64,000 nt of DNA, taken from the IMG/VR virus record IMGVR_UViG_3300042891_000711, positions 62,001 through 126,000 of that record; one strand, given 5' to 3'. This document shows positions 1-64,000 of the stretch, in pieces. The position numbers and the translations under genes were made by a program. The number at the start of each line of letters is the position of its first letter. Positions within the stretch are counted from its first letter, which is position 1. The notes below the pieces were generated by a model. The model ran no database searches. It saw only the letters and a program-made list of their open reading frames with translations, and was not told the DNA's origin.

Positions 1-1
1 T

Positions 2-232
2 GCAGATGACGATGATGACACAATGTTCAACGGTATCGAACTTGAACTAACATGGGAAGATATTGACATGTTAGAGGAAGATATCAATCAAGGTGCACTA
101 CCTGGTACAAGTGGTTTCTTCTTTGGTGATCCGGCAGACGATTATTATCGTGAAGATGACTTAAAGTTCATTAAAGAAGCACGTAGTCAATTGTTCTTAG
201 GCTTACGTGTATTTTATAATTCAAGTTGGTAA
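2..232 (+). CDS. hypothetical phage protein, 5' truncated by window edge
   Basis: Frame open from position 2 to TAA at 232; ends FYNSSW. Confidence 0.7.
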   Translation, partial: ADDDDDTMFNGIELELTWEDIDMLEEDINQGALPGTSGFFFGDPADDYYREDDLKFIKEARSQLFLGLRVFYNSSW

Positions 233-242
233 GGAGAATAGT

Positions 243-425
243 ATGGATAAGGCAATTAAAGTAATTAAAGGTATTGGTGAAGTTGGTATTGATACTGAAG
301 CAAGTCCGGGCAATGGTCCTTACTATGTTAAGCACTATCGTACAGGCTATGATGTCTGTGGTTTTGACAGTGTAGAAGAAGCACTAATGGAGTTAGAATT
401 TGTCGAAGATGGGACATTGGCTTGA
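243..425 (+). CDS. hypothetical protein
   Basis: AAGGAG RBS before ATG at 243 (MDKAIK...). Confidence 0.65.
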   Translation: MDKAIKVIKGIGEVGIDTEASPGNGPYYVKHYRTGYDVCGFDSVEEALMELEFVEDGTLA

Positions 426-649
426 TTAACCACACGCTACAATGGTTAGGCACAAGCTGTTTGATTGCTATGTATGTGATCATGAGTTTTTATCCTGAGC
501 TATATCCTGTGAACATTATCCTTGGAGTCACCGGCGGCGTGTTTTATTTTGCCTGGAGTTTCCGTGTAGCTAACAAGCCGCAGATGTTGGTTAATGCCGC
601 AGGTATATTAGTATGTTCAGCCGGATTAGTTAAATTATACTTTACCTAA
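422..649 (+). CDS. small 3-TM membrane protein
   Basis: Hydrophobic segments; overlaps upstream stop; pattern resembles 16597-16827. Confidence 0.6.
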   Translation: MINHTLQWLGTSCLIAMYVIMSFYPELYPVNIILGVTGGVFYFAWSFRVANKPQMLVNAAGILVCSAGLVKLYFT

Positions 650-689
650 CATTCGACTTAAATAAGTATATAATAAGGAAACAGCCACA

Positions 690-905
690 TTGGCAAAAGA
701 AGAAGTCTTAAAATTCAGTGGAGTAGTCGAAGAAGTACTAGGCAATTCCATGTTCAGAGTTAAATTAGAAAACAATCACACTGTAATAGCGTATATTGGC
801 GGTAAACTGCGTAAGTTTACTATTAAAATTATTCTTGGTGATAAGGTTGATGTTGAAATGTCACCTTATGACTTATCTAAAGCACGAATCGTATATAGGA
901 AATAA
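690..905 (+). CDS. infA: translation initiation factor IF-1
   Basis: MAKEE...[18 protein letters not shown]...[21 protein letters not shown], classic IF-1; TTG start after AAGGAA. Confidence 0.95.
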
Positions 906-906
906 C

Positions 907-1230
907 ATGATTACATTACAACCAACTGCTATTGCAAAACTTAAAGAATTATTTGCTGAAGAAGATAATCCAAATATAAAACTACGTGTTTTTGTACAAG
1001 GTGGTGGATGCTCGGGTTTTCAATATGGATTTACCTTTGACGAAGAAGTTAACGAAGACGACTTTGATCTAGAGTTTGATGGTGTACGTTTACTAGTAGA
1101 CAGCATGAGTTCAAGTTACTTACAAGGTGCAGAAATTGAATATGTTGAAAGCATAAATGGCAGTTCTTTTAGTATTAAAAATCCACAGGCAACAACTACT
1201 TGTGGATGTGGTAGTAGTTTTTCAGTTTAA
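907..1230 (+). CDS. erpA: A-type Fe-S cluster carrier (ErpA/IscA family)
   Basis: [16 protein letters not shown] and C-terminal TTCGCGSSF; start reassigned to ATG 907. Confidence 0.92.
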
Positions 1231-1245
1231 CTAATTTTACCCAAC

Positions 1246-1269
1246 AAGCCCGCCGAGTGCGGGTTTTTT
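1246..1269 (+). terminator. intrinsic terminator
   Basis: AAGCCCGC-CGAGT-GCGGGTTT plus T-run after erpA. Confidence 0.85.
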
Positions 1270-1305
1270 ATTGACTAGACAAATTAAACAATAATAGTTT
1301 TAACA

Positions 1306-1311
1306 TAAATA
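1306..1311 (+). promoter_or_regulatory. TAAATA late-promoter-like motif for structural operon
   Basis: Core of T4 late promoter TATAAATA; recurs intergenically at 659, 10081, 18633, 21974, 25782, 27290, 28354, 32402, 38939, 41245, 46411, 52216, 56690. Confidence 0.7.
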
Positions 1312-1338
1312 CTTAAACAAGTATATTAGAGTGAAACT

Positions 1339-3291
1339 ATGACCATAACTACAGCACAATTTATTGCAATTAATACCGGACTTGTAGCAAATGACGGAAC
1401 CGGAGATGATTTACGCACAGCGTTTACTAAAGTAAATGATGCGTTTGCTAATATTGCAGATATTGGTTTCAATGCAGCAAATATCAGTGCCAGTGGTGCT
1501 ATCGAAGTAACCGGAAATGTAACTGCTGGAAATGTTAGTGCTACAAATTTATACGGTCTTATTCAGACCCCAACACAATCACAAATTACATCACTTGGCA
1601 CATTAACTGGTGCAAATATTAGTGGCGTCACACGTATTACAAATACTACTCAATCATTACAATTTAACAGCGGTGCATTAGTAATTGATGGTGGTGTTGG
1701 TATTGCTAAAGACGTATATATTCAAGGCAATTTGTATGTTGCTAATGCACTTGCAACTAGTGTAACAACCTTAGTATCGACTAGCCCGTTGGTATTTTTT
1801 GATACTGTTCCATCATATCCGTATAACTTTGACATTGGCTTCTTTGGAAGATTTACCGGTGGCGTTGGGAATTTAAGTCAGTTAACTGGCTTTGTGCGCA
1901 ATGATGCTGACGGTAAATGGAATTTATTTAGTAATGTAGCAAATGCTACAGTTACCACACAAATGTCATTGACCAATGCCAAATATGATACGTTAGTACT
2001 AGGTAATATCGAAATTAACTCACCTACACCAACTGCAATTACCAACGGTGGTACAACTGCTACTGGTAATATTGGTGCTAGTGGTGCAACATTTAACTAT
2101 GGTTATTTTACTAATCTAGTTGGAACACTACAAACAGCGACACAAAATAATATCACATCAGCAAGTGCATTGGCTACTGTTGGTACAATTACTTCCGGAA
2201 CATGGAGTGCTTCGTTTGGAAATGTAAGTGGTGCAAACTTAACTGTATTAACTGCAGGTAATTTGATAGGTACTATACCAAGTACAGTCATGAGCAATTC
2301 AACTGTACACGTTGGTACAACTGCAATTCCGTTAGATCGTGCAAGTGCTATACAAACATTAAGTGGTGTAAGCATCGATGGTAGTGCTGGATCTGTTGCT
2401 GCCAGCGCACTTACGGGCGCAGCATTGCCAACTGCGGTCGTAGGTTCGAACTTACAATCGGTGGGTACTCTCGGGTCATTAGCAGTAACTGGTAACATAA
2501 GAACAAACGGCACGTTAATAGCCAATGGTGCTGTAGCAAGTACATCAACCGCAACTGGAGCATTACTGGTAACAGGCGGAGTTGGTGTCACTGGTAATAT
2601 TAATGCGGCCGGTAGTGTAACTGCACCAACATTTATTGGTAATGTAACTGGCAACATAACTGGTAACATAACTGGTAATACCGCAGGTACGCATATAGGT
2701 GCAGTAGTAGGCAATGTAACTGGTAATGTAAGTGGGTCAGCGTTAACAGTAACACAAGCGGCACAATCAGCAATCACATCACTAGGAACATTAACGGGAT
2801 TAACCGTAAGTGGCACAATCGCTGCTAGTACAAACAATACCATTAATATAGGTGCTGTAGGTACAACATTTGCCACAGTATTTGCTACTACATTTAGTGG
2901 TGTATCAACTACAGCAAGATATGCTGACTTAGCAGAAAATTATCTAAGTGACTCTAAATACGAAGCTGGCACGGTAGTAGTATTTGGTGGCGATAAAGAA
3001 ATTACAACTACACAATTATTTGCCGATACTGCCGTAGCTGGAGTTATATCAACTAACCCTGCATATTTGATGAACGATGCATTAGATGGGCAGCCAGTGG
3101 CATTACGCGGTCGTGTTCCAGTAAAAGTACAAGGTTTTACTAGAAAAGGTGATTTGTTAGTTACAGGTAATATTCCCGGTGTTGCAGTAAGTGTTGGCCG
3201 TGATGGCAAATACGGATATGCTGTATTTGCCAAAGCATTAGAAAATAAGACCACCACTGATGTTGGTGTTATCGAAGCAGTGATTATTTAA
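1339..3291 (+). CDS. tail fibre/baseplate-associated protein with probable C-terminal intramolecular chaperone domain
   Basis: N-terminal ANDGTGDDLRTAFTKVN (T4 gp9/gp10-like motif), GNITGNITGN and GALxVxGGVG repeats, C-terminal YADLAENY domain. Confidence 0.8.
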   Translation: MTITTAQFIAINTGLVANDGTGDDLRTAFTKVNDAFANIADIGFNAANISASGAIEVTGNVTAGNVSATNLYGLIQTPTQSQITSLGTLTGANISGVTRITNTTQSLQFNSGALVIDGGVGIAKDVYIQGNLYVANALATSVTTLVSTSPLVFFDTVPSYPYNFDIGFFGRFTGGVGNLSQLTGFVRNDADGKWNLFSNVANATVTTQMSLTNAKYDTLVLGNIEINSPTPTAITNGGTTATGNIGASGATFNYGYFTNLVGTLQTATQNNITSASALATVGTITSGTWSASFGNVSGANLTVLTAGNLIGTIPSTVMSNSTVHVGTTAIPLDRASAIQTLSGVSIDGSAGSVAASALTGAALPTAVVGSNLQSVGTLGSLAVTGNIRTNGTLIANGAVASTSTATGALLVTGGVGVTGNINAAGSVTAPTFIGNVTGNITGNITGNTAGTHIGAVVGNVTGNVSGSALTVTQAAQSAITSLGTLTGLTVSGTIAASTNNTINIGAVGTTFATVFATTFSGVSTTARYADLAENYLSDSKYEAGTVVVFGGDKEITTTQLFADTAVAGVISTNPAYLMNDALDGQPVALRGRVPVKVQGFTRKGDLLVTGNIPGVAVSVGRDGKYGYAVFAKALENKTTTDVGVIEAVII

Positions 3292-3299
3292 GGTATATT

Positions 3300-6200
3300 A
3301 TGGCATTACCAAAGTGGATTACTCCGGCAGGACAATTAGGAATCGTACCAGAAACTGAGTACTATGAATATAACTTGGATGCATACGATGCAACTGGTGG
3401 TACATTAGTTTATAGTCACATCTCAGGTAAGTTACCCTTAGGTATACAATTGATACCCACTGGTAAATTACAAGGTATTCCAATAAGTGAGTTAGGCGGC
3501 GACAGAAATGTCACCTATACATTTACCATCAGAGTAAAAAATTCTACCACAAACGGAGTGTCAGATAGAACATTTAATATTACAGTATCTAATGTTGCTC
3601 CCCCAATTATTATACCACGTGATGTTGATTTAGGTATATACTTCGATGGCACTATAGTTAATATACAATTAGAAGCAGTCGAATCTACCCCTGGCGCAAA
3701 TTTGATTTGGCGCAAAAGTAGTGGTGAATTGCCGCCGGGATTGTCCATTTCTGCGGCCGGATTAATATATGGATATATCGAACCAATCGTTGGGCCAGGT
3801 CCTGGTAGCGATCCAGGATGGGATCAAACTCCGTGGAATATACTTGGCTGGGATTTTTCATTAATAGCAATTAGTAAAGCATTTACTTTCACCGTGGAAG
3901 TTTCTGATGGTGTTAACTACGATGCAACTCCATACAGAATATTAATAGTACCACAGGATGCACTTCAAGCAGATGCTACTACAATTACAACAGATACCAC
4001 AGAAAGTGGTGGAGACGAACTTACCATTGATGTTGGTGCAAGACATGAACCAATTATAGTAACTACACAAGTCGAATTAGAACCACAGCGACAAAGCAGT
4101 TACTTTTCATTCCAAATTGTTGGATTAGATTTAAATGGTGATGTATTGCAGTATATATTGCCTGCTACCGAAACTGGCAAATTCGATGAAGAATTACTAG
4201 TCGGGCCAGAAAGTCCTTATATCAATTCAACTTTGATCGGCGGTAATTTATTTGTAGGTGTTAATTCAACTATTAATTCCACTGAGCCTGCATTATTATC
4301 AGGTGATGATATTAAGGTATTAAGTTTAACCAGCCCAGATGAATTAAATTGGTATAATGCCACCGTAAACAATTACATTAAATTAAGATTGACTGGTAAT
4401 AAAGTAATTACTGGTTCTGTTGGTAATTTTATCACACAGGCAATAAGCGGTGCCAACGCTACAATATCTAGTATTAGTACTACAACGGGTAGTATAGAAG
4501 TTGCAGGCAATGTTATTGTTGGTAGTTTAGAAATACGTGGTAATACCAACATAGGTACACTTTCAGTTTCAAACCAATTAATTACAGCAAATGTGGGCGA
4601 TTTTATTACGCAAGTTAGTGGATCTGCAAATGCCACAGTTCGAGCAAATGTAGTAAGTTCATTATCTGTACCAATTGAATTAACCTCAGGTGTATTTACT
4701 AATGGCTCCGAAAATATAAAAATTAATGGTAGTACCATTAATGCATATCCAGTATCTTCTACATTCGATGATATATTAGTCACTGCCAACATTGGCGATA
4801 TAATAACACAAACAAGTAGTGGTGCAACTGCTACTGTAACTGCAAATGTTGTATCTGTAGTCGAAATACCAGTAGTGTATACCAGCGGAACATTTACGTT
4901 TAATTCAGGCAATATACAAATTAATTCTACAAATATAAATGCGTATCCTCGTTTATTTACAGGAACCGTAAATCCAGTAGGAGTTACTGCTAATGTAGGC
5001 GATGTAATAACACAAACAAGTAGTGGTGCAACTGCTACTGTAACTGCAAATGTCGCATCAGCACTGGTTATCCCAGTAACGTTCACTTCGGGTATATTTA
5101 CTACAGGATCTGGCAATATCACAGTTGGTGCAACTAATGTACCAGCACACCCAACTAACATCGCGGCAGAAGCTGATGTGGGTATGGTATATAACAGTGC
5201 AAATAATTTTCTATTAGATTCAGCTGCCGCTTCGGCGATTGTATATATTAATTATGTTAGTACTGGGGCAACACCTACATCTGTAATCAGTGTTGGGGTA
5301 ACACTGGGATTGATATCAACTGAAGGCACTGTTGGATTTGATGAAGCTAAATTTGATCAAAGCCCGCTGGCTATTGCTGAAGGTATAACTTTAGATATAG
5401 ATTCTGGATGGTTAACTGGACGATTGCCAACTTTAACTGCCAACGAAACTAATTATCTATTTGAAGTGTTAGTGTACAAACGAGATTATCCTGCATACCA
5501 AACCAGTGGACTATTCACATTAACTGTGTTAGGCGATTTAAACAATAAAATTAACTGGATTACCCCAAGTGATTTGGGTACTATTGAGAATGGTCGTGTA
5601 AGTGATTTGTCTATTAATGCAGTATCCACCAAAGGTAAAAATGTACAATATTCATTGACACCAGCATCTGCACATCGATTGCCACAGGGACTAAAACTTA
5701 TCCCTAGTGGACTAATATCTGGCAGAGTTAGTTTTGAATTGTTTAGTTTAGATCAAGGCACTACATTCTTGGATGGAACTATACTCGGCGATGCAACTAC
5801 AACATTTGATGCTACATATACATTCACTGTCACTGCTCGTGATTATGATAACAGTATCACAGCGGATCGTACATTTACTATTCGAGTACTTAATAGAAAT
5901 ACTATGCCATATGAAGATTTATATCTTAAATCTCTGTCATCAAAAGAACAACGTGCGCAATTTACATCAATTATGCGCAACACATCTATATTTCCGCCAA
6001 ATCTAATATATCGTAATGATGATCCATATTTTGGCCTGGCGGATACTATAAAAACATTATTTTTACCAGGATTGAATCCAAGTTTATTATCAGAATATGC
6101 GGCGGCGGTATCGACTAACCACTACGAAAAAAGAATTACATTGGGTAATGTAAAAACAGCAGTTGCTCGAGATAGTAACTTTAATATCAAATATGAAGTT

Positions 6201-7310
6201 GTGTATTTAGAAGTGACTGATGATAATACAAATGCAGATGGCCAAGGGCCAGCAGATATACAATTTCCGGCCATGGCCACTCCGTATTATGATTATGAAG
6301 GAAATACTTACACTACTGCATACCCAAATTCTTTCAGTAATATGAAAGATGTTACTGTTTCGGCATTGGGATATGCTAATAAAGGGGCATTGCCTGACTG
6401 GATGACCAGTAGACAAGCAAATGGTTTCATACTTGGATTTACTCGTGCAGTAGTACTTGCGTACACTGTACCAGGTGCAAGTAGTTTAATTGCTTATAGA
6501 TTTGCGCAACAAGACTTTAATGTCAACGAAATTGACTTTACCGTTGATAGATATCAAGTTGATAATATATACACGGCTAATTACGATATTACTGCTGGTG
6601 CATTTATTACCAGTAGAGAAACAACCTTTGACCGTTATCCTGGATTATCCAGTGTGTTTGTGGCCACTGGCACAGTTGATTATGCTGTGAGTATATCATA
6701 TGAAAGTATCAACAATCGTGCAAAATCATCTATTATTAGTCTTGGTGGTTTAGATGGTATTAAGTCCTTCAAAGATGGTGAAACACTAGTATTTGCACGC
6801 CAAGAATTTAGACAAGATCAAAACGATATCGGTGATTACAACCAAGGGTGGAATGATGTTGCTACAGTGTGGGGCGGAGATTCTTGGGATTATGATAATA
6901 ACACAGCTACCTTGATAGATGATCTAGGATGGGATGCCGCTAGCGCAGTCCCTGGATATAGAGAAAATAATCTTGATCCAACGGTAGATAACGAACGTAT
7001 CGGCATATGGCGTATTAACATCGCAACTGATGGTATGGTTACCTTAACCTACCTACAAGAAGTATCATTCTATAATAAATTATACGTGAGAAATGGTTAC
7101 ACCTACGGTGCAACTAATATCTACTATGATCCAGTTATCAAACCAGGTAATTTAATACCAAATTACAGTATTATACCAGAAGAAGTAAAAATATTATCCA
7201 CACAATTTGACGGAAATGGTACACGTTTCTACAGCTATCGAGATAGTTATACTATACCTGAAGCCGGAGATAAATACATTAAATTTAGTAAACTCGGAGT
7301 ATTTAATTAA
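3300..7310 (+). CDS. large virion structural protein with putative Ig-like domains (baseplate/tail)
   Basis: Repeated LPxGL...G.ISG...YTFTV Ig-like motifs and internal ANVGDxITQ repeats; structural operon context. Confidence 0.75.
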   Translation: MALPKWITPAGQLGIVPETEYYEYNLDAYDATGGTLVYSHISGKLPLGIQLIPTGKLQGIPISELGGDRNVTYTFTIRVKNSTTNGVSDRTFNITVSNVAPPIIIPRDVDLGIYFDGTIVNIQLEAVESTPGANLIWRKSSGELPPGLSISAAGLIYGYIEPIVGPGPGSDPGWDQTPWNILGWDFSLIAISKAFTFTVEVSDGVNYDATPYRILIVPQDALQADATTITTDTTESGGDELTIDVGARHEPIIVTTQVELEPQRQSSYFSFQIVGLDLNGDVLQYILPATETGKFDEELLVGPESPYINSTLIGGNLFVGVNSTINSTEPALLSGDDIKVLSLTSPDELNWYNATVNNYIKLRLTGNKVITGSVGNFITQAISGANATISSISTTTGSIEVAGNVIVGSLEIRGNTNIGTLSVSNQLITANVGDFITQVSGSANATVRANVVSSLSVPIELTSGVFTNGSENIKINGSTINAYPVSSTFDDILVTANIGDIITQTSSGATATVTANVVSVVEIPVVYTSGTFTFNSGNIQINSTNINAYPRLFTGTVNPVGVTANVGDVITQTSSGATATVTANVASALVIPVTFTSGIFTTGSGNITVGATNVPAHPTNIAAEADVGMVYNSANNFLLDSAAASAIVYINYVSTGATPTSVISVGVTLGLISTEGTVGFDEAKFDQSPLAIAEGITLDIDSGWLTGRLPTLTANETNYLFEVLVYKRDYPAYQTSGLFTLTVLGDLNNKINWITPSDLGTIENGRVSDLSINAVSTKGKNVQYSLTPASAHRLPQGLKLIPSGLISGRVSFELFSLDQGTTFLDGTILGDATTTFDATYTFTVTARDYDNSITADRTFTIRVLNRNTMPYEDLYLKSLSSKEQRAQFTSIMRNTSIFPPNLIYRNDDPYFGLADTIKTLFLPGLNPSLLSEYAAAVSTNHYEKRITLGNVKTAVARDSNFNIKYEVVYLEVTDDNTNADGQGPADIQFPAMATPYYDYEGNTYTTAYPNSFSNMKDVTVSALGYANKGALPDWMTSRQANGFILGFTRAVVLAYTVPGASSLIAYRFAQQDFNVNEIDFTVDRYQVDNIYTANYDITAGAFITSRETTFDRYPGLSSVFVATGTVDYAVSISYESINNRAKSSIISLGGLDGIKSFKDGETLVFARQEFRQDQNDIGDYNQGWNDVATVWGGDSWDYDNNTATLIDDLGWDAASAVPGYRENNLDPTVDNERIGIWRINIATDGMVTLTYLQEVSFYNKLYVRNGYTYGATNIYYDPVIKPGNLIPNYSIIPEEVKILSTQFDGNGTRFYSYRDSYTIPEAGDKYIKFSKLGVFN
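4801..5053 (+). repeat. 49-bp exact direct repeat (4801-4849 and 5005-5053)
   Basis: TAATAACACAAACAAGTAGTGGTGCAACTGCTACTGTAACTGCAAATGT twice, 204 bp apart, in frame. Confidence 0.9.
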
Positions 7311-8828
7311 ATGTCATCAATTAACCCAAATAACATTAACGGAAGCTATCCTATTGCTGGTCAAGATAATGACTCGCAGGGATTTCGTGATAATTTCACA
7401 AACGTTAAAAACAACTTAACCTTTGCTAAGACAGAGATAGAAGATTTACAAACTAATGCTATTTTAAAAACTGGACTAGCAGGTACTACATTAAACAATG
7501 AAATGAATTATGCGCAGATTAAAGGTGCACAATTAATTAAGACAGTTGAAACAATCAAAGATTGGGCAACACAAACTTCAGTTGAAATTAGCTTTGCAGA
7601 TGGTCACTACCAAAAAGTAACTACCGGTGGCCCATTCACTATTAGTGCATTTACTGGTTGGCCAACAAGTCAATTATATGCTAAATTAAGACTTGAAATT
7701 TATATTTCTACTCCATTAACCGATACAGTAACATTGCCAAGTGCAGTTTCTGTAGGACTTACAAATATACAAGGAGCTGTTGGACAAACTATTACATTCC
7801 CAACTGCTGGTTCATATGTATTTGAATTCACAACATACAATGCAGGTACTACAATTACCATTAATGATTTAACCCGTAATTACAATATAGTATCGGGATC
7901 ATCGACATTTAGTACAATCCAAGTTAGTACATTGGCTAATATTACTAGCAATGTTATATCGACATCAACAACTACAGGTGCATTGAAAGTAGCTGGTGGT
8001 GCAGGTATTGTAGGTAATTTATATGTAGGCGGGGATCTTGTTGTTACTGGTGCATTAGTTGACCCAGCAAATATATTCGAAGTAACAGTAGATGATGATG
8101 GTTCTGGCGCGCAAGAAGTATTTTTTCTAAATGGTACAGAATTAAAAACTAATACTGGTACAGAATTTGGTCTACGTTTTTATCCCGGAAACACATATAG
8201 ATTTGATTTAAGTGATGCTACTAATTTACTTGCTCCATTAAGATTTTCCACTACTCCGGATACTGCGGTTCCTGCATCAATTACTCCGTATACTACGGGA
8301 GTAACATCGTCTGGCCTCTCAGGCAATGTAGGCGCTTATATACAAATAACCATTGAATCTGATACCCCTACGTTATATCTATACGGTGATGAAACTGGTA
8401 CTATGATGGATACTAGTTTAGTTGGTGCTGCGCTTCCTATAGGAAGTGGAATTGACGCAAATGGTGATTCAACTATCACTGGTGACTTTACTGTTACTGG
8501 TAATTTGACTGTTGGTGGTGCAAAAATTGACACCGGCTATCAATATAGTGCCGCAACGACTGGTTTTAACCAAACTGTTGGTGCTAGTGTATCGCGTGTA
8601 ATTTATAACCCAGCCGGCACATTAGCCAACGGTACATTAACTTTACCAGCAGGTAATGTTGAAGCTAAAGTTGTTACTGTATCAAGTACTGCTAATATCA
8701 CCGCATTCCAAGTATTACCGAGTGTAGGTACAACATTAGTACCAAGTGCCAACGTTACATTAACTGCTGGAACAAGTGTATCATACTTTTACCATGCATC
8801 AGAAACTAAATGGTATAAAATAGGTTAA
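7311..8828 (+). CDS. virion structural/tail protein
   Basis: N-terminal YPIAGQDNDSQGFRDNF, GALKVAGGAGIVGNLYVGG fibre repeat, Thr/Gly-rich. Confidence 0.7.
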   Translation: MSSINPNNINGSYPIAGQDNDSQGFRDNFTNVKNNLTFAKTEIEDLQTNAILKTGLAGTTLNNEMNYAQIKGAQLIKTVETIKDWATQTSVEISFADGHYQKVTTGGPFTISAFTGWPTSQLYAKLRLEIYISTPLTDTVTLPSAVSVGLTNIQGAVGQTITFPTAGSYVFEFTTYNAGTTITINDLTRNYNIVSGSSTFSTIQVSTLANITSNVISTSTTTGALKVAGGAGIVGNLYVGGDLVVTGALVDPANIFEVTVDDDGSGAQEVFFLNGTELKTNTGTEFGLRFYPGNTYRFDLSDATNLLAPLRFSTTPDTAVPASITPYTTGVTSSGLSGNVGAYIQITIESDTPTLYLYGDETGTMMDTSLVGAALPIGSGIDANGDSTITGDFTVTGNLTVGGAKIDTGYQYSAATTGFNQTVGASVSRVIYNPAGTLANGTLTLPAGNVEAKVVTVSSTANITAFQVLPSVGTTLVPSANVTLTAGTSVSYFYHASETKWYKIG

Positions 8829-8843
8829 TTTCTACCAAACCCA

Positions 8844-8872
8844 TTGACTCCTTAGCGATATTACTATATACT
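8844..8872 (+). promoter_or_regulatory. sigma70-type early promoter
   Basis: TTGACT-17 bp-TATACT. Confidence 0.8.
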
Positions 8873-8900
8873 AGTAGTATAACTAAGGAGTTTCTCATTT

Positions 8901-9335
8901 ATGCAAATTGATTTAAACAAATATTCAGACTTCGTAAAAGAAGTAACTAGCCAACCTAGTAACGACTTAACTACTTTTATGAATCGTTTAGATGACCTAG
9001 ATGGTAATTATGACCACGAAACACAATCACACGGTCCGGATGTTAATGTTTCTTTACTAATAACAGCATGCTTAGGACTAGCAGCAGAGTCCGGCGAGTT
9101 TTGCGAAATTCCAAAGAAAATGTTGTTTCAAGGTAAGCCACTTACAGAAGAAAATCTATTCCACATGAAACGTGAGCTTGGTGATATTATGTGGTATTGG
9201 GTAAATGCATGTCGTGCGTTGCGACTAGACCCTAATGATGTTGTTGCTGAAAATGTACGCAAATTAGAATCACGTTATCCTGGCGGAAGTTTTGATGCCT
9301 ACTATAGCGAGAATAGACAAGACGGAGACCTATAA
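8901..9335 (+). CDS. mazG: MazG-like nucleotide pyrophosphohydrolase
   Basis: GLAAESGEF...KRELGDIMWY...NVRKLESRYP. Confidence 0.88.
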   Translation: MQIDLNKYSDFVKEVTSQPSNDLTTFMNRLDDLDGNYDHETQSHGPDVNVSLLITACLGLAAESGEFCEIPKKMLFQGKPLTEENLFHMKRELGDIMWYWVNACRALRLDPNDVVAENVRKLESRYPGGSFDAYYSENRQDGDL

Positions 9336-9571
9336 TGCATCCACTTACACCAGACCTTTCGGGTTTATCAGATGATGAGCTACATAAAAAACGTGCCGAA
9401 TTGAGTAATCGTATGATGTTTGCTTATCGCATGGGTCATGGTGATATGATTGGTCAGATACAGATGGTCATGGGCGATTATGATATGGAAGTGCAACGCC
9501 GTAATCAAAAAATGCTCGACGATTTAGAAAAGAACAGCAAAACATTTAAAGATAAAATTGACATCAAATAA
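9335..9571 (+). CDS. hypothetical protein
   Basis: Coupled via TAATG overlaps. Confidence 0.7.
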   Translation: MHPLTPDLSGLSDDELHKKRAELSNRMMFAYRMGHGDMIGQIQMVMGDYDMEVQRRNQKMLDDLEKNSKTFKDKIDIK

Positions 9572-10083
9572 TGAAATACGATGAATATGGACAGGGTTAT
9601 ACAAACAGTACTGAATTGTGTGACCTACTGTATACCAAACCTGATTTAAATATTAACTTATTTCAAGTTGAAGATCCTCTTGAGTTTAATGCTAGTGTCG
9701 ATGCCTTGCATGCCGAAATAAACAAACTAGGCTTATACACTAGTAAGCGTATGCCTATAGACAAATATGATGATGCTATGCAGTCGCAATGGCGCATGCC
9801 CGATGAATATAAAGAATTAGACATTGCGGAATATATTTTAAGTTTGTGTTGTGAAGAGTACGAATTACAGCGTGTGGCACAAGAGTTACTACTATATCAA
9901 GAGCGTGATTTGTTTAACTTATTACGTTACTTGAAATATTTAGTAGATACACTACGTAAAAATAATTTAGTTTGGGGGGTTGGACGTGGATCAAGTGTAG
10001 CAAGTTATGTATTGTTCTTATTGGGCGTACATAAAATTAATTCCTTACATTATCAACTTGACATCACCGAATTCTTAAAGTAA
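9571..10083 (+). CDS. stand-alone DNA polymerase III alpha (DnaE) fragment
   Basis: RVAQELLLY...WGVGRGSSVASYVLFLLGVHKINS matches the DnaE GRGS region; only 170 aa. Confidence 0.8.
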   Translation: MKYDEYGQGYTNSTELCDLLYTKPDLNINLFQVEDPLEFNASVDALHAEINKLGLYTSKRMPIDKYDDAMQSQWRMPDEYKELDIAEYILSLCCEEYELQRVAQELLLYQERDLFNLLRYLKYLVDTLRKNNLVWGVGRGSSVASYVLFLLGVHKINSLHYQLDITEFLK

Positions 10084-10111
10084 ATAAGTACACATATAAT
10101 AGGAGAAAGAT

Positions 10112-10540
10112 ATGGCAACATATAAAACAGCAATGGGCAAGGCAGTTGATATCGACTCGCTTCGTGTAGCAAATGAAAATGTAATTGCAGTAGGCAATAT
10201 GCGTACTAATGCTCGTGGGGATGAGTTGGGTGCAGGCGGCAAAATATTAAAAACTCGAGCTCAGCTAATGCAGGAATATCATAAATTAAATACTCCGGTT
10301 GCATCGCACGATTATGTAGTTGCATCGACAGCCGACGCCCCAACAAAACCAGTTACAAAACTTGTTACACCAACAGCAGTTGATACACCAGTTGTTACGT
10401 CGGCTGCTGCATCAGTTGAATATACTAAACCTCGTGGTAGTTTTGCTGGTGCAGTTGCTAGTGAAACTGAAGTTAAACAAGAACTATTAACTCCGCTAAC
10501 ACCAACATCAACTACTGCACCGGGCGTTAAACGAATCTAA
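10112..10540 (+). CDS. hypothetical protein
   Basis: AGGAG RBS; TAAATA upstream. Confidence 0.75.
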   Translation: MATYKTAMGKAVDIDSLRVANENVIAVGNMRTNARGDELGAGGKILKTRAQLMQEYHKLNTPVASHDYVVASTADAPTKPVTKLVTPTAVDTPVVTSAAASVEYTKPRGSFAGAVASETEVKQELLTPLTPTSTTAPGVKRI

Positions 10541-10549
10541 AGGAATATT

Positions 10550-10906
10550 ATGGCCGCATTCGAAGCACACAAAATAAACAAGATTAGAGCACTGCAAGAT
10601 CATGTGCTAGTAACTGATATGAACTTTGATCAACGTGTTACTACCAGTGGTATTATTATACAAAACACAGACGGCAAATTAGAAGGTATACACGCACGCT
10701 GGGGTCGAGTATATGCTATTGGTACCAAGCAAAAAGATGTCAAAGTTGGACAATATGTTTTAGTTAAACACGGTCGTTGGACACGTGGTATCGAAATTGA
10801 AGATGCCGCTGGCGAACATACCTTGCGTAGAATTGATCATAATGATATTTTATTAGTTAGAGATACACCAACAGTAGACGAAATTATAGGAAGGGGTTTA
10901 ACATAA
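10550..10906 (+). CDS. groES: GroES-like co-chaperonin
   Basis: IRALQDHVLV...TTSGIII...GRVYAIG...VKVGQYVL. Confidence 0.8.
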   Translation: MAAFEAHKINKIRALQDHVLVTDMNFDQRVTTSGIIIQNTDGKLEGIHARWGRVYAIGTKQKDVKVGQYVLVKHGRWTRGIEIEDAAGEHTLRRIDHNDILLVRDTPTVDEIIGRGLT

Positions 10907-11064
10907 TGCAACATCCAGATCCATGGAAACATCAAGTAGTAAGTTTTGCCAAAAGTGGCCTGCGCATATTGGCAGGCGGCTTTTTATGTGCTAATATATT
11001 AGTAAGTGCTGGGATATTGTTTATTCTGGCAGAAATATTAGGAATCGTAGAGGAATTAGTGTGA
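10906..11064 (+). CDS. small membrane protein (52 aa, not in ORF track)
   Basis: TAATG overlap; MQHPDPWKHQVVSFAKSGLRILAGG...AEILGIVEELV. Confidence 0.7.
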   Translation: MQHPDPWKHQVVSFAKSGLRILAGGFLCANILVSAGILFILAEILGIVEELV

Positions 11065-11225
11065 ACGACTTAGATCAAGTAGTAATTGACCAACATAACC
11101 TAGCACGTCAAGTTGAAGAAGCATTTGGACAATGCAAACTTAGTATAGAAATGCGTAGAATTGCTGACACACTTTCAACTCTCAATAGTCCCTTTAAACC
11201 ATCAACAGCCAAAGGCGAACAATGA
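11061..11225 (+). CDS. small hypothetical protein (54 aa, not in ORF track)
   Basis: GAGGA RBS, GTG start overlapping TGA; MNDLDQVVIDQHNLARQVEE...; ends in ATGA overlap with next gene. Confidence 0.65.
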   Translation: MNDLDQVVIDQHNLARQVEEAFGQCKLSIEMRRIADTLSTLNSPFKPSTAKGEQ

Positions 11226-12145
11226 AACAATTATGGGTAGAAGCACACCGTCCTAAAGACGTAGACGGTTATGTATTTCGTGATGAAACACAACGTGAAC
11301 AGGTCAAGCAATGGATTAAGGAAGGTGCAATACCTCACTTACTATTCAGTGGTAGTGCAGGTATTGGTAAGACCACATTAGCTAAGATTCTTATTACAGC
11401 GTTAAACATTGATGAGTATGATATTTTACAAATCAATGCGTCACGTGATAATGGTGTGGACTTTATCAGGACACGTATCGAAGGCTTTGTGAGTACAATG
11501 CCGTTTGGTAAGTTTAAAATTGTACTATTAGATGAAGCTGATTACTTGAGCCCAGGTGCGCAGGCAGTGTTGCGTGGGCTAATGGAAACATACAGTGATA
11601 CAGCACGTTTTATTATGACCTGTAACTATCCGCACAAGATTATTCCTGCGCTACATAGTCGTTGTCAGGGTTTTCATATTGAGAAAGTTGACCACACTGA
11701 GTTTACAGCCAGGGCCGCAACTGTGTTAGTAACAGAGGGTGTAGACTTTGATTTAGATACATTGGATAGCTACGTTAAGGCAACGTATCCAGACCTGCGC
11801 AAGTGTTTAAACTTGTTACAAATGAACAGTACCGATAATAAACTTAAAGCGCCAAGCGAAACAGGCACGGGCACAAGTGATTACAAACTTGCTATGATTG
11901 ATTTGTTTAAACATGGTAAGATACGTGAAGCACGTAAACTGTTATGCGAACAAGCCCGCCCGGAGGAAATGGAAGAAATTATCTCTTGGGCATACAATAA
12001 CTTGAGCTTATGGAGCAAAACCGATGAAGGACAGGACGAAGCAATATTAATTATTCGTAAAGCCGCAGTTAATGCACCGCTTGTTGCAGATCATGAAATT
12101 AACCTCAGCGCAATGATGATTGAACTAAGTCAGGTGACACAATAA
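11222..12145 (+). CDS. clamp loader AAA+ subunit (RFC/T4 gp44-like)
   Basis: LWVEAHRP, Walker A GSAGIGKTT, INAS, LLDEAD, HSRC, YPDLRK. Confidence 0.93.
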   Translation: MKQLWVEAHRPKDVDGYVFRDETQREQVKQWIKEGAIPHLLFSGSAGIGKTTLAKILITALNIDEYDILQINASRDNGVDFIRTRIEGFVSTMPFGKFKIVLLDEADYLSPGAQAVLRGLMETYSDTARFIMTCNYPHKIIPALHSRCQGFHIEKVDHTEFTARAATVLVTEGVDFDLDTLDSYVKATYPDLRKCLNLLQMNSTDNKLKAPSETGTGTSDYKLAMIDLFKHGKIREARKLLCEQARPEEMEEIISWAYNNLSLWSKTDEGQDEAILIIRKAAVNAPLVADHEINLSAMMIELSQVTQ

Positions 12146-12444
12146 TGGCAGATTTAAGCATTTATCTAATTGCCAAATATACAGGACAACCCAAGGACCC
12201 TAAACAAACTCATAAAGCAGGATATATGAAAGATCCTGCCAATATTGAGTATGAGGAGCAAGTGTACATCACCCGTGGATTGCACAACAAACAGCTTAAA
12301 AACCAAGTGATTTTGAACCTAACCGAAGCCAAAATCATTAAAAACACCTTCAAAAATGCCAATAATTTTGAAGAGCTATTCACACACTATTATGACGGCT
12401 ACGCCGAATATATCGACGAAGCCGTTAATAGTTTAAATGAATAA
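12145..12444 (+). CDS. hypothetical protein
   Basis: Translationally coupled ORF. Confidence 0.7.
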   Translation: MADLSIYLIAKYTGQPKDPKQTHKAGYMKDPANIEYEEQVYITRGLHNKQLKNQVILNLTEAKIIKNTFKNANNFEELFTHYYDGYAEYIDEAVNSLNE

Positions 12445-13006
12445 TATGAAACAGCCAGATTGGTTTTTTAAATCAATCGATGTACCTGAACTAATTGATA
12501 TACAATTAGAACTTACAAGTATTTTACCCACATTAATTCTACCTGCTACAGAATTAACTTTCTTTTATATCAAACGAGAGCTTATACAAGACAATGTTCC
12601 AAGTTATGTAAAACTATTGGATCGGCTAAATGTTTTAGATCGATGGACTTATTCAGCCATAGTTACTACACAGGGTAATCAAGAATTTCCTATACATGTA
12701 GATGCGTTAGATTGGGAAACTAGATGTTATGGATTAAATTTGCCCATATTAAATTGCGAAGATAGTTATACAGTTTGGTATGATGCTCCTATTGATAACA
12801 CTCCTACTACATATGAAGCTGATCCAAGAAATTCTGCTAGATTTTGCAATACAGACTCAGCTGTAGAACTATGTCGAATGCCTGCAACTACGCCTGCATG
12901 GGTAAATATTTCTATTCCACACCGTCCCCAAACAAATCATACAAACTTACGAGCAATCATATCAGCTAGATTTAGCCCCGAAGTCCACGACCTAATTAAC
13001 ACTTGA
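12437..13006 (+). CDS. cupin/2OG-Fe(II) oxygenase-like protein
   Basis: PIHVD...LNLPI...IPH...R pattern. Confidence 0.55.
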   Translation: MNNMKQPDWFFKSIDVPELIDIQLELTSILPTLILPATELTFFYIKRELIQDNVPSYVKLLDRLNVLDRWTYSAIVTTQGNQEFPIHVDALDWETRCYGLNLPILNCEDSYTVWYDAPIDNTPTTYEADPRNSARFCNTDSAVELCRMPATTPAWVNISIPHRPQTNHTNLRAIISARFSPEVHDLINT

Positions 13007-13031
13007 CAAATCCTATTAATTAGTGTATACT
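13003..13031 (+). promoter_or_regulatory. sigma70-type early promoter
   Basis: TTGACA-17 bp-TATACT. Confidence 0.85.
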
Positions 13032-13057
13032 ACATATAGTTAATAAGAAAGGTAAAG

Positions 13058-13657
13058 ATGAGTTACAAAAATAAAAAAATAATATTAACGGACTGCGACG
13101 GTGTACTCTTAGACTGGGAGTATGCGTTTCATGTATGGATGCAAGAGCGTGGATATGTATTACACGAAGATGCCAAACTCACATACTACATTCATTTGAT
13201 GTACAATAACCTAGAACACGATGAAAGTAAGAAGTTAGTACGCTTGTTCAATGAAAGTGCGGCTATGGGCTTTGTACCGGCCTTGCGTGACGCTGTATAC
13301 TATGTTAAACGCTTACATGAAGAATATGGCTATGTGTTTCACTGTATCACTAGTATAAGCAAAGATGTTAATGCACAGAAGTTACGTGCAATGAATCTTA
13401 ATAAGTTGTTTGGTGCTAGTGCATTTGAAGAGATTGTTTGTTTAGATACAGGTGCGGATAAAGATGAAGCACTTGAGAAGTATAGAGCCAGTGAATTATA
13501 CTGGATCGAAGACAAACCCGAAAATGCAGACTTGGGTCATGCAATAGGATTAAAATCAATACTATTCGAACATGGGCACAACATGCATCATGAGTGCCCA
13601 TATCCTGTAGTTAAAAATTGGAAAGAAATCTTTGAGTTAATTACCCAATCGGATTAG
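13058..13657 (+). CDS. HAD-family 5'(3')-deoxyribonucleotidase-like phosphatase
   Basis: ILTDCDGVLLDW motif I, WIEDKPEN motif IV. Confidence 0.85.
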   Translation: MSYKNKKIILTDCDGVLLDWEYAFHVWMQERGYVLHEDAKLTYYIHLMYNNLEHDESKKLVRLFNESAAMGFVPALRDAVYYVKRLHEEYGYVFHCITSISKDVNAQKLRAMNLNKLFGASAFEEIVCLDTGADKDEALEKYRASELYWIEDKPENADLGHAIGLKSILFEHGHNMHHECPYPVVKNWKEIFELITQSD

Positions 13658-14420
13658 CTTCGTTCCACTGTTCTTCAGCAATAATAAATTCACGAACAAA
13701 TCCACTACGTACAATATCATCATGATTGAAGTACACACTACGGAATGATGGTATCATTGCTGCAATCTTCACAAATTTAGCAAAGCCACTGATGTCATTC
13801 TTTTTACGATGTAGGTCGTTTTGTGCAATATCACCACAATAGATAAGTTTAGAGTGTTGTCCGACACGTGTTGCTACTGTTGAAAGTTCTTCGTAGTTAG
13901 CATTTTGGAATTCATCAAAGATAACAATACTATTATCCCAGGTTACACCACGAATGTTGCCCGTAGTGTGAAATTCCACAATGCCTGCTTCTTTTAAGAA
14001 TCTATACTGGTTTGTTTTTCTGAATAAATCATTAAACAGTTGTGTATAAGGCAATTCATAAATTGCATTCTTTTCTTCTTGCGTACCTGGTACATATCCC
14101 TGCTCACGAGCTTGAACTGCACTACGTACAATAATTATTTTTTCATATCCATTAACTTTATCTAGTACATCACACAATGAAAGATATAATGCAATAAAAC
14201 TCTTACCCGACCCTGCCGACCCGGCTAATATCATGGAATAGTCATCATTCCACATATCAAAAACTCGTTCTTGGTTTGTTGTTTTGGGACTTACATTTAC
14301 TAAATCATGACTTGAAAATTTCTTTTGGTTGTATGCGGTTGGTATTGGTATTGGGTTGCTGTCTATAAATCTTACGAATTCACGTGCTTTTGTGCTGGTA
14401 CTGCTTCTGCGTTTTGTCAT
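13641..14420 (-). CDS. phoH: PhoH-like ATPase
   Basis: GSAGSGKS, IIIVRS, GYVPG, RGVT, DEFQN, TRVG, GDIAQ, DIVRSG. Confidence 0.93.
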   Translation of the reverse strand: MTKRRSSTSTKAREFVRFIDSNPIPIPTAYNQKKFSSHDLVNVSPKTTNQERVFDMWNDDYSMILAGSAGSGKSFIALYLSLCDVLDKVNGYEKIIIVRSAVQAREQGYVPGTQEEKNAIYELPYTQLFNDLFRKTNQYRFLKEAGIVEFHTTGNIRGVTWDNSIVIFDEFQNANYEELSTVATRVGQHSKLIYCGDIAQNDLHRKKNDISGFAKFVKIAAMIPSFRSVYFNHDDIVRSGFVREFIIAEEQWNEANPIG

Positions 14421-14727
14421 AGTTCACCATTGTTAGTTAATTAGTTATTAATCTTGCGGTGTGGTAAATGTTTCGCCACTGTTAATTAAAGGTTGGTTGT
14501 TAATTGATATGTGTGTTTGAATACAGTAGTGCAGAGTTTAATTGAGACTGTCCGAATATGCCTTCTTGTAGTGTCAGTGTATTAAAACCGTTGTCGTCTG
14601 AGTGTACAATTTATTAAACTTATGCTATTTCTGTATCGCTTTGTCCTCCTATGTTAAATTTATTTAACTATAAGAAACTGACTGAATGTGCTCAGTTATA
14701 TCAGAGATTTAATTACTAAATACTGAG

Positions 14728-15243
14728 CTAAGAGATCCACTCTGCATAAATTCTATTTCCAGTGTCCCACCTTGCAACAGCCATGTTATAACCAAATAGG
14801 TCAGCAAACTCTATATGTTTCTCTATAGTCCATGGATAGAAGTCTATAAATTTACATTCATCATTATTATGATCGGCTAGTCCAGGATTACAACGCCAAT
14901 AGATACGTGATTTAGGTTTAAGCGAATTAACTACTGCACTGATTTGATTTAAAATATTCTCTTCATTACCAAAATTAATACTGCCTAGACAAAATGCTAC
15001 ATCAAATTTGTTTGTGGAAGTAAATTCTTCTATAGATACTTTAACATCAGCGCAGTCGTTGGCAGGGTCAATGCCCAACAGGTTAGGCATACGTGCCCGG
15101 AATTCATTGAATCCGCACCCCACATCCAATACTAATTCATAAGGCTTTATTTTATCTACCAACTCCCACCCAGAATACTTGTATTGTTTTAGGTTGCTAC
15201 GCCACGTGGTACTAAAATAATTATTAAGTGCTGTTTGATTCAT
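14728..15243 (-). CDS. class I SAM-dependent methyltransferase
   Basis: VLDVGCG motif I, FDVAFCLGS. Confidence 0.85.
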   Translation of the reverse strand: MNQTALNNYFSTTWRSNLKQYKYSGWELVDKIKPYELVLDVGCGFNEFRARMPNLLGIDPANDCADVKVSIEEFTSTNKFDVAFCLGSINFGNEENILNQISAVVNSLKPKSRIYWRCNPGLADHNNDECKFIDFYPWTIEKHIEFADLFGYNMAVARWDTGNRIYAEWIS

Positions 15244-15255
15244 ATAATTACTTAT

Positions 15256-15840
15256 ATGAGCAATTTACCTAATCACATATTTTTTACAGGTGTACCCGGT
15301 TCACGGTGGAGTGGCATAGCACAGGTGTTGGAAACTATTCCGGGTATGAATACCAGCGATCGTACACCAGAGCGCAATTATACACATCACACCTATACAG
15401 GACATGTTGGAGCATACTTTGGCCGAGGCATGGAGTTTGATGCTATTCCTATTGCTAGTTATGTAGATCAAGCATGGACAGAATCGGGTGGGTGTAAGCT
15501 AGTTAAGAGTCATGATTGGGCATATAGATTAAATGAGCTACCTAGCTGGACTATGATGGTCTATCGTCCAGATATGTCGAGTTATGCTTGGTGGCACGAA
15601 GCAGGCGGATTTCAAATCAAATATCCCTGTTATGATGCTTATAAGGATAGTGTAGGGATGATGAATGAGATTATGGCACAGAATAAAGCCATATTAGAAT
15701 TTGGTATGATAAATAACTGTAAGTGGGAGTACTTTACATCCGGGTGGATTAAGGCTAACTTCAACGCAGATGTCAAGGTAACTAACGTCTGGCCAGATAT
15801 TCTAGTTACATTGATTAAAAATAACGTTATAGGAAAATAA
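15256..15840 (+). CDS. P-loop/sulfotransferase-like protein
   Basis: IFFTGVPGSRWSG N-terminal loop, LVKSH; start reassigned to ATG 15256. Confidence 0.55.
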   Translation: MSNLPNHIFFTGVPGSRWSGIAQVLETIPGMNTSDRTPERNYTHHTYTGHVGAYFGRGMEFDAIPIASYVDQAWTESGGCKLVKSHDWAYRLNELPSWTMMVYRPDMSSYAWWHEAGGFQIKYPCYDAYKDSVGMMNEIMAQNKAILEFGMINNCKWEYFTSGWIKANFNADVKVTNVWPDILVTLIKNNVIGK

Positions 15841-15841
15841 A

Positions 15842-16531
15842 ATGAACTCAAAACAATTTGTTGCCAAAATGGCACAAGACAATGAAGCACTATTTCAAGC
15901 AAGTGAAATGAACGTTGAAGCATACTTTGCTAGTAACCCTAGCCAAGAAGCACTAGTAGAACACTTTACTGGTCGTATGGTTAACGAACGTATGAACATG
16001 GTTGAAATCTCAACTAAAGTTGCTAATGCACCCGCTGATACATCAGTAGAAACACTAGCATTATTAAGTAAACAAGCATTAGATGAAGCTAATCACTTCC
16101 GTATGGTTAAAGAAGTTATCGAACACATCACAGGCAAAGAAGTTAATGTTGAAGCGGCTATTCAAGCCGAAGAGGCTAAACCAACTGCTAAAGGTGCTGC
16201 GTTATTAGCTAAGTATGAAGCACAAAACGATCCACTGGCACTTGCTGCATACCAATTCATTGCTGAAGGTCGTGCAGAACGGGTATGGGCTAAAATGGCT
16301 GAATGTATCCAAGACGAATTCATCTCAACTACCTACGCTAAGATTGCTAAAGATGAAGGCTTTCACAGCAACATCGGTCGTCGTAGTTTAGAGTTGTTGG
16401 CTACAGATGCTGATACACAAGCACGTATTGAAGAAATTGCGCAGACAATGCGTATGGACTTGTTTGCTATTAGCTGTATGAACACAACAGCAACAGTAGA
16501 AGCTAAAAAATTAATGGGCGTTACTCACTGA
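15842..16531 (+). CDS. ferritin-like diiron protein
   Basis: Two E...DExxH motifs (DEANH, DEGFH), all-helical. Confidence 0.75.
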   Translation: MNSKQFVAKMAQDNEALFQASEMNVEAYFASNPSQEALVEHFTGRMVNERMNMVEISTKVANAPADTSVETLALLSKQALDEANHFRMVKEVIEHITGKEVNVEAAIQAEEAKPTAKGAALLAKYEAQNDPLALAAYQFIAEGRAERVWAKMAECIQDEFISTTYAKIAKDEGFHSNIGRRSLELLATDADTQARIEEIAQTMRMDLFAISCMNTTATVEAKKLMGVTH

Positions 16532-16556
16532 GCATAATTAATTGTATAAGTTTCAG

Positions 16557-16581
16557 AAAAGGGGCTTAGGTCCCTTTTTTT
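16557..16581 (+). terminator. intrinsic terminator
   Basis: AAAAGGGGC-TTAG-GTCCCTTTT plus T-run. Confidence 0.8.
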
Positions 16582-16596
16582 ACCTCTAGGATTTCG

Positions 16597-16827
16597 ATGA
16601 AAGATTACACAAAGATAGTCAAATGGTTTTCAGCAACAATGATTTTATGTGCTATGCCTTTGCATATTTTGGGTATCACCCCTTGGAACAGTATATTACA
16701 AATTATTGGTGCCTGCGGGTGGGTCTATGTAGGTTTCAAATGGAATGAAAAAAGTTTAATCACTAACTTCTTACCGCAGATCTTTATGATCATCGCCGGT
16801 TTAATTTACTTTGCTTATTACAAATGA
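16597..16827 (+). CDS. small 3-TM membrane protein
   Basis: Hydrophobic; AGGA RBS. Confidence 0.7.
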   Translation: MKDYTKIVKWFSATMILCAMPLHILGITPWNSILQIIGACGWVYVGFKWNEKSLITNFLPQIFMIIAGLIYFAYYK

Positions 16828-17360
16828 ATATAATTATCACACAACGCCAAACTACTATTAACAACATAGTATATGATTGCTTAGATCCGAGTTGGTATAG
16901 TTTTCTCGATAATCATAATGTTATACCAATGCCCAATATTATAGAGGTAGATTTTAATGCCGACTTATTAATATTATCGGGCGGAAATGATACTACTGAT
17001 AGACTGGCAACTGAACAAAACTGTTACAACATTGCTGTAGATAAAAATATTCCAATCATTGGCATTTGTCGAGGTGCATTTGTATTAAATCAACTATACA
17101 ACGGTGCTAATAGAGAGTTACCAGGACATCGTAATGTTGATCATACTATAGAAATGGAGGGCAAAACATTTACAGTTAATAGCTATCATGATATGGGTAT
17201 ATACTTAATCGGTGACGACATAGAAGTTATTGCTGAATCCGATGACGGCATTGAAGCATTCAAGCACACATCGCTGCCCCATTGGGGAATTGTATGGCAT
17301 CCTGAGCGCATGAACAATCCCGTATTGCCCGAAGAAATAGCGGATATGCTCAATGGCTAA
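16824..17360 (+). CDS. class I glutamine amidotransferase / peptidase C26-like
   Basis: LILSGGND, GICRG, VNSYH, WHPE catalytic triad motifs. Confidence 0.9.
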   Translation: MNIIITQRQTTINNIVYDCLDPSWYSFLDNHNVIPMPNIIEVDFNADLLILSGGNDTTDRLATEQNCYNIAVDKNIPIIGICRGAFVLNQLYNGANRELPGHRNVDHTIEMEGKTFTVNSYHDMGIYLIGDDIEVIAESDDGIEAFKHTSLPHWGIVWHPERMNNPVLPEEIADMLNG

Positions 17361-17988
17361 GATGCTAATACTAACTGGTCCGCAAGGCGCTGGCAATCAC
17401 CTATGGAGTAAAATATTCAGCCTACATCCAGAAGTATACGGATGGAAAACTCTGCTAGAAAATTATTGGGAAGCTCATCGTTTTGCAGAACCCTTTGCCC
17501 GACACTGGAAGGACCACAGTCTGTTAGCTGCATTTGATTGGACTCAAAGTGACTATTATTTTACTAGTATTAGTTTACCGTTGGGTATTATTGGCAGTGA
17601 TATTAATCCTATATGGATTGCTGATGTACAAGGATTTGCAACTAATGTGTTAGCACAGGGTGTTGAAGTTGAAATAGCTGTAGTCGGCCGCGATCAAACT
17701 ATACTTGCAAATCAACAGACTCGCATTAGAACACAAAGTACCTTGCCACTGTTCTTAGAACAACTACCTAAACTATCAAATCCAACATTTCTAAGTTACG
17801 AATTATTGTATCTGTATAAACAGGATTATTTAAGAAGTTTAAAACTTAATATACCAGTGGCGCACGATAGTCCTAGACTAAGTGAAATACTAGCAGATGA
17901 TGCTAATACAAAATATGTACACAGCATAGACTATAATGAATTAGACAACGGCAACAAATTTGGAACAACATTTAAAACTAAACCATGA
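17353..17988 (+). CDS. P-loop/sulfotransferase-like protein, paralog A
   Basis: LILTGPQGAGNHLWSKIFS. Confidence 0.6.
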   Translation: MAKMLILTGPQGAGNHLWSKIFSLHPEVYGWKTLLENYWEAHRFAEPFARHWKDHSLLAAFDWTQSDYYFTSISLPLGIIGSDINPIWIADVQGFATNVLAQGVEVEIAVVGRDQTILANQQTRIRTQSTLPLFLEQLPKLSNPTFLSYELLYLYKQDYLRSLKLNIPVAHDSPRLSEILADDANTKYVHSIDYNELDNGNKFGTTFKTKP

Positions 17989-18635
17989 AAAAGTTATTAA
18001 TCATTACTGGCCCACAAGGCAGTGGCAATCATTTATTCAGCCGTATTTTAAGCACACACCCTGATGTAGGCGGCTGGAAAAGTTTACTTGAGCAATATTG
18101 GGTACCCAGCGATTTAGAACCTTTTGCTGAATATTGGGTCTATCCCGAACGTCTTACTGAATCACAGTTTACAGGACACGACTATTGGTTAGCTAATGTT
18201 AGCTGCCCATTCTTTTACGATGGTCGGCGCTACATACCTAAGATACTCGAAGTAGCCCAGCAGGCACGAGGCTTTGGTATAGATGTTAAGATTGCTATCA
18301 TAACCCGCGATAAGAATATTAATGCAGAACAACAGTTACGAGTACGTAAGGAAATAACCACTCCAATTGCGCAAGAATACTACTATAATCATCTGTTAAC
18401 CAGCGATTTTCCTATACATTTCCTGTCAAATGAATCATTATTTTTACACCGCGAGCATTACCTTAAATATATTAGTAAACTAGTAAGTTTCCCTATTGAT
18501 TACACTAATCCAGAAATATTTAAATTTATATCCGAAGATCCCAATGCCAAATATGTCAAGCATGTAGATGAATATTGGTTAGATCAGGAAGTGTGGCAAG
18601 GTGTACAATCGAAGCAAGCTCGCGGAATTGAATAA
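17985..18635 (+). CDS. P-loop/sulfotransferase-like protein, paralog B
   Basis: LIITGPQGSGNHLFSRILS; clearly homologous to upstream ORF. Confidence 0.6.
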   Translation: MKKLLIITGPQGSGNHLFSRILSTHPDVGGWKSLLEQYWVPSDLEPFAEYWVYPERLTESQFTGHDYWLANVSCPFFYDGRRYIPKILEVAQQARGFGIDVKIAIITRDKNINAEQQLRVRKEITTPIAQEYYYNHLLTSDFPIHFLSNESLFLHREHYLKYISKLVSFPIDYTNPEIFKFISEDPNAKYVKHVDEYWLDQEVWQGVQSKQARGIE

Positions 18636-18657
18636 ATAACATAAAGAACCTAATATT

Positions 18658-19224
18658 ATGACCCAAGCAATCACAGACGTTATACAAAATACTAAAGATA
18701 TATTCATGACTGACAGCAGTCTGAATACACTCTTGGACTTTGAACGAGTATTAGACGAACTTGATCTATATGTGTTTAAACATTGGAAAGAGGGTGAACT
18801 GGTGCAAGGACCTGCGTACGAAAAATACTTTGTAACCTGCACATTTATGTGGCCTGCAAAACGTATGCCGGATCCACGTGGTGGCGAGCGGTTACTAAGT
18901 TATGACTGCGAAGTTTACTACAGCAAAGATATGTTAGAATATCCAGTTAAAGTTAAAGAGCCAGATGACTTTGAACCGGGCGGCAAAATGCCTAAGATGA
19001 AAAAAGTTCCAGTCTGGCTAGTTAAAATCGTTATGCCTAAAAAGCTAATGCAAGAAATACAACAAGGTAGTTTGGAATTAGAAAGCGAAACACTGGACCT
19101 TGAGGATGTAAATCAAGCATACGAAGAAGGTGATGACGCAGCAGAAAATATGTCAAGCGAACAACAAGATAATGAGCAAGGCAATGAACAAGGTATCGCA
19201 CAAAATGCACAACAAACAGCTTAA
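18658..19224 (+). CDS. hypothetical late protein
   Basis: TAAATA upstream; LLDFERVLDELD. Confidence 0.75.
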   Translation: MTQAITDVIQNTKDIFMTDSSLNTLLDFERVLDELDLYVFKHWKEGELVQGPAYEKYFVTCTFMWPAKRMPDPRGGERLLSYDCEVYYSKDMLEYPVKVKEPDDFEPGGKMPKMKKVPVWLVKIVMPKKLMQEIQQGSLELESETLDLEDVNQAYEEGDDAAENMSSEQQDNEQGNEQGIAQNAQQTA

Positions 19225-19771
19225 CGAAAACTTAGAAGGCGGCGATTTAAAGCGTCTTGTTCACGACGAGCTACACATCGACGAATACAAAAGTAAAATG
19301 GGCGATGATGCAGATGTCTGTGTGGTCAGTTTTAAGGTAGCCGGTAAAGAACCAGCAATCGACCTAGTTAGCTTTATTGAAAAGGGCTACGATTGGGTAC
19401 TTGATGCGGATGTCAGCTCGGGTGAGAAAGAAGGTGGCGACTACTTGGTGTTTGTTGAACTAGATCGGACTGCGGCATTACCAGAACAAATTTATCAATT
19501 GATTGCAGATATAGTAAACCTAACAGAACAAGATATCACTGATTGGCGTGTGCGTTATTATAAATCCAACAACGAACATGACCTAACTGTTGAAACACTG
19601 GGACAGATTGTGCCATTGTCTCCGGAAAAATATCGTGCCAAGTACGAAAAAGATCAAGAACCGGATAGAGAATTAGATCAACTTAAAACAGCCGCAGGAG
19701 TTGATGTAACCACAACAGCGCCGATTAATGAATATACAGAAAGTTTAAGACGGGCGGCAGGAATAAAATAA
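19205..19771 (+). CDS. hypothetical protein, probably head-associated
   Basis: MHNKQLNE leader; C-terminal LKTAAGV and LRRAAGIK motifs. Confidence 0.7.
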   Translation: MHNKQLNENLEGGDLKRLVHDELHIDEYKSKMGDDADVCVVSFKVAGKEPAIDLVSFIEKGYDWVLDADVSSGEKEGGDYLVFVELDRTAALPEQIYQLIADIVNLTEQDITDWRVRYYKSNNEHDLTVETLGQIVPLSPEKYRAKYEKDQEPDRELDQLKTAAGVDVTTTAPINEYTESLRRAAGIK

Positions 19772-19789
19772 CAACAAGGATTTTCAATT

Positions 19790-20635
19790 ATGCAAATTAC
19801 AGCAGGTATAATCAAAGCAATATTTCCAAAGTACAAGCATCCAGAAGACCTAGCAGAAGTACTTACAGAGCAATTTGAAAAGTACGAGATTAACACAGTT
19901 AATCGTGCTGCAGGCTTCTTAGCACAATGCGGACATGAGTCTGCAGGCTTTACAATCTTAAAAGAAAACTTAAACTACTCAGCAGAGGGTTTAAACAAAA
20001 TCTTTAAAAAATACTTCCCTACACTAGCAAGTGCTCAACCATATCATCGTCAACCAGAAAAGATTGCTAACAAAGTCTACGGTGGACGTATGGGCAATGG
20101 ACCAGAGTCAAGCGGCGATGGATTTAAGTTCTGTGGCCGTGGTGCTATTCAACTTACAGGTCGCGATAACTATACTAAATTTGCTAATTCGGTAGGCTTA
20201 ACTGTAGAAGAAGCAGTGGCAGATTTAGAAACACTAGATGGTGCTATCGAATCAGCATGCTGGTTCTGGAAAACAAATGGCCTAAATGCTATCTGTGATA
20301 CAGATGATATTGTTAAAATGACTAAACGTATTAACGGCGGCACAATTGGCTTGGAAGACCGCACAAAACACTACAAAGAAGCTAAACACTTGTTAGGTGG
20401 CGGACACGTAGCAGAGTCACATGCGGCGCCTGCATCTACTACAGAGTACGTAACAGTGCGTGTAGGTAGCAATAACGACACAGTCAAAGCAGTACAAAAA
20501 GCATTAGGACAAACAGCAGATGGTAAGTTTGGTCCGGGTACAGAGAAAGCAGTTAAAGCATGGCAAACAGCACATGGCCTAACAGCAGATGGTATTGTTG
20601 GTCCGGCAACTATTCGTAAGATGCTAGGAGAATAA
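19790..20635 (+). CDS. endolysin, GH19 plus peptidoglycan-binding domain
   Basis: FLAQCGHES, ENLNYS, GRGAIQLTGRDNY, INGG; C-terminal ADGKFGPGT...ADGIVGPAT. Confidence 0.93.
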   Translation: MQITAGIIKAIFPKYKHPEDLAEVLTEQFEKYEINTVNRAAGFLAQCGHESAGFTILKENLNYSAEGLNKIFKKYFPTLASAQPYHRQPEKIANKVYGGRMGNGPESSGDGFKFCGRGAIQLTGRDNYTKFANSVGLTVEEAVADLETLDGAIESACWFWKTNGLNAICDTDDIVKMTKRINGGTIGLEDRTKHYKEAKHLLGGGHVAESHAAPASTTEYVTVRVGSNNDTVKAVQKALGQTADGKFGPGTEKAVKAWQTAHGLTADGIVGPATIRKMLGE

Positions 20636-20636
20636 C

Positions 20637-21089
20637 ATGTGGATGTTAACATTTATTCCGGATAGCATCTTACATGCGTTCGTTAATTCTGTATTCTATG
20701 CTGGTATCATTACTTCATTATTGGGCTTTGTATTCAATTTTAGTTATCTTAGACCCTATCGACTAATAGTACAAGTTGTAGGTATCATGCTGTTAGTAGC
20801 AGGTGTGTATTTTAAAGGCGGCTACGAAGTTGAACAACAATGGCGAGCACGTGCTGCAGAATTACAATCAAAAATAGATACTGCTGTAGTTAAAAGCCAA
20901 ACTGCTAACACAGTGATTCAAACTAAAGTAGTTACCAAAATTAAACGAGTTAAAGAAATACAGGTACAACTACAAAAAGAAATTATTGAAAAAGAAAAGA
21001 TCATCAACGGTGAATGTGTAGTGCCCAAAGAAGCTATCGAAATACTAAACAAAGCCGCTGAAGGGCCTAGCAAGGAGGAAACTAAATGA
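20637..21089 (+). CDS. i-spanin (Rz-like)
   Basis: N-terminal TM segments then coiled coil, downstream of endolysin. Confidence 0.7.
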   Translation: MWMLTFIPDSILHAFVNSVFYAGIITSLLGFVFNFSYLRPYRLIVQVVGIMLLVAGVYFKGGYEVEQQWRARAAELQSKIDTAVVKSQTANTVIQTKVVTKIKRVKEIQVQLQKEIIEKEKIINGECVVPKEAIEILNKAAEGPSKEETK

Positions 21090-21346
21090 GATATCTATTA
21101 GTAGTATTATTGCTCTCAGGATGTTCAACGCTAGTGCCAGTTCGAGCAACATTCCCAGACGTTCCTAGTGAACTTGCTATAGATTGCCCAGTTCTTAAAC
21201 AACTACCTGCAGACACAAACAAACTAAGTGATGTTGTAGGCAATGTAAGTGAAAATTACAGCACCTACTACGAGTGTCAGGCCAAACATGAAGCCTGGGG
21301 TATTTGGTATAAAGAACAACGTCGTATCTACGAGGAAATTAAATGA
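21086..21346 (+). CDS. o-spanin lipoprotein (Rz1-like)
   Basis: Lipobox LLSGC, Pro-rich, two further Cys. Confidence 0.75.
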   Translation: MRYLLVVLLLSGCSTLVPVRATFPDVPSELAIDCPVLKQLPADTNKLSDVVGNVSENYSTYYECQAKHEAWGIWYKEQRRIYEEIK

Positions 21347-21756
21347 AAAAGCTAGCCTTAGTTAGTCTAGTAGTATTATTAACTGGTTGCGCTAGTATTA
21401 ATACCATAATTGATGCTTACCGTATGGCCAAGTTCGACAGCAACGAATATAGTTTAGTCAATCAAATTCATACTCAAGCACAAGTGGGCGTGGCCAAATG
21501 TGGTACTAAAGATGTACTAGTTTATGTAGACAATGTTTATATTAAGAGCATAGAACTACGTAACTATTCAGCAAGCATTCCGCACAACAATGAAACAGTT
21601 ACAATGACTACAGAACTTGCGGCTATTACTAAAGGTCTTAAAGATCGTTATGATAGCGGTGACGAAGTTAGTAAAAAGTACTGCGAACTTAAATTTAACA
21701 ACATAGAAAACAGTTCGGGTACAATGAAAACAGTAATAGGAGCAAAACCAAGATGA
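21343..21756 (+). CDS. second lipoprotein in lysis cassette
   Basis: Signal peptide with lipobox LTGC. Confidence 0.7.
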   Translation: MKKLALVSLVVLLTGCASINTIIDAYRMAKFDSNEYSLVNQIHTQAQVGVAKCGTKDVLVYVDNVYIKSIELRNYSASIPHNNETVTMTTELAAITKGLKDRYDSGDEVSKKYCELKFNNIENSSGTMKTVIGAKPR

Positions 21757-21962
21757 GCAGTGTAGACAGTGTATTAATAGAAGTACATGCATTACAAGCA
21801 GAATTTGCTAGTGGTAAGTTATCACTAAGTGAATATAAAGAATTACTTAAAGATTTACAAAGCACTAAAGTTATCGAAGCAGCGGCTGGCGATCTAGCAA
21901 AATTAAGTCAGTTAAACGAAATAATTAATAATTTAATTGATATAGCCAGCGCAGTAAGTTAA
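21753..21962 (+). CDS. hypothetical protein
   Basis: ATGA overlap, AGGAG upstream. Confidence 0.65.
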   Translation: MSSVDSVLIEVHALQAEFASGKLSLSEYKELLKDLQSTKVIEAAAGDLAKLSQLNEIINNLIDIASAVS

Positions 21963-22008
21963 CCACAAACTAATAAATAATAATAACAATAATAATTAGG
22001 AGCATGAT

Positions 22009-22299
22009 ATGGTAACAGCAGCAGAAAAAAAATCAGAAGATTGGATGACCAGTAAATGGCGTCCACTAATGGCCGTAACATATATGGCAACAATTTGGTT
22101 TGACTTTATTGTAGGTCCAATCTTATTCAACTTACTTCAATATTGGAATCCAGGGCAGGCAGTGGGTATGTGGGTACCGTTAACATTACAGGGCGGTGGT
22201 TTATATCATATCTCTATGGGTGCTATTTTAGGTATTGCAGCATGGACACGCGGTAAAGAAAAAGTAGCAACTATCGAAGCAGGTGACTCGGGAAAGTAA
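22009..22299 (+). CDS. putative holin (3TM-holin/GTA-holin-like)
   Basis: KWRPLMAVTY...GAILGIAAWTRGKEK; follows endolysin and spanins. Confidence 0.75.
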   Translation: MVTAAEKKSEDWMTSKWRPLMAVTYMATIWFDFIVGPILFNLLQYWNPGQAVGMWVPLTLQGGGLYHISMGAILGIAAWTRGKEKVATIEAGDSGK

Positions 22300-22529
22300 C
22301 AGGGTTCGAAGACGCCCCAGTATTAAGTTCTTCGACAGAGCCTGTATGGTTAAGCCAACGCAATCCGGCAGATAATGTACCTGTAGCTAGTGTAGCACCA
22401 GTACTTAACGAACCAGAAGTTGCTGAAGGTTATGCGGCAGCAATTTCAAATGCTCCAGTTGAAGCAGAAGTTGCACCAGAACCTGTAGCAGTGGATCCTA
22501 ATAGACCGTTGCGTAGAAAGAAAACTTAA
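22290..22529 (+). other. predicted -1 programmed ribosomal frameshift site and 77-codon extension of the holin
   Basis: G GGA AAG (22290-22296) directly before TAA; -1 frame open to TAA 22527-22529 with no usable start; downstream stem TCGAAGA/TCTTCGA. Confidence 0.75.
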
Positions 22530-22553
22530 CCACAGGTAATTTCGATAGTAAAT

Positions 22554-22594
22554 AAAAAGGAGAGCTTGACAATTCTCCTTTTTTCACATACAAT
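22554..22594 (+). promoter_or_regulatory. terminator hairpin overlapping sigma70 promoter
   Basis: AAAAAGGAGA...TCTCCTTTTT hairpin with TTGACA (22566) in its loop, 17 bp, TACAAT (22589). Confidence 0.75.
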
Positions 22595-22601
22595 AACTAC
22601 T

Positions 22602-23435
22602 ATGACAGATGCATACTCAACACTAGGCGTACAACGTGGCGCCACAGACGAAGAAATTAAACGAGCTTATCGCAAGCTCGCTGCTAAACATCATCCTGAT
22701 AAAGAAGGTGGTGACACTGCTAAGTTTCAAGAGATACAGGGTGCATACGAAACGCTCTCGGATCCACAGAAACGACAACAACATGATAATCCAAATCCGT
22801 TTGCTGCAGGTGGTAATGGTGGTGGATTTGAATTTCATTTTGGCGGAGGTGGTCCTCAAGATATATTCAGCCAATTCTTTAGCCAACGTGCAGGAAATCC
22901 ATTTCATCAACAATCACAACCAAGACGTAATAAAGACCTACGTATCAATATAACTGTTACCTTAGCCGGTACGTTAAATGAACAACAAAAAACAGTAAGT
23001 GTACAGACTACTAAAAATGATAAGTTTAACGTAGATGTCAAAATACCGCGTGGTGTAAGTAACGGTACAACAATTAAATACACACAAATGGGCGATAACT
23101 TCTTCGAGTCGTTGACACGTGGTGACTTGTATGTTATTATTAATGTAATTGCTGATGCAAGGTTTGAAATACATGGTGTTAATTTAGTTAGTAATTTAGA
23201 AATTTCCTCAATTGAAGCCATGACAGGCACAGAAAAAGAAATAGAAGGCGTTGATGGTAGTACGTTCTTAATTAAGATCCCGCAAGGATGTCAATTTGGT
23301 ACTAAGTTTGGTCTACAAGGCAAAGGTCTATATCAAATGAATACAGACTATCGAGGTGATTTAATTGTTAATACAATAATTAAAACTCCAACATTAACAG
23401 CGGCACAGATAGAAATACTTAAAACAATTAACTAG
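22602..23435 (+). CDS. dnaJ: DnaJ/CbpA-class co-chaperone
   Basis: J-domain with HPD, G/F-rich linker, C-terminal domain, no Zn finger; ATG at 22602. Confidence 0.93.
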
Positions 23436-23449
23436 GCAAGGACTAAACA

Positions 23450-25759
23450 ATGGCAATAAATTCCAATCCCGAAATTGAAGAAATCATTGCGGCTGCAACT
23501 GATCTCGCACGTGATTATAGGCACGAATATGTAACACTCGAGCATTTGTTAATTGCACTCGTTGAATTTAGATCATTTAAGAAGTTGTTAACTGATTATG
23601 GCATTGACACTACACCGCTATTAGCAGACTTATACGAATACACTGCTCAACAGGATCATCTTGTTGACTTGTCGGATAAAGAAATCGTTCCACAACGTAC
23701 ACATAGTTTAGAGCGTGTGTTTAATCGTGCATTTACACAGGTGTTGTTTACAGCACGTGAGCAAATGGAGCCAGTGGATTTATTTCTAAGCATCAGTCAA
23801 GAAACTAATAGTCATGCCGCTTACTTTATGCTTAAATGGGGTATTAACCGTAAAGATCTAGTAAAATATTATGCAGATAAATTTGTCGATGGTAAAGCAG
23901 TCAAGACTAAAGATCCAAAAGTCAAACAGGATTACTCTGATGCAATATTAGAAGAATACTGTACAAATCTAAATGCCGTTGCTACAGAAGGCAAAATTGA
24001 TCCAGTTATTGGCCGTGAATACGAATTAGAAGAAATTGCACAGGTATTAGCACGTCGTCATAAATCCAACGTGCTTATGATTGGTGATCCAGGTGTGGGT
24101 AAAACTGCTATTGCAGAAGGTCTAGCATATAAAATAGTCAACGGTGAAGTGCCAGAATACTTAAAACCCTACACAGTCTATAACTTAGAGATTGGTAGCT
24201 TACTAGCAGGTAGTAAATATCGCGGCGAGTTTGAAGAAAAACTTAAAGATGTACTTGAATCACTGAACACCAAAGGCAATTGTATCTTGTTTATCGACGA
24301 AGCACATCAAATGCAAGGTGCCGGCGCAGGTAGTTCAAGCAGTGTAGATTTTGCTAATATGCTAAAACCTGCACTGGCCAAAGGTGGTATTAAAGTTATT
24401 GCATCAACTACCTACGAAGAATACACACAGTCATTCGAAAAAGACCGTGCGCTAATGCGTCGTTTCTATAAACTAAACATTGACGAGCCTAGTCCAGAAG
24501 TTGCCAAAGATATTTTACTTGGGCTTAAAGGGCACTTTGAAAAGTTCCATAATGGTGTAATCTTAGAAGAAGCAATTGAACTAGCTGTCGACCTAAGTGT
24601 ACGTTATCAAACAGACAAACGCTTACCAGATAAAGCTATTGACCTAATCGACATGAGTTGCGCACGTCTTAAAATTAATAATCCAACTTGGGTAGTTAAT
24701 GGCGATGCAATTGTTGAAACACTAGCTAAAGCAACTAAGATTCCTAAAGAGAATTTTGACAGCAAACATGCATCAACATCATTACCAAGTTTAGAAAGCA
24801 ACATTAAAGATAAACTATACGGACAAGATACCGCAGTTGATGCAGTACTTGAAAAGATTTATGTTGCTAAGGCCGGATTGAAAGCACATAACAAACCAGT
24901 AGGTAACTTTTTATTCTTAGGCCCAACTGGTACAGGTAAGACAGAGTTAGCTAAATTGCTTAGTGAAAACTTAGGTATGAAGTTAATCCGCTTTGATATG
25001 AGTGAATACCAAGAGAAGCATGCTATGGCTAAACTTATCGGCGCTCCCCCGGGCTATGTTGGCTATGAAGATGGTAACTTAGGTGGCGGCTTGCTAATTA
25101 GCGAAGTTGAGCGTAACCCACATTCAATTATCTTACTAGATGAAATTGAAAAGGCTCACCCGGACATCAGTAACTTGTTACTACAGATTATGGACGAAGG
25201 TACTATTACTGGTAGTAACGGTAAGAAAGCGGATTGCCGCAATGCTATGCTAGTATTAACTAGTAACTTAGGTTCAGCAGACAACGAGCAAAACAACATT
25301 GGCTTTGGGCGTGACTTACAAAAATCAGGCGAAGATGATAGTGCTGTTAAAAAGTTCTTCAAACCAGAGTTCCGCAATCGTTTAGATGCAGTTGTTAAAT
25401 TCAACGGACTTGATAAGATTAGCATGAAGAAGATTGTTGTTAAATTCTTAAACGAGCTTAACGAATTGCTTGCAGAGAAACAAATTAAACTACGTTCAAC
25501 AGAAGCACTAGTTGACCACTTAGTTGAAGTTGGATTCGATCGAGCAATGGGCGCACGTCCACTATCACGTAAGATCAGCGAGTTAATCAAAGTGCCGTTG
25601 AGTAAGAAAATCTTGTTTGATAACATTGCCAGTGGCAGTAGTATTACCGCAGACTATGTCAACGATGCTGTAGATTTTATAGTAGTTGATCCAATCGATG
25701 ATATGATTCTATTAGAAAATAAAACAGTTGATGACGAAGGTTTTATTATAGTAGAATAA
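23450..25759 (+). CDS. clpA: ClpA-like AAA+ unfoldase
   Basis: Clp N-domain, GDPGVGKT and [26 protein letters not shown] loop. Confidence 0.93.
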
Positions 25760-25816
25760 TTTATACCTGTATTTGCCATGATAAATAATTATATACAGCT
25801 ATTATAAGGATATATC

Positions 25817-25981
25817 ATGGCAAAGTTACAAGAAGAAGTATTAGTAATCAAAGTAAGTAAACTGTTGAAAGACAGTGAAAATTCAACAGAGATTATCAGC
25901 AATGATATATTGCATAGTCTCGAAGCAGTAGTAGAAGAGCTTGCGGGTGCAGGCACATTAGTAGAAATCGAAAGAGCATAA
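25817..25981 (+). CDS. small hypothetical protein (54 aa, not in ORF track)
   Basis: TAAATA plus AAGGA RBS; MAKLQEEVLVIKVSKLLKDSE...LVEIERA. Confidence 0.75.
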   Translation: MAKLQEEVLVIKVSKLLKDSENSTEIISNDILHSLEAVVEELAGAGTLVEIERA

Positions 25982-26007
25982 TTTAATTCAATAAAGAGAG
26001 ATTTTCA

Positions 26008-26835
26008 ATGGCAAAACGTATTAAACCTAATCAATCGGCGATTAATGCCGCACTACCACAAGCACAACAACAGCAACCAGACTTTAGCAAATATCACATT
26101 CACTTTGCTATCCCTTGTTACGGTGGGCAAATTAATGAACCTACGTTTACAAGTTTCCTACGTTTCATTCTTATGGCGCAACGTATGGGCTTGCAATGGT
26201 CATTAGACACGATGGTTAACGAATCATTGGTAACACGTGCTCGTAATAACTTAGTTGCTAAGATGATGACTAATGAAAAAGCCACACACTTTATGTTCAT
26301 CGATGCTGATATTAGATTCCAACCAGAAAGTATTTTCCAAATGTTGTTATGCGAAAAAGACATCATTGGTGGATTGTATCCTAAGAAAGCATTACCAATT
26401 AATTATGTAATTAACGTTAAGCCTGGCACACAGATTGTTAACGATATTTTCCCAGTAGATACTATGGGTACAGGCTTTATGATGTTTAAGCGTACAGTTG
26501 TTGAAAAAATGATCGAAGCCTACGGCGCTGATACAAAATACGTAGATGATGTTGGTCTCGGTAAACAATACGAGCCATACATGTATTCATTGTTTGACAC
26601 AGAAATTGATGAGAAAGGTCACTATCTAAGTGAAGACTGGACATTCTGTCGTCGTTGGTCTGCACTAGGTGGTGAGATTTATGCTCATGCCAAAGTGTTA
26701 TTGAACCATTGCGGTCACTATGAGTTTGCAGGTGATTTAAGTGTACTAACTGGTGGTAAACCAACAATGCCAGATATTACTCCAGATCAAATTGCAGCTA
26801 AAGCCGCACAAACTGCACAACATCACCCGGTATAA
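26008..26835 (+). CDS. GT-A fold glycosyltransferase-like protein
   Basis: FAIPCYGG, ESLVTRARN, FMFIDADI (DxD), LSEDWTFC. Confidence 0.8.
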   Translation: MAKRIKPNQSAINAALPQAQQQQPDFSKYHIHFAIPCYGGQINEPTFTSFLRFILMAQRMGLQWSLDTMVNESLVTRARNNLVAKMMTNEKATHFMFIDADIRFQPESIFQMLLCEKDIIGGLYPKKALPINYVINVKPGTQIVNDIFPVDTMGTGFMMFKRTVVEKMIEAYGADTKYVDDVGLGKQYEPYMYSLFDTEIDEKGHYLSEDWTFCRRWSALGGEIYAHAKVLLNHCGHYEFAGDLSVLTGGKPTMPDITPDQIAAKAAQTAQHHPV

Positions 26836-26837
26836 AA

Positions 26838-27287
26838 ATGGAACAGGAATCATTAGACTTTTCAGTTACAGTTAGCGGAACATATTGGAGTAAAAAACCA
26901 CAGTTCTCTATCTGGCTCGATAATGCAGTTATCATGCAAACTGAAATTTCTAGTGAATCTCCACAAACTCACAAGTTCACTCATACAATAGATGAAGGTG
27001 AACATACTCTTAGAATTAAATTAGAAAATAAAACTGATTATGATACACTAGTTGTTAATGATCAAGTAAGTAAAGATATGTTACTTAACATTGACGATAT
27101 TACGATTGATGATATATCTCTTGGACAATTATTATGGTCTGAATCAATATTTCAACTAGATAAACCACATGAATATCAGGGTAAAGAAATAACCGAATTA
27201 GATAATTGTGTTAATCTTGGATGGAATGGTTCATATATGCTTAAATTTACCAGTCCTTATTATATTTGGCTCTTAGAAAAATTATAA
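26838..27287 (+). CDS. hypothetical protein
   Basis: ORF in operon. Confidence 0.7.
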   Translation: MEQESLDFSVTVSGTYWSKKPQFSIWLDNAVIMQTEISSESPQTHKFTHTIDEGEHTLRIKLENKTDYDTLVVNDQVSKDMLLNIDDITIDDISLGQLLWSESIFQLDKPHEYQGKEITELDNCVNLGWNGSYMLKFTSPYYIWLLEKL

Positions 27288-27317
27288 ACTAAATATAGTA
27301 ATAGCTACAGGATTACT

Positions 27318-28034
27318 ATGTTTTTATCGCAACTCTTTGAATCAACTACTCCTAAACATGCTGCCTTTTGCTTTGGCCGTATGAATCCACCTACCGTAGG
27401 TCACGGACAATTAATCAACACAGTAGCATCAGCTAGCCAAGGTGGCGATTATTTTGTATTTGTTAGTCAGACACAAGATAAGAAAAAGAATCCTCTAAAC
27501 TATGCTACTAAAGTTAAATTTGTTCAAGCATTATTCCCAGAACATGCAGGTCATGTTGTATATGATGCTAGTATAAAAACTATTATGGATGTTATTCATT
27601 GGTTGTATGCTAATGGATATCGTAATGTAACAATGGTTGCAGGCAGTGATCGTATCAGTAGCTTTCAAGACCTATTGCCTAAATACAATGGCGTGGAAGG
27701 TGTAAACGGTGCCTACTATAAGTTTGACAGTATCAACTTTGTCAGTAGTGGCGAGCGTGACCCTGATGCAGACGGTATAGCCGGTGTTAGTGCTAGTTCA
27801 GCACGTGAAGCTGCTAGTCAAGGTAATTTAGAAGCGTTTGCACAGGCCACAGGTGCAGGTAAACTAGCTGAACCATTGTATAATGCTGTACGTAAAGGCA
27901 TGTTGTTAGAGTGTAGTGGCTATATTCCAAAGAATAAGAAAGAAGCAAAAGATCCACGCTGGAGTAATTCTCTTACTGTAGATATTAAACCAGGTGCGAT
28001 TAACAAAAATCTCAAAGCATTACGGTTAATTTAA
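27318..28034 (+). CDS. cytidyltransferase-like (HxGH) nucleotidyltransferase with leader peptide
   Basis: FGRMNPPTVGH, KNPL, AGSDR, SAS; MFLSQLFE leader. Confidence 0.85.
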   Translation: MFLSQLFESTTPKHAAFCFGRMNPPTVGHGQLINTVASASQGGDYFVFVSQTQDKKKNPLNYATKVKFVQALFPEHAGHVVYDASIKTIMDVIHWLYANGYRNVTMVAGSDRISSFQDLLPKYNGVEGVNGAYYKFDSINFVSSGERDPDADGIAGVSASSAREAASQGNLEAFAQATGAGKLAEPLYNAVRKGMLLECSGYIPKNKKEAKDPRWSNSLTVDIKPGAINKNLKALRLI

Positions 28035-28035
28035 T

Positions 28036-28356
28036 ATGACCGCATTAAATCTCACAGTTGAAGTAAACTGTCATAGACCGGCTTGGTCGATCAATAAAAA
28101 TTATCCAACCGCATATAGAATTTACAATAATAATGATTTATTGACCGAACGTACATGGATGTGGAATAATAATACCGTTATTCGAGAAAATATATGGTTA
28201 TATACAGATACCAACGTATCAAATGTACTGACTATAACTCCTGTTGTTAATATTCAAGAACAGGCTGCATTTAATCTTAACAATTTTACAGTATTAAATC
28301 ATTCAGTTAGTGCCGAACAAATCAATGAACATACCATAAGTTTTATATTACAATAA
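28036..28356 (+). CDS. hypothetical protein
   Basis: ORF track. Confidence 0.6.
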   Translation: MTALNLTVEVNCHRPAWSINKNYPTAYRIYNNNDLLTERTWMWNNNTVIRENIWLYTDTNVSNVLTITPVVNIQEQAAFNLNNFTVLNHSVSAEQINEHTISFILQ

Positions 28357-28364
28357 ATACATAT

Positions 28365-28532
28365 ATGAAAATAACCGATATTATCAAACGACCAGACTTA
28401 ACCGAAGATGCAACAGGCGGAGCAACCAGCTCTGGCGCTATTGCCACTGTACCAGGTGTTGGAACAGGTCCTAAAGTGGGCACATTGTTTGGTGGTACGT
28501 ATAAACAACCTAAAAAGAGAAAAACAAAATGA
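28365..28532 (+). CDS. small leader-bearing protein (55 aa, not in ORF track)
   Basis: MKITDIIKRPDLTE-DATGGATSSGAIA...KKRKTK; TAAATA 5 nt upstream; ATGA overlap with next gene. Confidence 0.75.
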   Translation: MKITDIIKRPDLTEDATGGATSSGAIATVPGVGTGPKVGTLFGGTYKQPKKRKTK

Positions 28533-31500
28533 GTATGATGCGAAAACTATTAGAAGCTATGACTAAATTTGCTGGTGAACCTGAGCAAAAACCGGGTGAG
28601 CAATGGAAGGGTACGGACAAAGGTACTCCAGGTAAAAAACTAGTAGGTGATAGCATCATTAAAGATCTAGTCAAGGGTCCTACTCCAAAAACTAAAGAAG
28701 AAGAATTAGCAGAGGCATACGCTAACTTTATGGAAGATGACATTGGTGTAGAACCTAAACGTCCGGGTCGTAAGAGTGATCGTCCAGCTCGTGAATATAC
28801 TAAACATGGTAAGCCAAGTAAACGTTATACTACAGTTGAAGAAGGTTGGAACACAGGCAATAACCGTGTAAGTTTACCTGATACGCCACACACTTACTGG
28901 AGTGGTACTGGAGCATTACAAAAAGAATACGATGCCTTATACGATGCACTAGTACCAAGTCAAGGTAAAGCAGATACTATTGAAGGCGAAGTATTACGTG
29001 CGTCTAGTAAAATTGTTTATCGTCACTATAACGACGGTGATGAATTTAACGAGGCTAGTTTTGATCAATTAACACCATACATCGGTACAGTTACTGGCTA
29101 CGATGATCTAGCACATAAAGCTATAGAGTTTGCTCTTAAAGCCAATGGTAACTATACTCCAAACCCAGACTGGGATAGTTTAGACGTTATGGACTACGGT
29201 CCTGCGGAAGATGACTACGAAGATGAAGATGAAGAAGATGACGATAGCTGGGATCATGATGACGACGAAGATTTATTAGGAGAAGGTATGGAAGAATTTG
29301 CCAAATCTCAAGCTAAACAACGTGCTGAAAAAAGAAAATCAATTCCTTGGCCTAAAGAAGTTCCAACTGATGCTGAACAAGAGCGCGATCGCACTCGTGA
29401 CGAAGAAGAAAACGATCCACATCCGTATGCAGACACTCCGGACTTAGATGAAGGTGCTACTGACGTTTACTCAATAACATCAGAAAGAAATGGTAGAGAG
29501 CGTAGCAAGTCTGGAACATTGGCTGAACTTATTGAATACTATAGCTACACATTAGAAACTGGTAAATCATACGAACATGAACGTGGTAACAGAAAAATCA
29601 ATCTTAACCCAAAGAGTATTGAATCATTGGTACAAAATTTAAACAATGCTAAAGACAATGCTGCAGCCAATGGTAGTAGCAACGAACGCTTTTACGTAGA
29701 TCATAGCAATATGGCAGAAGGTCGTGGTCCTAGCAAAGGTCTACACAAAAAAGTTACTATCGTTAAAGGTCGTGATGCTGGTAAAACTGGATATGTTCGT
29801 CAGATCAAAACTGACAAGTTAAGAAATCGTGTATATCTTGACCTAGACTTAGAAGATGGTGGGCAAGCAGTAGTGCTTAAACAAGATGTACGTTTAGTAA
29901 AAGACCTAGCAGAAAACTACACTGGTCGTGAAACTAAAGACGGTGTTTGGCGTGTATTTAAAGATGGTCAAGGCGGAAGTGTTGCTGGTCCATTTAAATC
30001 AGCTGAAGAAGCCAATGCATGGATTAAAAAGCAAAATCAAGGTGTGGTGGAAGCACGTACTACGTGGAACAACGATTTCTATGTGTACGATCCAGAAACT
30101 AAAACAGTTAAAAAGAAATTTCGCACACACAGAGGTGCTAAACAGTACGCAGAAGCCAACGGTTTAGCAGTAGCAAGTGCTGAATACTATCATGATTCTG
30201 TTAGTAAAGAAGTAAATGAACATGGTGACCAAGAAGGTTACGAACCGTGGGGCTCACAAGATCTAAAACCAGGTCAAAAGGCTATTCAAGGTAAACCTGT
30301 AAAGGATACTAAAAAATTCACTAAAGATTTGGCTAAAGATTTAGGCAAACAATTTAGTCAAGAACCTAAAGTTAAGGAAGGTTGGGAAAGTGGTCCTGAA
30401 GAACGTACCAGAGTTGAACGTGATCCAGACGCTGAATATGATGCACGTCGTCAAGAGAAATTAGATGCGCCTTATGCTCAAAAAGAACCAGAAGCTAAAG
30501 GATATCACGTAGTTAGCCTCGATACACGTCAGCCAGTCACCGATAAAGTGTTTCCAACTAAAGGACACGCTATGGCCTATATCCAATCTAACTACGGTAA
30601 GAACTTAGCTTATCGTGCTATCAATGAAGGTATTGAAAGCGGTGATCCAGTTGAAAGTGCTGTACTAAGTGCAGTACAAGAACTTATTCAACAAGGACAT
30701 ACAGAAGTAGCACCAGAAGTTATTACTAATATGGTAGTAGCGGCTACAAGTCAACCATTCTTACTTAAAGATCTAGTTGATTGTAACAATAATAGCCCAG
30801 CTATTCAACACTATGTTGACAGTATCAATCCTACTAAAGTTAAATTCTCTAATGAAATTTTAACTGTTAAAAATGAAGATCCTGCAAAAGATAAAAAGCA
30901 AGCACAAGCCGGTGTAAGCAGTATGGCGGCACGTGCGGCTAGTCGCAATCGTCTAGGCGAAACTAAAGCAATATCAGAATTGTCTACTGATTTAGTTACT
31001 AAAGTAGGTACTGCCAGGGCTCAACAACTTGCTCCGCATGTAGCATCTAATAGCACAAGTCCCGACAGATTGAAGTTTGCTATTAAAAAGAATAAAGCTG
31101 TAGATAATTTATTAGCAAAATCAAGAGCGGCAAACGAAATAGGTGATACAGCATCGGCACAGCACGCAGTTGCTGGTGTACGAAAAATTAAAGATACAGT
31201 TGATGGGATTAGTGAAGGCAGTGAAACTCCGTTACGTGATACAGAAGATTATCGGGCCAAACGTAGTGCATTACAACAAATTCAAATGGACCTGGATACA
31301 CATAAAGATCCACAACTTAAAGCTGAATTAACACGTAGATTGGGCAGTTTAAATCAACAATATGCAGATTTACAAAGTAAGTTACGTGAATTTAAAGAGT
31401 CTCGTGGACATAAAGTTATTGCTACCAAGTTAGGTAATATGGATCGCATGAACAATGTTCAGATTCCTACACCAGCAGAACGTCAAGAACAAATACGCTT

Positions 31501-31837
31501 ACGTAAAGAAAAGGAAGCAGGTAAAAAGCCTGTTAAAGAGTTTGCAGTTCCTGGCGCGGCTACTGTAGCTACAGCAACACCAGGTGCTAAACCAGCTGAT
31601 CCGGCGGCTGTAGCCAAAGCGGCAGCGGCAACTAATACACTAAAAGCCGCAACAGGCACTACAGTTGCTCCAGCAACATTAGATAAAGCACTCGATTCAG
31701 CTACACAAGGTACAGCAACATCAACTGATGTAAAAGCCCTTGCTCCAATAATGGGCGTACTTAATAAAGCCGCTGCAGATCCTAAACTTGCAACACAGTT
31801 TAAAACTATAGCAAATCAAGCTAAACTAACACCATAA
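28529..31837 (+). CDS. modular polyprotein-like internal head protein
   Basis: Unrelated short modules joined at (I/L/V/M/F)-x-E sites. Confidence 0.65.
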   Translation: MSMMRKLLEAMTKFAGEPEQKPGEQWKGTDKGTPGKKLVGDSIIKDLVKGPTPKTKEEELAEAYANFMEDDIGVEPKRPGRKSDRPAREYTKHGKPSKRYTTVEEGWNTGNNRVSLPDTPHTYWSGTGALQKEYDALYDALVPSQGKADTIEGEVLRASSKIVYRHYNDGDEFNEASFDQLTPYIGTVTGYDDLAHKAIEFALKANGNYTPNPDWDSLDVMDYGPAEDDYEDEDEEDDDSWDHDDDEDLLGEGMEEFAKSQAKQRAEKRKSIPWPKEVPTDAEQERDRTRDEEENDPHPYADTPDLDEGATDVYSITSERNGRERSKSGTLAELIEYYSYTLETGKSYEHERGNRKINLNPKSIESLVQNLNNAKDNAAANGSSNERFYVDHSNMAEGRGPSKGLHKKVTIVKGRDAGKTGYVRQIKTDKLRNRVYLDLDLEDGGQAVVLKQDVRLVKDLAENYTGRETKDGVWRVFKDGQGGSVAGPFKSAEEANAWIKKQNQGVVEARTTWNNDFYVYDPETKTVKKKFRTHRGAKQYAEANGLAVASAEYYHDSVSKEVNEHGDQEGYEPWGSQDLKPGQKAIQGKPVKDTKKFTKDLAKDLGKQFSQEPKVKEGWESGPEERTRVERDPDAEYDARRQEKLDAPYAQKEPEAKGYHVVSLDTRQPVTDKVFPTKGHAMAYIQSNYGKNLAYRAINEGIESGDPVESAVLSAVQELIQQGHTEVAPEVITNMVVAATSQPFLLKDLVDCNNNSPAIQHYVDSINPTKVKFSNEILTVKNEDPAKDKKQAQAGVSSMAARAASRNRLGETKAISELSTDLVTKVGTARAQQLAPHVASNSTSPDRLKFAIKKNKAVDNLLAKSRAANEIGDTASAQHAVAGVRKIKDTVDGISEGSETPLRDTEDYRAKRSALQQIQMDLDTHKDPQLKAELTRRLGSLNQQYADLQSKLREFKESRGHKVIATKLGNMDRMNNVQIPTPAERQEQIRLRKEKEAGKKPVKEFAVPGAATVATATPGAKPADPAAVAKAAAATNTLKAATGTTVAPATLDKALDSATQGTATSTDVKALAPIMGVLNKAAADPKLATQFKTIANQAKLTP

Positions 31838-31838
31838 G

Positions 31839-31860
31839 ATTAAAGGGGCAACCCTTTAAT
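31839..31860. terminator. bidirectional hairpin between convergent genes
   Basis: ATTAAAGGG-GCAA-CCCTTTAAT, GNRA loop. Confidence 0.8.
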
Positions 31861-32302
31861 CGTCCAGTGCTTCTGGCTCTTGTCCGTCTGTTTGTAAATC
31901 CAAGTCTAATTTCTTTAGATACACTTTAACAGCCGACAGTTTACCAAACATACGGCTAGCACGTTTCTTATTAAGATACACACAGAACTTACCGGCTAGA
32001 TCTCGTTTAACTTCAGCTAAGGTATCACGTTTGAATCCAATGTTTGCTGTGTACACAGGCTCAATGTCAGCCATTGTGTCAAAGCCAAGTAATATACTAT
32101 CACCCTTGTTGCCCACCTTGACTAACTTAGTATCAAAGTATCCACTACTATTTGCTCGACGCATGATTATAGCCGCTAACTTAACATTGTTCTCAGCTAC
32201 TTGTATTGTACCGTCGGCGTCAATCCAGTAATCCTCGCCTTCATATGGTCCGTTAATTGGATCACCGATAATTTCATTTAATAGTTCTGCTACTTGTGTC
32301 AT
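31856..32302 (-). CDS. hypothetical early protein
   Basis: ORF with own sigma70 promoter. Confidence 0.7.
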   Translation of the reverse strand: MTQVAELLNEIIGDPINGPYEGEDYWIDADGTIQVAENNVKLAAIIMRRANSSGYFDTKLVKVGNKGDSILLGFDTMADIEPVYTANIGFKRDTLAEVKRDLAGKFCVYLNKKRASRMFGKLSAVKVYLKKLDLDLQTDGQEPEALDD

Positions 32303-32336
32303 TGAGTTTACTCATAGGTTGATTAAAGACATAGCT

Positions 32337-32365
32337 ATTATACTATCTTTTGCTAATAAAGTCAA
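32337..32365 (-). promoter_or_regulatory. sigma70-type early promoter
   Basis: On minus strand TTGACT-17 bp-TATAAT. Confidence 0.85.
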
Positions 32366-32435
32366 GTCTTTTTATAAGTTTTACTTAGAATTAAATTAGC
32401 ATAAATATCTTATATGAGTCAGTCTGAGAACAAAT

Positions 32436-33128
32436 ATGAGAATATATGATTTAAATCCCGTAGTTAACGAAGATAATGAAATGTCAGATGTCATTACTGC
32501 TCGCGGACTAGTAAATAGAGCATTAGATAATCCCGCTGCACGTCAGGAATACTTTGATTACATGACGCATCTGCGTAATAAACACGGTAAAGAATACAGC
32601 ACACGTATACATCAAAAAGCCACATCATTTGCTAAATCAGTAGACGAAACAATTAAAAAAGTAGGCAGCCAATACGAACTTGTTAGTAAATCGGGTAAGA
32701 ACCTAGGCAAGTATCCTACTAGAGCTGGTGCTGAGAAACGTGAGCAACAGGTTAATTATTTTAAACACGTTAAAGAAGATGCGTGGACTGGTGAAAATCC
32801 ACCGTGGCATAACGGTAATGATCAATGGAATGATGGTACTGACCAATGGCATAGTGCAGATGATGGTGCAGGTAGCAGTGCTGCAACTCCATCATCTGCA
32901 GGTCCGCTAACTGGTGAGATACCAGTTAAAGAAGAGTTTAATGCACAAGATGTTGTTAGTGTTGATGTTCCACTATTAATACGCTTACTTGAATATGCTC
33001 GCGAAGATGCTAAAACAGACATGGATTTACACACAGTAGCTGAACGATTAATTGATCTCAGTCAAGAAGGCGTTACACTAACAATGCAAGATTACGACAC
33101 AATTTGCAACACCAAGGAAACTGATTAA
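32436..33128 (+). CDS. modular putative internal head protein
   Basis: MRIYDLNPVVNE leader; modules after VDE, VKE, VKE. Confidence 0.65.
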   Translation: MRIYDLNPVVNEDNEMSDVITARGLVNRALDNPAARQEYFDYMTHLRNKHGKEYSTRIHQKATSFAKSVDETIKKVGSQYELVSKSGKNLGKYPTRAGAEKREQQVNYFKHVKEDAWTGENPPWHNGNDQWNDGTDQWHSADDGAGSSAATPSSAGPLTGEIPVKEEFNAQDVVSVDVPLLIRLLEYAREDAKTDMDLHTVAERLIDLSQEGVTLTMQDYDTICNTKETD

Positions 33129-35911
33129 TGAGTCTTATAAGTCAAACCAATTCATACACTACACCCGGAACATATACATACACTATTCCTCAAGGAGTAG
33201 GGTCGCTTGAATTTCATATATGGGGTGCAGGTGGAGCTGCAGGTGCATCTGGACCAGCTATTCAGGTACAAAGTGGCACGACTACAGCTCGAATACCAAG
33301 TGGTTCAGAACAAGTTCAAAGTGGAACGACTCGAGTTGAATCTGGTGTAGCACAAATACAAACTGGAACAACACAGGTACAAACTGGCACAACACAAGAA
33401 GCCTATACAGTTACTACTACTTGTTTTCTTGGTAATGCATTAATAAGCACACCATCCGGTCTTGTTGCTATCGAATCGCTGGCAATCGGTGATTTGGTGT
33501 ATGGGTTCGATGCATATAGCGAAACGGGTGAAGTAGTCTATGATGCAGAATTAGTAACATCACCAGTGACTAAATTGTTTAAACATACCTGGGAAGAAGC
33601 TGATGAATTTTCGTATTTGTTAGTAATTACACACGAACAAGGTGTATTAACTGTAACAGGCGGACACGAAATATTAACATCATCAAGAAAAGACACAACC
33701 TGTTATGATGGTTTCGTACGTGCAGAAAATTTAAGAGTAGGCGATGTACTTTATACTGAAGACGGTACTGCTTCTGTAATACAAAACATTATCCGTGGTG
33801 GCGAATATGAGATGGTATACAATCTTGAAATTGATGGTGTACACACATACGTTGCTGATGGCATTCGTGTTCATAATGGTATTATTAATAATAACAATAC
33901 TACCAACACCAAAGGACAATCTACTACTAATACCAAATTCAATAAAGGAACAACAACAAAAACATTGTATCGAGATGTTCCAGTATACGCAACTGTTCCT
34001 GTGTACACTACTGTACCAACTTATAGTGATGTTCCGACATATACTACACAAACTACATTTACTACAGTATATAATCCTGTATATGAATCAGTTTCCGGCG
34101 GTAGTGGTGCCAGCGGTGGGGCAGGCGGTTATGCATCGAGAAAAATCCAAGTTACTGCTGGCGATGTAATCGTAATTTCAGTTGGTAGTGCAGGAGTTGG
34201 ATCCATAGGTGGACAAAGTTCGTCATCAATTGGTTTCAACGGCGGCAATGGCGGAGTATCATCAAACGGTGGACGTGGAGGCGGTGGCGGTGCTGCCACC
34301 GTGATTACTGTAAATGGAACTATTGTTGCAGTTGCCGCAGGCGGCGCCGGTGGTGGCGGTGGCGGAACATCTGGATCGGCAGGTACTGCGGGAACAGCTG
34401 CATCCATTTCAGGAATTGGATCAGGTACACAAGGTGCCGGTCTATCGTCGGTTGCTGGTCCAGCAACAGGTGGCGGAGGCGGTGGTGGTTTTTATAGCGG
34501 ACTTGCTGGTGCAAGCGGTAATGCCGGCGGAGGTGGACAAGGCGGAGTAAGTTTCGGCACAGTAATTTATGGTGGTAGCGGAACAACTCCTGGAGGCAAC
34601 AACATATCAGTTTATCCAGGAAGAAATGTTGGTGCTGCAGCATTTGGTGGTGCAGCTTTATTAATATTCAATAAATCATTTAATATAAATGTAAAACGTG
34701 CTGGAACTTGGAATCCAGTTAACAGTGCCTGGGTTAAAGTCGGTGGTTCATGGAAAGAACTATTAAATGGATGGACTAAAGTTAGTGGTGTATGGAAACC
34801 ATTGATTTCTGCAGATGCTGTAGTTGGTTCTGAAAATTTAACAACTCCTGCTATAACATATTCGTTATCTGCAGATTCAGCAAGTATTACCGAAGGTGAT
34901 TCAGTGGTATTTACACTAGCAACCACAGGTATTGCCGCAGGTACATCGATTCCGTATACTGCTACAGGTATTGCGGCAGCCGATTTATCAGCCGGCGCAT
35001 TAACAGGCAATTTTATTGTTGGCACAACCGATACTATCACATTTACTCCTAGAGAGAATAATACCACAAATGGTACCAGAACATTACGTGTATCTATTGA
35101 TAATTCTACTGCGGCTGCAACTTGTACAGTATTAGACACATCATTGACTCCAGTGTATTCACTTGTCGGCAATGTTGCAACAATAAACGAGGGTGGATCA
35201 GTTACATTTACTTTATCAACTAGTTATGTTGATTCAGGCACAGTAATTCCATATTCAGTTAGTGGCATTAGTGCTGCAGACTTATCATCTGGATCGATGA
35301 CTGGCAATTTTATAGTCGGAAATGTAACCACTGCAGCATTTACTTTAGCATCAGATTCACTCACAGAAGGTGCTGAACGAATAACTATTACCTTACACAG
35401 TGTACCAGGAAGTGCAAGTTGCGCTATAGCTGATACATCGACTACACCTTATGTAGCATTTAGTGGCTCAATTACATTAAGTGGTAATGGTACATGGACT
35501 GTGCCAGATTATGTAACTTCGTTATCTGTTTCAGTAATAGGCGGTGGCGGCGGTGGTGGTGGCAACCACAACAATTGTGGTAACCGAGCACATGCTGGTG
35601 GTGCTGGTGGCGGTGGTTATACAAATTCAGACACACTATCAGTTTCCCCAGGACAAAAATTTACATATCGAGTAGGTGTCGGTGGAGCAGGTGGTGCGGC
35701 TAGTGCATTAGGTGGTACTGGTGTATCTACATTCTTTGGTTCAGTTTCGGCCGCTGGCGGCGGTGGTGGTGGTGGTGGTACGAAAGGCACGGCGGGTGTC
35801 GGTGGAGCAGGCACCAATGGTGGTATAGGCGGCTTATATACAGATAACTTAGGTAAAGCAGGTGGTAGTGGATCCATTAGTCTTTCTTGGACAGGATCAA
35901 GACCAGGATAA
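33128..35911 (+). CDS. glycine-rich tail fibre/adhesin with inserted Hint domain and Calx-beta/Ig-like repeats
   Basis: WGAGG/GGGGG glycine-rich domains, SITEGDSVVFTL repeats, Hint motifs. Confidence 0.8.
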   Translation: MSLISQTNSYTTPGTYTYTIPQGVGSLEFHIWGAGGAAGASGPAIQVQSGTTTARIPSGSEQVQSGTTRVESGVAQIQTGTTQVQTGTTQEAYTVTTTCFLGNALISTPSGLVAIESLAIGDLVYGFDAYSETGEVVYDAELVTSPVTKLFKHTWEEADEFSYLLVITHEQGVLTVTGGHEILTSSRKDTTCYDGFVRAENLRVGDVLYTEDGTASVIQNIIRGGEYEMVYNLEIDGVHTYVADGIRVHNGIINNNNTTNTKGQSTTNTKFNKGTTTKTLYRDVPVYATVPVYTTVPTYSDVPTYTTQTTFTTVYNPVYESVSGGSGASGGAGGYASRKIQVTAGDVIVISVGSAGVGSIGGQSSSSIGFNGGNGGVSSNGGRGGGGGAATVITVNGTIVAVAAGGAGGGGGGTSGSAGTAGTAASISGIGSGTQGAGLSSVAGPATGGGGGGGFYSGLAGASGNAGGGGQGGVSFGTVIYGGSGTTPGGNNISVYPGRNVGAAAFGGAALLIFNKSFNINVKRAGTWNPVNSAWVKVGGSWKELLNGWTKVSGVWKPLISADAVVGSENLTTPAITYSLSADSASITEGDSVVFTLATTGIAAGTSIPYTATGIAAADLSAGALTGNFIVGTTDTITFTPRENNTTNGTRTLRVSIDNSTAAATCTVLDTSLTPVYSLVGNVATINEGGSVTFTLSTSYVDSGTVIPYSVSGISAADLSSGSMTGNFIVGNVTTAAFTLASDSLTEGAERITITLHSVPGSASCAIADTSTTPYVAFSGSITLSGNGTWTVPDYVTSLSVSVIGGGGGGGGNHNNCGNRAHAGGAGGGGYTNSDTLSVSPGQKFTYRVGVGGAGGAASALGGTGVSTFFGSVSAAGGGGGGGGTKGTAGVGGAGTNGGIGGLYTDNLGKAGGSGSISLSWTGSRPG
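33422..33877 (+). other. Hint (intein-like/BIL) domain
   Basis: CFLGNALI (block A), LTVTGGHEI (block B), VYNLEIDGVHTYVADGIRVHN (blocks F/G); +1 residue is Gly. Confidence 0.88.
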
Positions 35912-35917
35912 TAATTT

Positions 35918-35939
35918 TATAGTAGCACAGGCTACTATA
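35918..35939. other. intergenic hairpin
   Basis: TATAGTAGC-ACAG-GCTACTATA, followed by TAAGTA motif. Confidence 0.55.
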
Positions 35940-35976
35940 TAAGTAACAGTAACATCAATTAACTAAGGAAAGTTCA

Positions 35977-36315
35977 ATGTCAAAAATTACAATTAAAATT
36001 ATCGATATAGATCGTACGTCAAATAATATCATAGTAAAATATGCCAGTGAGGCAAGTGCAAAACCAATTGATGAATATTCAGCTATGGGTTTTCAAATAA
36101 CCGATACATCAATTCTAACACCAGAACAGTTTGTCGAATCTATTAGATACGAAGTATCACAGCACGTCGCAGTTAGAGATGCATTAGAAGCGCACACATC
36201 GGCACTAGATTTTAGTGCATGGAGTGGATATACAACTGAAGTCGATGCTAGTGTACTTGTAGCGTCAGCACCACCAGTAATAGATGCACTAGCGACCCCT
36301 GAAGTAGTCCTATGA
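35977..36315 (+). CDS. hypothetical protein (tail-fibre associated)
   Basis: AAGGAA RBS; follows fibre gene. Confidence 0.7.
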   Translation: MSKITIKIIDIDRTSNNIIVKYASEASAKPIDEYSAMGFQITDTSILTPEQFVESIRYEVSQHVAVRDALEAHTSALDFSAWSGYTTEVDASVLVASAPPVIDALATPEVVL

Positions 36316-36824
36316 TTTTAAATAATGCCCTCAATGCTGGTAACTTTGTTTACTGCATGATACACTGGAGCCCGCACGAAGAAATTGAATATTTCAACGA
36401 CGGTGATGGCCACTATCATCCATCTGTGTATGTTTTAGAGGGCAAGGGGTGGGCTGAATTTAAAACACCAGAAGGTGAAATATACATAAGTGAAGCCACT
36501 GGCGCTCCAGGAACAATTGTAGATACAAGTCATAGCAAGGGTAATTATCAAATTATCCGTACCATGGATAGTGGACTTACATTGTTTCACATAAACCCTG
36601 TACCAGCAACTAGAAATTTGCACACAGAAATAGTAAACGGTCCCATCACTCGCACAATTACTGCTGGTGATAAACGAGTAGTCGTTGTGGTTATTACGGG
36701 TCCAATTACTGCTAACGGTAAACAACTATCTAGTCTACAACATAGTAAAGTATTTCCCAGCAAGTCAGTAGAATTGATAATTCCAGAGCATGCAATATGC
36801 GCATTAGTGACCGAAATAAACTAG
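36312..36824 (+). CDS. cupin-like hypothetical protein
   Basis: HYH...YVLEGKG beta-rich pattern. Confidence 0.55.
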   Translation: MILNNALNAGNFVYCMIHWSPHEEIEYFNDGDGHYHPSVYVLEGKGWAEFKTPEGEIYISEATGAPGTIVDTSHSKGNYQIIRTMDSGLTLFHINPVPATRNLHTEIVNGPITRTITAGDKRVVVVVITGPITANGKQLSSLQHSKVFPSKSVELIIPEHAICALVTEIN

Positions 36825-37591
36825 CTATTAATCTACTAAATCCCTTTAGACAATTTGCTACGATATTACAACTGCTTTTGCCAGTTAGTATCTATCTTGG
36901 TATAACATCTGATGCAGGTGCAATGTGGTGGCTAGTTGCTGTTTTCTTTTACCTAGTAATCTACACAATGATTGGAAATAATATTGCACTGCATCGTTAT
37001 TTCACGCACGGACACTTTACAGTAGCAAAACCTGTTGAATACTTCTTTTTATGGTGCGGATCTATGATAGGCATGGGCGATCCGTTGAGCTATGCAATGA
37101 CGCATACTGTACATCACAATCCAAAATACACCGATACTCCTTTAGATCCACACGGCCCATCATGCGGACTACGTTCAATTCTATTTTGTTTTCAACGCCC
37201 GATTAATCCCAACATAACTCCTGTATTCAATAGACATGTTTTAGAATTAAGTAAAAGGTATTGGTGGTTACATAGATACTATGTTCCTATTATACTAGCC
37301 AATGCCGCACTTTTATGGATGATTGATTATAAAATATTCTTATTCTGCTGGTTAATCCCTGTGTCATTATCAATTTGGGGTATTGGGTTTGCTGTCTTAA
37401 GACAACATTGGCCAATGAAAGCTAATAACTGCCGTACACATTTAATTGAACCTTGGTACGAAGGTCTGCATTTAAATCATCACAATTGGCCAATGGCTCC
37501 GAATACTGCGATATATACTAATGAAATCGATTACACTTATCAATTTAGTAAAATATTTTTTCCTAAATTTAATACCAAAGGGCAACCGTGA
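36797..37591 (+). CDS. membrane fatty acid desaturase-like protein 1
   Basis: His boxes HRYFTH, HTVHH, HLNHH; DPHGP. Confidence 0.88.
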   Translation: MRISDRNKLAINLLNPFRQFATILQLLLPVSIYLGITSDAGAMWWLVAVFFYLVIYTMIGNNIALHRYFTHGHFTVAKPVEYFFLWCGSMIGMGDPLSYAMTHTVHHNPKYTDTPLDPHGPSCGLRSILFCFQRPINPNITPVFNRHVLELSKRYWWLHRYYVPIILANAALLWMIDYKIFLFCWLIPVSLSIWGIGFAVLRQHWPMKANNCRTHLIEPWYEGLHLNHHNWPMAPNTAIYTNEIDYTYQFSKIFFPKFNTKGQP

Positions 37592-38355
37592 ACAAATTTA
37601 TCAAATGGCTTATTCAACCTAATTATTTTTGGATGACTCTAATGCAGGTTATGTTGCCTGTATATCTATATCTAGCTGTTACCAGTGGTGCAGATTGGCT
37701 GTGGTGGATGGGTAGTTTTATCTTTTACTTCTTATATCTAGCTATCGGTAATAATATTGGCATGCACCGTTATTACTGTCATCATTACTTTACTATGAAC
37801 AGGTCCACAGAATGGTTTGTTGCTTGGTGTGCTATGATGGGCGGCATGGGCAGTCCAATATGCTATGCTAGTATTCATCAAGTACATCATAGAATACACG
37901 ATACTGAACAGGATCCGCATGGTCTAAATCGAGGATGGCGTAGCGTGCTGTACTATTTCCACAGACAAATAGATCAAAAAGAAATTAAATTTAATAGAAA
38001 CATGGCAGAATTAACAAAACGTTACGGATTTGTACATCAATTCTACTGGCCAGTTGTATTTGCTAACGCGGCTATATTTTATTTAATTAGTTGGAAAGCA
38101 TTGCTATTCTTATGGTTAATTCCTTGCAGTTTAACCTTGTGGGCAGTAGCATTAGTATTGTTAATGCAACACGACCAAGATGGTCCAAACAACAGTAGAA
38201 GTTATATGTGGTTTGGCTGGGGCGAAACATGGCATAAAAATCATCACGAAGACCAAAGTCTGGCAGATCATAGTCTAGGCAAGGGCGTCGACTGGACTTA
38301 CCAATTATCCAGATTATTAGCAAATGACCAATCCAATACAAACAAAAACAATTAA
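37588..38355 (+). CDS. membrane fatty acid desaturase-like protein 2
   Basis: HRYYCH, HQVHH, GETWHKNHH; DPHG. Confidence 0.9.
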   Translation: MNKFIKWLIQPNYFWMTLMQVMLPVYLYLAVTSGADWLWWMGSFIFYFLYLAIGNNIGMHRYYCHHYFTMNRSTEWFVAWCAMMGGMGSPICYASIHQVHHRIHDTEQDPHGLNRGWRSVLYYFHRQIDQKEIKFNRNMAELTKRYGFVHQFYWPVVFANAAIFYLISWKALLFLWLIPCSLTLWAVALVLLMQHDQDGPNNSRSYMWFGWGETWHKNHHEDQSLADHSLGKGVDWTYQLSRLLANDQSNTNKNN

Positions 38356-38941
38356 TCTAGATCTGGATCGACTTAAACGCGATGCCAGACGTATTAATAA
38401 TAAAATTATCAAAGCCTATAGTAACTTAGCGGTGCCTGATAATAAGTACTATCAAAACGAGCTAGCTAAACAGTTAGAAGGTGTGCCTATGAGTAGTAAA
38501 TATCATGACTACTATAATGCATTGACCTTTCCTTATCAAGAAATACATCAACTATACCGAGAAGCCTGTACATTCTTTAAGGAAGTTAATCAATATGATC
38601 AACCTTACTGTGTACATGCTTGGTTAAACTATTTAGAAAAAGGCGACAGTATTCCATGGCATAATCATTGGGGTGCCTTAAGTGGCTTGCACGAAACTTA
38701 TGTTTGTAGTTATTACATTAATGCAGAATCTAGCACCACTATATACAAATTCCCCAACGAAACCTACAATGTAGCTTGCAAAAACAACACTATTAACATG
38801 TACGAAGATGTAGGTGATGTTCACATGGTAGAGCCGTGGCAAGGTAATGAGCCGCGCATTAGTATTAGTATGGACTTTGTACCGTTAAAATACGTACATG
38901 CTACACCGTTTGTCTTAAATACTTGGATGCCGGTTGTATAA
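38324..38941 (+). CDS. 2OG-Fe(II) oxygenase-like protein
   Basis: AWLNY...WHNH...SYYI...HMV...RISISMD. Confidence 0.7.
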   Translation: MTNPIQTKTINLDLDRLKRDARRINNKIIKAYSNLAVPDNKYYQNELAKQLEGVPMSSKYHDYYNALTFPYQEIHQLYREACTFFKEVNQYDQPYCVHAWLNYLEKGDSIPWHNHWGALSGLHETYVCSYYINAESSTTIYKFPNETYNVACKNNTINMYEDVGDVHMVEPWQGNEPRISISMDFVPLKYVHATPFVLNTWMPVV

Positions 38942-38974
38942 ATAAACATAGTATATAATTAAGGAAGATTTTCA

Positions 38975-39688
38975 ATGAAAAAACTAGTATTATTAGTAGG
39001 TCTATTATTAAGCGTAAATGCTTATGCAGGCATCAATCAAGAGTGCCCTACACTAACAGCCGCAGGTGCAGCTACATACGCTGCCAAACCAGGCGATCAA
39101 GAAATTTGTCATAAGAACTACGCTGTTATCCATAGCTGTGCAGTTAAAGCACCTATTGCAGTATTTGAACGGTTGTCATTAGAAGACATGACAGGTCCTG
39201 CAAAACGTAAAGACGACTTCCGACCAGATCCAAAAGTTACTCCGGCATGTTCAGCTACCCTAGCTGACTATGCTACTGTAGGTCGTACACATGACCGTGG
39301 ACATATGAGCCCGGCTGGTAACAACACACAAGATCCAGCAATCATGAGTGAAAGTTTCTTCCTAAGCAATATGGAGCCACAAATTGCTAATAACAATCGT
39401 GGTATATGGAAACAGTTAGAAACATACGAACGTGAATGGGCTAAACAACCAGGTACAGATTATTACATTATTAGTGGTGGTATCTTTGATGCAGGCCATC
39501 AAAAAACAGGCAACGGCTTAGGTATTCCTACACGTTTATACAAGATTATTATTGAAAAGAATAGTAAGAAAGTTAAGGCTTACTTGATGCCAAACACAGC
39601 ATTACCTGTAGCAGACTTACCCAAATATGAAACTACAATAGCTAATGTAGAATCAGCAACTGGTCTTAAGTTTGCCCTACCTAAATAA
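38975..39688 (+). CDS. DNA/RNA non-specific endonuclease (NucA/EndA family) with signal peptide
   Basis: DRGHMSPA, SFFLSNMEPQ, NRGIWKQLE; MKKLVLL...NAYA signal. Confidence 0.92.
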   Translation: MKKLVLLVGLLLSVNAYAGINQECPTLTAAGAATYAAKPGDQEICHKNYAVIHSCAVKAPIAVFERLSLEDMTGPAKRKDDFRPDPKVTPACSATLADYATVGRTHDRGHMSPAGNNTQDPAIMSESFFLSNMEPQIANNNRGIWKQLETYEREWAKQPGTDYYIISGGIFDAGHQKTGNGLGIPTRLYKIIIEKNSKKVKAYLMPNTALPVADLPKYETTIANVESATGLKFALPK

Positions 39689-39690
39689 TA

Positions 39691-40455
39691 TTATTTTGCA
39701 GCTAATTTAAAAAATACTCTAACAAAATAATATTGAGGATTTATATACCTAACCCACGTGGGGCCTTTAAATATATGGCTCCACGTGGTATATTTTTCTC
39801 TGAAATCTTGATGATGTTCGTAATGCCACGCTTGATTTAAATTAAGTGGAAACAACCACGGATATGTTTTTTCTCCGTAGTGCAGAAGATAATAATCGTG
39901 TTGTACTTCTAATATAACTTTAAACAATATAGGTAATACGATTATATAGAAGTAATAATCAATACCAAATAATAATATAAAAATAATAGATAGTATCAGC
40001 TCTAGTTCTCGTAGATATTTAATTATAAATGGAAATTCTGTATATTGTTGTAATAAGATATTCATATTATCTATAGATGGCTTGCTAAATGGATTTAATC
40101 CAATCCAAAAATAGAAAATACCTTTATGCAATGTTGTTGTAAATATATCTTTGTCTGTTTTCCAATACAAATGATGATACCAGTGTGTTTTGATAGATGA
40201 CGATTTATCTGCATAAGTGTCCGGACTGACAATATAGATAAAACAATCAATTATATACCTAAAAAAAGTATTTTTTGGAAGTATATATCGATGTTCCACA
40301 TAATCATGGCCTATGATTTCCGCAAACATCCATACTATGTACGTAACAAGTAATGAGATTGTTAATAAATGCCAATTATTAAAATATAATAACCCGCTAA
40401 CGGCTATTATAATATAAGCATGCTGTTTAATAAATTCTATTAGAGTTTGTTTCAT
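39691..40455 (-). CDS. divergent desaturase-like membrane protein 3
   Basis: HDYVEH, HWYHH, HYEHH plus TM helices. Confidence 0.72.
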   Translation of the reverse strand: MKQTLIEFIKQHAYIIIAVSGLLYFNNWHLLTISLLVTYIVWMFAEIIGHDYVEHRYILPKNTFFRYIIDCFIYIVSPDTYADKSSSIKTHWYHHLYWKTDKDIFTTTLHKGIFYFWIGLNPFSKPSIDNMNILLQQYTEFPFIIKYLRELELILSIIFILLFGIDYYFYIIVLPILFKVILEVQHDYYLLHYGEKTYPWLFPLNLNQAWHYEHHQDFREKYTTWSHIFKGPTWVRYINPQYYFVRVFFKLAAK

Positions 40456-41233
40456 TTTTGGTAAATGCTATTAAAAATATCCAATACTGTAAGTTGATAT
40501 ATTTCCACCATTTACTGCCAAAATATAATTTATTTGGATTTTTATGATGACTAACGTGATATGCTGTATTAAACCAAATTGGTAACATCCATGGTAAATC
40601 TTTACAAGGTCGTTTACTTGTATGAAAAAAGATATCAGGGCCTGCACAATATACTATTACTATATATGTAAGAGGTAATACATAAAAAGATATGTAATTA
40701 GCAACGCCGAATAACAATATGTATACCACACTACATATTGTTAGTATCGTAAATCGATAGTTAACCAACCAATCAGGATAGTACCAAGTTGGCTGATACC
40801 TCGACACATCAATATCTAACATCATTGATGGTGTTGTTTTTTTATCAATCATGGTAAATGTATTACAAAAAAACATAAAGGTATTTTCATTGACTGCCGC
40901 TGTAACTGGATCTTGATTGATAAACCAAAATTTATGATGTATTATATGGCCGACAATATAACCTTTTTGATTTTTGGCCGATACAAATGGGGAATATATA
41001 TACGCTATCACTAAAAATAAATATCGTGTCAGTGAATGTTTAAATGTAATTATATTGTGTTGAGCATACTCATGAACAAATAATGTCAACATTGCGCATA
41101 TAACATATGAAAATATAAATCCCGATACCAGATTAACATAACCTAAATATGTCATTATGCTTAAAAATATAAGCAATAAAAGATAATAATAATCAACAAT
41201 TTTTATTTTAATAAAATTTAATAAGTTTAACAT
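40427..41233 (-). CDS. divergent desaturase-like membrane protein 4
   Basis: HEYAQH, HIIHH, HVSHH; start reassigned to ATG 41233 (MLNLLNF). Confidence 0.72.
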   Translation of the reverse strand: MLNLLNFIKIKIVDYYYLLLLIFLSIMTYLGYVNLVSGFIFSYVICAMLTLFVHEYAQHNIITFKHSLTRYLFLVIAYIYSPFVSAKNQKGYIVGHIIHHKFWFINQDPVTAAVNENTFMFFCNTFTMIDKKTTPSMMLDIDVSRYQPTWYYPDWLVNYRFTILTICSVVYILLFGVANYISFYVLPLTYIVIVYCAGPDIFFHTSKRPCKDLPWMLPIWFNTAYHVSHHKNPNKLYFGSKWWKYINLQYWIFLIAFTKNETNSNRIY

Positions 41234-41238
41234 AGTAA

Positions 41239-41250
41239 TATTTATAAATA
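41239..41250. promoter_or_regulatory. bidirectional late-promoter palindrome
   Basis: TATTTATAAATA gives TATAAATA on both strands between divergent genes. Confidence 0.75.
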
Positions 41251-41279
41251 CTAATTGTAAACAAAAATAAAGGTCCGGT

Positions 41280-42017
41280 ATGAAAATAACTGAAGGTGGG
41301 AATGTATTTAAACTAGCTGATGGTAGCGAAGCAACCGGACGTATCAATCGTGCAGATGTCATTCCTACAGTTAAATGGTTAGAGCAATTAACAGGACTTA
41401 ATCTAGTAGACAATATGCTAGGGTCAACTGGCTACAAAGAAACAAGTGGCGACCTAGACCTAGCAGTTGATGTAAGTAAAATCAGCAAAGATGTACTGGT
41501 ACAACAACTATTAAAGAAAGGCATTGAACCTACTGACATTAAAAAGACAGGCGACAGCGTACATTTTAAAACACCCATCAACGGTGAAGCAAAGAACGGC
41601 TACGTACAAACTGACTTTATGTTTGGTGATCCAAACTTCCAACGTTTTAGTATGACAGGTAGTCCAGAAGGTAGCCCATTCAAAGGCATGCATCGTCATG
41701 TATTACTTGCTAGTATTGCTAAAGCACAGGGCATGAAATGGTCATACAAGAATGGCCTAATGGACCGTACTACAAACGAAGTTATTTCAAAAGATCCAAG
41801 TGAAATTGCACACAAACTATTCAATGGTAGTGCCGCTGATCTAGCATCAGTTGAAACTATCGTTGCTAAGATTAAAAATCTACCTAACTACAATGCCTTA
41901 GTAGCAGATGCACGTGAAACATTAGGCAAGGAAAATGTACAACTACCGGAATCACAGCAGGCAATAGTAGGCGAAGGTTCGGCAGCATGGTTTAAGAACT
42001 GGAAGTCAGTGCTGTGA
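41280..42017 (+). CDS. Pol-beta superfamily nucleotidyltransferase with leader
   Basis: MKITE leader; LGSTG...SGDLDLAVD...VQTDFM. Confidence 0.8.
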   Translation: MKITEGGNVFKLADGSEATGRINRADVIPTVKWLEQLTGLNLVDNMLGSTGYKETSGDLDLAVDVSKISKDVLVQQLLKKGIEPTDIKKTGDSVHFKTPINGEAKNGYVQTDFMFGDPNFQRFSMTGSPEGSPFKGMHRHVLLASIAKAQGMKWSYKNGLMDRTTNEVISKDPSEIAHKLFNGSAADLASVETIVAKIKNLPNYNALVADARETLGKENVQLPESQQAIVGEGSAAWFKNWKSVL

Positions 42018-42955
42018 GAGCTAAGGAGTTTATCTTAGAAGGCGGTTGGGCAAGTACTTTAACACAAGGTACACATATCACACCTGCACTAGTTGATGTT
42101 GTTGTACAATCATTACCTGCATTTGAACAAGCATTAAATGCTTTCTTAAAAACCAAAGACCTAGCACCAGTTAAGATAGGCACGCCAGTTGGTAGTACAA
42201 CATACTACAAACGCGACCTTGCACAAAATCCTCAACGTGAATACGGTGACATTGATGTTAACTTCTTTGTGCCACGCTTGTCTGATATGTCGGACAATGC
42301 TAACGAACAAACATACAGTTCAGCTATTAAAGAGTTTTGCGACAGTAACCCTAACTACTCAACTAACAACGGCACAAATGTTATAATTAAAGTAGGCGAC
42401 GAATATGTACAAGTTGACTTTGTTACAGCATACTATGAGAACGAACAGTGGAGTCGTGCCTTAGGACCAGAGTACAATGTTAAAGGTGTACTAAGCGCAA
42501 GTTTATACTCATCACTAGCAGAAGCATTAAATCTCAGCTTTGGTGGACGTGGAGTACAGGTTAAATTACAAAATGGTGTGCCAGTTAGTTTTAGACAAAC
42601 TAAAGATACAGAGCTTAAAACCATAACAAATAATCCCGACACATGGGCAGTTGATATTGCTACATTCCTTGGTGCTAAAACTATCAGCGCACGTTTAGCC
42701 AAGTATCCAGGTATGGGTGACGAAATAAAAACTTCAAATACTATTAACAGTATTGTTGGCATTGCTGAAAGTTTAGGCCGTCCTGAGTTAATAGAACAAG
42801 TGAAAGCAATTTACATAAGTAAAATAAGCAAGGCAGTTAATAGCAGTAAGTTTGATAAAGCTGTGACATCAGAAGCTAAGAAAAAAGCTGAAGATACCAA
42901 AGCATTATTAACAAGAGAAGCACAGCGTATATTAGGACAGTTTGATGCGATTTAA
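42014..42955 (+). CDS. Pol-beta superfamily nucleotidyltransferase with leader
   Basis: MRAKEFILE leader; VGSTTY...YGDIDV...VQVDFV. Confidence 0.78.
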   Translation: MRAKEFILEGGWASTLTQGTHITPALVDVVVQSLPAFEQALNAFLKTKDLAPVKIGTPVGSTTYYKRDLAQNPQREYGDIDVNFFVPRLSDMSDNANEQTYSSAIKEFCDSNPNYSTNNGTNVIIKVGDEYVQVDFVTAYYENEQWSRALGPEYNVKGVLSASLYSSLAEALNLSFGGRGVQVKLQNGVPVSFRQTKDTELKTITNNPDTWAVDIATFLGAKTISARLAKYPGMGDEIKTSNTINSIVGIAESLGRPELIEQVKAIYISKISKAVNSSKFDKAVTSEAKKKAEDTKALLTREAQRILGQFDAI

Positions 42956-44297
42956 AGAATTTTTAAGAGAATACAGCAGAGAGAAAACAGTCAATGTCTT
43001 TGGCAACAAACTTGTTGCGGCATTAGGCAAGGATAAGAGCCACACTCTTTCTGGTACACAGTTAGGCACGGATCGTGCGTTCATTGATCAAAAGATCAAA
43101 GTTAATGATATGATTACAGCAGAACAACGTCAAATAATTATCGATCACATCATGGTTGTAATTGAAAATTCTGACCCTACAGCAAACAAAGAGTATGTAC
43201 AGTGGTTGACTAAAGTATATGCTAACCAAGGTATTAAACTAGAAGATATAATAAGTCGTGGTAACAGTGCGCTTAAAATGTATCACGAATTCAAAGTTAA
43301 AAAAATATTACCAGCAGAATATAGAGACATTGGTCGCATTGACTTTGCTGGCTTAGAAGCAATAGCACAAAATCTTGACCTACGTAATGCCTTAGCCGCT
43401 AAAGAAGAACAAGAAGCCGCTAAGACTGTAGACAAGGGCGAAGCTGAAACTGTATTTGAAAATGCTGCAGTGCGTATCATTGTACCCAAGAATGAAGCAG
43501 CATCCGGTTACTATGGACAAGGTACACGTTGGTGTACTGCTGGACGTGACAACAATATGTACGATCGTTATGCTCGTGATGGTGACTTGTATATCTTACT
43601 ACCTAAGAAACCCGACTACGAAGGTGAGAAATATCAACTACACTTTAGTAGCAATCAGTTTATGGACGAAGGTGATAACTACGTAGACAGCGTAAAAGAC
43701 CTAATAACTAAACGCTTTGGCAATTTATTACCATTCTTTATGGAGCGCGAGCCTTCACTTAAAGATTGGTTAGTGTTTACTCCAGATGAGGTATTAAAAC
43801 CATTATTGGCTAAAATTAAAACAGCCGTAAACGACCACGTAAGCGAAATAGTCAACGACTGGGAAGTACAAGACGACTACTGGTGGGATCACCTACGCAG
43901 TGAAGGATATGTATATCCAGAAGGTCACGACGAAGAAGGCGAGATTGACTTTGATGCTGCGGCAGATGCCGATCTAAGTTACACTGATTGGAACTACGAA
44001 GCCAGCGACTTTATTCGAACAATTAATAATGCTGTAGATCTAACGCCAGAAGAAGTGCGCGAAATTGCCCAAGAGGAAGAAGATGATTACAACGGAGATG
44101 TGGGTGTTAATGACCTTGATACTATCATAGAACGCAGTATATCAAAAAATATTGGTAGAAATAGTAGTGACGGTGGTGTGATAGAATGGATTAAAGATCA
44201 CATTTATATTAAGAAAACTGGTGGTGATGGAGCATGGGACGTTAGTTTGCTGTACACAGACAAAGAAGGAAAGCGTGCAGAATACGCAATACACTAA
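42945..44297 (+). CDS. PcfJ-like domain protein with leader
   Basis: MRFKEFLRE leader; YGQGTRWCTA...KYQLHF. Confidence 0.65.
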   Translation: MRFKEFLREYSREKTVNVFGNKLVAALGKDKSHTLSGTQLGTDRAFIDQKIKVNDMITAEQRQIIIDHIMVVIENSDPTANKEYVQWLTKVYANQGIKLEDIISRGNSALKMYHEFKVKKILPAEYRDIGRIDFAGLEAIAQNLDLRNALAAKEEQEAAKTVDKGEAETVFENAAVRIIVPKNEAASGYYGQGTRWCTAGRDNNMYDRYARDGDLYILLPKKPDYEGEKYQLHFSSNQFMDEGDNYVDSVKDLITKRFGNLLPFFMEREPSLKDWLVFTPDEVLKPLLAKIKTAVNDHVSEIVNDWEVQDDYWWDHLRSEGYVYPEGHDEEGEIDFDAAADADLSYTDWNYEASDFIRTINNAVDLTPEEVREIAQEEEDDYNGDVGVNDLDTIIERSISKNIGRNSSDGGVIEWIKDHIYIKKTGGDGAWDVSLLYTDKEGKRAEYAIH

Positions 44298-44298
44298 T

Positions 44299-45000
44299 AT
44301 GAGAGCTAGAGACTTTACAAAGAACAACGTTGCTTATAACAAACAACTAAATCCAGTGGCCTGGGACAATAATCAATTAAACGATGAAGTGCGAGATCGA
44401 CTACTAGAGATTGCTGAACGTTTTGTCAGCTACTTAGAGATTCCTAATTTTAAAGTAGAAGATGTTGTACTCACAGGTAGTATGGCCAACTACAACTGGA
44501 CTAAGTTTAGTGATTTTGATGTGCATGTTGTTACTAACTACAGTGACCTACAATGTGATGATATTGCCGAAGCGTTCTATCGTGCCAAGAAACAAATTTG
44601 GAATGACGGGCACGATATTACTATCTACGGTTATGATGTAGAATTGTATGTAGAAGATGTTGCGCAACCTCCAGTTAGCGAAGGTGTATATAGTTTGTTA
44701 AACAATAAGTGGCTTAAAACTCCCGACTTTAAAGTGCCATCAATCGATCGTGCTAGTGTTAATGCCAAAGTATTAGATCTACGTAGCCAAATTGATCATG
44801 CTATTGTAGCCGCTGATGATCCAGAAGATATTAAACGTATATCAGAAAAGATTCGTAAAATGCGCCGTGCAGGATTAGATGCTGGCGGCGAATTCAGCAC
44901 AGAAAATCTAGCATTTAAAATCCTACGTAATATGAAGTACATGGATAAATTAAGTAAAGCATATCGTCAACAACAAGACGATGATTTGAGTTTAAAATAA
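44299..45000 (+). CDS. Pol-beta superfamily nucleotidyltransferase with leader
   Basis: MRARDF leader; LTGSMANYNWTKFSDFDVH...DVELYVED; start reassigned to 44299. Confidence 0.82.
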   Translation: MRARDFTKNNVAYNKQLNPVAWDNNQLNDEVRDRLLEIAERFVSYLEIPNFKVEDVVLTGSMANYNWTKFSDFDVHVVTNYSDLQCDDIAEAFYRAKKQIWNDGHDITIYGYDVELYVEDVAQPPVSEGVYSLLNNKWLKTPDFKVPSIDRASVNAKVLDLRSQIDHAIVAADDPEDIKRISEKIRKMRRAGLDAGGEFSTENLAFKILRNMKYMDKLSKAYRQQQDDDLSLK

Positions 45001-46004
45001 TGAGAGCACGTGAATTTATAACTGAAGCTATTAGCAACAAGCGAGTAATTCAGTATATTAAACAACATCACCCTAGAGGCGAATGGACTGCGGTTGCTAA
45101 TAACATGGTTATGAAATACCCAAAATACGAATTATCGTGGGTTCCTGTTAGCCAACTTAAAATAGATGGTGACGAGCCAATTGAAGATCCGTATAGTCGT
45201 GTTATTGACGTAGATCAAAGTTATGCAAGCAGACTTTCTACACAAGATATTGAAGATAATCCTATTGTCATAGACGCACAAGGACATATCTTAGATGGTA
45301 ATCATCGTGCTTGGCAAGCAAAACAATTAGGCATGGATATGATACCAGCGTATGTGCCTGTTAAAGAATTAACTGAATCACTAGATCTTGAAGTTGAAGA
45401 ATTTTTAAATAATCTAACACCGGAAGATGTTGGTGTAGACGAAGTAGGCGATTACCGTGTACACTTTGAAGGCTTTACTGATGACTGCCAATCCAGCAGA
45501 GATTACTGTCGTAATCCAAAAAAAGTGTTTCAAGAAGTATTTGCTGATTTTATCCGCCGTGAGGGTGGACAACAACCTGTAGCGTCAGGTATGGTAGGTG
45601 ATGATGACTACCCTATTCTATACAGCGTGTTTAAGGACACAGTTAGAAAAAATGTGCCGTTAACTCCAGAAAAAGCATACCAAATAGCATATAATAAAAA
45701 GAAACCGTGGCCTACAGGCAGTGCTGAAGAGCAACTAATTCGTAGTGATTTCCAATTAAGTGATTTGTATGATAGGTATGTGTTGAATCAGACCGATATG
45801 AGAGCAAATGAATTTATAAGCGAAGACGAAGGATTAAGCTATCAAGGTAATTGTACCGATGATGATGTTATTGAATATATTTTCGGTGATGCCACTACGT
45901 TTGCGCAGTTGGTTGACGAATACGGCGATGAGTTTGTATTAGACGATTTAGTAGTAAAGTATAATCCAGAAGAAGATATACACTACTTCTATTATAAGAG
46001 CTAA
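45000..46004 (+). CDS. ParB/Srx-like domain fusion protein with leader
   Basis: MRAREFITE leader; PIVIDAQGHILDGNHR; second in-frame leader MRANEFISE at 45798. Confidence 0.75.
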   Translation: MRAREFITEAISNKRVIQYIKQHHPRGEWTAVANNMVMKYPKYELSWVPVSQLKIDGDEPIEDPYSRVIDVDQSYASRLSTQDIEDNPIVIDAQGHILDGNHRAWQAKQLGMDMIPAYVPVKELTESLDLEVEEFLNNLTPEDVGVDEVGDYRVHFEGFTDDCQSSRDYCRNPKKVFQEVFADFIRREGGQQPVASGMVGDDDYPILYSVFKDTVRKNVPLTPEKAYQIAYNKKKPWPTGSAEEQLIRSDFQLSDLYDRYVLNQTDMRANEFISEDEGLSYQGNCTDDDVIEYIFGDATTFAQLVDEYGDEFVLDDLVVKYNPEEDIHYFYYKS

Positions 46005-46005
46005 T

Positions 46006-46314
46006 ATGAGAGCCAATGAATTCTTAACCGAGTCGTACGAGTTTTTTGATACTATAGTAGATCAAATCAAAGCTCAAGTGCCAGCAGAAGAAATATGGTT
46101 TCACGGTAGCAGGGTAATTGGAACTGAACACGATGAAAGTGACTGGGATATCTTAGTTATTGTTCCTGATAACATAGTAGGTGATGAGTATATCAATGTT
46201 ACTAGGATATTACAATCTATAGCAAGAAGATACGAAAATTTTGATATACAACCTGCTCGTGCGTCAAACAATATTGCCCGTATAGCAAGAGAAGAAGGCG
46301 AACGAATAGATTAA
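46006..46314 (+). CDS. minimal nucleotidyltransferase (MNT-like) with leader
   Basis: MRANEFLTE leader; IWFHGSRVIG...SDWDILV. Confidence 0.85.
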   Translation: MRANEFLTESYEFFDTIVDQIKAQVPAEEIWFHGSRVIGTEHDESDWDILVIVPDNIVGDEYINVTRILQSIARRYENFDIQPARASNNIARIAREEGERID

Positions 46315-46316
46315 AG

Positions 46317-46395
46317 AACACCTACCTTAGGCCCATACTCGTTATGGTGTTTGGTGTGGCCGGCTGCTGGCCTGGAGGGATGCCAAAAGTGAGCA
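46317..46395 (+). ncRNA. candidate structured RNA (family not identified)
   Basis: GC-rich intergenic island with stems ACACC/GGTGT, CCATA/TATGG, GGCCGG/CTGGCC. Confidence 0.5.
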
Positions 46396-46422
46396 AGATT
46401 AAACAAGCGATAAATACTTAAT

Positions 46423-49400
46423 ATGCGATATAGTCAAATTAAACAAGCCTTAAAAGAAGCAGAGATCATTGATGAAGTATCAATGAGTCCTTCCAGCCTA
46501 GAAGCGTTCGCTAACAGTCCGGAAGCTGATGGTATGCTTATGGGTATTGAATTTGAAATGTGCGTACCCAATGCCAGCTCAGGTGACTATGAGCCTGAGT
46601 GGGAATACGATTACGAATACAACGAAAGCGCCTACAATATTGATGATATTCTTAACTTCTTCCGCAACGGTGATTTCAGTAACATGAGTCGTAGTGACTC
46701 TGAGCGTTATCGTAGTGAACTATATGACGAATACCTAGACTGGACTAATGAAGCATCTAATCGCTATATAGACGATAACGTAGATGAATTAGACAGCCTT
46801 ATCCGAGATCAACTTGAAGGCGAAATTGATCGTGATGATGTCAAAGATGCGGCACGTACTCGCTGGATAGAAGCAAACCCTGACGAAGATCCCGACAGTG
46901 ACGATGCTGATGCAGAAATTCGTGTCATAACATTAGAAATGATCGAAGATCGAGTAGATGAATTAATGGCAGATACCAGCGGTAGAGAGTATCAATATGC
47001 CTACGACCAAGCACGTCAAGAAATGGAAGATGACTTCCGTAACGGTGGTGATGGCGATGAAGGTGCTTGGTTAAGCGACATTGGCATTGGTGATATGCAG
47101 GACGCTGAACGTCATTGGGGCTTTGATTGGCCTCACATGTATGACGCTAACGAAGGCAATGATGGTGGTGATGCAGACATAGATCAAGTAGCAGATGACT
47201 TTTATGGTGCTACTGGATATGAAGCACGCGGGTTTAGTAATTACCACAGTGGCAATCGTAGTCAGCAACAACAAGAAGGTTACTTTATTATTGAACCCGA
47301 TGCTTCAATTGATGCTGAACAAGGTGATGCAGGCTTAGAGTTTATCAGTCCAGCTATGCCACTTAAAGATGGCTTGACTATGTTGAAAAAAGTTAAACAA
47401 TGGGCTAAGTTGGCAGGTTGTTATACTAACAAATCAACGGGCCTACACATGAACATCAGTGTGCCTAACATGACCACTGATAATCTAGACTATGTTAAAC
47501 TAGCATTATTCCTAGGTGACGAATACGTACTTCAAGAGTTTGGTCGTCAGTACAATACCTATGCTAAAAGTGCCATGAAGATTGTTAAAGAAAAGATTCA
47601 GGCCAATCCAGAAAACGCCACAGAATTGTTGGCCAAGATGAAAGAACATCTTGGAGCGGCAGCTAGTAAACTAGTACACAGTGGCGTTACACAAAAGTAT
47701 ACAAGTATCAATACCAAAGGCAACTACGTAGAATTCCGTGGTCCAGGTGGTGATTATCTAAACGAAGACATACCTAAACTTGTTAATACTGCTCTACGCC
47801 TAGCACAAAGCCTACGTATTGCCACAGACGAGTCAGCATACAAACAAGAATACGCTAAGAAATTATACAAACTAATCAGCCCAGAAGGCGAGTGGACTGA
47901 TCCTAATAACTCAGTAGCATTGTTCAGTCGCTATGCTCTAGGACAGATCAACAAATCAGAATTAGTAAGTAATGTTCGTCAAGCACAAACAGCTCGTAAA
48001 GAGAAGAAAGGCGAAGAAGTACAGTACTGGGTAATGAATAAAGATGGCACTGGTGGTAAGCAAATGGTATTTGCCGCTAGTGAAACAGCCGCTATCATCC
48101 TAGGCGGTAAACAAATGGGCATGAACCGTGAACAAAGTATCAGCAAACTTAAAGCTGAATTGTTTGTAGATACTAACAAAGAAAATACACCGCCAGCATC
48201 AGTACCACTTAGTTGGATTGATTGGATAACAGATACACTACCTACGGTTACTGTAGATACAGCAAATTCTGTAAGAGAAAGAATAAAAGATGGCAGAGAT
48301 AATTTAGATGCAGATGCCAATGGTTGGATAGTTAGACAGATTGACAACGAACTACGCAGTAGAATGGATCAAGGAGTAGTCGACGGCAATGAAACACGCT
48401 GGAAGGTTTATTTTGCTCGTGGTAGACATGTAGATCAAGACCCGGTATTCGTCGATGCTGATAGTCCTCGTCAGGCTAAACTTAAAGCCGCAGATATATT
48501 CATGCGAGAGCAACGGATATCAGTGGGCCTACACGATTTAGAAGCCATTGCTACCACACAAGATGCTGGCCGTCCAGAAGTAACTTGGAATATTATAAAC
48601 GGTCTAGGTGAACCTGCTGGTACTGTTAACGCAAGAACCAGTGACGAAGCACTACATGTATACGGTAGTGTTAATAATGTCGATACTAGATACTATAGAG
48701 CAACACCAGTTGAAACAACGCCAAGTGCAGGCACGTACACTAGTTTCGCAGATGCGCAGGCTGCGGCAGATAGAGCAAACGCTGGTAATACCACTAACAG
48801 AGAAGTGTTTGACGGTTTAGCCAATAACTGGCAAGAGTGGCTTCAGGGTGTTGGTAGACATACCGACGGTAATCTACAGCGTATACTTGATAATATGGCC
48901 CAGGGTGTTAATGCTCACTATACCAACTTAACTCTTGACGAGAAAGACTTTATTATTAATACTGTTAATCAAGAAATACGCCGCCGTAGTAGTAATAACG
49001 AATTAGCTGCCAACGCAGGTGGTGCCGAAAACGCAGTGCGTGATAGTTTGCCCCAAGCACATCGTGAGTGGTTAGACAATGTAGCCGATAAGAGTGACAT
49101 GGATCTAATCAACGTATTCCGTAATGTCAGCACAACCGCAGTATTAAATGATCAACAGACTGCTTACTTTAGAGTTATTATTAAACGTGAACTACGTCGT
49201 CGTGGTATCAGCGACAGTGAGCGCGATGCTAGCGAACAAGGCGCAACTCCAGTACCTAATTATGAGATATATGCGCCAGACAGCGGAGTAGTAGTACACC
49301 AATTCCACGCCGACAACGAAACAGACGCAAATAGAAAGTTCAGTGAATTTGAACAGAATTACGAATCAGATTACGATTTCCATCACGAGTATCGCAGAAT

Positions 49401-49650
49401 TGGCCCTGCACAACAGGAATTACCATTGGAACCCGCAGTGCCACAGACCACTGCTACAGATTTTGAAGTAGTTAAAGCTGATGGTAGTGTGGTGTCAAAC
49501 ATACGAGGTGCTGATATGGTCTATGCTCATCGTAAAGCACGTGAATTAGAACAAGACCTGGGCTTAGAAAGTGGTGCGTTAACAGTTAGAGCATTACCAA
49601 CAACAAACGAATCTATAAAACAATTACGCCGATTGGCAGGATTAGTATAA
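46423..49650 (+). CDS. putative amidoligase (COOH-NH2 ligase) multidomain protein
   Basis: GIEFEM, IEPDASI, GLEFISP, TNKSTGLHMNIS, KYTSIN, VEFRGPGG; leader ending LKE; C-terminal LRRLAGLV. Confidence 0.82.
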   Translation: MRYSQIKQALKEAEIIDEVSMSPSSLEAFANSPEADGMLMGIEFEMCVPNASSGDYEPEWEYDYEYNESAYNIDDILNFFRNGDFSNMSRSDSERYRSELYDEYLDWTNEASNRYIDDNVDELDSLIRDQLEGEIDRDDVKDAARTRWIEANPDEDPDSDDADAEIRVITLEMIEDRVDELMADTSGREYQYAYDQARQEMEDDFRNGGDGDEGAWLSDIGIGDMQDAERHWGFDWPHMYDANEGNDGGDADIDQVADDFYGATGYEARGFSNYHSGNRSQQQQEGYFIIEPDASIDAEQGDAGLEFISPAMPLKDGLTMLKKVKQWAKLAGCYTNKSTGLHMNISVPNMTTDNLDYVKLALFLGDEYVLQEFGRQYNTYAKSAMKIVKEKIQANPENATELLAKMKEHLGAAASKLVHSGVTQKYTSINTKGNYVEFRGPGGDYLNEDIPKLVNTALRLAQSLRIATDESAYKQEYAKKLYKLISPEGEWTDPNNSVALFSRYALGQINKSELVSNVRQAQTARKEKKGEEVQYWVMNKDGTGGKQMVFAASETAAIILGGKQMGMNREQSISKLKAELFVDTNKENTPPASVPLSWIDWITDTLPTVTVDTANSVRERIKDGRDNLDADANGWIVRQIDNELRSRMDQGVVDGNETRWKVYFARGRHVDQDPVFVDADSPRQAKLKAADIFMREQRISVGLHDLEAIATTQDAGRPEVTWNIINGLGEPAGTVNARTSDEALHVYGSVNNVDTRYYRATPVETTPSAGTYTSFADAQAAADRANAGNTTNREVFDGLANNWQEWLQGVGRHTDGNLQRILDNMAQGVNAHYTNLTLDEKDFIINTVNQEIRRRSSNNELAANAGGAENAVRDSLPQAHREWLDNVADKSDMDLINVFRNVSTTAVLNDQQTAYFRVIIKRELRRRGISDSERDASEQGATPVPNYEIYAPDSGVVVHQFHADNETDANRKFSEFEQNYESDYDFHHEYRRIGPAQQELPLEPAVPQTTATDFEVVKADGSVVSNIRGADMVYAHRKARELEQDLGLESGALTVRALPTTNESIKQLRRLAGLV

Positions 49651-50315
49651 TGAACTTATTTGAAATGTTTGAACAAGGGCCACCTAAGCCAACGCTGATA
49701 GATGCATTGCGTGATTTTTTGCCCATCGCAGTTCAACATTTAAAATTAGATCACATTCCTAAAATTCGTTTAGTTAAATCATTAGATGATACAACATTTG
49801 GTCGTTATGTCAATGATGAGCAAGTAATTTATGTAGTTGTTGATAATCGCAATCCTGTAGATATCTTGCGTACACTAGCACACGAAATGGTACATTATGC
49901 GCAGGGTCAAGATGATCAACTTGATAGCACTTCCGGCGAAACAGGCAGTCCAATTGAGAACGAAGCCAACGCAGAAGCAGGTGTTATTATGCGGTTGTTT
50001 AATCAAAAACATCCTAGCTATATGCAGGCCGATCCAATAGCATTACCTGAAGCATGGAGTGCAAAATACAAAAAGAGTATTAATTGCAGTAACCCAAAAG
50101 GATTCAGTCAAAAGGCGCACTGTGCCGGACGTAAGAAAACTGATGAGAACTTTGCAGATGGTAAGAAGCCAGGCCGTAAAGGACTAGCCAAACGTTCAGG
50201 TGTTGACTGTGGTCAAAGCATAAGTAAATTAAGAAGCGTTGCAAAAAATAGCAGTGGCGAAAAGCAACGTATGGCACACTGGTGCGCTAATATGAAATCA
50301 GGGAGAAGTAAATGA
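49650..50315 (+). CDS. zincin-like (HEXXH) protein plus basic Cys-pair modules
   Basis: MNLFEMFE leader; LRTLAHEMVH...ENEAN. Confidence 0.72.
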   Translation: MNLFEMFEQGPPKPTLIDALRDFLPIAVQHLKLDHIPKIRLVKSLDDTTFGRYVNDEQVIYVVVDNRNPVDILRTLAHEMVHYAQGQDDQLDSTSGETGSPIENEANAEAGVIMRLFNQKHPSYMQADPIALPEAWSAKYKKSINCSNPKGFSQKAHCAGRKKTDENFADGKKPGRKGLAKRSGVDCGQSISKLRSVAKNSSGEKQRMAHWCANMKSGRSK

Positions 50316-50989
50316 AGTCAAATGAATTTTTATCAGAATCTGAAAAGCAAAAAGGTGTTGACGGTAAAGCCTGCTGGGATGGTTATAAGCGCATGGGCAC
50401 TAAGAAGAAAGGTGGCAAGACTGTTGACAACTGTGTTAAGATGGAAGAATCCATTGATGAGTACGATGACGAAGCCGGCATGGTTGACAGTAATTTAGAA
50501 ACAATTAAACGTGCTGCTGAAGAATTAGATCAAGTGTTAGGCCAAGATGACAACATGGCTGAATGGGCACAGGAAAAACTAGCAGTAGTTAAGAGCATGT
50601 TAGTTGCTGTTAAAGACTATGTAGTTAGTCAAAAATCTACAGGCATCGATCCACAAATAGACGAAGAACTAGAAGAAACATACCACGGTGATGAGTTCTT
50701 CGAAGCCTACGGCGAAATGTGGTTTAACGAAGATGAACAATTAGACGAAGCTGAATATCACGGACGTAAAGTTCCCCTAGGTAAACCAATGCAGGGTGAT
50801 GTTAAGAAGTTTAAAGTATATGTTAAAGATCCTAGCACAGGTAACATCAAAAAAGTAAACTTTGGTGATCCTAATATGCGTATTAAGAAGTCAAACCCTG
50901 CGAGACGTAAATCATTTAGAGCACGTCACAACTGTGCAAACCCGGGTCCACGCACTAAAGCACGTTACTGGTCATGCCGCAAGTGGTAA
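50312..50989 (+). CDS. modular basic internal head-like protein
   Basis: MKSNEFLSE leader; ACWDGYK...DNCVK; RKSFRARHNC...YWSCRKW. Confidence 0.72.
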   Translation: MKSNEFLSESEKQKGVDGKACWDGYKRMGTKKKGGKTVDNCVKMEESIDEYDDEAGMVDSNLETIKRAAEELDQVLGQDDNMAEWAQEKLAVVKSMLVAVKDYVVSQKSTGIDPQIDEELEETYHGDEFFEAYGEMWFNEDEQLDEAEYHGRKVPLGKPMQGDVKKFKVYVKDPSTGNIKKVNFGDPNMRIKKSNPARRKSFRARHNCANPGPRTKARYWSCRKW

Positions 50990-50990
50990 T

Positions 50991-51410
50991 ATGACCAACT
51001 GGGAAACTTACGTTAAAGAATCCTATGAGCTTATTAAAGAAGCTGAAACTGCACTATCAATCACATTAGAACACAATGTTGAAGCATACGTTGTACACTT
51101 GTTCGCACACTTCCTAGACAAACCCAATGTCAATACAGAACCTGTGGGCATTAAACTAATGGCCAGTACCAATCTACCCGTAGCACAACGTAAGATATTA
51201 CTCAAAGATGTAGGCGATGAATGCTTGTTAATCAATGCTATGGAATGGAACCGACGTCGTTGGCCTACTGATACCTACTATGCTGAAATGGGGCAATCTG
51301 CTTATGTTACACGTGCTGTTGTGGCTAGGCCTGTAGAAGATATCTACGACGATTTGGCTATGGAATTTACTACAGTTACACAGGTTCTACGTAGATGTAG
51401 AATTAGTTAA
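50991..51410 (+). CDS. hypothetical protein
   Basis: ATG 50991 (MTNWETY); EAYVVHL...LKDVGDECLL...MGQSAY. Confidence 0.7.
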   Translation: MTNWETYVKESYELIKEAETALSITLEHNVEAYVVHLFAHFLDKPNVNTEPVGIKLMASTNLPVAQRKILLKDVGDECLLINAMEWNRRRWPTDTYYAEMGQSAYVTRAVVARPVEDIYDDLAMEFTTVTQVLRRCRIS

Positions 51411-52139
51411 TTTCATTAATTTCATTGCTATTAACACCCTGCAATACAACCAACTAGTATCAATTTCCCACCAATACCGATTGAAGTACGGAGTAGTTGT
51501 ATCATTATGATGATGCGCATGCAATACTTCACCGCCGCCGAATATACCCGGAAAAAATATTTTTGATTTATCCTTGCCACTATTGCCTGCATAGGTAAAC
51601 CCAATTTTATGATAGCCATAGTTTGATAATATTACAGCACAGGGATTAAAGACATAAAGAAAAAATGCGCCTATTACTGCACCAGGCACGCCAAATAATA
51701 TAGTCAGCACAGCCCACAATATAATTGTTCCCAATCTTGGATATTTACTATATAGATTAAGTTCAATCCAATCAATGGCAGTTATGATATCTGGTGCATA
51801 TAATTTCATTTCCTCGTCGCTGATATAATAAGGACGGCCTAGTTCATTGTGTTTATAGTCAAGCATCTGCGTAAATGTTAATTGATAAGGACTATGTGGG
51901 TCTAGCTCAGTATCACTATACTTGTGATGTTTTCTGTGTTGGGCGGCATAGTGTTGCATCCAATTGGGCCAAGAATACTGCATGGTAATCCATACCCAAA
52001 ATCTAAAAAAATGTTCTAGTCCAGGTGCAAAGCTAAAATAATGATGGCCTTTACCTCGATGTATGTAGATGGAAAATACCACAAATGTTACATGCATTAT
52101 TATTAAAAATGTAATTATAGCTGCGGTTAACCCAAACAT
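51387..52139 (-). CDS. membrane fatty acid desaturase-like protein 5 (delta-9-like)
   Basis: HRGKGH, HRKHH, DPHSP, GEVLHAHHH, WWEID. Confidence 0.9.
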   Translation of the reverse strand: MFGLTAAIITFLIIMHVTFVVFSIYIHRGKGHHYFSFAPGLEHFFRFWVWITMQYSWPNWMQHYAAQHRKHHKYSDTELDPHSPYQLTFTQMLDYKHNELGRPYYISDEEMKLYAPDIITAIDWIELNLYSKYPRLGTIILWAVLTILFGVPGAVIGAFFLYVFNPCAVILSNYGYHKIGFTYAGNSGKDKSKIFFPGIFGGGEVLHAHHHNDTTTPYFNRYWWEIDTSWLYCRVLIAMKLMKLTNSTST

Positions 52140-52201
52140 TGTGCGCCTCTTTGTATTATCATACTTATATATCAGCGTCGGTAATAATAAATTTTATAGT
52201 G

Positions 52202-52230
52202 TTGACATGGAGATGTAAATAGTATATAAT
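52202..52230 (+). promoter_or_regulatory. sigma70 promoter with nested TAAATA
   Basis: TTGACA-17 bp-TATAAT; TAAATA at 52216. Confidence 0.88.
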
Positions 52231-52256
52231 ATATTTTTAACTAAAGGAATGACATC

Positions 52257-52514
52257 ATGGCATTAATGTTTTCAGCTGAACAAAAGGCAAAACTTATTCA
52301 AATTGTTAACGAAGGCGTACAAGTACTACAAGAAGTAGAAGATTTAAGTGCCGGCCTTAGTGATACTATCAAAGCAGTAGCAGAAGAATTAGAAATTAAA
52401 CCTGGCCTACTTAAAAAAGCAATTAAGATTGCACAAAAAAGTAAATTCGGCGAGACAAACGAAGATCACGAAACTGTTACTGATATTTTAGAAACAGTTG
52501 GCCGCACACTTTGA
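52257..52514 (+). CDS. small dsDNA-binding protein (T4 DsbA/GapR-like)
   Basis: Helical ...DTIKAVAEELEIKPGLLKKAIKIA; upstream of polymerase. Confidence 0.55.
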   Translation: MALMFSAEQKAKLIQIVNEGVQVLQEVEDLSAGLSDTIKAVAEELEIKPGLLKKAIKIAQKSKFGETNEDHETVTDILETVGRTL

Positions 52515-52801
52515 TTGATTGGCACAAGACTGCGGAATTCATTCGTCGAGATTGGCACAGTCATCCAATACGACTAATATTAGAAACAGTCAACTGGGCA
52601 TTGAATTTTGTAATAGCTATGTTGTTTACACTAACAGTGCCCGATGTGCCATTACTGGTAATTTATCCATTGTTTTTCACAGCATTGGGTATCAGTATGT
52701 ATTCTGCAGCTAGTCGAGGCAGTTTTGGTTTATTAATGACCAGCGTAACTATATTTTTAATCGATTTAGTAGGCTATTACCGGCTATTAATGTTACAATA
52801 A
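52511..52801 (+). CDS. small membrane protein
   Basis: Three hydrophobic segments. Confidence 0.65.
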   Translation: MIDWHKTAEFIRRDWHSHPIRLILETVNWALNFVIAMLFTLTVPDVPLLVIYPLFFTALGISMYSAASRGSFGLLMTSVTIFLIDLVGYYRLLMLQ

Positions 52802-52862
52802 AAGAGTCGTACACTTTACGTACAAGCACAAGGTTAACCGGCCACAAGCGGTAGGAGAGTAA
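52801..52862 (+). promoter_or_regulatory. structured 5' leader of the DNA polymerase gene
   Basis: GTAC/GTAC hairpin; ACCG/CGGT stem abutting AGGAG RBS. Confidence 0.5.
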
Positions 52863-55526
52863 ATGAGTTATGTTGACGCACTGTTTGACAGGGCAAAAGA
52901 TCGTATCTACGTTGTAGAAAGAAAAGAAGGCATGCGCGAGTATGTCGAATACCCAGCAAATTATGTCATGTACATTGATGACCCTAAGGGTAAGTATCGC
53001 ACAGTATATGACACTCCAGTAAGTCGTTTCAGCACACGTGTTGGCAAGGAATTCCACAAAGAAACACGTATTCAATCGGGCAAGCGTATATGGGAAAGTG
53101 ATATCAATCCTGTGTTCCGTTGTTTATCAGATAACTATCTTGGTATTGATTCACCTAAACTACAAACTGCGTTTTGGGATATTGAAACAGACTTTGACCC
53201 AGCACGTGGGTATGCTCCTACCAGCGATCCGTTTAATCCTATTACAGCTATATCAGTTTACTTAGATTGGCTAGACAAGTTAGTTACCTTAGTTATTCCG
53301 CCCAAGAGCTATAGTTGGGAAACTGCACAGGAAATATGTGACCAGTATGAAAACTGTTTTATGTTTGAACGTGAAGCAGACATGTTGGATACATTCCTTA
53401 ATCTAATTGATGATGCAGATGTCTTAAGTGGCTGGAACAGTGAGGGCTATGATATTCCATATACTATTGGGCGTGTTACACGTGTGTTAAGCAAAGATGA
53501 CACTAGACGCTTTTGTCTATGGGGTCAGTATCCAAAACAGCGTGAATTTGAACGTTTTGGTGCCGCAAACATCACTTTTGACCTCATTGGCAGGGTTCAT
53601 TTAGACTACATGCAGTTGTACCGCAAATACACCTATGAAGAGCGACATAGTTATAGTTTAGATGCTATTGGTGAATATGAATTAGATGAGCGTAAGGTTG
53701 CCTATGAAGGTACATTGGATCAACTGTACAACAAAGACTTTCCTAAGTTCATTGACTATAACCGTCAGGATACTATGTTGCTAGGAAAACTAGATAAGAA
53801 GTTACGCTTCTTAGACTTAGCCAATGAACTTGCGCATGATAACACAGTGTTGCTACAGACTACAATGGGTGCTGTAGCAGTTACAGAGCAGGCTATCATC
53901 AATGAAGCACATCAACAAGGGTTAATTGTTCCTAATCGTAAGAATAGAGATGACATGGGCGATACACAAGCGGCAGGTGCTTATGTAGCCACTCCAAAAG
54001 CAGGCATGCATGATTGGATTGGTTCGGTTGATATTAACTCCCTGTATCCTAGTGCAATTCGTGCGCTTAACATGGGACCAGAAACTATTATTGGACAGAT
54101 ACGTCCAATTATGACAGACCATTATATCAATGAAAAGATGGCCAATAAGTCAAGTTTTGCAGATGCTTGGGAGGGCTTGTTCGCTACCCTAGAGTATACT
54201 GCGGTTATGGAAAGTAAACCCGGTGTTGAACTTACAATCGATTGGGAGGCTTCGGGAGAAAGTACTGTACACAGTGCGGCAGAAGTATGGACACTAATCT
54301 TCGATAGCAATCAACCATGGATACTCAGTGCTAATGGTACCATCTTTAGCTTTGAGAAAGAAGCAGTTGTTCCGGGTTTGCTAAAACGTTGGTATGCCGA
54401 ACGTAAAGAACTACAGGCTAAGATGCGTTCATGTACAGATCCAGAAGAGATTGCGTTCTGGGATAAGCGTCAGTTAGTTAAGAAGATTAACTTGAATAGC
54501 TTGTATGGTGCCTTATTGAATCCGGGCTGTCGTTTCTTTGATAAGCGTATTGGACAATCAACTACACTAACTGGTCGTACTATTGCTCGACACATGGATG
54601 CGTTTATTAATGAATGCTTCACTGGTGTATATGATCACACTGGTGATGCTATTATCTATGGTGATACAGACTCATGTTATTTTAGTGCTTGGCCTATGAT
54701 CAAAGATGAAGTTGAAGCTGGTAACATGGAGTGGAATGCCAGTATTGCTATTAAGCTGTATGACGATATTTCGGACCAGGTCAATGAAAGTTTTCCCGCA
54801 ATGATGGAACGTAGCTTTCACGTGCCACGCAGTATGGGCAGTGTGATCAAAGGCGGGCGTGAACTGGTTGCAAGTAAAGGCTTATTCATTAAGAAGAAAC
54901 GCTATGCTGTGCTGATTACAGACTTAGATGGCAAACGCATGGATACCCACGGCAAGCCTGGCAAGGTTAAGGCTATGGGCCTAGACTTGAAACGCAGTGA
55001 TACTCCAAAAGTAGTGCAGGATTTCTTAAGTGAGATTTTACTAGCGGCACTTACTGGTGTAGACAAAACTGCTATTATTGACATGGTGCGCGAGTTTAAG
55101 ATTGCGTTCCAAGATAGACCTGCTTGGGAGAAAGGTACACCCAAACGTGTAAACAATCTAACCAAGTTTACCAAAGCAGAAGAACGTGAAGGTCGTGCCA
55201 ATATGCCCGGACATGTACGTGCGGCTATGAACTGGAATAACCTAAAACGCATGCACGGTGATAACTATTCAATTAACATTGTCGATGGTATGAAAACTAT
55301 TGTGTGTAAGTTAAAAGATAATCCAATTGGATTTACCAGTGTGGGCTATCCAACAGATGGCACTCATATTCCGCAATGGTTCAAAGACTTACCTTTCGAC
55401 AATGACCTAATGGAGTCGACAATTGTTGATCAAAAAGTAGAAAACTTACTCGGTGTGCTTAAATGGAACATTACAGAAAGCACAGACATTAAAACTACAT
55501 TTGATGCATTGTTTAGTTTTGATTAA
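52863..55526 (+). CDS. family B DNA polymerase
   Basis: Exo DIET, GWNSEGYD; pol DINSLYPS, KINLNSLYG, YGDTDS, KKRY. Confidence 0.97.
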   Translation: MSYVDALFDRAKDRIYVVERKEGMREYVEYPANYVMYIDDPKGKYRTVYDTPVSRFSTRVGKEFHKETRIQSGKRIWESDINPVFRCLSDNYLGIDSPKLQTAFWDIETDFDPARGYAPTSDPFNPITAISVYLDWLDKLVTLVIPPKSYSWETAQEICDQYENCFMFEREADMLDTFLNLIDDADVLSGWNSEGYDIPYTIGRVTRVLSKDDTRRFCLWGQYPKQREFERFGAANITFDLIGRVHLDYMQLYRKYTYEERHSYSLDAIGEYELDERKVAYEGTLDQLYNKDFPKFIDYNRQDTMLLGKLDKKLRFLDLANELAHDNTVLLQTTMGAVAVTEQAIINEAHQQGLIVPNRKNRDDMGDTQAAGAYVATPKAGMHDWIGSVDINSLYPSAIRALNMGPETIIGQIRPIMTDHYINEKMANKSSFADAWEGLFATLEYTAVMESKPGVELTIDWEASGESTVHSAAEVWTLIFDSNQPWILSANGTIFSFEKEAVVPGLLKRWYAERKELQAKMRSCTDPEEIAFWDKRQLVKKINLNSLYGALLNPGCRFFDKRIGQSTTLTGRTIARHMDAFINECFTGVYDHTGDAIIYGDTDSCYFSAWPMIKDEVEAGNMEWNASIAIKLYDDISDQVNESFPAMMERSFHVPRSMGSVIKGGRELVASKGLFIKKKRYAVLITDLDGKRMDTHGKPGKVKAMGLDLKRSDTPKVVQDFLSEILLAALTGVDKTAIIDMVREFKIAFQDRPAWEKGTPKRVNNLTKFTKAEEREGRANMPGHVRAAMNWNNLKRMHGDNYSINIVDGMKTIVCKLKDNPIGFTSVGYPTDGTHIPQWFKDLPFDNDLMESTIVDQKVENLLGVLKWNITESTDIKTTFDALFSFD

Positions 55527-56665
55527 TGAATGATGTTCAGAAAAAATTAGATGAACTGATCTCACTACGAGAACAATTAGTTCATCTAACTAACAATTTT
55601 GAATTGGCAGGTATAAAAAATATCAGCGGTACATCCAATTATGTTAGTAAGGTGCAGGTTATTGCTGAACAATATCAAGATCGTCAGCTGGAAAATAAAA
55701 CAAATTTTAATAATGCAACTAATAAAGTTCGAAATAAGATTAAAGAAAGCCAACGATTGGCTAGAGAAAGTCAGTTGGCGGCTAGAGAAAGTCAACGTTT
55801 AGCTAACGAAAATATTAAAAATTTTAATAAATTAAATTTAGCTGGTACTAAACAATGTGTTAGTTCTATAGAAAGCCTAATAGGTACAATTGACGTAGAT
55901 ATTATTAACACAACTAAAGAGTTAACTAGACTAAAAACTTTAGATAAAATATATAATCAATGTAATACAGATGAATATTTAAAACATTTTTTAATAGAAT
56001 ATTTGAATAGTGACATTGTAGAAACTGTTGATGATGCACTATCAATAACTACATTTAAAATTAAATCACACTGCGATTGGAAATACCCAGGATTGCAGTT
56101 GCATCCTATGTCAGAAGAATGGATTAATTGTATGATAACAGCCGATCCATTGTATCTTACCTATCACACCGATATATCTATATATAATAAAAATTTATCA
56201 GCATTACCTGAAATTCCCGTTGCAGAATCAATTTCGACATTTACAATTGATTATCAACGACGATTAAGAATATACAACATAAAGAATCAAGATTTTTCTG
56301 CACTACCACAAGAATCATTTGGCTGTATTTCATGTTGTAATTTTTTAAATCAGTTTACTTTAGCAGATATCGAACATTATCTACGTAGGTGTTTTGAATT
56401 ATTGAAGCCGGGTGGTACTTTAATATGTACACTTAATTTTAATTATGTAATGGCGTCTGTCAACTTGGTTGAGTATGACTATTTTAAATATGCAGTTGAT
56501 AGAGTAATAGTTAAGTTTTTTGAAAATAATAGATATAAAATTATATCAACTGTTGATTTATCTGCAGGTGAATGGTCATCTGCAATATTAATAGAAGCAC
56601 AAAAACCCGGAGAATTAACTACCTCTAAGGCGCATCAGGTATTGGGTTCAATAATTGAAAAATAA
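55526..56665 (+). CDS. coiled-coil plus methyltransferase-like protein
   Basis: C-terminal LPQESFGCI...LLKPGGTLI; N-terminal coiled coil. Confidence 0.6.
   Translation: MNDVQKKLDELISLREQLVHLTNNFELAGIKNISGTSNYVSKVQVIAEQYQDRQLENKTNFNNATNKVRNKIKESQRLARESQLAARESQRLANENIKNFNKLNLAGTKQCVSSIESLIGTIDVDIINTTKELTRLKTLDKIYNQCNTDEYLKHFLIEYLNSDIVETVDDALSITTFKIKSHCDWKYPGLQLHPMSEEWINCMITADPLYLTYHTDISIYNKNLSALPEIPVAESISTFTIDYQRRLRIYNIKNQDFSALPQESFGCISCCNFLNQFTLADIEHYLRRCFELLKPGGTLICTLNFNYVMASVNLVEYDYFKYAVDRVIVKFFENNRYKIISTVDLSAGEWSSAILIEAQKPGELTTSKAHQVLGSIIEK
55745..55807 (+). repeat. 3 x 21-bp imperfect tandem repeat
   Basis: Encodes ESQRLAR-ESQLAAR-ESQRLAN. Confidence 0.85.
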
Positions 56666-56679
56666 TTTTACCATATCTC

Positions 56680-56708
56680 TTGCATTTTCTAAATACATCA
56701 TATACAAT
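56680..56708 (+). promoter_or_regulatory. sigma70-like promoter with nested TAAATA
   Basis: TTGCAT-17 bp-TACAAT; TAAATA at 56690. Confidence 0.65.
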
Positions 56709-56737
56709 ACATTATAACACTTTATTAGGAGAACTAC

Positions 56738-57469
56738 ATGCGTGATCATTTATTAGACATCGTTAAAAATACTTATGGCTTAGGTATTATTGATTTAGTT
56801 AAGGTAACAGGTACAGACACAGAAACAAATATAGAAGCAATTGCTGAAGATCGGTCAGTTATTGTGCAGGCAAAAATTAACAACCCGGTGCCAGAGTTTG
56901 TTGGTACGTTTGGTATGCCAAATTTAAGCAAACTAAGCACTATTCTTAACATTCCAGAATACAAAGACGATGCTAAGATTAGCTTAACTAAACAAGATCG
57001 CAACGGTGAATCAGTTCCAGTGGGCCTACACTTTGAAAACAAAGCAGGTGACTTTAAAAACGATTATCGTTTTATGAGTTCAGAAATTGTTAACGACAAA
57101 CTTAAAACAGTTAAGTTCAAAGGTGTTAGATGGAATGTTGAATTTCAACCAACCGTTGCTAACATTCTACGTTTGAAATTCCAAGCAAGTGCCAACAGTG
57201 ACGAAACTACGTTTACTGCAAAAACAGAAGGTACAGACTTAAAATTGTTCTTTGGTGATCACAGTAGCCACGCAGGTAACTTTGTATTCCAAAGCGATGT
57301 TGCTGGTACATTAACTAAAGGTTGGTCATGGCCAGTTGCGGCAGTTATTAGTATTCTTAACTTGCCAGGTGATAAAACATTCCGTATCAGTGATGAAGGC
57401 GCGGCGCAGATTACTGTTGACAGCGGTATGGCAACTTACAACTACATCTTACCTGCACAAAGCAAATAA
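56738..57469 (+). CDS. probable sliding clamp (gp45/PCNA-like)
   Basis: 243 aa, near PolB, alternating beta/alpha pattern, C-terminal YNYILPA; clamp loader present. Confidence 0.6.
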   Translation: MRDHLLDIVKNTYGLGIIDLVKVTGTDTETNIEAIAEDRSVIVQAKINNPVPEFVGTFGMPNLSKLSTILNIPEYKDDAKISLTKQDRNGESVPVGLHFENKAGDFKNDYRFMSSEIVNDKLKTVKFKGVRWNVEFQPTVANILRLKFQASANSDETTFTAKTEGTDLKLFFGDHSSHAGNFVFQSDVAGTLTKGWSWPVAAVISILNLPGDKTFRISDEGAAQITVDSGMATYNYILPAQSK

Positions 57470-57811
57470 ATGATTAAAAACTTAGATATTACTAGTCCGC
57501 ATTTAACTGGCAACTTCATCAGTACTCCCTACGTTAACAACAATGGACAGAGTGCTGGTAGTGTGCGCTGGAATATGATGACACAACAAATGGAAGTGTC
57601 AGACGGTAATAACTGGATTAACATTAGTCAAAATGCTAGTATCGGCTTAAGCTGGACTGCCAACGAAGCTATACAATGGGTACAGGAAAAGATGAAGGAA
57701 GAGTCTGCGCTTAAAGCTAAGTTGGAGAAATACCCATCACTTAAACATGCATACGAGCAATACAAAATAATAGAAGCATTGGTACATGAGGAAGAAACAA
57801 GTGGCACATGA
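57470..57811 (+). CDS. hypothetical protein
   Basis: ORF in operon. Confidence 0.7.
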   Translation: MIKNLDITSPHLTGNFISTPYVNNNGQSAGSVRWNMMTQQMEVSDGNNWINISQNASIGLSWTANEAIQWVQEKMKEESALKAKLEKYPSLKHAYEQYKIIEALVHEEETSGT

Positions 57812-59474
57812 AATAGATAATTTAACCGCAAAACAACTAGACTATGCAGTGTTCTTACCAGCACTTAGTGGTTTCTATGCTACATACGTAGGCAAACAAC
57901 GTTTTCCAGATCCTGTAAAAGGTTTGTATGTTGATTCTACTCGTATGCCGACAGACTTTGAAAATGGTATGGAAGGTCTTAACTGGCTTAATCCAGATGC
58001 GGCATACTTTCCTTATCAATGGAGTCTATATTCAGCAGGGCATGCTGAGTTAGATGTTAATAAGTTTAGTCCTAAAGAAGATATGGTTCGTAATCGTGAT
58101 AGATCACGTAGTTTTATCCTAGGTGACTCTGGTGGTTTCCAAATTGGTAAAGGTGTTTGGGAAGGTGATTGGAAGAATCCTAACTGTCCTAAAGCACAAA
58201 AGAAACGTGAGCTAGTTCTTACTTGGATGGACGCCTACATGGACTATGGTATGTGTTTGGATATTCCAGCTTGGGTAGCTCGTAGTCCGAATGGTCGAAA
58301 AGCAACTGGTATTAATACATACGAAGAAGCTGTACAGGGCACTTATATTAATAACGATTGGTTTATTAACAATCGTAATGGTAACTGTAAGTTCTTAAAC
58401 GTATTACAGGGTGAGAATCACGCAGACGCAGACGATTGGTATGATCGTATGAAGAAGTATTGTGATCCTAAACAGTATCCGGGTCGTCATTTTAATGGCT
58501 GGGCCATGGGTGGGCAGAACATGTGTGATGTACACTTGGTATTGCGCAGACTTGTTGCCTTACGTTTTGATGGCCTATTAGAAGAAGGTCTACATGATTG
58601 GATGCACTTCTTGGGTACAAGTAAACTAGAGTGGGCATGCTTATTGACTGACATCCAACGTGCTGTGCGTAAGTATCATAATCCTAACTTTACAATCAGC
58701 TTTGACTGTGCAAGTCCATTCCTTGCTAGTGCAAACGGGCAAATTTATACCCAGACTGAAGTTGAAGATGGTAAGAAATGGGTATATCGTATGGTACCTA
58801 GTGTAGACAATAAGAAGTATGCATTAGATACACGTAGTTTCCGTGATGCTGTATTACAAGATGGTAAATTTAAATCTTTTACAGAAAGTCCTGTTAGCGC
58901 ACGTATTAAAATTAATGATGTTTGTGTATATCACGATGGTGTACGCAAAACTGCTGCAGAATTGAACGGTGAGACATTTGATGTAACTAATCAAGATCAT
59001 TATAGCACGCCGCCTGCACTTAATAAGATTAACAAGGTTGGTAAGACTAGTTGGGATAGCTTTGCCTATGCCATACAAATGGGTCATAATGTTTGGAGTC
59101 ATTTAACTAGTGTGCAAGAAGCAAATAGACAATATGACCAAGGTATTCGTCCAGCGATGCTGTCAGCTATTACTGCTGATAAAAAATCACACAGAGCATA
59201 TGATTTAATTTACTTTAGAGATATCGTTGATGCTATATTTGCTATTGATAATAGAGCAGATGCAGAAGCAATGGTAGAACATTATAATCAATATTGGATG
59301 AATATCCCAGGTTCGCGTGGTGCAGTTGGTAAGAAGACTATGAATACCAGTACTACATTTGGTAATTTATTTGAAGAAGTAGCGGCGCCCGAAGTTGAAG
59401 AAGAACATCATATAGATGATAGCGGACTCGACGAAACAAATCTTAATAACTTAGAAGCAGGATTGGAGGACTAG
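57801..59474 (+). CDS. TGT/DpdA-like guanine transglycosylase
   Basis: LGDSGGFQI, MCLDIP, NVLQG, GWAMGG, HFLGT, SFDCASP; GTG start after GAGGA. Confidence 0.8.
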   Translation: MAHEIDNLTAKQLDYAVFLPALSGFYATYVGKQRFPDPVKGLYVDSTRMPTDFENGMEGLNWLNPDAAYFPYQWSLYSAGHAELDVNKFSPKEDMVRNRDRSRSFILGDSGGFQIGKGVWEGDWKNPNCPKAQKKRELVLTWMDAYMDYGMCLDIPAWVARSPNGRKATGINTYEEAVQGTYINNDWFINNRNGNCKFLNVLQGENHADADDWYDRMKKYCDPKQYPGRHFNGWAMGGQNMCDVHLVLRRLVALRFDGLLEEGLHDWMHFLGTSKLEWACLLTDIQRAVRKYHNPNFTISFDCASPFLASANGQIYTQTEVEDGKKWVYRMVPSVDNKKYALDTRSFRDAVLQDGKFKSFTESPVSARIKINDVCVYHDGVRKTAAELNGETFDVTNQDHYSTPPALNKINKVGKTSWDSFAYAIQMGHNVWSHLTSVQEANRQYDQGIRPAMLSAITADKKSHRAYDLIYFRDIVDAIFAIDNRADAEAMVEHYNQYWMNIPGSRGAVGKKTMNTSTTFGNLFEEVAAPEVEEEHHIDDSGLDETNLNNLEAGLED

Positions 59475-59475
59475 C

Positions 59476-59664
59476 ATGGACGCAGACAAATTACCTCATC
59501 ATATTGCACAGTTAGAAGAAAAACACCGTGTAATCAAACAACAAATTGCTGAAGGGTACACTCATTATTTAGATGATGCACATCTAGGCAAAATGAAGTT
59601 AGAAAAATTAATAATCAAACGTCAAATCGTAGAAGCAAAAACAAAACTTAAGGCACAACAATGA
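59476..59664 (+). CDS. small coiled-coil protein (DUF465/YdcH-like)
   Basis: LEEKHRVI...KLEKLIIKRQI; GGAGG RBS. Confidence 0.6.
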   Translation: MDADKLPHHIAQLEEKHRVIKQQIAEGYTHYLDDAHLGKMKLEKLIIKRQIVEAKTKLKAQQ

Positions 59665-60548
59665 AAAGTTTAATCGTAGGTATGGGTATTGGTAACTTGT
59701 ATAATGAAGTATTGACTAACTTAGGTCATGAGATTGTAACAGTTGACTTAGACCCAAGTAAAGCAATGTACACAAATGTGGAAGATGCTATTGCGGCACA
59801 TGAATATTTTGATACTGTACATATTTGTACCCCAAATTTTACACATGAACCTATTGCTAGAGCTGTCGCGCCATATGCCAAGATTGTGTTTGTAGAAAAA
59901 CCAGGATTTAAAACTTGGTTAGAATGGAAGTCTACTTGCGAAGCATTTCCACACACACGCTTTATGATGGTTAAGAATAATCAATGGCGTGACAACATTA
60001 AAGAGTTACGCAGACTTGCTAGTAATTCCGTTACTATTAACTTATGTTGGATTAACAAGAATCGCGTACCTAGTCCTGGTACATGGTTTACCACTAAAGA
60101 ACTAGCCTACGGTGGAGTTAGTCGTGATTTAATGACACACTTACTAAGTTTATTCCAAGCACTTAACTATTCATACAAGTCCACACCACTTATCAGCGCC
60201 AGTGCAGAACAACGTTATAGCTTAGAAGATGTTAGCGATACAGAATACGGCGCAGTTAAAGCAGATGGCATCTACGACGTAGACGATGTATGTAAGTTCA
60301 TATTCCAAGGTCCGCAACGTACATGGAATTTAATTGCTGACTGGCGCAGTACTAGTATTGAAGAACGTGCTATTACTTTTAAAATGGTAGATGGTACAAC
60401 TGAACGATTTGAGCTAGGTCTGTGCCCAGCAGAAGCATATCAGGCAATGATTGCGGATGCAGTAGCAAACGTAGACAACGATACGTTTTGGGCAAACCAA
60501 CTTGAATTAGATGTATGGATTCATGACATGGTTGAAGTGCAACTTTGA
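59661..60548 (+). CDS. Gfo/Idh/MocA family oxidoreductase
   Basis: IVGMGIG, ICTPNFTH, VFVEKP, GGVSRDLMTH. Confidence 0.88.
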   Translation: MKSLIVGMGIGNLYNEVLTNLGHEIVTVDLDPSKAMYTNVEDAIAAHEYFDTVHICTPNFTHEPIARAVAPYAKIVFVEKPGFKTWLEWKSTCEAFPHTRFMMVKNNQWRDNIKELRRLASNSVTINLCWINKNRVPSPGTWFTTKELAYGGVSRDLMTHLLSLFQALNYSYKSTPLISASAEQRYSLEDVSDTEYGAVKADGIYDVDDVCKFIFQGPQRTWNLIADWRSTSIEERAITFKMVDGTTERFELGLCPAEAYQAMIADAVANVDNDTFWANQLELDVWIHDMVEVQL

Positions 60549-61726
60549 GTTTGACAAGAAATGTTATAATTAGAAATACCCTAGCAGGAGTCACTACAAG
60601 TTTGGCTATGGTGCCAGAAGTAGTGGCTTTTGCTTTATTAGCACATGTTAATCCTCTAGTAGGGTTGTATGCCGCATTTATACTAGGCTTAGTAGCTGCC
60701 GTGTTTGGCGGCAGGCCAGGTTTAATTAGCGGCGGCGCAGGTAGTCTTGCAGTAGTCAGCGTAGCACTTGTGGTAACACACGGTGTTGAATACCTATTTG
60801 CCTGTATAGTACTCATGGGTATACTGCAACTGGCATTTGGTTATTTTAGATTGGGTAAGTTGATTAAATTAGTCAGTCCTACTGTAATGACTGGCTTTGT
60901 TAATGGACTTGCGTTGGTTATTTTTCTTGCGCAGTTTCATCAGCTTAAAACGAATGGAATGTGGCTACAAGGACTGCAATTATATACTACTGTAGGATTA
61001 GTAGCATTAACAGTATTGGCAGTATTGTTAGCTACAAAACTTATTAAACGTATTCCGGCAAGTTTAGTCGGTATTGTTGTTGCCACTACAGCGGCATTAA
61101 CATTTAATCTAGACACACATTATGTCAAGGATATTGCAACTATATCTGGTGCATTTCCTAGTTTTCATATACCTAATGTGCCATTTACATGGCAAACCTT
61201 AGCTATCATTGCTCCATACTCGTTTATACTTGCATCCATTGGTTTAATAGAAACATTACTAACTGCACAATTAGTAGATGATTATGTGCATCAGCATAAA
61301 CCCATTGGTAAAACGCACCCAAACAAAGAAAGTATGGCACAAGGCGCAGGCAACTTACTTACTGGATTATTTGGCGGCATGGGCGGCTGTGCTATGATTG
61401 GGCAAACTGTAATTAACTTGGAAGCTGGCGGCTTCGATAGATTAGCTGGCATAGTGCAATCGCTGTGTATACTTGCTTATATTCTATTTGCTAGTTTTAT
61501 AATTGAAAATATACCAATAGCGGCATTAGTCGGTGTAATGTTTGTTGTTTGCTATCATACGTTTGACTGGAAAAGTCTAACTCTTAATCAACCTAAAGAA
61601 AATATCTTATTGATATTGACAGTGACCACGCTAACTGTTATACTTAATTTAGCTTATGCAGTTTTAATAGGTATCGCATTAACTAGTTTAATACATTATT
61701 GGCAACATGTTAACACAAAGGAATAG
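60545..61726 (+). CDS. SulP/SLC26 anion transporter lacking STAS domain
   Basis: LAGVTTSLAMVPEVVAFA, GGRPGLISG, NKESMAQGAGN, GGCAMIGQT. Confidence 0.9.
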   Translation: MSLTRNVIIRNTLAGVTTSLAMVPEVVAFALLAHVNPLVGLYAAFILGLVAAVFGGRPGLISGGAGSLAVVSVALVVTHGVEYLFACIVLMGILQLAFGYFRLGKLIKLVSPTVMTGFVNGLALVIFLAQFHQLKTNGMWLQGLQLYTTVGLVALTVLAVLLATKLIKRIPASLVGIVVATTAALTFNLDTHYVKDIATISGAFPSFHIPNVPFTWQTLAIIAPYSFILASIGLIETLLTAQLVDDYVHQHKPIGKTHPNKESMAQGAGNLLTGLFGGMGGCAMIGQTVINLEAGGFDRLAGIVQSLCILAYILFASFIIENIPIAALVGVMFVVCYHTFDWKSLTLNQPKENILLILTVTTLTVILNLAYAVLIGIALTSLIHYWQHVNTKE

Positions 61727-61728
61727 CA

Positions 61729-62625
61729 GTGAACGTAAAACTATTATCTACAGATGGTAAAGGTACATTCCAAGAAATGGATTGGGATAAACCAGCAATT
61801 ACCGACGACGAAATTGAAGTGCGGGCAGTATTAACAGGTGTATGCCGCAGTGACATTGATATGATGCAGGGTGAGTTTGGTCCATTACCTATTAGTATGC
61901 ACGGACACGAAGGACTTGGACAAGTTACTAACGTTGGCGCCAATATTAAAGATGTCAGCATTGGTGATTACGTAGCCACCCGCGGTGAGCCTGCTTATGC
62001 AGATATGTACAATGTTAGGGCACGAGAATATGTCAGTGTGCCCACAGCAGAACCTAAATACATATTAGAACCTGTTGCTTGTGGTATTAATGTAGTCTAT
62101 CAAAACTTGCGCGAAGTTGCCGAACGTTCTGGTGAAGGTCGTCGCTTGTTAATATTGGGCAGTGGCTTCCTTGCATGGGTAGCGTATAACACCTTGTTAA
62201 TTAATCATTTAGAGTTTGATATCACAGTAATTGGTCGCAGTAATCAAGACTTGTGGCAGGGTAAATTATCTCAAGAAATTACTGGTGTTTATGATGTTAT
62301 TATTGATTTAACTGAACGCACTGATTATCTACAAGGCGACTGTGTTGCAAATAATGGTTTAATCATTATTGGTACTGACAAACATATTAATCAAACATTT
62401 GGACAATTGATTTGGAAAGCCGTTACTATTAGTTTCCCAAGCCCACGAACACCACGCTTTTATGAAGCAATGGTGTTAGCACGTGATTGGGTTGCTTCTG
62501 GTCAATTAACCGTTGACAAGTTCTGGACAAAGTCGTATAATAGAAAGATAGAGTGGCAATCTGCATTTGCAGATGGCGTTAATAGACCAGCAGGCTACAG
62601 TAGAGGATACATTAAGTGGGATTAA
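61729..62625 (+). CDS. zinc-dependent MDR alcohol/sugar dehydrogenase
   Basis: GVCRSD, GHEGLG, LEPVAC, ILGSG. Confidence 0.88.
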   Translation: MNVKLLSTDGKGTFQEMDWDKPAITDDEIEVRAVLTGVCRSDIDMMQGEFGPLPISMHGHEGLGQVTNVGANIKDVSIGDYVATRGEPAYADMYNVRAREYVSVPTAEPKYILEPVACGINVVYQNLREVAERSGEGRRLLILGSGFLAWVAYNTLLINHLEFDITVIGRSNQDLWQGKLSQEITGVYDVIIDLTERTDYLQGDCVANNGLIIIGTDKHINQTFGQLIWKAVTISFPSPRTPRFYEAMVLARDWVASGQLTVDKFWTKSYNRKIEWQSAFADGVNRPAGYSRGYIKWD

Positions 62626-63134
62626 ACACAGAAGAACGTCAGGAAGTAGTATATTTTACAGGATATGAAGTAGAGCATACAATATGTTATGGTATGAAAA
62701 CATTGTTTGTAGTGGGCACTCCACCTGTAGAAGAAATATTTGAAAAAGCTCGGGCAAATGAATGTAGTCACATTTACTTTGGTACTAGTCAAAGTTTTAA
62801 TCCGCAAGCAATGACCTATGAAGAATACAAGCCCTGGGATGATGTTATTCTTGAATGTTTAAAGAATGACTACTGGGTCAGCTTAGACTTTGGTGTAGAA
62901 CACATCGAAGGTGTTATTGAAAGCGGGTATTCTGAATACGCTAGATTTGTTCCTATGATCAGTGTTAAATTACCCTACATTAATCAACTTAACTACAATG
63001 CTACACTTAAACTTGATGACATTACGTGGGGTAAAACTAATCCTGGCGTGTGGACACATCATTTACAAACGCTAATGGGTAAAGATAAATTTACCTATTG
63101 GGATCAATATACTCAAGATACAGAGATCAAATAA
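62616..63134 (+). CDS. hypothetical protein
   Basis: YFTGYEVEHT...TLFVVG...HIYFG; GAGGA RBS. Confidence 0.7.
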   Translation: MGLNTEERQEVVYFTGYEVEHTICYGMKTLFVVGTPPVEEIFEKARANECSHIYFGTSQSFNPQAMTYEEYKPWDDVILECLKNDYWVSLDFGVEHIEGVIESGYSEYARFVPMISVKLPYINQLNYNATLKLDDITWGKTNPGVWTHHLQTLMGKDKFTYWDQYTQDTEIK

Positions 63135-63154
63135 TCAAATACAGAAAGGTTGAT

Positions 63155-63643
63155 ATGAACTTACAATTAGTTACAGAAATCTTAAAAAGCAAACATAATA
63201 ATTTAATGAAATTAGTACCAACATCTGCTAAACTTACTAGTCGAGATTATAATGAAGTTTTTGAAACTAACTATCCATGGTATCAAGTAGTCATCGGACT
63301 AAGCGGAAAATGCACTGACAGTAAAAAAAGAGCAGCCAAAATGGGATTTGACTATAATTTAGATTTAAGATATATGACAGATCTATGGATTAAACAAAAA
63401 GGACGATGTCAATTAACTGGTCAAATTATGAGTTTTCAACCAGGAAACCAATGGAATAAAAACCCGCTATCGTGTTCAATTGACCGAATTGATAACAGCC
63501 AAGGGTATATCAAAGGTAATGTTAGATTACTCACTCACTGGGCTAACAATGCTAAAAGCACATGGGATTTTAATGTCTTTGAGAGTATGATTAAAAGTTC
63601 TTCAATAAATTTGGGATTAATAAATGATACAAGCAGAACGTGA
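63155..63643 (+). CDS. HNH-like (homing-type) endonuclease
   Basis: KQKGRCQLTG...SIDRIDNSQGYIKGNVRL...AN.AK; start reassigned to 63155. Confidence 0.75.
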   Translation: MNLQLVTEILKSKHNNLMKLVPTSAKLTSRDYNEVFETNYPWYQVVIGLSGKCTDSKKRAAKMGFDYNLDLRYMTDLWIKQKGRCQLTGQIMSFQPGNQWNKNPLSCSIDRIDNSQGYIKGNVRLLTHWANNAKSTWDFNVFESMIKSSSINLGLINDTSRT

Positions 63644-64000
63644 ACAACTAGAACGTATTAAGTCCAATGGAATACGTACAACTTATATTAAAGTTAGAAC
63701 TGAATTTGAAGGGTTTCATTACTACCCTAACGCAGGTACTATTGATTCGCGTATCAAATTTCTTGAGAATGAACATCGACATATATTCAAAGTTGAGGTG
63801 AAAATATCAGTTACGCACCTCGACCGTGAATTAGAATTTTTCTTAGTTAAATGGGCTTTACAAGAATTTATTAAAGCAGGTAATCAAAATCACAAATCGT
63901 GTGAAATGATTGCTGTTAACATTTTAGAAAATCATTTAATACCATTGTATGGTAATAGATCTTATACTGTAGTAGTATCCGAGGATGGGGAATCAGATGG
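63624..64000 (+). CDS. QueD/PTPS-like protein, 3' truncated (not in ORF track)
   Basis: MIQAERE...FEGFHYYP...EHRHIFKVEV...SCEMIA...VSEDGE. Confidence 0.65.
   Translation, partial: MIQAEREQLERIKSNGIRTTYIKVRTEFEGFHYYPNAGTIDSRIKFLENEHRHIFKVEVKISVTHLDRELEFFLVKWALQEFIKAGNQNHKSCEMIAVNILENHLIPLYGNRSYTVVVSEDGESD

Follow-up and report, generated by a model that had tools for sequence, protein, structure and literature searches.

The ~10 kb array on the plus strand at positions 41243-51410 of the window (the 64-kb stretch of DNA analysed here, from the ~330 kb genome of a T4-superfamily jumbo phage) appears to constitute the equivalent of the T4 internal-protein locus, i.e., a hyperplastic set of capsid-internal, injected enzymes. 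The probability of this reading is estimated at about 0.6; the proteins of the array probably travel inside the phage head and enter the host along with the DNA. As the first-pass annotation had claimed, the array encodes four nucleotidyltransferases (NTases) of the Pol-beta superfamily: all the motifs are found, in the genes starting at 41280, 42014, 44299, and 46006, and the enzymes are of three kinds. Their description as MNT-sized holds for 46006 (102 aa) and fails for 41280, 42014, and 44299 (245, 313, and 233 aa). The lack of an adjacent HEPN partner is borne out by Pfam and other profile searches, in which no neighbor of the four NTases contains a HEPN domain. PF01909 has no match in the 219 kb contig beyond these NTases.

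A capsid-targeting-like leader

Most array proteins share a nine-residue N-terminal leader with the consensus M-[RK]-x-x-E-F-[IL]-x-E. It is found at six starts in the array (42014, 42945, 45000, 46006, 50312, and, inside an ORF, 45798) and nowhere else in the 219 kb. In four related genomes, a degenerate DNA pattern of the leader has 5, 11, 12, and 13 matches, and the reversed pattern, used as a control, has 2, 0, 0, and 0. Across 66 loci, 127 leader ORFs from ~40 unrelated families lie near a 42014 homolog, with as many as 11 leader genes in tandem in one relative (L013); Pfam domains of the tagged proteins include NUDIX, MazG-like, GNAT, amidoligase, DUF6267, and Polbeta. Among relatives the leader codons vary synonymously and the peptide is conserved.

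The leader closely resembles the capsid-targeting sequence (CTS) of T4, MKTYQEFIAE (PMC8442874), the L/I-x-E cleavage site included, from which it differs in being one residue shorter and in having R-A at positions 2-3. T4 gp21 cleaves after L/I-x-E; residues 4 and 7 of the CTS are responsible for targeting and residues 8 and 10 for processing, and the CTS is regarded as a general route by which T4-like phages load diverse proteins (PMC9026906; PMC3012670). The L/I-x-E motif is short. A gp21-type prohead protease (Peptidase_S77) is encoded in the window's genome and in three complete relatives.

Two of the NTases deviate from the consensus. In 41280, a five-residue pre-sequence, MKITE, rather than a full leader precedes an invariant GG; N-terminal extensions in its homologs are variable or missing and end in [ILV]-x-E directly before the conserved GG. 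The 44299 protein starts with a degenerate leader, MRARDFTKNN, which contains no L/I-x-E site, and the N-termini of its homologs vary and are leaderless; its packaging is uncertain.

Organization of the array

The array is preceded by a T4-type late-promoter-like site, TATAAATA (41243..41250, plus strand), located 37 nt 5' of the 41280 ATG; this site is the first plus-strand signal past a strand switch. The octamer occurs three times in the window against an expectation of 10.8 +/- 2.7. The 219 kb genome contains 13 copies, of which 11 are placed 13-44 nt 5' of the ATG of ORFs of at least 60 aa, including, by position only, some immediately upstream of the gp21 match.

The NTases are accompanied by further array proteins, all encoded on the plus strand. 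A 450-aa leader-tagged protein (42945..44297, MRFKEFLRE...) has PHROG matches to unknown-function families only and a weak PcfJ-like lead (Atlas feature match to PcfJ-containing clusters, score 0.90). The 334-aa protein at 45000..46004 (phrog_620 ParB-like, 1.4e-6) is a fusion of three leader modules: ParB-like residues 1-123, a middle module (124-266) after ELTE|S, and 68 aa after the internal leader MRANEFISE (DNA 45798). One relative (L010) encodes a 160-aa version of it that lacks the ParB module and residues 214-266. The 1075-aa Amidoligase_2 protein (46423..49650; Pfam PF12224, 29 bits) ends in ...RRLAGLV, a copy of the tail at the C-terminus of the gp22-like scaffold protein. Within the genome the [RK][LIM]AG[LIVM] tail is found on this ORF alone; it is also present on the amidoligase orthologs and, in three complete relatives, terminates the ORF that follows gp21. 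The 221-aa protein at 49650..50315 contains an HExxH motif (AHEMVH) and is a candidate zincin-like metallopeptidase (phrog_87 metallo-protease, 2.9e-4). The array's final leader gene (50312..50989, 225 aa, MKSNEFLSE...) has no Pfam match.

Between strains at ~85-96% nucleotide identity the array shows cassette turnover, with exchange falling at leader junctions. The 46006 gene is such a variable cassette, precisely missing in the relative L005, and no counterpart of window positions 45000-46400 was seen in L009 and L011.

Virion proteins of a cultured relative

Agrobacterium phage Atu_ph07 gp65 and Sinorhizobium phage Phosso XYS97604 are the sole cultured-phage homologs of 41280 (31-38% identity, structural TM 0.75); 42014 has none among cultured phages. 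Mass spectrometry of virions detected the 32.16 kDa gp65 (10 unique peptides, 36.8% coverage) and also gp60-63, neighboring leader-like paralogs; an exact molecular-weight match confirmed the protein identities. The virions were PEG-purified, and the list of 131 proteins holds likely contaminants (RecA-like, SSB, RNR), mostly with 1-3 peptides; the ligase-like gp66 is absent from it. Arrays of paralogs starting with M-[RK]-W-x-Q-L-[IT]-E follow gp65. Unlike 41280, both cultured-phage homologs start at MGG, with no pre-sequence, and unlike in the window they lie beside a primase/helicase gene and a separate ligase-like gene, which they overlap.

This last arrangement fits ordinary replication and repair too. 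The array could encode cytoplasmic replication/repair and nucleotide-metabolism enzymes that are made during infection and stay unpackaged, with the PolX-like enzymes filling gaps and a ligase sealing them, as in base-excision repair of African swine fever virus (ASFV), and with the shared N-terminus being a mere translation-initiation or recombination motif. The window's DNA polymerase gene ~11 kb downstream, the strong conservation of the 41280 family (~70%), which suits a core enzyme over an arms-race gene, and the cassette swaps at leader junctions all speak for this alternative. It is nevertheless considered unlikely, as the leader is kept as a peptide through synonymous codon changes, agrees with the T4 CTS down to the cleavage site, and heads dozens of unrelated proteins; moreover, the promoter before the array is of the late rather than the early type, the amidoligase carries a scaffold C-terminal tail, and Atu_ph07 gp65 and its neighbors are present in virions. 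The earlier suggestion that the NTases act right after injection gains support from the leaders with L/I-x-E, the gp21-type protease, the T4-type late promoter, and the Atu_ph07 virion data.

Folds and possible activities of the nucleotidyltransferases

PolX-like NTases 1 (41280..42017, plus strand, 245 aa; AF2, Foldseek, VIA) and 2 (42014..42955, plus strand, 313 aa, GTG start; AF2, VIA) have no sequence match in Pfam, PHROG, NCBIfam, or PDB. The structure prediction and fold comparison proposed in the first-pass annotation were run on both. The AF2 models have pLDDT of 93.5 and 91.0, the leader residues being disordered (residues 1-4 and 1-11, respectively), and both match family-X polymerases. 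Foldseek places the 41280 model with Pol lambda/beta/TdT at E 1e-4; VIA aligns it with Pol mu/beta/lambda at Z 9.8, model residues 9-192 corresponding to the 142-335 range of Pol beta, and aligns 42014 with ASFV Pol X at Z 9.7 (168-170 of ~175 residues). No TM-score to a family-X polymerase reaches 0.5. The catalytic residues (G48-S49 ... D58-L-D60 and the third acid D112 in 41280; G60-S61 ... D79-I-D81 and D135 in 42014) map to the expected helix-turn-strand and the adjacent strand in both models. Among 55 diverse homologs of 41280, the invariant columns are G7, G48, D58, D60, Q110, and D112, and no others; among 47 homologs of 42014, G60, S61, D79, D81, Q133, and D135 are invariant. According to the models, both proteins are miniature family-X polymerases composed of palm and thumb only, a fold most likely used for extension or filling of nucleic-acid 3' ends.

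The 41280 family is large (2466 homologs, 1029 clusters at 50% identity) and ~70% identical across hundreds of sequences. Of 42014, 221 homologs were found; its leader, MRAKEFILE, is followed by an invariant GGW, and leader and GGWA are kept in the 47 aligned. Elsewhere the 41280 domain keeps company of a counter-defense kind, in fusions with Tad3, NT5C, amidoligase, CTP_transf_like, and DUF6267. As fusion or adjacency to DUF6267 (ligase-like by motifs only) is frequent, a role in break or end repair is plausible; the two enzymes probably act there with the ligase-like partner, on DNA or tRNA.

The third NTase (44299..45000, plus strand, 233 aa) matches NTP_transf_2 (Pfam PF01909, 22.6 bits, cut-off 21; phrog_36119, 2.5e-51) with the motif G60-S61 ... 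D72-F-D74. It belongs to virus-only NTP_transf_2 clusters, whose members are elsewhere fused to Peptidase_M23, Zeta_toxin, NUDIX, and PAP2 (Atlas). The fourth, an MntA-like minimal NTase (46006..46314, plus strand, 102 aa, leader MRANEFLTE), contains G34-S35 ... D46-W-D48 and scores above the Pfam thresholds for Polbeta (31 bits, cut-off 26.9) and NTP_transf_2; its PADLOC match is PDC-S09. Its NCBIfam MntA_antitoxin score of 28.5 bits falls short of the cut-off (60), and at this level the AMPylating-antitoxin reading would fit 46006 alone among the four. Plausibly it nucleotidylates a host protein, e.g., a HEPN toxin.

Repair of tRNA 3' ends or anticodon-loop cuts, AMPylation of host defense proteins, or synthesis of decoy cyclic-nucleotide signals, as originally envisaged, seems somewhat less likely still than unpackaged repair enzymes. 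The MntA-like character of 46006 speaks for it, and so do the repeated fusions of the PolX-like domain to ligase-like and HAD/NT5C phosphatase-like domains, which recall RNA end healing and sealing, and to Tad3, a Thoeris inhibitor family. However, family-X polymerases are matched far better than CD-NTases and CCA-adding enzymes, 46006 stays under the curated cut-off, the locus contains neither a HEPN partner nor a target, and the evidence does not discriminate RNA from DNA substrates. Decoy signals made by CD-NTase-like activity are the least supported, since cGAS/CdnC are matched poorly (TM 0.25-0.28, rmsd >10 Å) against the clear family-X matches. That GS...DxD is fortuitous in 41280 and 42014 and the proteins are non-catalytic structural head components is very improbable: the missing database matches and low TM-scores would allow it, but the motif residues coincide exactly with the invariant columns and are correctly placed in confident models, and the VIA alignments (Z 9.7-9.8) span essentially all of ASFV Pol X.

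Comparison with known systems and proposed role

The closest counterparts of the array are T4 IPI, IPII, IPIII, and Alt, processed by gp21. Both systems combine a ~10-residue N-terminal address (M-K/R-...-E-F-I/L-x-E) ending in an L/I-x-E cut site, borne by unrelated bodies, with a gp21-type protease and late genes; T4 internal-protein loci are likewise hyperplastic and strain-variable, with a presumed role in injected counter-defense. Arrays of the present type far exceed these loci in size (up to 11 genes, ~40 families), and their presumed cargo consists mostly of enzymes (PolX-like, MNT-like, ParB-like, amidoligase, NUDIX, MazG-like, GNAT), whereas that of T4 consists of small basic inhibitors.

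ASFV Pol X is a minimal family-X DNA polymerase of 174 aa, palm plus thumb. The 42014 model aligns with essentially all of this enzyme, and 41280 aligns with the palm and thumb of Pol beta/lambda/mu. The GS / DxD / D triad, the absence of 8-kDa and fingers domains, and a genomic association with a ligase-type enzyme are common to all three. The phage proteins differ in their low identity (8-18%), extra C-terminal helical regions, the conserved N-terminal [IL]-x-E-G-G, and an apparent association with the virion. MntA, the minimal NTase antitoxin of HEPN-MNT (type VII) toxin-antitoxin systems, resembles 46006 in size and in the GS...DxD core, and its models and structures are hit weakly but consistently; unlike MntA, 46006 has a capsid-targeting-like leader and is a swappable cassette of a late operon in a phage. 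The polyvalent proteins that phages and conjugative elements encode (Iyer et al. 2017, PMC5512222) similarly contain DNA-delivered early effector domains, such as Pol-beta NTases, ParB-like domains, zincin peptidases, and GNATs. The resemblance extends to 41280 and 44299 homologs, which are found as parts of multidomain proteins 600-1300 aa in length, and to the three-module 45000 fusion. In the array, by contrast, modules are mostly separate genes, each tagged, and [IL]-x-E sites are retained at fusion junctions; the NTases of PMC5512222 are minimal MNT/NTox45-like domains of firmicute elements, not PolX-like.

For this phage, we infer targeting, cleavage, injection, and every substrate. In the proposed capsid-internal scheme, late transcription of the array would start from the site at 41243, and the nine-residue address on most array proteins would, by analogy with the T4 CTS, dock them in the prohead core. 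Cleavage after L/I-x-E by the gp21-type protease would then free the mature enzymes inside the head. The cargo would comprise two ASFV-Pol-X-like mini polymerases, a virus-specific NTP_transf_2 enzyme, and an MntA-like minimal NTase, next to a ParB-like module, a giant amidoligase, and an HExxH peptidase. Leaving the head with the DNA, these enzymes may act ahead of any phage gene expression.

A capsid-targeting-like leader in the array

Several proteins of the ~10 kb array (41243-51410) carry an N-terminal leader of the form M-[RK]-x-x-E-F-[IL]-x-E, which is confined to the array and found at no other site in the genome. It reads MRAKEFILE in the nucleotidyltransferase 42014 (ORFs are named by their starts in the window), MRFKEFLRE in the 450-aa protein 42945, MRAREFITE in the three-module fusion 45000, MRANEFISE at an internal start at 45798, MRANEFLTE in the nucleotidyltransferase 46006, and MKSNEFLSE in 50312. 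The codons inside the leader differ synonymously. Positions 7-9 (ILE, LRE, ITE, LTE, LSE, and ISE) conform to L/I-x-E, after which the T4 prohead protease gp21 cleaves (PMC9026906). The T4 capsid targeting sequence (CTS), MKTYQEFIAE (PMC8442874), has the E-F-[IL]-x-E core in common with the array leader, which is one residue shorter and likewise has an aromatic residue at the targeting position; by inspection, the T4 sequence also conforms to the regular expression used for the leader search. Residues 4 and 7 of the T4 CTS steer targeting and residues 8 and 10 processing, and the CTS is viewed as a general route by which T4-like phages load diverse proteins (PMC9026906; PMC3012670).

Two of the nucleotidyltransferases deviate from this pattern: 41280 starts with MKITE only and lacks the full leader, while the leader of 44299 is degenerate, without a cut site, and its homologs are leaderless. 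Packaging through the leader is thus least likely for these two, even though the 41280 family is the one with proteomic support. Homologs of 41280 possess N-terminal extensions of variable length or none, ending with [ILV]-x-E right before a conserved G-G, and those from cultured phages begin directly with M-G-G. In sequence terms, this boundary hints at a removed pro-peptide, for which such a pattern would be expected. The leader residues form the disordered part of the structural models of both 41280 and 42014.

The amidoligase of the array (1075 aa, 46423-49650) may bear a second, C-terminal head-targeting signal. It ends with ...IKQLRRLAGLV (window 49615-49647), and a C-terminal [RK][LIM]AG[LIVM] is present in this protein alone in the genome, in its orthologs, and in a coiled-coil ORF located right after gp21. 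In three complete relatives, the coiled-coil protein directly after gp21, i.e., at the position of the gp22 scaffold, ends with ...[IM]KRLAGL(K) (loci L070, 3166-3192, L071, and L072). The HExxH protein (49650-50315) starts with MNLFEMFEQ, and a protein of 74 aa encoded shortly before gp21 in the relative G001 (L070 242-466) with MNLLEMFND, which may represent another N-terminal motif in common with the head module.

The source phage and its putative late promoters

The window spans bases 62001-126000 of a 218.9 kb IMG/VR viral contig, which is estimated to be 62% complete. This contig breaks off within the gene of a prohead protease of the gp21 type (71 bits with Pfam Peptidase_S77). The same domain scores 83-96 bits in three complete or near-complete relatives of 318-333 kb, one of them with terminal repeats. 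The window encodes a T4-type family-B DNA polymerase (phrog_262, 1.6e-190), and tail-fiber-like proteins are also encoded. Among cultured phages, its polymerase is most similar to that of Sinorhizobium phage Phosso (50.7% identity), followed by Agrobacterium phage Atu_ph07 (45.6%) and the PBECO4/Asteriusvirus group (43%). On the strength of the polymerase kinship and the protease-bearing relatives of 318-333 kb, the source is assigned to the T4 superfamily as a jumbo phage with a genome of ~330 kb. The window also encodes a 769-aa ClpA/ClpB-like double-AAA+ protein (23450-25759; phrog_4871 'ATP-dependent protease', 1.8e-240); phage-encoded Clp proteins are likewise discussed in the Atu_ph07 genome paper. 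Neither the array region (megablast) nor 42014 (tblastn) has a match in cultured phages, and the Pfam search for Gp23 gave no match in any genome, controls included.

The motif TATAAATA, the T4 late-promoter consensus, is depleted in the window (3 observed vs 10.8 +/- 2.7 expected) and strongly so across the 219 kb genome, where 11 of its 13 copies precede, by 13-44 nt, the start ATG of an ORF of 60 aa or longer. Among the ORFs preceded by TATAAATA are some that lie shortly before the gp21 match and are taken as head genes by position. One copy is located 37 nt ahead of the start of 41280, the first + strand gene following two minus-strand genes, and the array continues uninterrupted to ~51410, the start of the next minus-strand gene. 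In a scan of the array for sigma-70 promoters and terminators, counts were not above those of shuffles. Through its placement, TATAAATA could help to chart which genes are expressed late in this clade.

Both flanks of the array encode multi-pass membrane proteins on the minus strand (39691-40455, 40427-41413, and 51387-52139) with histidine boxes HxxxH and HxxHH, which by eye resemble fatty-acid desaturases or hydroxylases; two close relatives, L005 and L010, lack the segment 39689-41263. A DNA/RNA non-specific endonuclease (38937-39688; Endonuclease_NS, 1.5e-35) has an N-terminus that looks by eye like a signal peptide and its own TATAAATA 38 nt upstream of the start, and therefore appears to be a late, exported protein.

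Leader genes in relatives and cassette turnover

A degenerate DNA pattern of the leader gives 5, 11, 12, and 13 matches in four related genomes, as compared with 2, 0, 0, and 0 for the reversed control pattern. Near 42014 homologs in 66 viral contigs, there are 127 leader ORFs of ~40 unrelated families, often arranged in unbroken tandem runs, which comprise 11 leader genes in locus L013 and seven each in L067 and L016. The domains recognizable on leader ORFs include NUDIX, MazG-like PRA-PH, GNAT, amidoligase, DUF6267, DUF6934, and Polbeta. The complete relative G002 has three leader genes in tandem (MRINELLNE, MRITEIITE, and MRINEIINE; G002:C1:174724-175903, minus strand), only ~3.4 kb away from its gene for the gp21 protease. 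Part of the leader-tagged set of this genome lies in the head module itself.

Comparison of the window with relatives of ~85-96% nucleotide identity across the array region identifies 41280, 42014, and 44299 as backbone genes and 46006 as a swappable cassette. The latter (46006-46314) is precisely missing from L005, no counterpart of window positions 45000-46400 is seen in L009/L011, and L005, L008, and L010 contain insertions of other leader genes near 46400. In L009/L011, two additional leader genes are situated between the 41280 and 42014 homologs and one more past 42014. The 45000 product (334 aa) consists of three fused leader modules, the junctions of which retain ...ELTE|S and MRANEFISE|D; its L010 version (160 aa) is devoid of the ParB-like module and of residues 214-266.

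Four nucleotidyltransferases of three kinds

The four Pol-beta-fold nucleotidyltransferase ORFs described in the first-pass annotation are all present, each with a G-S ... D-x-D motif, and fall into three different kinds. All of them (4/4) show the hG[GS] turn and, after it, the [DE]h[DE]h strand, and PF01909 matches within the 219 kb contig are restricted to this cluster. The label 'MNT-sized' suits 46006 (102 aa), but not 41280 (245 aa), 42014 (313 aa), or 44299 (233 aa). The only invariant columns of the 41280 family are G7, G48, D58, D60, Q110, and D112 (n=55 diverse members); in the 42014 family, G60, S61, D79, D81, Q133, and D135 are invariant (n=47 members). The third carboxylate corresponds to D112 and D135, respectively, within the predicted strands E108-116 and E130-140, and is assigned by eye in 44299 and 46006.

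The small protein 46006 passes the cut-offs of Pfam Polbeta (31 bits, cut-off 26.9) and NTP_transf_2, and scores 28.5 bits with the NCBIfam MntA model NF047752, the curated cut-off of which is 60. Its top PDB sequence matches are MntA (5yep, E 0.2) and 2rff (E 0.26), with other minimal nucleotidyltransferases up to E 1. By family resemblance, it is classed as an MntA-like minimal nucleotidyltransferase, which may neutralize HEPN-type toxins through nucleotidylation. The gene is flanked by those of the ParB-like fusion protein and the amidoligase. As had been noted before, no HEPN partner is adjacent: none was found among the array ORFs in Pfam and PADLOC scans, and a HEPN-MNT toxin-antitoxin pair is rejected on this ground.

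The second kind is represented by 44299, which matches NTP_transf_2 (22.6 bits, cut-off 21) and phrog_36119 (2.5e-51); sequence and profile searches of the PDB yielded only noise. It is a member of virus-only NTP_transf_2 clusters, and clusters of this type are elsewhere fused to Peptidase_M23, Zeta_toxin, NUDIX, PAP2, and cytidylyltransferase-like domains. The remaining two ORFs, 41280 (2466 homologs, at least 1029 clusters at 50% identity) and 42014 (at least 221 homologs), define two large protein families unrecognized by Pfam, PHROGs, and NCBIfam; PADLOC likewise gives no match, and PDB sequence searches, including those with family profiles, returned only noise. A profile-profile comparison of 41280 and 42014 (E 0.0019, probability 14%) spans the YVQxDF strand only. 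Their common fold and E-G-G start suggest paralogy, with weak support from sequence.

Predicted miniature family-X-like polymerases

Structure prediction and fold comparison, run for 41280 and 42014, bear out the Pol-beta superfamily fold assigned to them earlier and retrieve family-X polymerases as the best matches. In both AlphaFold2 models (pLDDT 93.5 and pTM 0.84 for 41280; pLDDT 91.0 and pTM 0.86 for 42014), the invariant motif residues are placed on the helix-turn-strand of the Pol-beta core and the neighboring strand. Foldseek searches of the PDB with either model place polymerases lambda and beta, TdT, and bacterial PolX at the top (probability 1.00). By VIA-align, 41280 reaches Z 9.8 to Pol mu/beta/lambda over 166 aligned residues, its residues 9-192 corresponding to the range 142-335 of Pol beta (palm and thumb), and 42014 reaches Z 9.7 to African swine fever virus (ASFV) Pol X (168-170 of ~175 residues aligned). 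The resemblance to family-X polymerases lies in structure alone, with a sequence identity of 8-18%. A search of the viral structure library places uncharacterized phage proteins, including those of Atu_ph07, nearest, followed by family-X polymerases of giant viruses.

The matches are limited to the palm and thumb, indicating that 41280 and 42014 are miniature family-X-like polymerases. The 8-kDa lyase and fingers domains are absent, and the N-termini begin ~10-20 residues ahead of the palm. ASFV Pol X is likewise devoid of the 8-kDa and fingers domains; their absence is therefore evidence against a Pol X of the cellular type, but a minimal enzyme would be expected to lack them. Other readings of the fold fare worse. 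A CCA-adding enzyme is rejected for 42014, its match being far worse than that of the family-X polymerases, and the poly(A) polymerase match is likewise much worse. Of the roles proposed in the first-pass annotation, the making of decoy nucleotide signals is the least supported. A CD-NTase is rejected for 42014 by its fold, since the model fits cGAS/CdnC poorly (TM 0.22-0.28, rmsd 10-17 A) compared with Pol beta, and no CD-NTase is detected by PADLOC. The predicted family-X fold suggests that 41280 and 42014 extend or fill the 3' ends of nucleic acids.

DUF6267 is a very frequent fusion partner of the 41280 domain; others are Tad3 (of a family that inhibits Thoeris), phosphatases of the NT5C/HAD-like type, amidoligase, and cytidylyltransferase-like domains. 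Such partners are in keeping with the early-acting polyvalent phage proteins described by Iyer et al. (PMC5512222). In Atu_ph07 and Phosso, the PolX-like gene adjoins that of a DUF6267-related protein. An alignment of DUF6267 sequences together with these Phosso and Atu_ph07 neighbors (in all, P0242:240-601, P0255:440-770, L003 4806-6041, L074 4043-5017, and L027 5088-6236) reveals invariant K-x-D-G, E-G-x-V, and K columns, which would correspond by resemblance to motifs I, IV, and V of ligases and capping enzymes; one DUF6267-type member (L027) carries the leader. For DUF6267 as a ligase, there is no support in PDB, NCBIfam, or the literature, Atlas returned DUF6267 clusters alone, and no DUF6267 gene was found in the contig (62% complete). 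The leading guess for the role of these proteins is break or end repair by a polymerase together with a ligase, on DNA or RNA.

The virion proteome of Atu_ph07

The Atu_ph07 homolog of 41280, gp65, has 31% identity (tblastn) and a structural TM of 0.75 (the Phosso homolog is XYS97604). Gene numbers can be assigned, since the molecular weights calculated from the sequences are identical to those in the published table of virion proteins. The gene order is primase/helicase, ligase-like gene, gp65, and then four tandem paralogs, gp63-gp60 (L074 6588-9965), starting with M-[RK]-W/L-x-Q-L-[ILT]-E. In Atu_ph07 virions, 10 unique peptides cover 36.8% of the PolX-like gp65 (32.16 kDa), gp60-64 are represented by 4-13 peptides each, and the ligase-like gp66 is missing from the list (PMC6102473, Table S5). 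As the virions were PEG-purified and the 131 listed proteins (PMC6102473) include probable contaminants with 1-3 peptides, the proteome is supportive rather than conclusive. By eye, gp60-63 display YRG ... S-x-F motifs, which recall the ADP-ribosyltransferases of the R-S-E type, T4 Alt among them.

Proposed mechanism and implications

According to the best-supported account, all four steps of which we infer, leader-tagged proteins would be synthesized late, the leader would dock them into the prohead core, a gp21-type protease would remove it, and the proteins would be ejected with the DNA. It builds on what was observed, namely the features of the sequence, a protease gene in the genome, the placement of promoters, and the Atu_ph07 proteome. 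In its full extent, the reading is given slightly less than even odds (about 0.45): in a large, uncultured, globally abundant clade of 320-490 kb T4-superfamily phages, the leader and the scaffold-tail mimic of the amidoligase would bring dozens of interchangeable enzymes into the capsid, including two new miniature family-X families, which would be injected with the genome and mend or modify nucleic-acid ends ahead of all phage gene expression.

The CTS/internal-protein principle itself is already known and classical for T-even phages. Its use on large enzyme arrays in an uncultured jumbo-phage clade appears to be new, as do the scaffold-tail mimicry on the amidoligase and the two big families of ASFV-Pol-X-like mini polymerases, the structural neighbors of which in viral databases are all unnamed. 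If such packaging is true, it would be, to our knowledge, the first case of family-X-type polymerases carried inside a phage head. The idea is testable in the cultured relatives Atu_ph07 and Phosso and with T4 CTS packaging tools.

Should the leader truly direct proteins to the capsid, sequence alone would suffice to list the injected effectors of a big jumbo-phage clade that is uncultured. Such a list would provide a catalog of candidate anti-defense enzymes (PolX-like, MNT-like, NUDIX, MazG-like, GNAT, amidoligase, and ParB-like), and, should the full reading hold, the entire injected arsenal of such phages would be readable straight from metagenomes.

What the first reader, a model, noticed from the sequence alone, without database searches (positions are those of the whole stretch)
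41280..50989. Array of unrelated enzymes sharing a T4-like capsid-targeting leader: candidate packaged/injected effector system
Seen: consecutive genes begin MKITE (41280), MRAKEFILE (42014), MRFKEFLRE (42945), MRARDF (44299), MRAREFITE (45000), MRANEFISE (45798), MRANEFLTE (46006), MRYSQIKQALKE (46423), MNLFEMFE (49650), MKSNEFLSE (50312). Related leaders are MFLSQLFE (27318), MKITDII...LTE (28365) and MRIYDL...VNE (32436). Five share the DNA start (A/G)TGAGAGC, yet the downstream domains are unrelated. Established: T4 internal proteins carry a ~10-aa capsid targeting sequence (IPII/IPIII MKTYQEFIAE) removed by protease gp21 after Glu, and IPI* is injected to block GmrSD. Inference: this phage uses a portable leader to load a cassette of enzymes (four Pol-beta NTases, an HxGH NTase, amidoligase, ParB/Srx, PcfJ-like, zincin) into the head for delivery at infection, e.g. 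host takeover or anti-defence. TAAATA late motifs at 41245 and 46411 fit late expression.
Basis: partly seen in the sequence, partly recalled or inferred. Interest (0 to 1): 0.92.

Follow-up and report, generated by a model that had tools for sequence, protein, structure and literature searches.

The report
Head-targeting leaders on phage enzyme array
An uncultured lake-water jumbo phage related to T4 puts the same nine-residue leader on a row of unrelated enzymes; the leader is nearly that of T4's internal proteins, so the enzymes are probably loaded into the phage head, trimmed by the head protease and delivered with the DNA.

Summary
The motif M-[RK]-x-x-[ED]-F-[IL]-x-E after a start codon occurs six times in all six frames of the 219-kb contig. 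All six lie in window 42014-50312 on the + strand. The same DNA pattern, one codon longer, hits T4 three times: ipII, ipIII and gene 61.1.

The contig encodes a T4-type head module with a gp21-like prohead protease, and a gp55-like late sigma factor. A perfect TATAAATA sits 29 nt before the first array gene.

In two cargo families with 65 and 109 distinct N-termini, the mature domain is preceded by [LI]-x-E, the T4 gp21 cleavage motif. Related lake-phage contigs carry the leader on about 25 unrelated cargo families, and architecture variants break at the leader codons. One cargo homologue is a mass-spectrometry-detected virion protein of phage PA5oct.

The best reading is a T4-type capsid-targeting and propeptide system, expanded from small basic internal proteins to an exchangeable set of enzymes and polyprotein-like composites.

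Packaging, cleavage and ejection are all inferred; none was shown for this phage.

It is a new variant of a known kind.

The parts
41243..41250 (+). TATAAATA, the T4-type late promoter consensus, 29 nt before the first array gene
   Evidence: 13 copies in the contig, most 17-37 nt before a start codon, among them the portal and baseplate hub genes. A gp55-like late sigma factor is encoded in the contig. In relatives the array lies downstream of a TATAAATA at the endonuclease gene.
41280..42017 (+). 245-aa probable Pol-beta-type NTase with a 5-aa propeptide, MKITE|GGNVF
   Evidence: 2466 homologues. In 65 of 65 distinct N-termini the invariant GGN[VI]F is preceded by [LI]-x-E with a free middle residue. 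Invariant G57, D58, D60 and D112. Fold not confirmed: hhalign to the 42014 family gives E 0.01 and there is no PDB sequence hit.
42014..42955 (+). 313-aa Pol-beta-fold NTase with leader (GTG)RAKEFILE|GGW
   Evidence: AlphaFold2 pLDDT 91.8, with residues 1-12 below 50. The top Foldseek hits are all Pol-beta-fold NTases: CdnC, pol mu, PolX, PAP and others. Invariant G60, S61, D79, D81 and D135. Before GGW, 101 of 109 family members have E at -1 and 97 of 109 have I/L at -3.
42945..44297 (+). 450-aa protein of unknown fold with leader MRFKEFLRE|YSREKT
   Evidence: Homologous (E 7e-17, residues 67-255) to PA5oct EST35_0205, annotated 'structural protein, ESI-MS/MS'. Orthologues keep the leader. 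PcfJ is a lead only.
44299..45000 (+). 233-aa NTase with a half leader, MRARDFTKN (no Glu, so no predicted cut)
   Evidence: Pfam NTP_transf_2; phrog_36119 at 2.5e-51; PSSM 7.5 bits. Orthologues start MRAKDLVKGN. The cyanophage homologue lies among early genes.
45000..46004 (+). 334-aa composite: leader MRAREFITE| + ParB/Srx domain (10-123) + ELTE| + middle domain + internal leader MRANEFISE| + 59-aa C-terminal module
   Evidence: Foldseek hits are ParB, Noc and sulfiredoxin. The protein's only three [IL]-x-E sites (7-9, 124-126, 273-275) fall in the low-pLDDT linkers 1-7, 123-127 and 255-276. The L013/L018 variants lack the ParB domain exactly between ITE and LTE.
45798..45824 (+). In-frame internal copy of the leader (MRANEFISE) inside the 45000 ORF
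   Evidence: 24.7 bits. The same fused arrangement is in L010 and L012. Variant contigs break at 45826-45852.
46006..46314 (+). 102-aa minimal NTase with leader MRANEFLTE|
   Evidence: Pfam Polbeta at 2.8e-7. The best NCBIfam match is the MntA antitoxin family at 1.1e-6, below its cut-off.
46410..46416 (+). ATAAATA (7 of 8 of the late promoter consensus) in the only sizeable gap of the array (108 nt)
   Evidence: The gap is not unusually structured and has no Rfam match.
46423..49650 (+). 1075-aa protein with an Amidoligase_2 domain (277-459) and a 12-aa leader, MRYSQIKQALKE|
   Evidence: Pfam at 1.3e-6. Orthologues end the leader in L-[KDR]-E. The Atu_ph07 homologue starts MRWQDISSKKLTE and lies beside the portal gene.
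49650..50315 (+). 221-aa zincin-like protein (HEMVHY) with N-terminus MNLFEMFE| and a tail of small basic Cys modules
   Evidence: phrog_87 metalloprotease; weak SprT and Tox-MPTase3 hits. The N-terminus is conserved and the tails are shuffled. In L026 the tail module is a separate 64-aa gene with a strict leader.
50312..50989 (+). 225-aa mosaic of basic modules and an acidic linker with leader MKSNEFLSE|
   Evidence: 19.1 bits. The C-terminal DUF5754-like domain is widespread in aquatic phages.
27318..28034 (+). 238-aa cytidylyltransferase-like (HxGH) NTase, MFLSQLFE|; a second leader-bearing region
   Evidence: phrog_3041 at 1.2e-52. Distant orthologues carry full leaders, MKTKQLILE| and MKIRQLLKE|. 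The HTVC008M homologue starts MKTLKELLRK.
28365..28532 (+). 55-aa Gly-rich protein, MKITDIIKRPDLTE|
   Evidence: The 63-69-aa Gly-rich proteins that start MKIKELISE| or MKIKELIED| in relatives look alike but did not join this protein at BLASTP E 1e-5. PSSM 4.4 bits.
32436..33128 (+). 230-aa protein, MRIYDLNPVVNE|; a weak candidate only
   Evidence: PSSM -6.7 bits. Genes at the same place in relatives start MLLTEFF and MLVKDLFE.

Best explanation
The array encodes cargo of the phage head. Each protein carries a short N-terminal peptide that works like the capsid targeting sequence (CTS) and propeptide of T4 internal proteins.

Proposed steps:
1. The array is expressed late, from gp55-type TATAAATA promoters.
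2. The leader binds the proteins into the scaffolding core of the prohead.
3. The gp21-like prohead protease cuts after the Glu of [LI]-x-E. This removes the leader and also separates modules of composite proteins such as the 45000 product.
4. The mature enzymes stay in the head with the DNA and enter the host at infection. There they probably act on host nucleic acids, proteins or defence systems. The mature enzymes are Pol-beta NTases, an MntA-like minimal NTase, ParB/Srx, an amidoligase and a zincin here, with GNAT and superoxide dismutase (SOD) in relatives and NUDIX among metagenome homologues of the 45000 modules.
5. The conserved leader codons also serve as junctions where cargo cassettes are exchanged between phages.

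Shown: the motif, its exclusivity, its likeness to the T4 CTS, the protease gene, the conserved cut-site signature, the late promoter, the cargo diversity, and one virion-detected homologue in PA5oct.

Inferred: targeting, cleavage, retention in the head, ejection, and the roles in the host.
For: Motif and its exclusivity:
- The motif is exclusive to the array: 6 of 6 hits, with a PSSM gap from 19 to 7.5 bits. The reversed-pattern control gives 0.
- With one more codon the pattern hits T4 only at ipII, ipIII and 61.1. T4 ipII and ipIII start MKTYQEFIAE and ipI starts MKTFKEF, all read from NC_000866.

Head module:
- The gp21-like protease fragment is 36% identical to T4 gp21 (E 2e-17). It follows the portal, a gp67-like gene and an acidic scaffold-like gene.
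- The gp67-like protein is homologous to PA5oct EST35_0150, which is MS-detected and starts MKINDIITE. That is the same leader as on cargo in L039.

Cut-site signature:
- The 41280 family has L/I at -3 in 65 of 65 and E at -1 in 65 of 65, with a free -2. The 42014 family has 97 of 109 and 101 of 109. This matches the gp21 motif L/I-X-E (PMC9026906).
- Longer 42014-family members with extra N-terminal domains mostly keep E (usually [LIV]-x-E) right before GGW.
- In the PA5oct and G003 major capsid proteins, an L-x-E sits at the propeptide position.

Structure:
- The leader has pLDDT below 50 while the domain scores above 90.
- All three [IL]-x-E sites of the 45000 protein lie in its linkers.

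Expression:
- TATAAATA lies 29 nt upstream of the first gene and a gp55-like sigma factor is encoded. A late promoter is kept in the relatives' context.

Relatives and exchange:
- In relatives, 70 of 71 leader hits are on the array strand, and the leader-bearing proteins fall into 28 BLASTP groups, about 25 of them unrelated cargo families.
- Variant breakpoints fall at the leader codons.

Cultured-phage and literature support:
- The PA5oct homologue of the 42945 protein is in the virion by MS (PMC7318152).
- The cargo domain types equal the hub domains of injected polyvalent proteins (PMC5512222).
- T4 IPIII and IPI act against host defences (10.1101/2022.04.14.488369; PMC3012670).
Against: - There are no proteomic or genetic data for this phage. 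The major capsid protein and gp22 genes lie beyond the contig end.
- The closest cultured relatives, PA5oct and Atu_ph07, have no expanded leader array.
- Leader-like N-termini also occur where packaging is not expected or not known. These are T4 61.1 in an early region, the cyanophage homologue of the 44299 protein among replication genes, and Maribacter phage Molly, which is not T4-like.
- Most cargo here is acidic (pI 4.4-5.8) and up to 121 kDa, unlike the small basic T4 internal proteins.
- The 44299 protein lacks the Glu, and some 42014-family members have N instead of E.
- Depletion of [IL]-x-E inside the mature parts is not significant: 23 observed against 28.6 +/- 4.8.
- The array lies next to the DNA polymerase block, not the structural genes.
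Confidence: 0.68

Rival explanations
1. The proteins are packaged and trimmed as proposed, but they work inside the virion or prohead rather than in the next host. Possible roles are core or scaffold accessories, protection of the packaged DNA (for example the SOD), or modification of DNA during packaging.
For: The same leaders sit on a gp67-position prohead core protein in PA5oct. SOD and small basic DNA-binding-like modules are among the cargo. Ejection cannot be tested here.
Against: In T4, CTS-carrying proteins and CTS fusions are delivered into the host (PMC9026906). NTase, GNAT, ParB and zincin domains are typical of injected polyvalent effectors (PMC5512222).
Confidence: 0.15
2. The shared N-terminus is a tag for something other than the capsid. 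It could be a recognition peptide for a phage chaperone or protease (the contig encodes a ClpA/B-like ATPase), a localisation signal, or a translation-initiation or regulatory element.
For: A ClpA/B-like gene lies at 23450-25759. Leader-like N-termini occur on early-region genes in T4 and a cyanophage. Arg2 uses AGA in 4 of 5 leaders although AGA is 21% of Arg codons.
Against: Conservation is at the amino-acid level, with synonymous and conservative changes across homologues of about 50% identity. The pattern (free -2, fixed L/I at -3 and E at -1, directly before the mature domain) is that of a protease site. The nearest experimentally defined match is the T4 CTS.
Confidence: 0.1
3. The motif is only a recombination scar. 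Conserved DNA at gene starts mediates cassette shuffling, as the mobile regulatory cassettes of T4-type phages do, and the peptide has no function.
For: Breakpoints of natural variants fall at or within the leader codons. Leader codons are 70% identical between genes, against 28% for the flanks. A precedent for shuffling cassettes exists (PMC2839356).
Against: A scar would not keep a peptide pattern through synonymous change, nor keep [LI]-x-E in 65 of 65 and about 90% of distinct family members. It would also not recur at internal module junctions. Shuffling and function are compatible.
Confidence: 0.05

Closest known systems
[quoted passage not shown]
   Same: A roughly 10-aa N-terminal leader with the core (K/Q)-E-F-(I/L)-x-E, ending in the gp21 site L/I-x-E. 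The phage has a gp21-family protease, and the unrelated mature parts share only the leader. The genes are scattered outside the structural module and expressed late. The loci are polymorphic between related phages.
   Different: The leader is one residue shorter. There are 6 strict and about 6 variant leaders in one phage, and about 25 cargo families in the clade. The cargo is mostly acidic enzymes of 12-121 kDa rather than small basic proteins. Some cargo is polyprotein-like with internal cut sites. The phage is a distant jumbo relative (portal nearest to Atu_ph07 and PA5oct at about 50% identity).
T4 Alt (packaged ADP-ribosyltransferase)
   Same: An enzyme packaged in the head, trimmed by gp21 (a 7-residue N-terminal propeptide, PMC9026906) and ejected to modify host proteins. 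The short MKITE-type propeptide of the 41280 family resembles this case.
   Different: A different enzyme class, and Alt is a single gene rather than part of an array.
Polyvalent proteins of phages and conjugative elements (Iyer et al. 2017, PMC5512222)
   Same: The same domain repertoire (zincin-like peptidase, Pol-beta NTase, ParB/Srx, GNAT) and the same predicted delivery with the DNA. The 45000 product and its metagenome relatives are multi-module.
   Different: Here most domains are separate genes, each with its own leader. Predicted processing is by the prohead serine protease at [LI]-x-E, not by embedded zincin peptidases. The genes are not next to virion genes.
Ejection and inner-body proteins of phiKZ-like phages (201phi2-1, phiKZ, SPN3US)
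   Same: Many head-internal proteins are processed after Glu by a gp21-related protease in a jumbo phage (PMC9026906, PMC5694885).
   Different: The cut motif there is S/A/G-x-E, the propeptides are long and not a portable 9-mer, and it is a different phage lineage.

Membership tests
T4-type CTS / internal protein system | N-terminal leader of about 10 aa resembling MKTYQEFIAE | tested here: met
   Six leaders fit M[RK]xx[ED]F[IL]xE. The same DNA pattern with one more codon hits only ipII, ipIII and 61.1 in T4.
T4-type CTS / internal protein system | Leader ends in the gp21 cleavage motif L/I-X-E, directly before the mature part | tested here: met
   Met for the six strict leaders and for 41280 and 46423; 49650 and 27318 end in F-E or LFE. 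Family-wide, 65 of 65 and about 90% keep it. Not met for 44299.
T4-type CTS / internal protein system | The phage encodes a gp21-family prohead protease and a T4-type prohead core | tested here: met
   A protease fragment at contig 218506 to the end is 36% identical to T4 gp21. The order is portal, gp67-like, acidic 260-aa protein, protease. The gp22 and gp23 genes are beyond the contig end.
T4-type CTS / internal protein system | Late (gp55-dependent) expression | tested here: inconclusive
   TATAAATA lies 29 nt upstream and a gp55-like sigma gene is present. Metatranscriptome contigs cover the array but give no timing.
T4-type CTS / internal protein system | Proteins present in the virion with the leader removed | not testable with these tools
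   Indirect only: PA5oct EST35_0205 and EST35_0150 were detected by ESI-MS/MS.
T4-type CTS / internal protein system | Ejected into the host with the DNA | not testable with these tools
   No data.
T4-type CTS / internal protein system | Cargo are small basic proteins | tested here: not met
   pI is 4.4-6.9 for eight of nine array proteins, and sizes are 12-121 kDa. Only the zincin protein and the small modules are basic.
Polyvalent proteins (PMC5512222) | One large polypeptide joining 2-15 effector domains | tested here: not met
   Nine separate, tightly packed genes. Only the 45000 product (three modules) and some metagenome relatives are composite.
Polyvalent proteins (PMC5512222) | Domain repertoire centred on zincin peptidase, NTase, ParB and GNAT | tested here: met

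The most novel reading that the evidence does not exclude
A clade of abundant freshwater jumbo phages has turned the T4 capsid targeting sequence into a general, exchangeable address label. A 27-nt leader cassette both marks any enzyme for loading into the head and serves as the recombination joint at which cargo genes and gene pieces are swapped. The prohead protease doubles as a polyprotein-processing enzyme that releases several effectors from one precursor. The result would be a large, fast-evolving injected arsenal aimed at host defences. Its members would include Pol-beta NTases, an MntA-like antitoxin mimic, GNAT, NUDIX, SOD, ParB/Srx, an amidoligase and a zincin.
Probability: 0.35. Interest if true: 0.85.

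Novelty: new variant of a known kind. Interest (0 to 1): 0.72.

Why it matters
If true, head-packaged effectors in T4-like phages are not limited to a few small basic inhibitors. They can form a large, modular enzyme arsenal that is readable directly from sequence through a 9-residue label.

- This gives a simple rule for finding injected anti-defence or takeover proteins in metagenomes. Hundreds to thousands of homologues were seen here.
- It offers testable candidates, for example an injected MntA-like NTase against HEPN toxins.
- It provides a natural set of leaders for protein delivery by engineered phage heads.
- It links two known ideas, the T4 CTS and polyvalent injected proteins, through protease-processed composites.

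Tried and rejected
- Megablast of the array against GenBank phages found no match.
- tblastn of the 42014 and 45000 proteins against cultured phages found no match.
- Sequence searches of the 41280 and 42014 proteins, and of the 41280 profile, against PDB gave only noise.
- hhalign of 41280 against the 42014 family was weak (E 0.06 and 0.01), so the NTase call for 41280 rests on motifs.
- Pfam and NCBIfam gave nothing for the 42945 protein. The Atlas PcfJ hint is a lead only.
- A test for depletion of [IL]-x-E inside mature cargo was not significant.
- A search for the major capsid gene in the contig found none, because the contig ends inside the protease gene. A relative's MCP was used instead.
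- Rfam on the whole window found no family, and the 108-nt gap is not unusually structured.
- The sigma-70 and terminator scans over the array were at chance level, apart from one perfect promoter at 52202 that belongs to the next unit.
- Metatranscriptome contigs show only that relatives' array sequence is present in RNA libraries. They give neither timing nor 5' ends.
- No tRNA genes were found in the window.
- I considered and rejected the idea that the leaders reflect recent gene duplication. The cargo parts are unrelated in sequence and fold.

Full report
**Where the window lies.** The window is bases 62001-126000 of a 218.9-kb IMG/VR virus contig estimated to be 62% complete, so it comes from a jumbo phage. 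The contig encodes several T4-type genes:
- a gp20-type portal (phrog_213, E 3e-103);
- a gp55-like late sigma factor;
- gp46/gp47-like nucleases;
- a baseplate hub.

The portal is closest, at about 50% identity, to Agrobacterium phage Atu_ph07, Pseudomonas phage PA5oct, Sinorhizobium phage Phosso and Rak2-like coliphages. The array sequence is held by 22 lake-water metagenome runs and two freshwater metatranscriptome runs.

**The observation.** After a start codon, the motif [MVL][RK]x[KRNSDQ][DEQ][FILM][ILFM]xE occurs six times in all six frames of the contig. The sites are window 42014, 42945, 45000, 45798, 46006 and 50312, all on the + strand. Five are at ORF starts and one is in frame inside the 45000 ORF.

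A PSSM built from 120 distinct leaders scores these six at 19-26 bits among 4,461 candidate starts. The next best scores are 7.5 bits (44299, MRARDFTKN), 5.5 and 4.4. The DNA pattern ATG-MRN-N6-SAN-TTY-NTN-NNN-GAR gives 5 hits in the contig. It gives none in T4 or PA5oct, and none for the reversed control.

Leader codons are 70% identical between genes, against 28% for the 27 nt on either side. The variation is synonymous or conservative, so selection is on the peptide. The genes are packed with overlaps of -11 to +1 nt, apart from one 108-nt gap.

**Likeness to the T4 capsid targeting sequence.** Read from the T4 record, ipII and ipIII begin MKTYQEFIAE and ipI begins MKTFKEF. The same DNA pattern with one extra codon hits the whole T4 genome three times: at ipII, at ipIII and at gene 61.1 (MKTFKEFIKE). 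Its reversed control gives none in T4, and the pattern itself gives no hits in this contig or in PA5oct.

The review of Black's work states three relevant points (PMC9026906):
- The first 10 residues of IPIII suffice for packaging.
- Residues 4 and 7 matter for targeting, and residues 8 and 10 for processing.
- gp21 cuts after Glu in L/I-X-E.

In the leaders here F6, [IL]7 and E9 correspond to T4 F7, I8 and E10.

**The protease and head core.** The portal gene is followed by a 74-aa gene and a 260-aa very acidic protein. At the very end of the contig lies the first 132 codons of a gp21 homologue. It is 36% identical to T4 gp21 over 119 residues (E 2e-17) and includes the GEVDHP and GVSS regions. 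This is the T4 order 20-67-68-21.

The 74-aa protein is homologous (E 4e-9) to PA5oct EST35_0150. That protein occupies the same position, was detected in virions by ESI-MS/MS, and starts MKINDIITE. This peptide is identical to cargo leaders in relatives of this contig.

**A conserved cut-site signature.** The 42014 family has 221 homologues, found on contigs of up to 400 kb. Its mature domain starts with an invariant GGW. Among 109 distinct N-termini, position -1 is E in 101, position -3 is I or L in 97, and position -2 is free. About 15 longer members carry an extra 60-230-residue N-terminal domain yet mostly keep E, usually within [LIV]-x-E, right before GGW.

The 41280 family has 2466 homologues. 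Its invariant GGN[VI]F is preceded by a 5-7-residue peptide (MKITE, MILAE, MAINLYE and others). In this peptide L/I at -3 and E at -1 are kept in 65 of 65 distinct N-termini, while -2 varies freely. That is the pattern expected of a gp21-type site.

The major capsid proteins of a relative (G003) and of PA5oct have HLME| and FLVE| about 23 residues before the VGVQPM motif. This is the region where T4 gp23 has FLTE|.

**Structure.** The AlphaFold2 model of the 42014 protein is confident (pLDDT 91.8, pTM 0.88) except for residues 1-12, which fall below 50. The leader is a short helix that is not packed against the domain.

The top Foldseek hits to this model are all Pol-beta-fold nucleotidyltransferases, though weakly (E from 4e-3, TM about 0.3). 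The GS, DxD and D residues are invariant in the family.

The 45000 protein models as three separate parts (pTM 0.38). The first part is a ParB/Srx fold; its top Foldseek hits are ParB, Noc and sulfiredoxin. The protein has exactly three [IL]-x-E sites, at 7-9, 124-126 and 273-275. All three lie in the low-confidence linkers 1-7, 123-127 and 255-276.

**Portability and shuffling.** In 37 related IMG/VR loci (608 kb), the leader motif after a start codon occurs 71 times. Seventy of these are on the strand of the array, and nearly all are at ORF starts. With the first nine residues removed, the 83 leader-bearing proteins compared (this window's included) fall into 28 BLASTP groups, about 25 of them unrelated cargo families. 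These include:
- Fe/Mn superoxide dismutase, GNAT acetyltransferase, DUF6267 and DUF6934;
- the HxGH nucleotidyltransferase of window 27318, here with a full leader.

Small 63-69-aa Gly-rich proteins with full leaders (MKIKELISE, MKIKELIED) resemble the 28365 product by eye. They did not group with it at BLASTP E 1e-5.

Several architectures differ exactly at leader or cut-site codons:
- L013 and L018 have MRAREFITE|SLDPE..., so the ParB domain is absent between ITE and LTE.
- In L026, a basic module that forms the tail of the zincin protein here is a separate 64-aa gene with a strict leader.
- The 59-aa C-terminal module of the 45000 protein is about 80% conserved. It is fused to GNAT, NUDIX and ParB proteins, and is nearly always preceded by [LVI]-[AT]-E.
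- Contigs from lake DNA and RNA libraries stop matching the window at 42963, 45007/45026, 45826-45852 and 46398-46408. These positions are at or within leader codons.

**Expression.** TATAAATA occurs 13 times in the contig. Most copies lie 17-37 nt before a start codon, among them the portal and baseplate hub genes and window 41280. In relatives that lack the two minus-strand desaturase-like genes, the array follows co-directionally from a TATAAATA at the secreted endonuclease gene. In L010 a second copy precedes the zincin gene. ATAAATA lies in the gap before 46423. A perfect sigma-70 promoter at 52202-52230 starts the next unit, which holds the DNA polymerase.

**Experimental anchor.** The 42945 protein is homologous (E 7e-17) to PA5oct EST35_0205. 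That protein was detected in virions by ESI-MS/MS and starts MKLFEVFTLYE (PMC7318152). The PA5oct paper does not mention propeptides or targeting. No paper in the library describes CTS arrays outside the T-even phages.

**Cargo functions.** The following calls are shown by sequence or fold. Their roles in the host are inferred.
- Pol-beta NTases at 42014 (fold), 44299 and 46006 (Pfam), and probably 41280 (motifs only).
- 46006 is a minimal NTase whose best NCBIfam match is the MntA antitoxin family, below that family's cut-off.
- ParB/Srx at 45000.
- Amidoligase_2 at 46423.
- A zincin-like HEMVH protein at 49650.
- A cytidylyltransferase at 27318.

Zincin peptidase, NTase, ParB and GNAT are the hub domains of polyvalent proteins that phages are predicted to inject (PMC5512222). 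T4 IPI blocks GmrSD, and IPIII is needed to infect a natural E. coli strain (PMC3012670; 10.1101/2022.04.14.488369).

**Verdict.** The array is best explained as a T4-type capsid-targeting and propeptide system carried by a distant jumbo relative. It is enlarged to many enzymes and to protease-processed composites, and its cargo is exchanged at the leader codons. The principle is known; the scale, the enzymatic cargo, the polyprotein-like products and the phage lineage are new.

**Weak points:**
- There are no virion data for this phage.
- The cultured relatives have no expanded array.
- Leader-like N-termini occur on some genes in early regions of other phages.
- The cargo is acidic and large.
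- The test for depletion of [IL]-x-E inside mature cargo was not significant.

Noticed in passing
T4 record NC_000866, 18966-19130, minus strand (L046): T4 gene 61.1, a 54-aa hypothetical protein in an early region, begins MKTFKEFIKE. It is the only T4 hit to the CTS DNA pattern besides ipII and ipIII. It may be an unrecognised internal protein, or a case where the motif has another role.
   Followed up: partly
window 39691-40455 (-), 40427-41236 (-), 51387-52139 (-): Three membrane proteins with His boxes flank the array on the opposite strand. Two have weak Pfam FA_desaturase hits (E 1e-4 and 8e-6, below the cut-off). Relatives L012, L020 and L028 lack the first two at this place.
   Followed up: partly
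window 38975-39688 (+), promoter at 38937: An Endonuclease_NS protein (E 1.5e-35) with a signal-peptide-like N-terminus lies behind a perfect TATAAATA. In relatives this promoter heads the block that runs into the leader array.
   Followed up: partly
window 45825-46001 (+): A 59-aa module (Y.GNCTDDDVIE...) is about 80% conserved across metagenome proteins. It is fused to GNAT, NUDIX, ParB and other domains, and is nearly always preceded by [LVI]-[AT]-E. Its function is unknown.
   Followed up: partly
window 50730-50989 (+) and 50050-50315 (+): Small basic Cys-containing modules are shuffled between the zincin tail, the 50312 protein and separate genes in relatives. The C-terminal DUF5754-like domain also occurs in pelagiphages, roseophages and Nitrosopumilaceae spindle-shaped viruses.
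   Followed up: partly
window 33128-35911 (+): A 927-aa protein has a PT-HINT/Hint (intein-like) region at residues 96-253 and a Gly_rich_2 domain at the C-terminus. It follows the weak leader gene at 32436.
   Followed up: no
window 23450-25759 (+): A ClpA/B-like ATPase (phrog_4871, E 1.8e-240). From N-termini alone, the contig also seems to encode DnaK-, GroES- and GroEL-like proteins at contig 4850, 45094 and 45365.
   Followed up: no
window 52202-52230 (+): A perfect sigma-70 promoter (TTGACA, 17 nt, TATAAT) lies ahead of the block that holds the DNA polymerase (52863-55526).
   Followed up: no
L005 2959-3711 and L006 2905-3702: Homologues of the 44299 NTase start MNLQEFVDKK in cyanophage DSL-LC02, where the gene lies among replication genes. 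In Maribacter phage Molly, which is not T4-like, the homologue starts MNLKTLVETD. Leader-like N-termini therefore travel with this family outside the clade.
   Followed up: partly
contig 179296-192408 (-), outside the window: An ORF of 4370 codons lies in the tail and baseplate region of the contig.
   Followed up: no

What the first reader, a model, noticed from the sequence alone, without database searches (positions are those of the whole stretch)
45000..46004. Gene fusion caught in the act: second leader inside the ORF
Seen: in-frame ATG at 45798 starts MRANEFISE, nearly identical to the next gene's MRANEFLTE (DNA atgagagcaaatgaattt vs atgagagccaatgaattc). It is preceded by CGAT where neighbours at 44299 and 46006 have TAAT. 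An internal LTE/S site also separates the ParB module. Inference: stop-codon loss fused two leader-bearing genes, showing how the polyproteins may arise.
Basis: partly seen in the sequence, partly recalled or inferred. Interest (0 to 1): 0.6.

Follow-up and report, generated by a model that had tools for sequence, protein, structure and literature searches.

The report
Leader-tagged gene fused into phage polyprotein
A freshwater T4-like giant phage carries a gene in which a complete second "address tag" (the 9-residue leader that normally starts its neighbours) sits in frame inside the coding region. This shows that its probably capsid-packaged proteins are built by joining tagged gene cassettes, but the joined form is an established, widespread allele, not a fresh stop-codon accident.

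Summary
An in-frame ATG at 45798 opens MRANEFISE. It matches the next gene's leader at 16 of 18 bases and follows CGAT where neighbouring starts have TAAT. A KELTE|S joint follows the ParB-like module.

The window belongs to a 219-kb lake-water phage record that encodes a T4 gp21-type prohead protease. The leader (M-R-A-x-E-F-[I/L]-x-E) resembles the T4 capsid targeting sequence MKTYQEFIAE and ends in the gp21 cleavage motif L/I-x-E.

The gene lies in a hypervariable cluster of leader-tagged cassettes. In relatives, each module (ParB-like, middle, C-terminal and others) occurs either alone behind an N-terminal leader or fused behind an E-L-T/N-E-type joint in the same register. The C-terminal domain exists as a stand-alone 68-aa leader-bearing gene in another T4-like phage.

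So the idea of a fusion of leader-bearing units is supported. Two parts of the interpretation are not:
- **"Caught in the act":** the fused allele occurs in three other viral contigs, several protein clusters and four independent lake sequencing runs, with no stop or indel.
- **A simple TAA-to-CGA stop loss:** it does not fit the reading frames. Recombination at leader and joint repeats is more likely.

Capsid targeting and cleavage are inferred, not shown.

The parts
41243..41250 (+). TATAAATA, a T4-type late-promoter-like box 29 nt upstream of the first gene of the cluster (41280)
   Evidence: The motif is under-represented: 3 in the window against 10.8 expected. Ten of 13 copies in the 219-kb record lie 5-36 nt before an ORF start, including a 571-aa ORF starting 5 nt after one copy, in the position of the T4 portal gene (not tested against any family).
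42014..42955 (+). Leader-tagged cassette gene, 313 aa, GTG start, MRAKEFILE
   Evidence: Conserved in L006-L008, L010, L018 and L020.
42945..44297 (+). Leader-tagged cassette gene, 450 aa, MRFKEFLRE
   Evidence: Matches phrog_17056, of unknown function.
44299..45000 (+). Cassette gene, 233 aa, variant leader MRARDFTKN, nucleotidyltransferase domain
   Evidence: Pfam NTP_transf_2 E 1.4e-4. phrog_36119 E 2.5e-51. Homologs in T4-like cyanophages.
45000..46004 (+). The 334-aa multi-module ORF, the subject of the finding
45000..45026 (+). Leader 1, MRAREFITE (residues 1-9). Predicted capsid-targeting propeptide, cut after E9.
   Evidence: Sequence. pLDDT below 50. Analogy to T4 CTS MKTYQEFIAE (PMC8442874) and the gp21 motif L/I-x-E (PMC9026906).
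45027..45377 (+). ParB/sulfiredoxin-like module (residues 10-126), ending in the KELTE joint (45363-45377)
   Evidence: phrog_620 E 1.4e-6. Foldseek best hits are ParB, Noc and Srx, best E 2.8e-3. The cassette is swapped between strains: 42-70% identity to L006/L007 inside it, 95-100% in the flanks. It is absent from L008-L010 and from the joint 45018>45370 seen in runs X2, X4 and X19.
45378..45641 (+). Middle module (residues 127-214), a small alpha/beta domain of unknown function
   Evidence: Folded in the model, pLDDT 66-85 by 10-residue block (residues 131-210). Occurs alone behind a leader (P0022), before ParB (P0014, P0017) or after it. No named family.
45642..45797 (+). Extra 52-residue segment (residues 215-266), present only in some variants
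   Evidence: Absent from L008-L010 and P0013. Present in P0029-P0035. pLDDT below 50. No convincing relative elsewhere, only a weak match to the tail of a 273-aa cassette in L020 (E 0.035).
45798..45824 (+). Embedded complete leader 2, MRANEFISE (residues 267-275). Predicted internal protease site after E275.
   Evidence: 30/30 identical (45797-45826) to the start of the 170-aa cassette in co-occurring strains. Identical in L005-L007.
45825..46001 (+). C-terminal 59-residue domain (residues 276-334), a mobile module
   Evidence: pLDDT above 80. Stand-alone genes P0003-P0007. Also lies inside large polyproteins of other phage contigs.
46006..46314 (+). Leader-tagged cassette gene, 102 aa, MRANEFLTE, Pol-beta-type nucleotidyltransferase
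   Evidence: Pfam Polbeta E 2.8e-7.
46315..46422 (.). Conserved G+C-rich intergenic element that closes the cassette array
   Evidence: The same sequence follows the last cassette in L006 and L023. No Rfam match. No stable fold, z +1.0.
50312..50989 (+). Further leader-tagged gene, 225 aa, MKSNEFLSE
   Evidence: In L011 its mature part is fused to the upstream gene through a VQLAE|S joint.

Best explanation
ORF 45000-46004 is a three-module cargo polyprotein gene. It sits in a hypervariable array of leader-tagged cassettes in a freshwater T4-like giant phage.

The 9-residue leader M-R-A-x-E-F-[I/L]-x-E is the counterpart of the T4 capsid targeting sequence. It would dock the protein to the prohead core and be removed by the gp21-type prohead protease after [I/L]-x-E.

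Modules are joined exactly at this cleavage point. Usually only the E-L-T/N-E end of the former leader survives as an internal joint, as at KELTE|S after the ParB module. At 45798 the whole leader survives, ATG included.

The most likely origin is an in-frame fusion of a leader-bearing C-domain cassette to the upstream gene, through recombination at the repeated leader and joint DNA. The result is now a stable allele. The embedded leader most likely serves as an internal protease site that frees the 59-residue C-domain inside the capsid.

Shown here: the anatomy, the modular variants, the mosaic borders and the reality of the junction. Inferred: capsid targeting, cleavage, the direction of the event and its mechanism.
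For: **T4-like head-maturation context**
- A gp21-family prohead protease (PF03420, E 1.3e-20) lies at the end of the same record. Its own N-terminus carries EILTE|D.
- A TATAAATA late-promoter-like box sits 29 nt before the cluster and before a 571-aa ORF at the position of the T4 portal gene (not family-tested).
- From the literature: the T4 CTS is MKTYQEFIAE (PMC8442874). gp21 cuts after L/I-x-E, and CTS residues 4 and 7 target while residues 8 and 10 govern processing (PMC9026906). T-even internal proteins are diverse, sharing only the CTS, and sit in variable loci (PMC3012670, PMC2839356).

**Leader distribution**
- 5 pattern hits in the window against 0.11 expected.
- About 60 copies in related loci, all at gene starts except this one.

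**Modules shuffle at the leader and joint register**
- ParB: MRAKEFIIE|NLSNTQ versus ADELNE|NLSNTQ.
- Middle module: MRAREFITE|SLDPE versus KELTE|SLDPE.
- C-domain: MRISEVLCE|SQSLSY (stand-alone P0003), TELTE|DADLNY and MRANEFISE|DEGLSY.
- NFADGK module: MRANEFIIE|NFADGK versus KTDE| and QVAE|.
- L011 joins two window genes through VQLAE|S.

**Recombination borders**
- The ParB cassette is only 42-70% identical between otherwise 95-100% identical strains.
- ParB-less and short-joint haplotypes coexist in the same lake samples.
- The embedded leader is 30/30 identical to another cassette's real start.

**Structure model**
- Three folded domains. pLDDT falls below 50 at residues 1-8, 123-126 and 215-276, so the proposed cut sites lie in flexible linkers.

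**The junction is real**
-.
Against: - No experiment or proteome shows that these proteins are packaged or cut. The link to the CTS is by analogy of a short motif plus the presence of the protease family.
- The direction of evolution is unresolved. The full internal leader could have replaced a decayed joint (form ...KNTRENLELTE|) by gene conversion, rather than marking a primary fusion.
- No split version of exactly this junction was found in the close lineage.
- The origin of the 52-residue extra segment is unknown.
- Low pLDDT in 215-276 may partly reflect the shallow alignment (26 rows).
- The major capsid protein lies beyond the end of the record, so its cleavage site could not be compared.
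Confidence: 0.65

Rival explanations
1. Plain stop-codon loss. Two adjacent leader-bearing genes with a TAAT-ATG junction were fused when the TAA mutated to CGA.
For: The context AC-TAA-T-ATG recurs before true leaders, at 44299, 46006 and several related loci. The embedded copy reads AC-CGA-T-ATG.

An in-frame arrangement of stop, one codon and leader does exist in a relative (L020...KQDV, stop, R, MRANEFLKE). One-step stop loss is therefore possible in this family in principle.
Against: At 45794-45796 the triplet is in frame 2. The upstream coding frame is frame 0 right up to the ATG, and frames 1 and 2 carry many stops, the nearest seven codons upstream.

A substitution at that triplet therefore cannot fuse the genes; an extra indel would be needed. 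No relative with a stop at this junction was found.
Confidence: 0.07
2. The embedded ATG is kept because it is used. Internal initiation at 45798 would make a separate leader-tagged 68-aa protein in addition to the full-length polyprotein, a gene within a gene.
For: The ATG and all nine leader codons are identical in every long-form copy. Some true cassette starts, such as 44299, also lack a Shine-Dalgarno sequence.
Against: No Shine-Dalgarno-like sequence lies upstream. There is also no nearby stop for termination-reinitiation coupling, which all true cassette starts have (stop within 0-11 nt).

The long forms are so similar (95-100% identity here) that conservation carries little weight. Other variants replace the ATG with a Met-less joint without losing the C-domain.
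Confidence: 0.12
3. The leader is mainly a DNA-level or translation-initiation element: a recombination joint or a coupling signal, not a capsid-targeting or protease-site peptide. The embedded copy would then be a neutral scar.
For: Leaders are conserved at the DNA level (20-29 of 29 bases between cassettes) and coincide with mosaic borders. Capsid targeting was not tested.
Against: Internal joints keep only the peptide-level E-[LF]-x-[TSN]-E end, with different codons and no ATG. That argues for selection on the peptide.

The motif ends in the gp21 specificity L/I-x-E. It resembles the T4 CTS in the residues that matter there: F, I/L and E (PMC9026906, PMC8442874). The phage's own protease carries EILTE. 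The joints fall in predicted flexible linkers.
Confidence: 0.15
4. A sequencing or assembly artefact hides a stop codon or a frameshift at 45790-45800.
For: None found.
Against: The same junction is present in three other IMG/VR contigs from different samples, in protein clusters from NCBI, JGI, ENA and Logan, and in contigs from four separate lake runs with no indel.
Confidence: 0.01

Closest known systems
[quoted passage not shown]
   Same: - A short N-terminal tag ending in E-F-I/L-x-E.
- A gp21-family prohead protease in the same genome.
- Many unrelated proteins that share only the tag.
- A hypervariable locus whose gene content differs between close relatives (PMC9026906, PMC3012670, PMC2839356).
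   Different: - The tag has 9 residues and starts M-R-A.
- The cargo includes enzyme-like modules (ParB/Srx-like, nucleotidyltransferases) rather than small basic proteins.
- Several modules are strung into one ORF with tag-derived internal joints, and in one case a complete embedded tag. I found no description of that for T4 IPs.
Multi-site processing of T4 core proteins (gp22, gp67, gp68, Alt) and of the ejection and inner-body proteins of phiKZ and SPN3US by gp21-like proteases
   Same: Head proteins are cut at several short x-x-E motifs by the prohead protease. Propeptides serve for targeting (PMC9026906, PMC5694885).
   Different: In those cases the fragments are scaffold pieces or propeptides that are discarded. 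Here the pieces are independently folding, independently occurring modules, so the precursor behaves like a true polyprotein of cargo domains. This is predicted, not shown.
Modular shuffling in hyperplastic regions of T4-type genomes through flanking repeats (PeSL cassettes; IP-locus elements of Repoila et al. 1994, as cited in PMC2839356)
   Same: Short repeated sequences at cassette borders mediate insertion, deletion and replacement of non-essential genes between close relatives.
   Different: Here the repeat is inside the coding sequence (the leader and joint codons). Recombination therefore shuffles protein modules in frame, not just whole genes.

Membership tests
T4-type CTS-tagged internal (capsid-packaged, ejected) proteins | An N-terminal propeptide of about 10 residues ending in the gp21 cleavage motif L/I-x-E | tested here: met
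   MRAREFITE, MRANEFLTE, MRAKEFILE, MKSNEFLSE and the embedded MRANEFISE all end in [I/L]-x-E. The motif definition comes from PMC9026906.
T4-type CTS-tagged internal (capsid-packaged, ejected) proteins | The phage encodes a gp21-family (Peptidase_S77) prohead protease | tested here: met
   PF03420: E 1.3e-20, 71 bits against a cut-off of 27, at the end of the same record. The match is cut by the contig end.
T4-type CTS-tagged internal (capsid-packaged, ejected) proteins | Unrelated mature parts that share only the tag, in a locus whose content varies between close relatives | tested here: met
   Six to ten different tagged cassettes per locus, with presence, absence and replacement between contigs.
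T4-type CTS-tagged internal (capsid-packaged, ejected) proteins | Sequence similarity of the tag to the T4 CTS at the residues needed for targeting (4, 7) and processing (8, 10) | tested here: inconclusive
   F, I/L and E align with T4 F7, I8 and E10. T4 Y4 has no counterpart, and the tag is one residue shorter (PMC9026906).
T4-type CTS-tagged internal (capsid-packaged, ejected) proteins | Physical presence in the head, removal of the tag by the protease, and ejection into the host | not testable with these tools
   Needs virion proteomics or biochemistry.
ParB/sulfiredoxin-like domain (residues 10-126) | Sequence or fold match to ParB N-terminal/Srx domains, including the DGxHR motif | tested here: met
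   phrog_620 E 1.4e-6. Foldseek top hits are ParB, Noc and Srx, best E 2.8e-3 with probability 1.0. DGNHRAW is present. No Pfam hit at E 0.01 or better.

The most novel reading that the evidence does not exclude
The leader acts as a combined address tag, protease site and in-frame recombination joint. It lets T4-like giant phages assemble, swap and dismantle multi-domain cargo polyproteins, in effect a cassette system that works at the protein level. Fused cassettes would ride into the prohead on one N-terminal tag in fixed stoichiometry and be cut apart inside the capsid at tag-derived joints.

A parallel system with QGVAE joints in other giant-phage lineages carries the same C-domain.
Probability: 0.4. 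Interest if true: 0.65.

Novelty: new variant of a known kind. Interest (0 to 1): 0.5.

Why it matters
Proteins packed in phage heads and injected with the DNA are the first phage factors to meet host defences. How phages acquire and diversify them is poorly understood outside T4.

This locus shows a simple rule in natural variants. Modules are exchanged and concatenated exactly at the tag and cleavage-site codons, and the embedded intact leader is the least-decayed example.

If cleavage is confirmed, three things follow:
- A sequence signature for finding ejected effector modules in uncultured giant phages.
- An explanation of how multi-effector polyproteins arise.
- A natural design for loading several proteins into a T4-type capsid from one precursor.

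Tried and rejected
**Searches that found nothing useful**
- Megablast and tblastn of the region against 50,697 deposited phage genomes: no match. No cultured close relative was found.
- Pfam on the 334-aa protein: no family at E 0.01 or better.
- Foldseek against the PDB: only the ParB/Srx part matched. The ESM Atlas gave no named relative for the middle module.
- Origin of the 52-residue extra segment. A word-based search restricted to it found only the same gene family. Local tblastn over all fetched loci gave one weak hit, to the tail of a 273-aa cassette in L020 (E 0.035 pairwise), which is too weak to build on.
- Search for a split junction. A DNA pattern across the junction found only the three known contigs in viral contigs, and the 20-mer found nothing in metagenome contigs.
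- PF07068 (gp23): no match. The record ends inside the protease gene, so the capsid gene is probably beyond it.
- The conserved intergenic element at 46315-46422: no Rfam family and no stable fold.
- Repoila et al. 1994 could not be read. It is cited only through PMC2839356.

**Ideas rejected**
- L023 (the gene ends after the extra segment) as the unfused ancestor. Its end aligns better with the decayed-joint form plus a 17-nt deletion and frameshift.
- Alternative reading frames through 45330-45830: both are full of stops.

- Read laying was given 1,501 letters.
- No non-standard genetic code was used.
Full report
**1. The observation**

ORF 45000-46004 (+ strand, 334 aa) begins MRAREFITE. 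It contains an in-frame ATG at 45798 that opens MRANEFISE (residues 267-275). The next gene (46006) begins MRANEFLTE, and the two 18-base starts differ at two positions. Bases 45794-45797 read CGAT, whereas TAAT precedes the ATGs at 44299 and 46006. K-E-L-T-E|S lies at residues 122-127.

A degenerate leader pattern hits the window five times against 0.11 expected, all in the cluster at 42-46 kb. With zero mismatches it has four hits in the whole 219-kb record and none for the reversed control.

Across the window and related loci there are about 60 leader copies. All lie at gene starts, 38 codons or fewer after an in-frame stop. The one exception is this copy, 268-274 codons in.

**2. Context**

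The window is bases 62001-126000 of a 218.9-kb IMG/VR virus record, estimated 62% complete, 38% G+C. Evidence on what kind of phage it is:
- A T4-type family-B DNA polymerase and a Lon-like protease.
- A gp21-family prohead protease at the very end of the record (PF03420, E 1.3e-20).
- That protease's N-terminus carries EILTE|D.
- TATAAATA, the T4 late-promoter consensus (my own knowledge), is under-represented: 3 in the window against 10.8 expected.
- Ten of its 13 copies in the record lie 5-36 nt before an ORF. One precedes a 571-aa ORF in the position of the T4 portal gene (not family-tested), and one lies 29 nt before the first gene of the leader cluster.
- More than 18 lake-water metagenome runs hold the stretch.

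This is an uncultured freshwater T4-like giant phage. No deposited phage genome is close to it.

**3. The cluster**

Seven tightly packed genes carry the leader or a variant of it. Six lie between the leaderless 245-aa gene at 41280 and the roughly 1,000-aa amidoligase-like gene at 46423. The seventh (50312) lies downstream of that gene.

| Start | Leader | Note |
|---|---|---|
| 42014 | MRAKEFILE | GTG start |
| 42945 | MRFKEFLRE | |
| 44299 | MRARDFTKN | nucleotidyltransferase |
| 45000 | MRAREFITE | the ORF in question |
| 45798 | MRANEFISE | embedded in that ORF |
| 46006 | MRANEFLTE | Pol-beta-type nucleotidyltransferase |
| 50312 | MKSNEFLSE | |

Related contigs keep the flanking genes but carry different sets of six to ten tagged cassettes.

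**4. Variants of this gene in relatives**

- **(i) Long form with the full embedded leader:** the window, L005-L007, P0008, P0029-P0031.
- **(ii) The same, but the junction reads ...VLKNTRENLELTE|ADALNY:** P0032, P0033, P0035. BLAST aligns it to ...VLNQTDMRANEFISE|DEGLSY with a two-residue gap. It looks like a decayed leader without its Met.
- **(iii) The gene stops after the extra segment, with no C-domain:** P0034 = L023. Its end aligns best with form (ii) plus a 17-nt deletion, so it appears to be a derived truncation.
- **(iv) Short 160-aa form, leader|middle module-TELTE|C-domain,** with neither ParB nor the extra segment: L008-L010.
- **(v) ParB plus middle module, then a stop:** P0009, P0011, P0012.
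- **(vi) Reversed order, leader|middle module-ADELNE|ParB:** P0014, P0017.
- **(vii) Middle module alone behind a leader,** 93 aa: P0022.
- **(viii) C-domain alone.** P0003 is a 68-aa gene starting MRISEVLCE|SQSLSY, next to a gp13 gene in another T4-like phage lineage (19 contigs were read). P0004-P0007 are further stand-alone forms.
- **Two ParB modules in tandem:** P0035.

**5. The rule behind the variants**

Every module is preceded either by an N-terminal leader or by an internal E-L-T/N-E-type joint, at the same distance from the module's first conserved residues. Examples:
- MRAKEFIIE|NLSNTQ versus ADELNE|NLSNTQ.
- MRANEFIIE|NFADGK (a 63-aa stand-alone gene in L005) versus KTDE|NFADGK, inside the window gene 49650.
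- MKSNEFLSE|EQQRLDAKCW versus VQLAE|SQRLDAKCW. The second is in L011, where the two window genes 49650 and 50312 are one 270-aa ORF.

The internal joints are therefore best read as remnants of leaders from fused cassettes. Only the part that matches the protease motif is kept. The copy at 45798 is the only fully intact embedded leader.

**6. Recombination at these borders**

- Against L006 and L007 the window is 95-100% identical on both sides, but only 42-70% identical inside the ParB cassette (45000-45300). The window's ParB allele is the L018/L024 type, at 83-89% identity.
- At the DNA level, the ParB-less form is a precise join between the leader's GAATTTATAACTGAA and the joint's GAATTAACTGAA.
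- In the same lake samples, contigs show the ParB-less joint (45018>45370) and two alternative C-domain junctions.
- Contigs from four runs continue past 46398 into a 30/30 copy of 45797-45826, followed by the 170-aa cassette (...EDNSVVAVRPG). The embedded leader is therefore identical to a true gene start in co-occurring strains.

**7. Is the fusion an error, or fresh?**

Neither.
- Contigs from X1, X2 and X4 (DNA) and from X19 (an RNA library) bridge 45798 with no indel. The only nearby change is a synonymous C>T at 45794 in X19.
- Three IMG/VR contigs from other samples, and several protein clusters, carry the identical junction.

**8. Mechanism of the fusion**

A TAA at the CGA position would lie in frame 2. 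The upstream coding frame is frame 0 up to the ATG, and the other two frames are closed by many stops.

In-frame arrangements of stop, one codon and leader do exist in the family (L020), so stop loss is possible in principle. No such relative was found for this junction. Given points 5 and 6, recombination at leader and joint repeats is the more likely route. The direction remains open: a primary fusion, or conversion of a decayed joint by a neighbouring leader.

**9. Likely function**

What the literature gives:
- The T4 CTS is MKTYQEFIAE (PMC8442874).
- gp21 cuts after L/I-x-E. In the CTS, residues 4 and 7 govern targeting and residues 8 and 10 govern processing (PMC9026906).
- T-even internal proteins are a diverse set that share only the CTS (PMC3012670).
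- They lie in variable loci with border repeats (PMC2839356).

The leader here shares F-[I/L]-x-E with the T4 CTS.

The AlphaFold2 model (mean pLDDT 68.5) shows three folded domains: residues 10-122, 127-214 and 277-334. pLDDT falls below 50 at 1-8, 123-126 and 215-276, which places all three proposed cut sites in flexible regions. Only the ParB/Srx fold could be named.

I infer the following, none of it shown. The precursor is expressed late and docked to the prohead core by leader 1. It is then cut after E9, E126 and E275. The pieces are delivered with the DNA.

**10. Wider pattern**

The C-domain also lies inside polyproteins of up to about 1,240 aa in other giant-phage contigs. There the modules are separated by a different repeated joint, QGVAE| (L039-L041, P0004, P0005). 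Cargo polyproteins with repeated x-x-E joints may therefore be common in freshwater giant phages.

**11. Verdict**

Fusion of leader-bearing units holds. Stop loss at CGAT, and "in the act", do not.
- The finding is a new variant of a known kind: T4-type CTS-tagged internal proteins, here concatenated through tag-derived joints.
- Interest is moderate (0.5). The comparative pattern is clean and testable, but the key functional steps are inferred.

Noticed in passing
window 46315-46422; also L006 about 6997-7087 and L023 about 1090-1217: A conserved G+C-rich intergenic element of about 100 nt follows whichever cassette is last in the array: the NTase gene here, the 331-aa gene in L006, the truncated gene in L023. 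It begins with the stop, TAAAGAACACC. It has no Rfam match and no stable predicted fold on the + strand.
   Followed up: partly
L011 4106-4918, compared with window 49650-50315 and 50312-50989: In L011 the metalloprotease-like 221-aa gene and the MKSNEFLSE gene form one 270-aa ORF joined by VQLAE|SQRLDAKCW. This is a second, independent fusion in the same locus, with only an L-x-E joint left.
   Followed up: partly
window 50148-50312 (residues 167-221 of gene 49650); L005 4085-4276: The NFADGK...NMKSGRSK tail of the 221-aa protein is a stand-alone 63-aa leader-tagged gene in L005 (MRANEFIIE|NFADGK). In P0020 it is fused after the middle module.
   Followed up: partly
L039, L040, L041 (viral contigs); P0004, P0005: Other giant-phage contigs encode long polyproteins, up to about 1,240 aa. 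Their modules, including the same C-domain, are separated by a repeated QGVAE joint, apparently a parallel system with another cleavage motif.
   Followed up: no
G000:C1:218497-218901, outside the window: The gp21-like protease starts MASYLKENLTFDNARMEILTE|D. It carries the same I-L-T-E motif as the leaders, reminiscent of the LIE motif near the T4 gp21 N-terminus noted in PMC9026906.
   Followed up: partly
window 38937, 41239-41250; 13 sites in the whole record: TATAAATA is strongly under-represented (3 in the window against 10.8 expected). Ten of its 13 copies lie 5-36 nt upstream of ORF starts, consistent with T4-type late promoters.
   Followed up: partly
window 46423-49650: A 1,075-aa protein with an amidoligase domain (PF12224, E 1.3e-6) starts MRYSQIKQALKEAE and is conserved at the right edge of the cassette array in all relatives. 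Whether its N-terminus is a variant leader (L-K-E) was not examined.
   Followed up: no
L047 (Synechococcus phage S-CRM01, gene g125): The cyanophage homolog of the 233-aa nucleotidyltransferase (about 39% identity) starts MRHLESRTKHLISE. This is possibly a propeptide with an L-I-S-E site, a hint that tagged NTases occur in cultured T4-like cyanophages.
   Followed up: no
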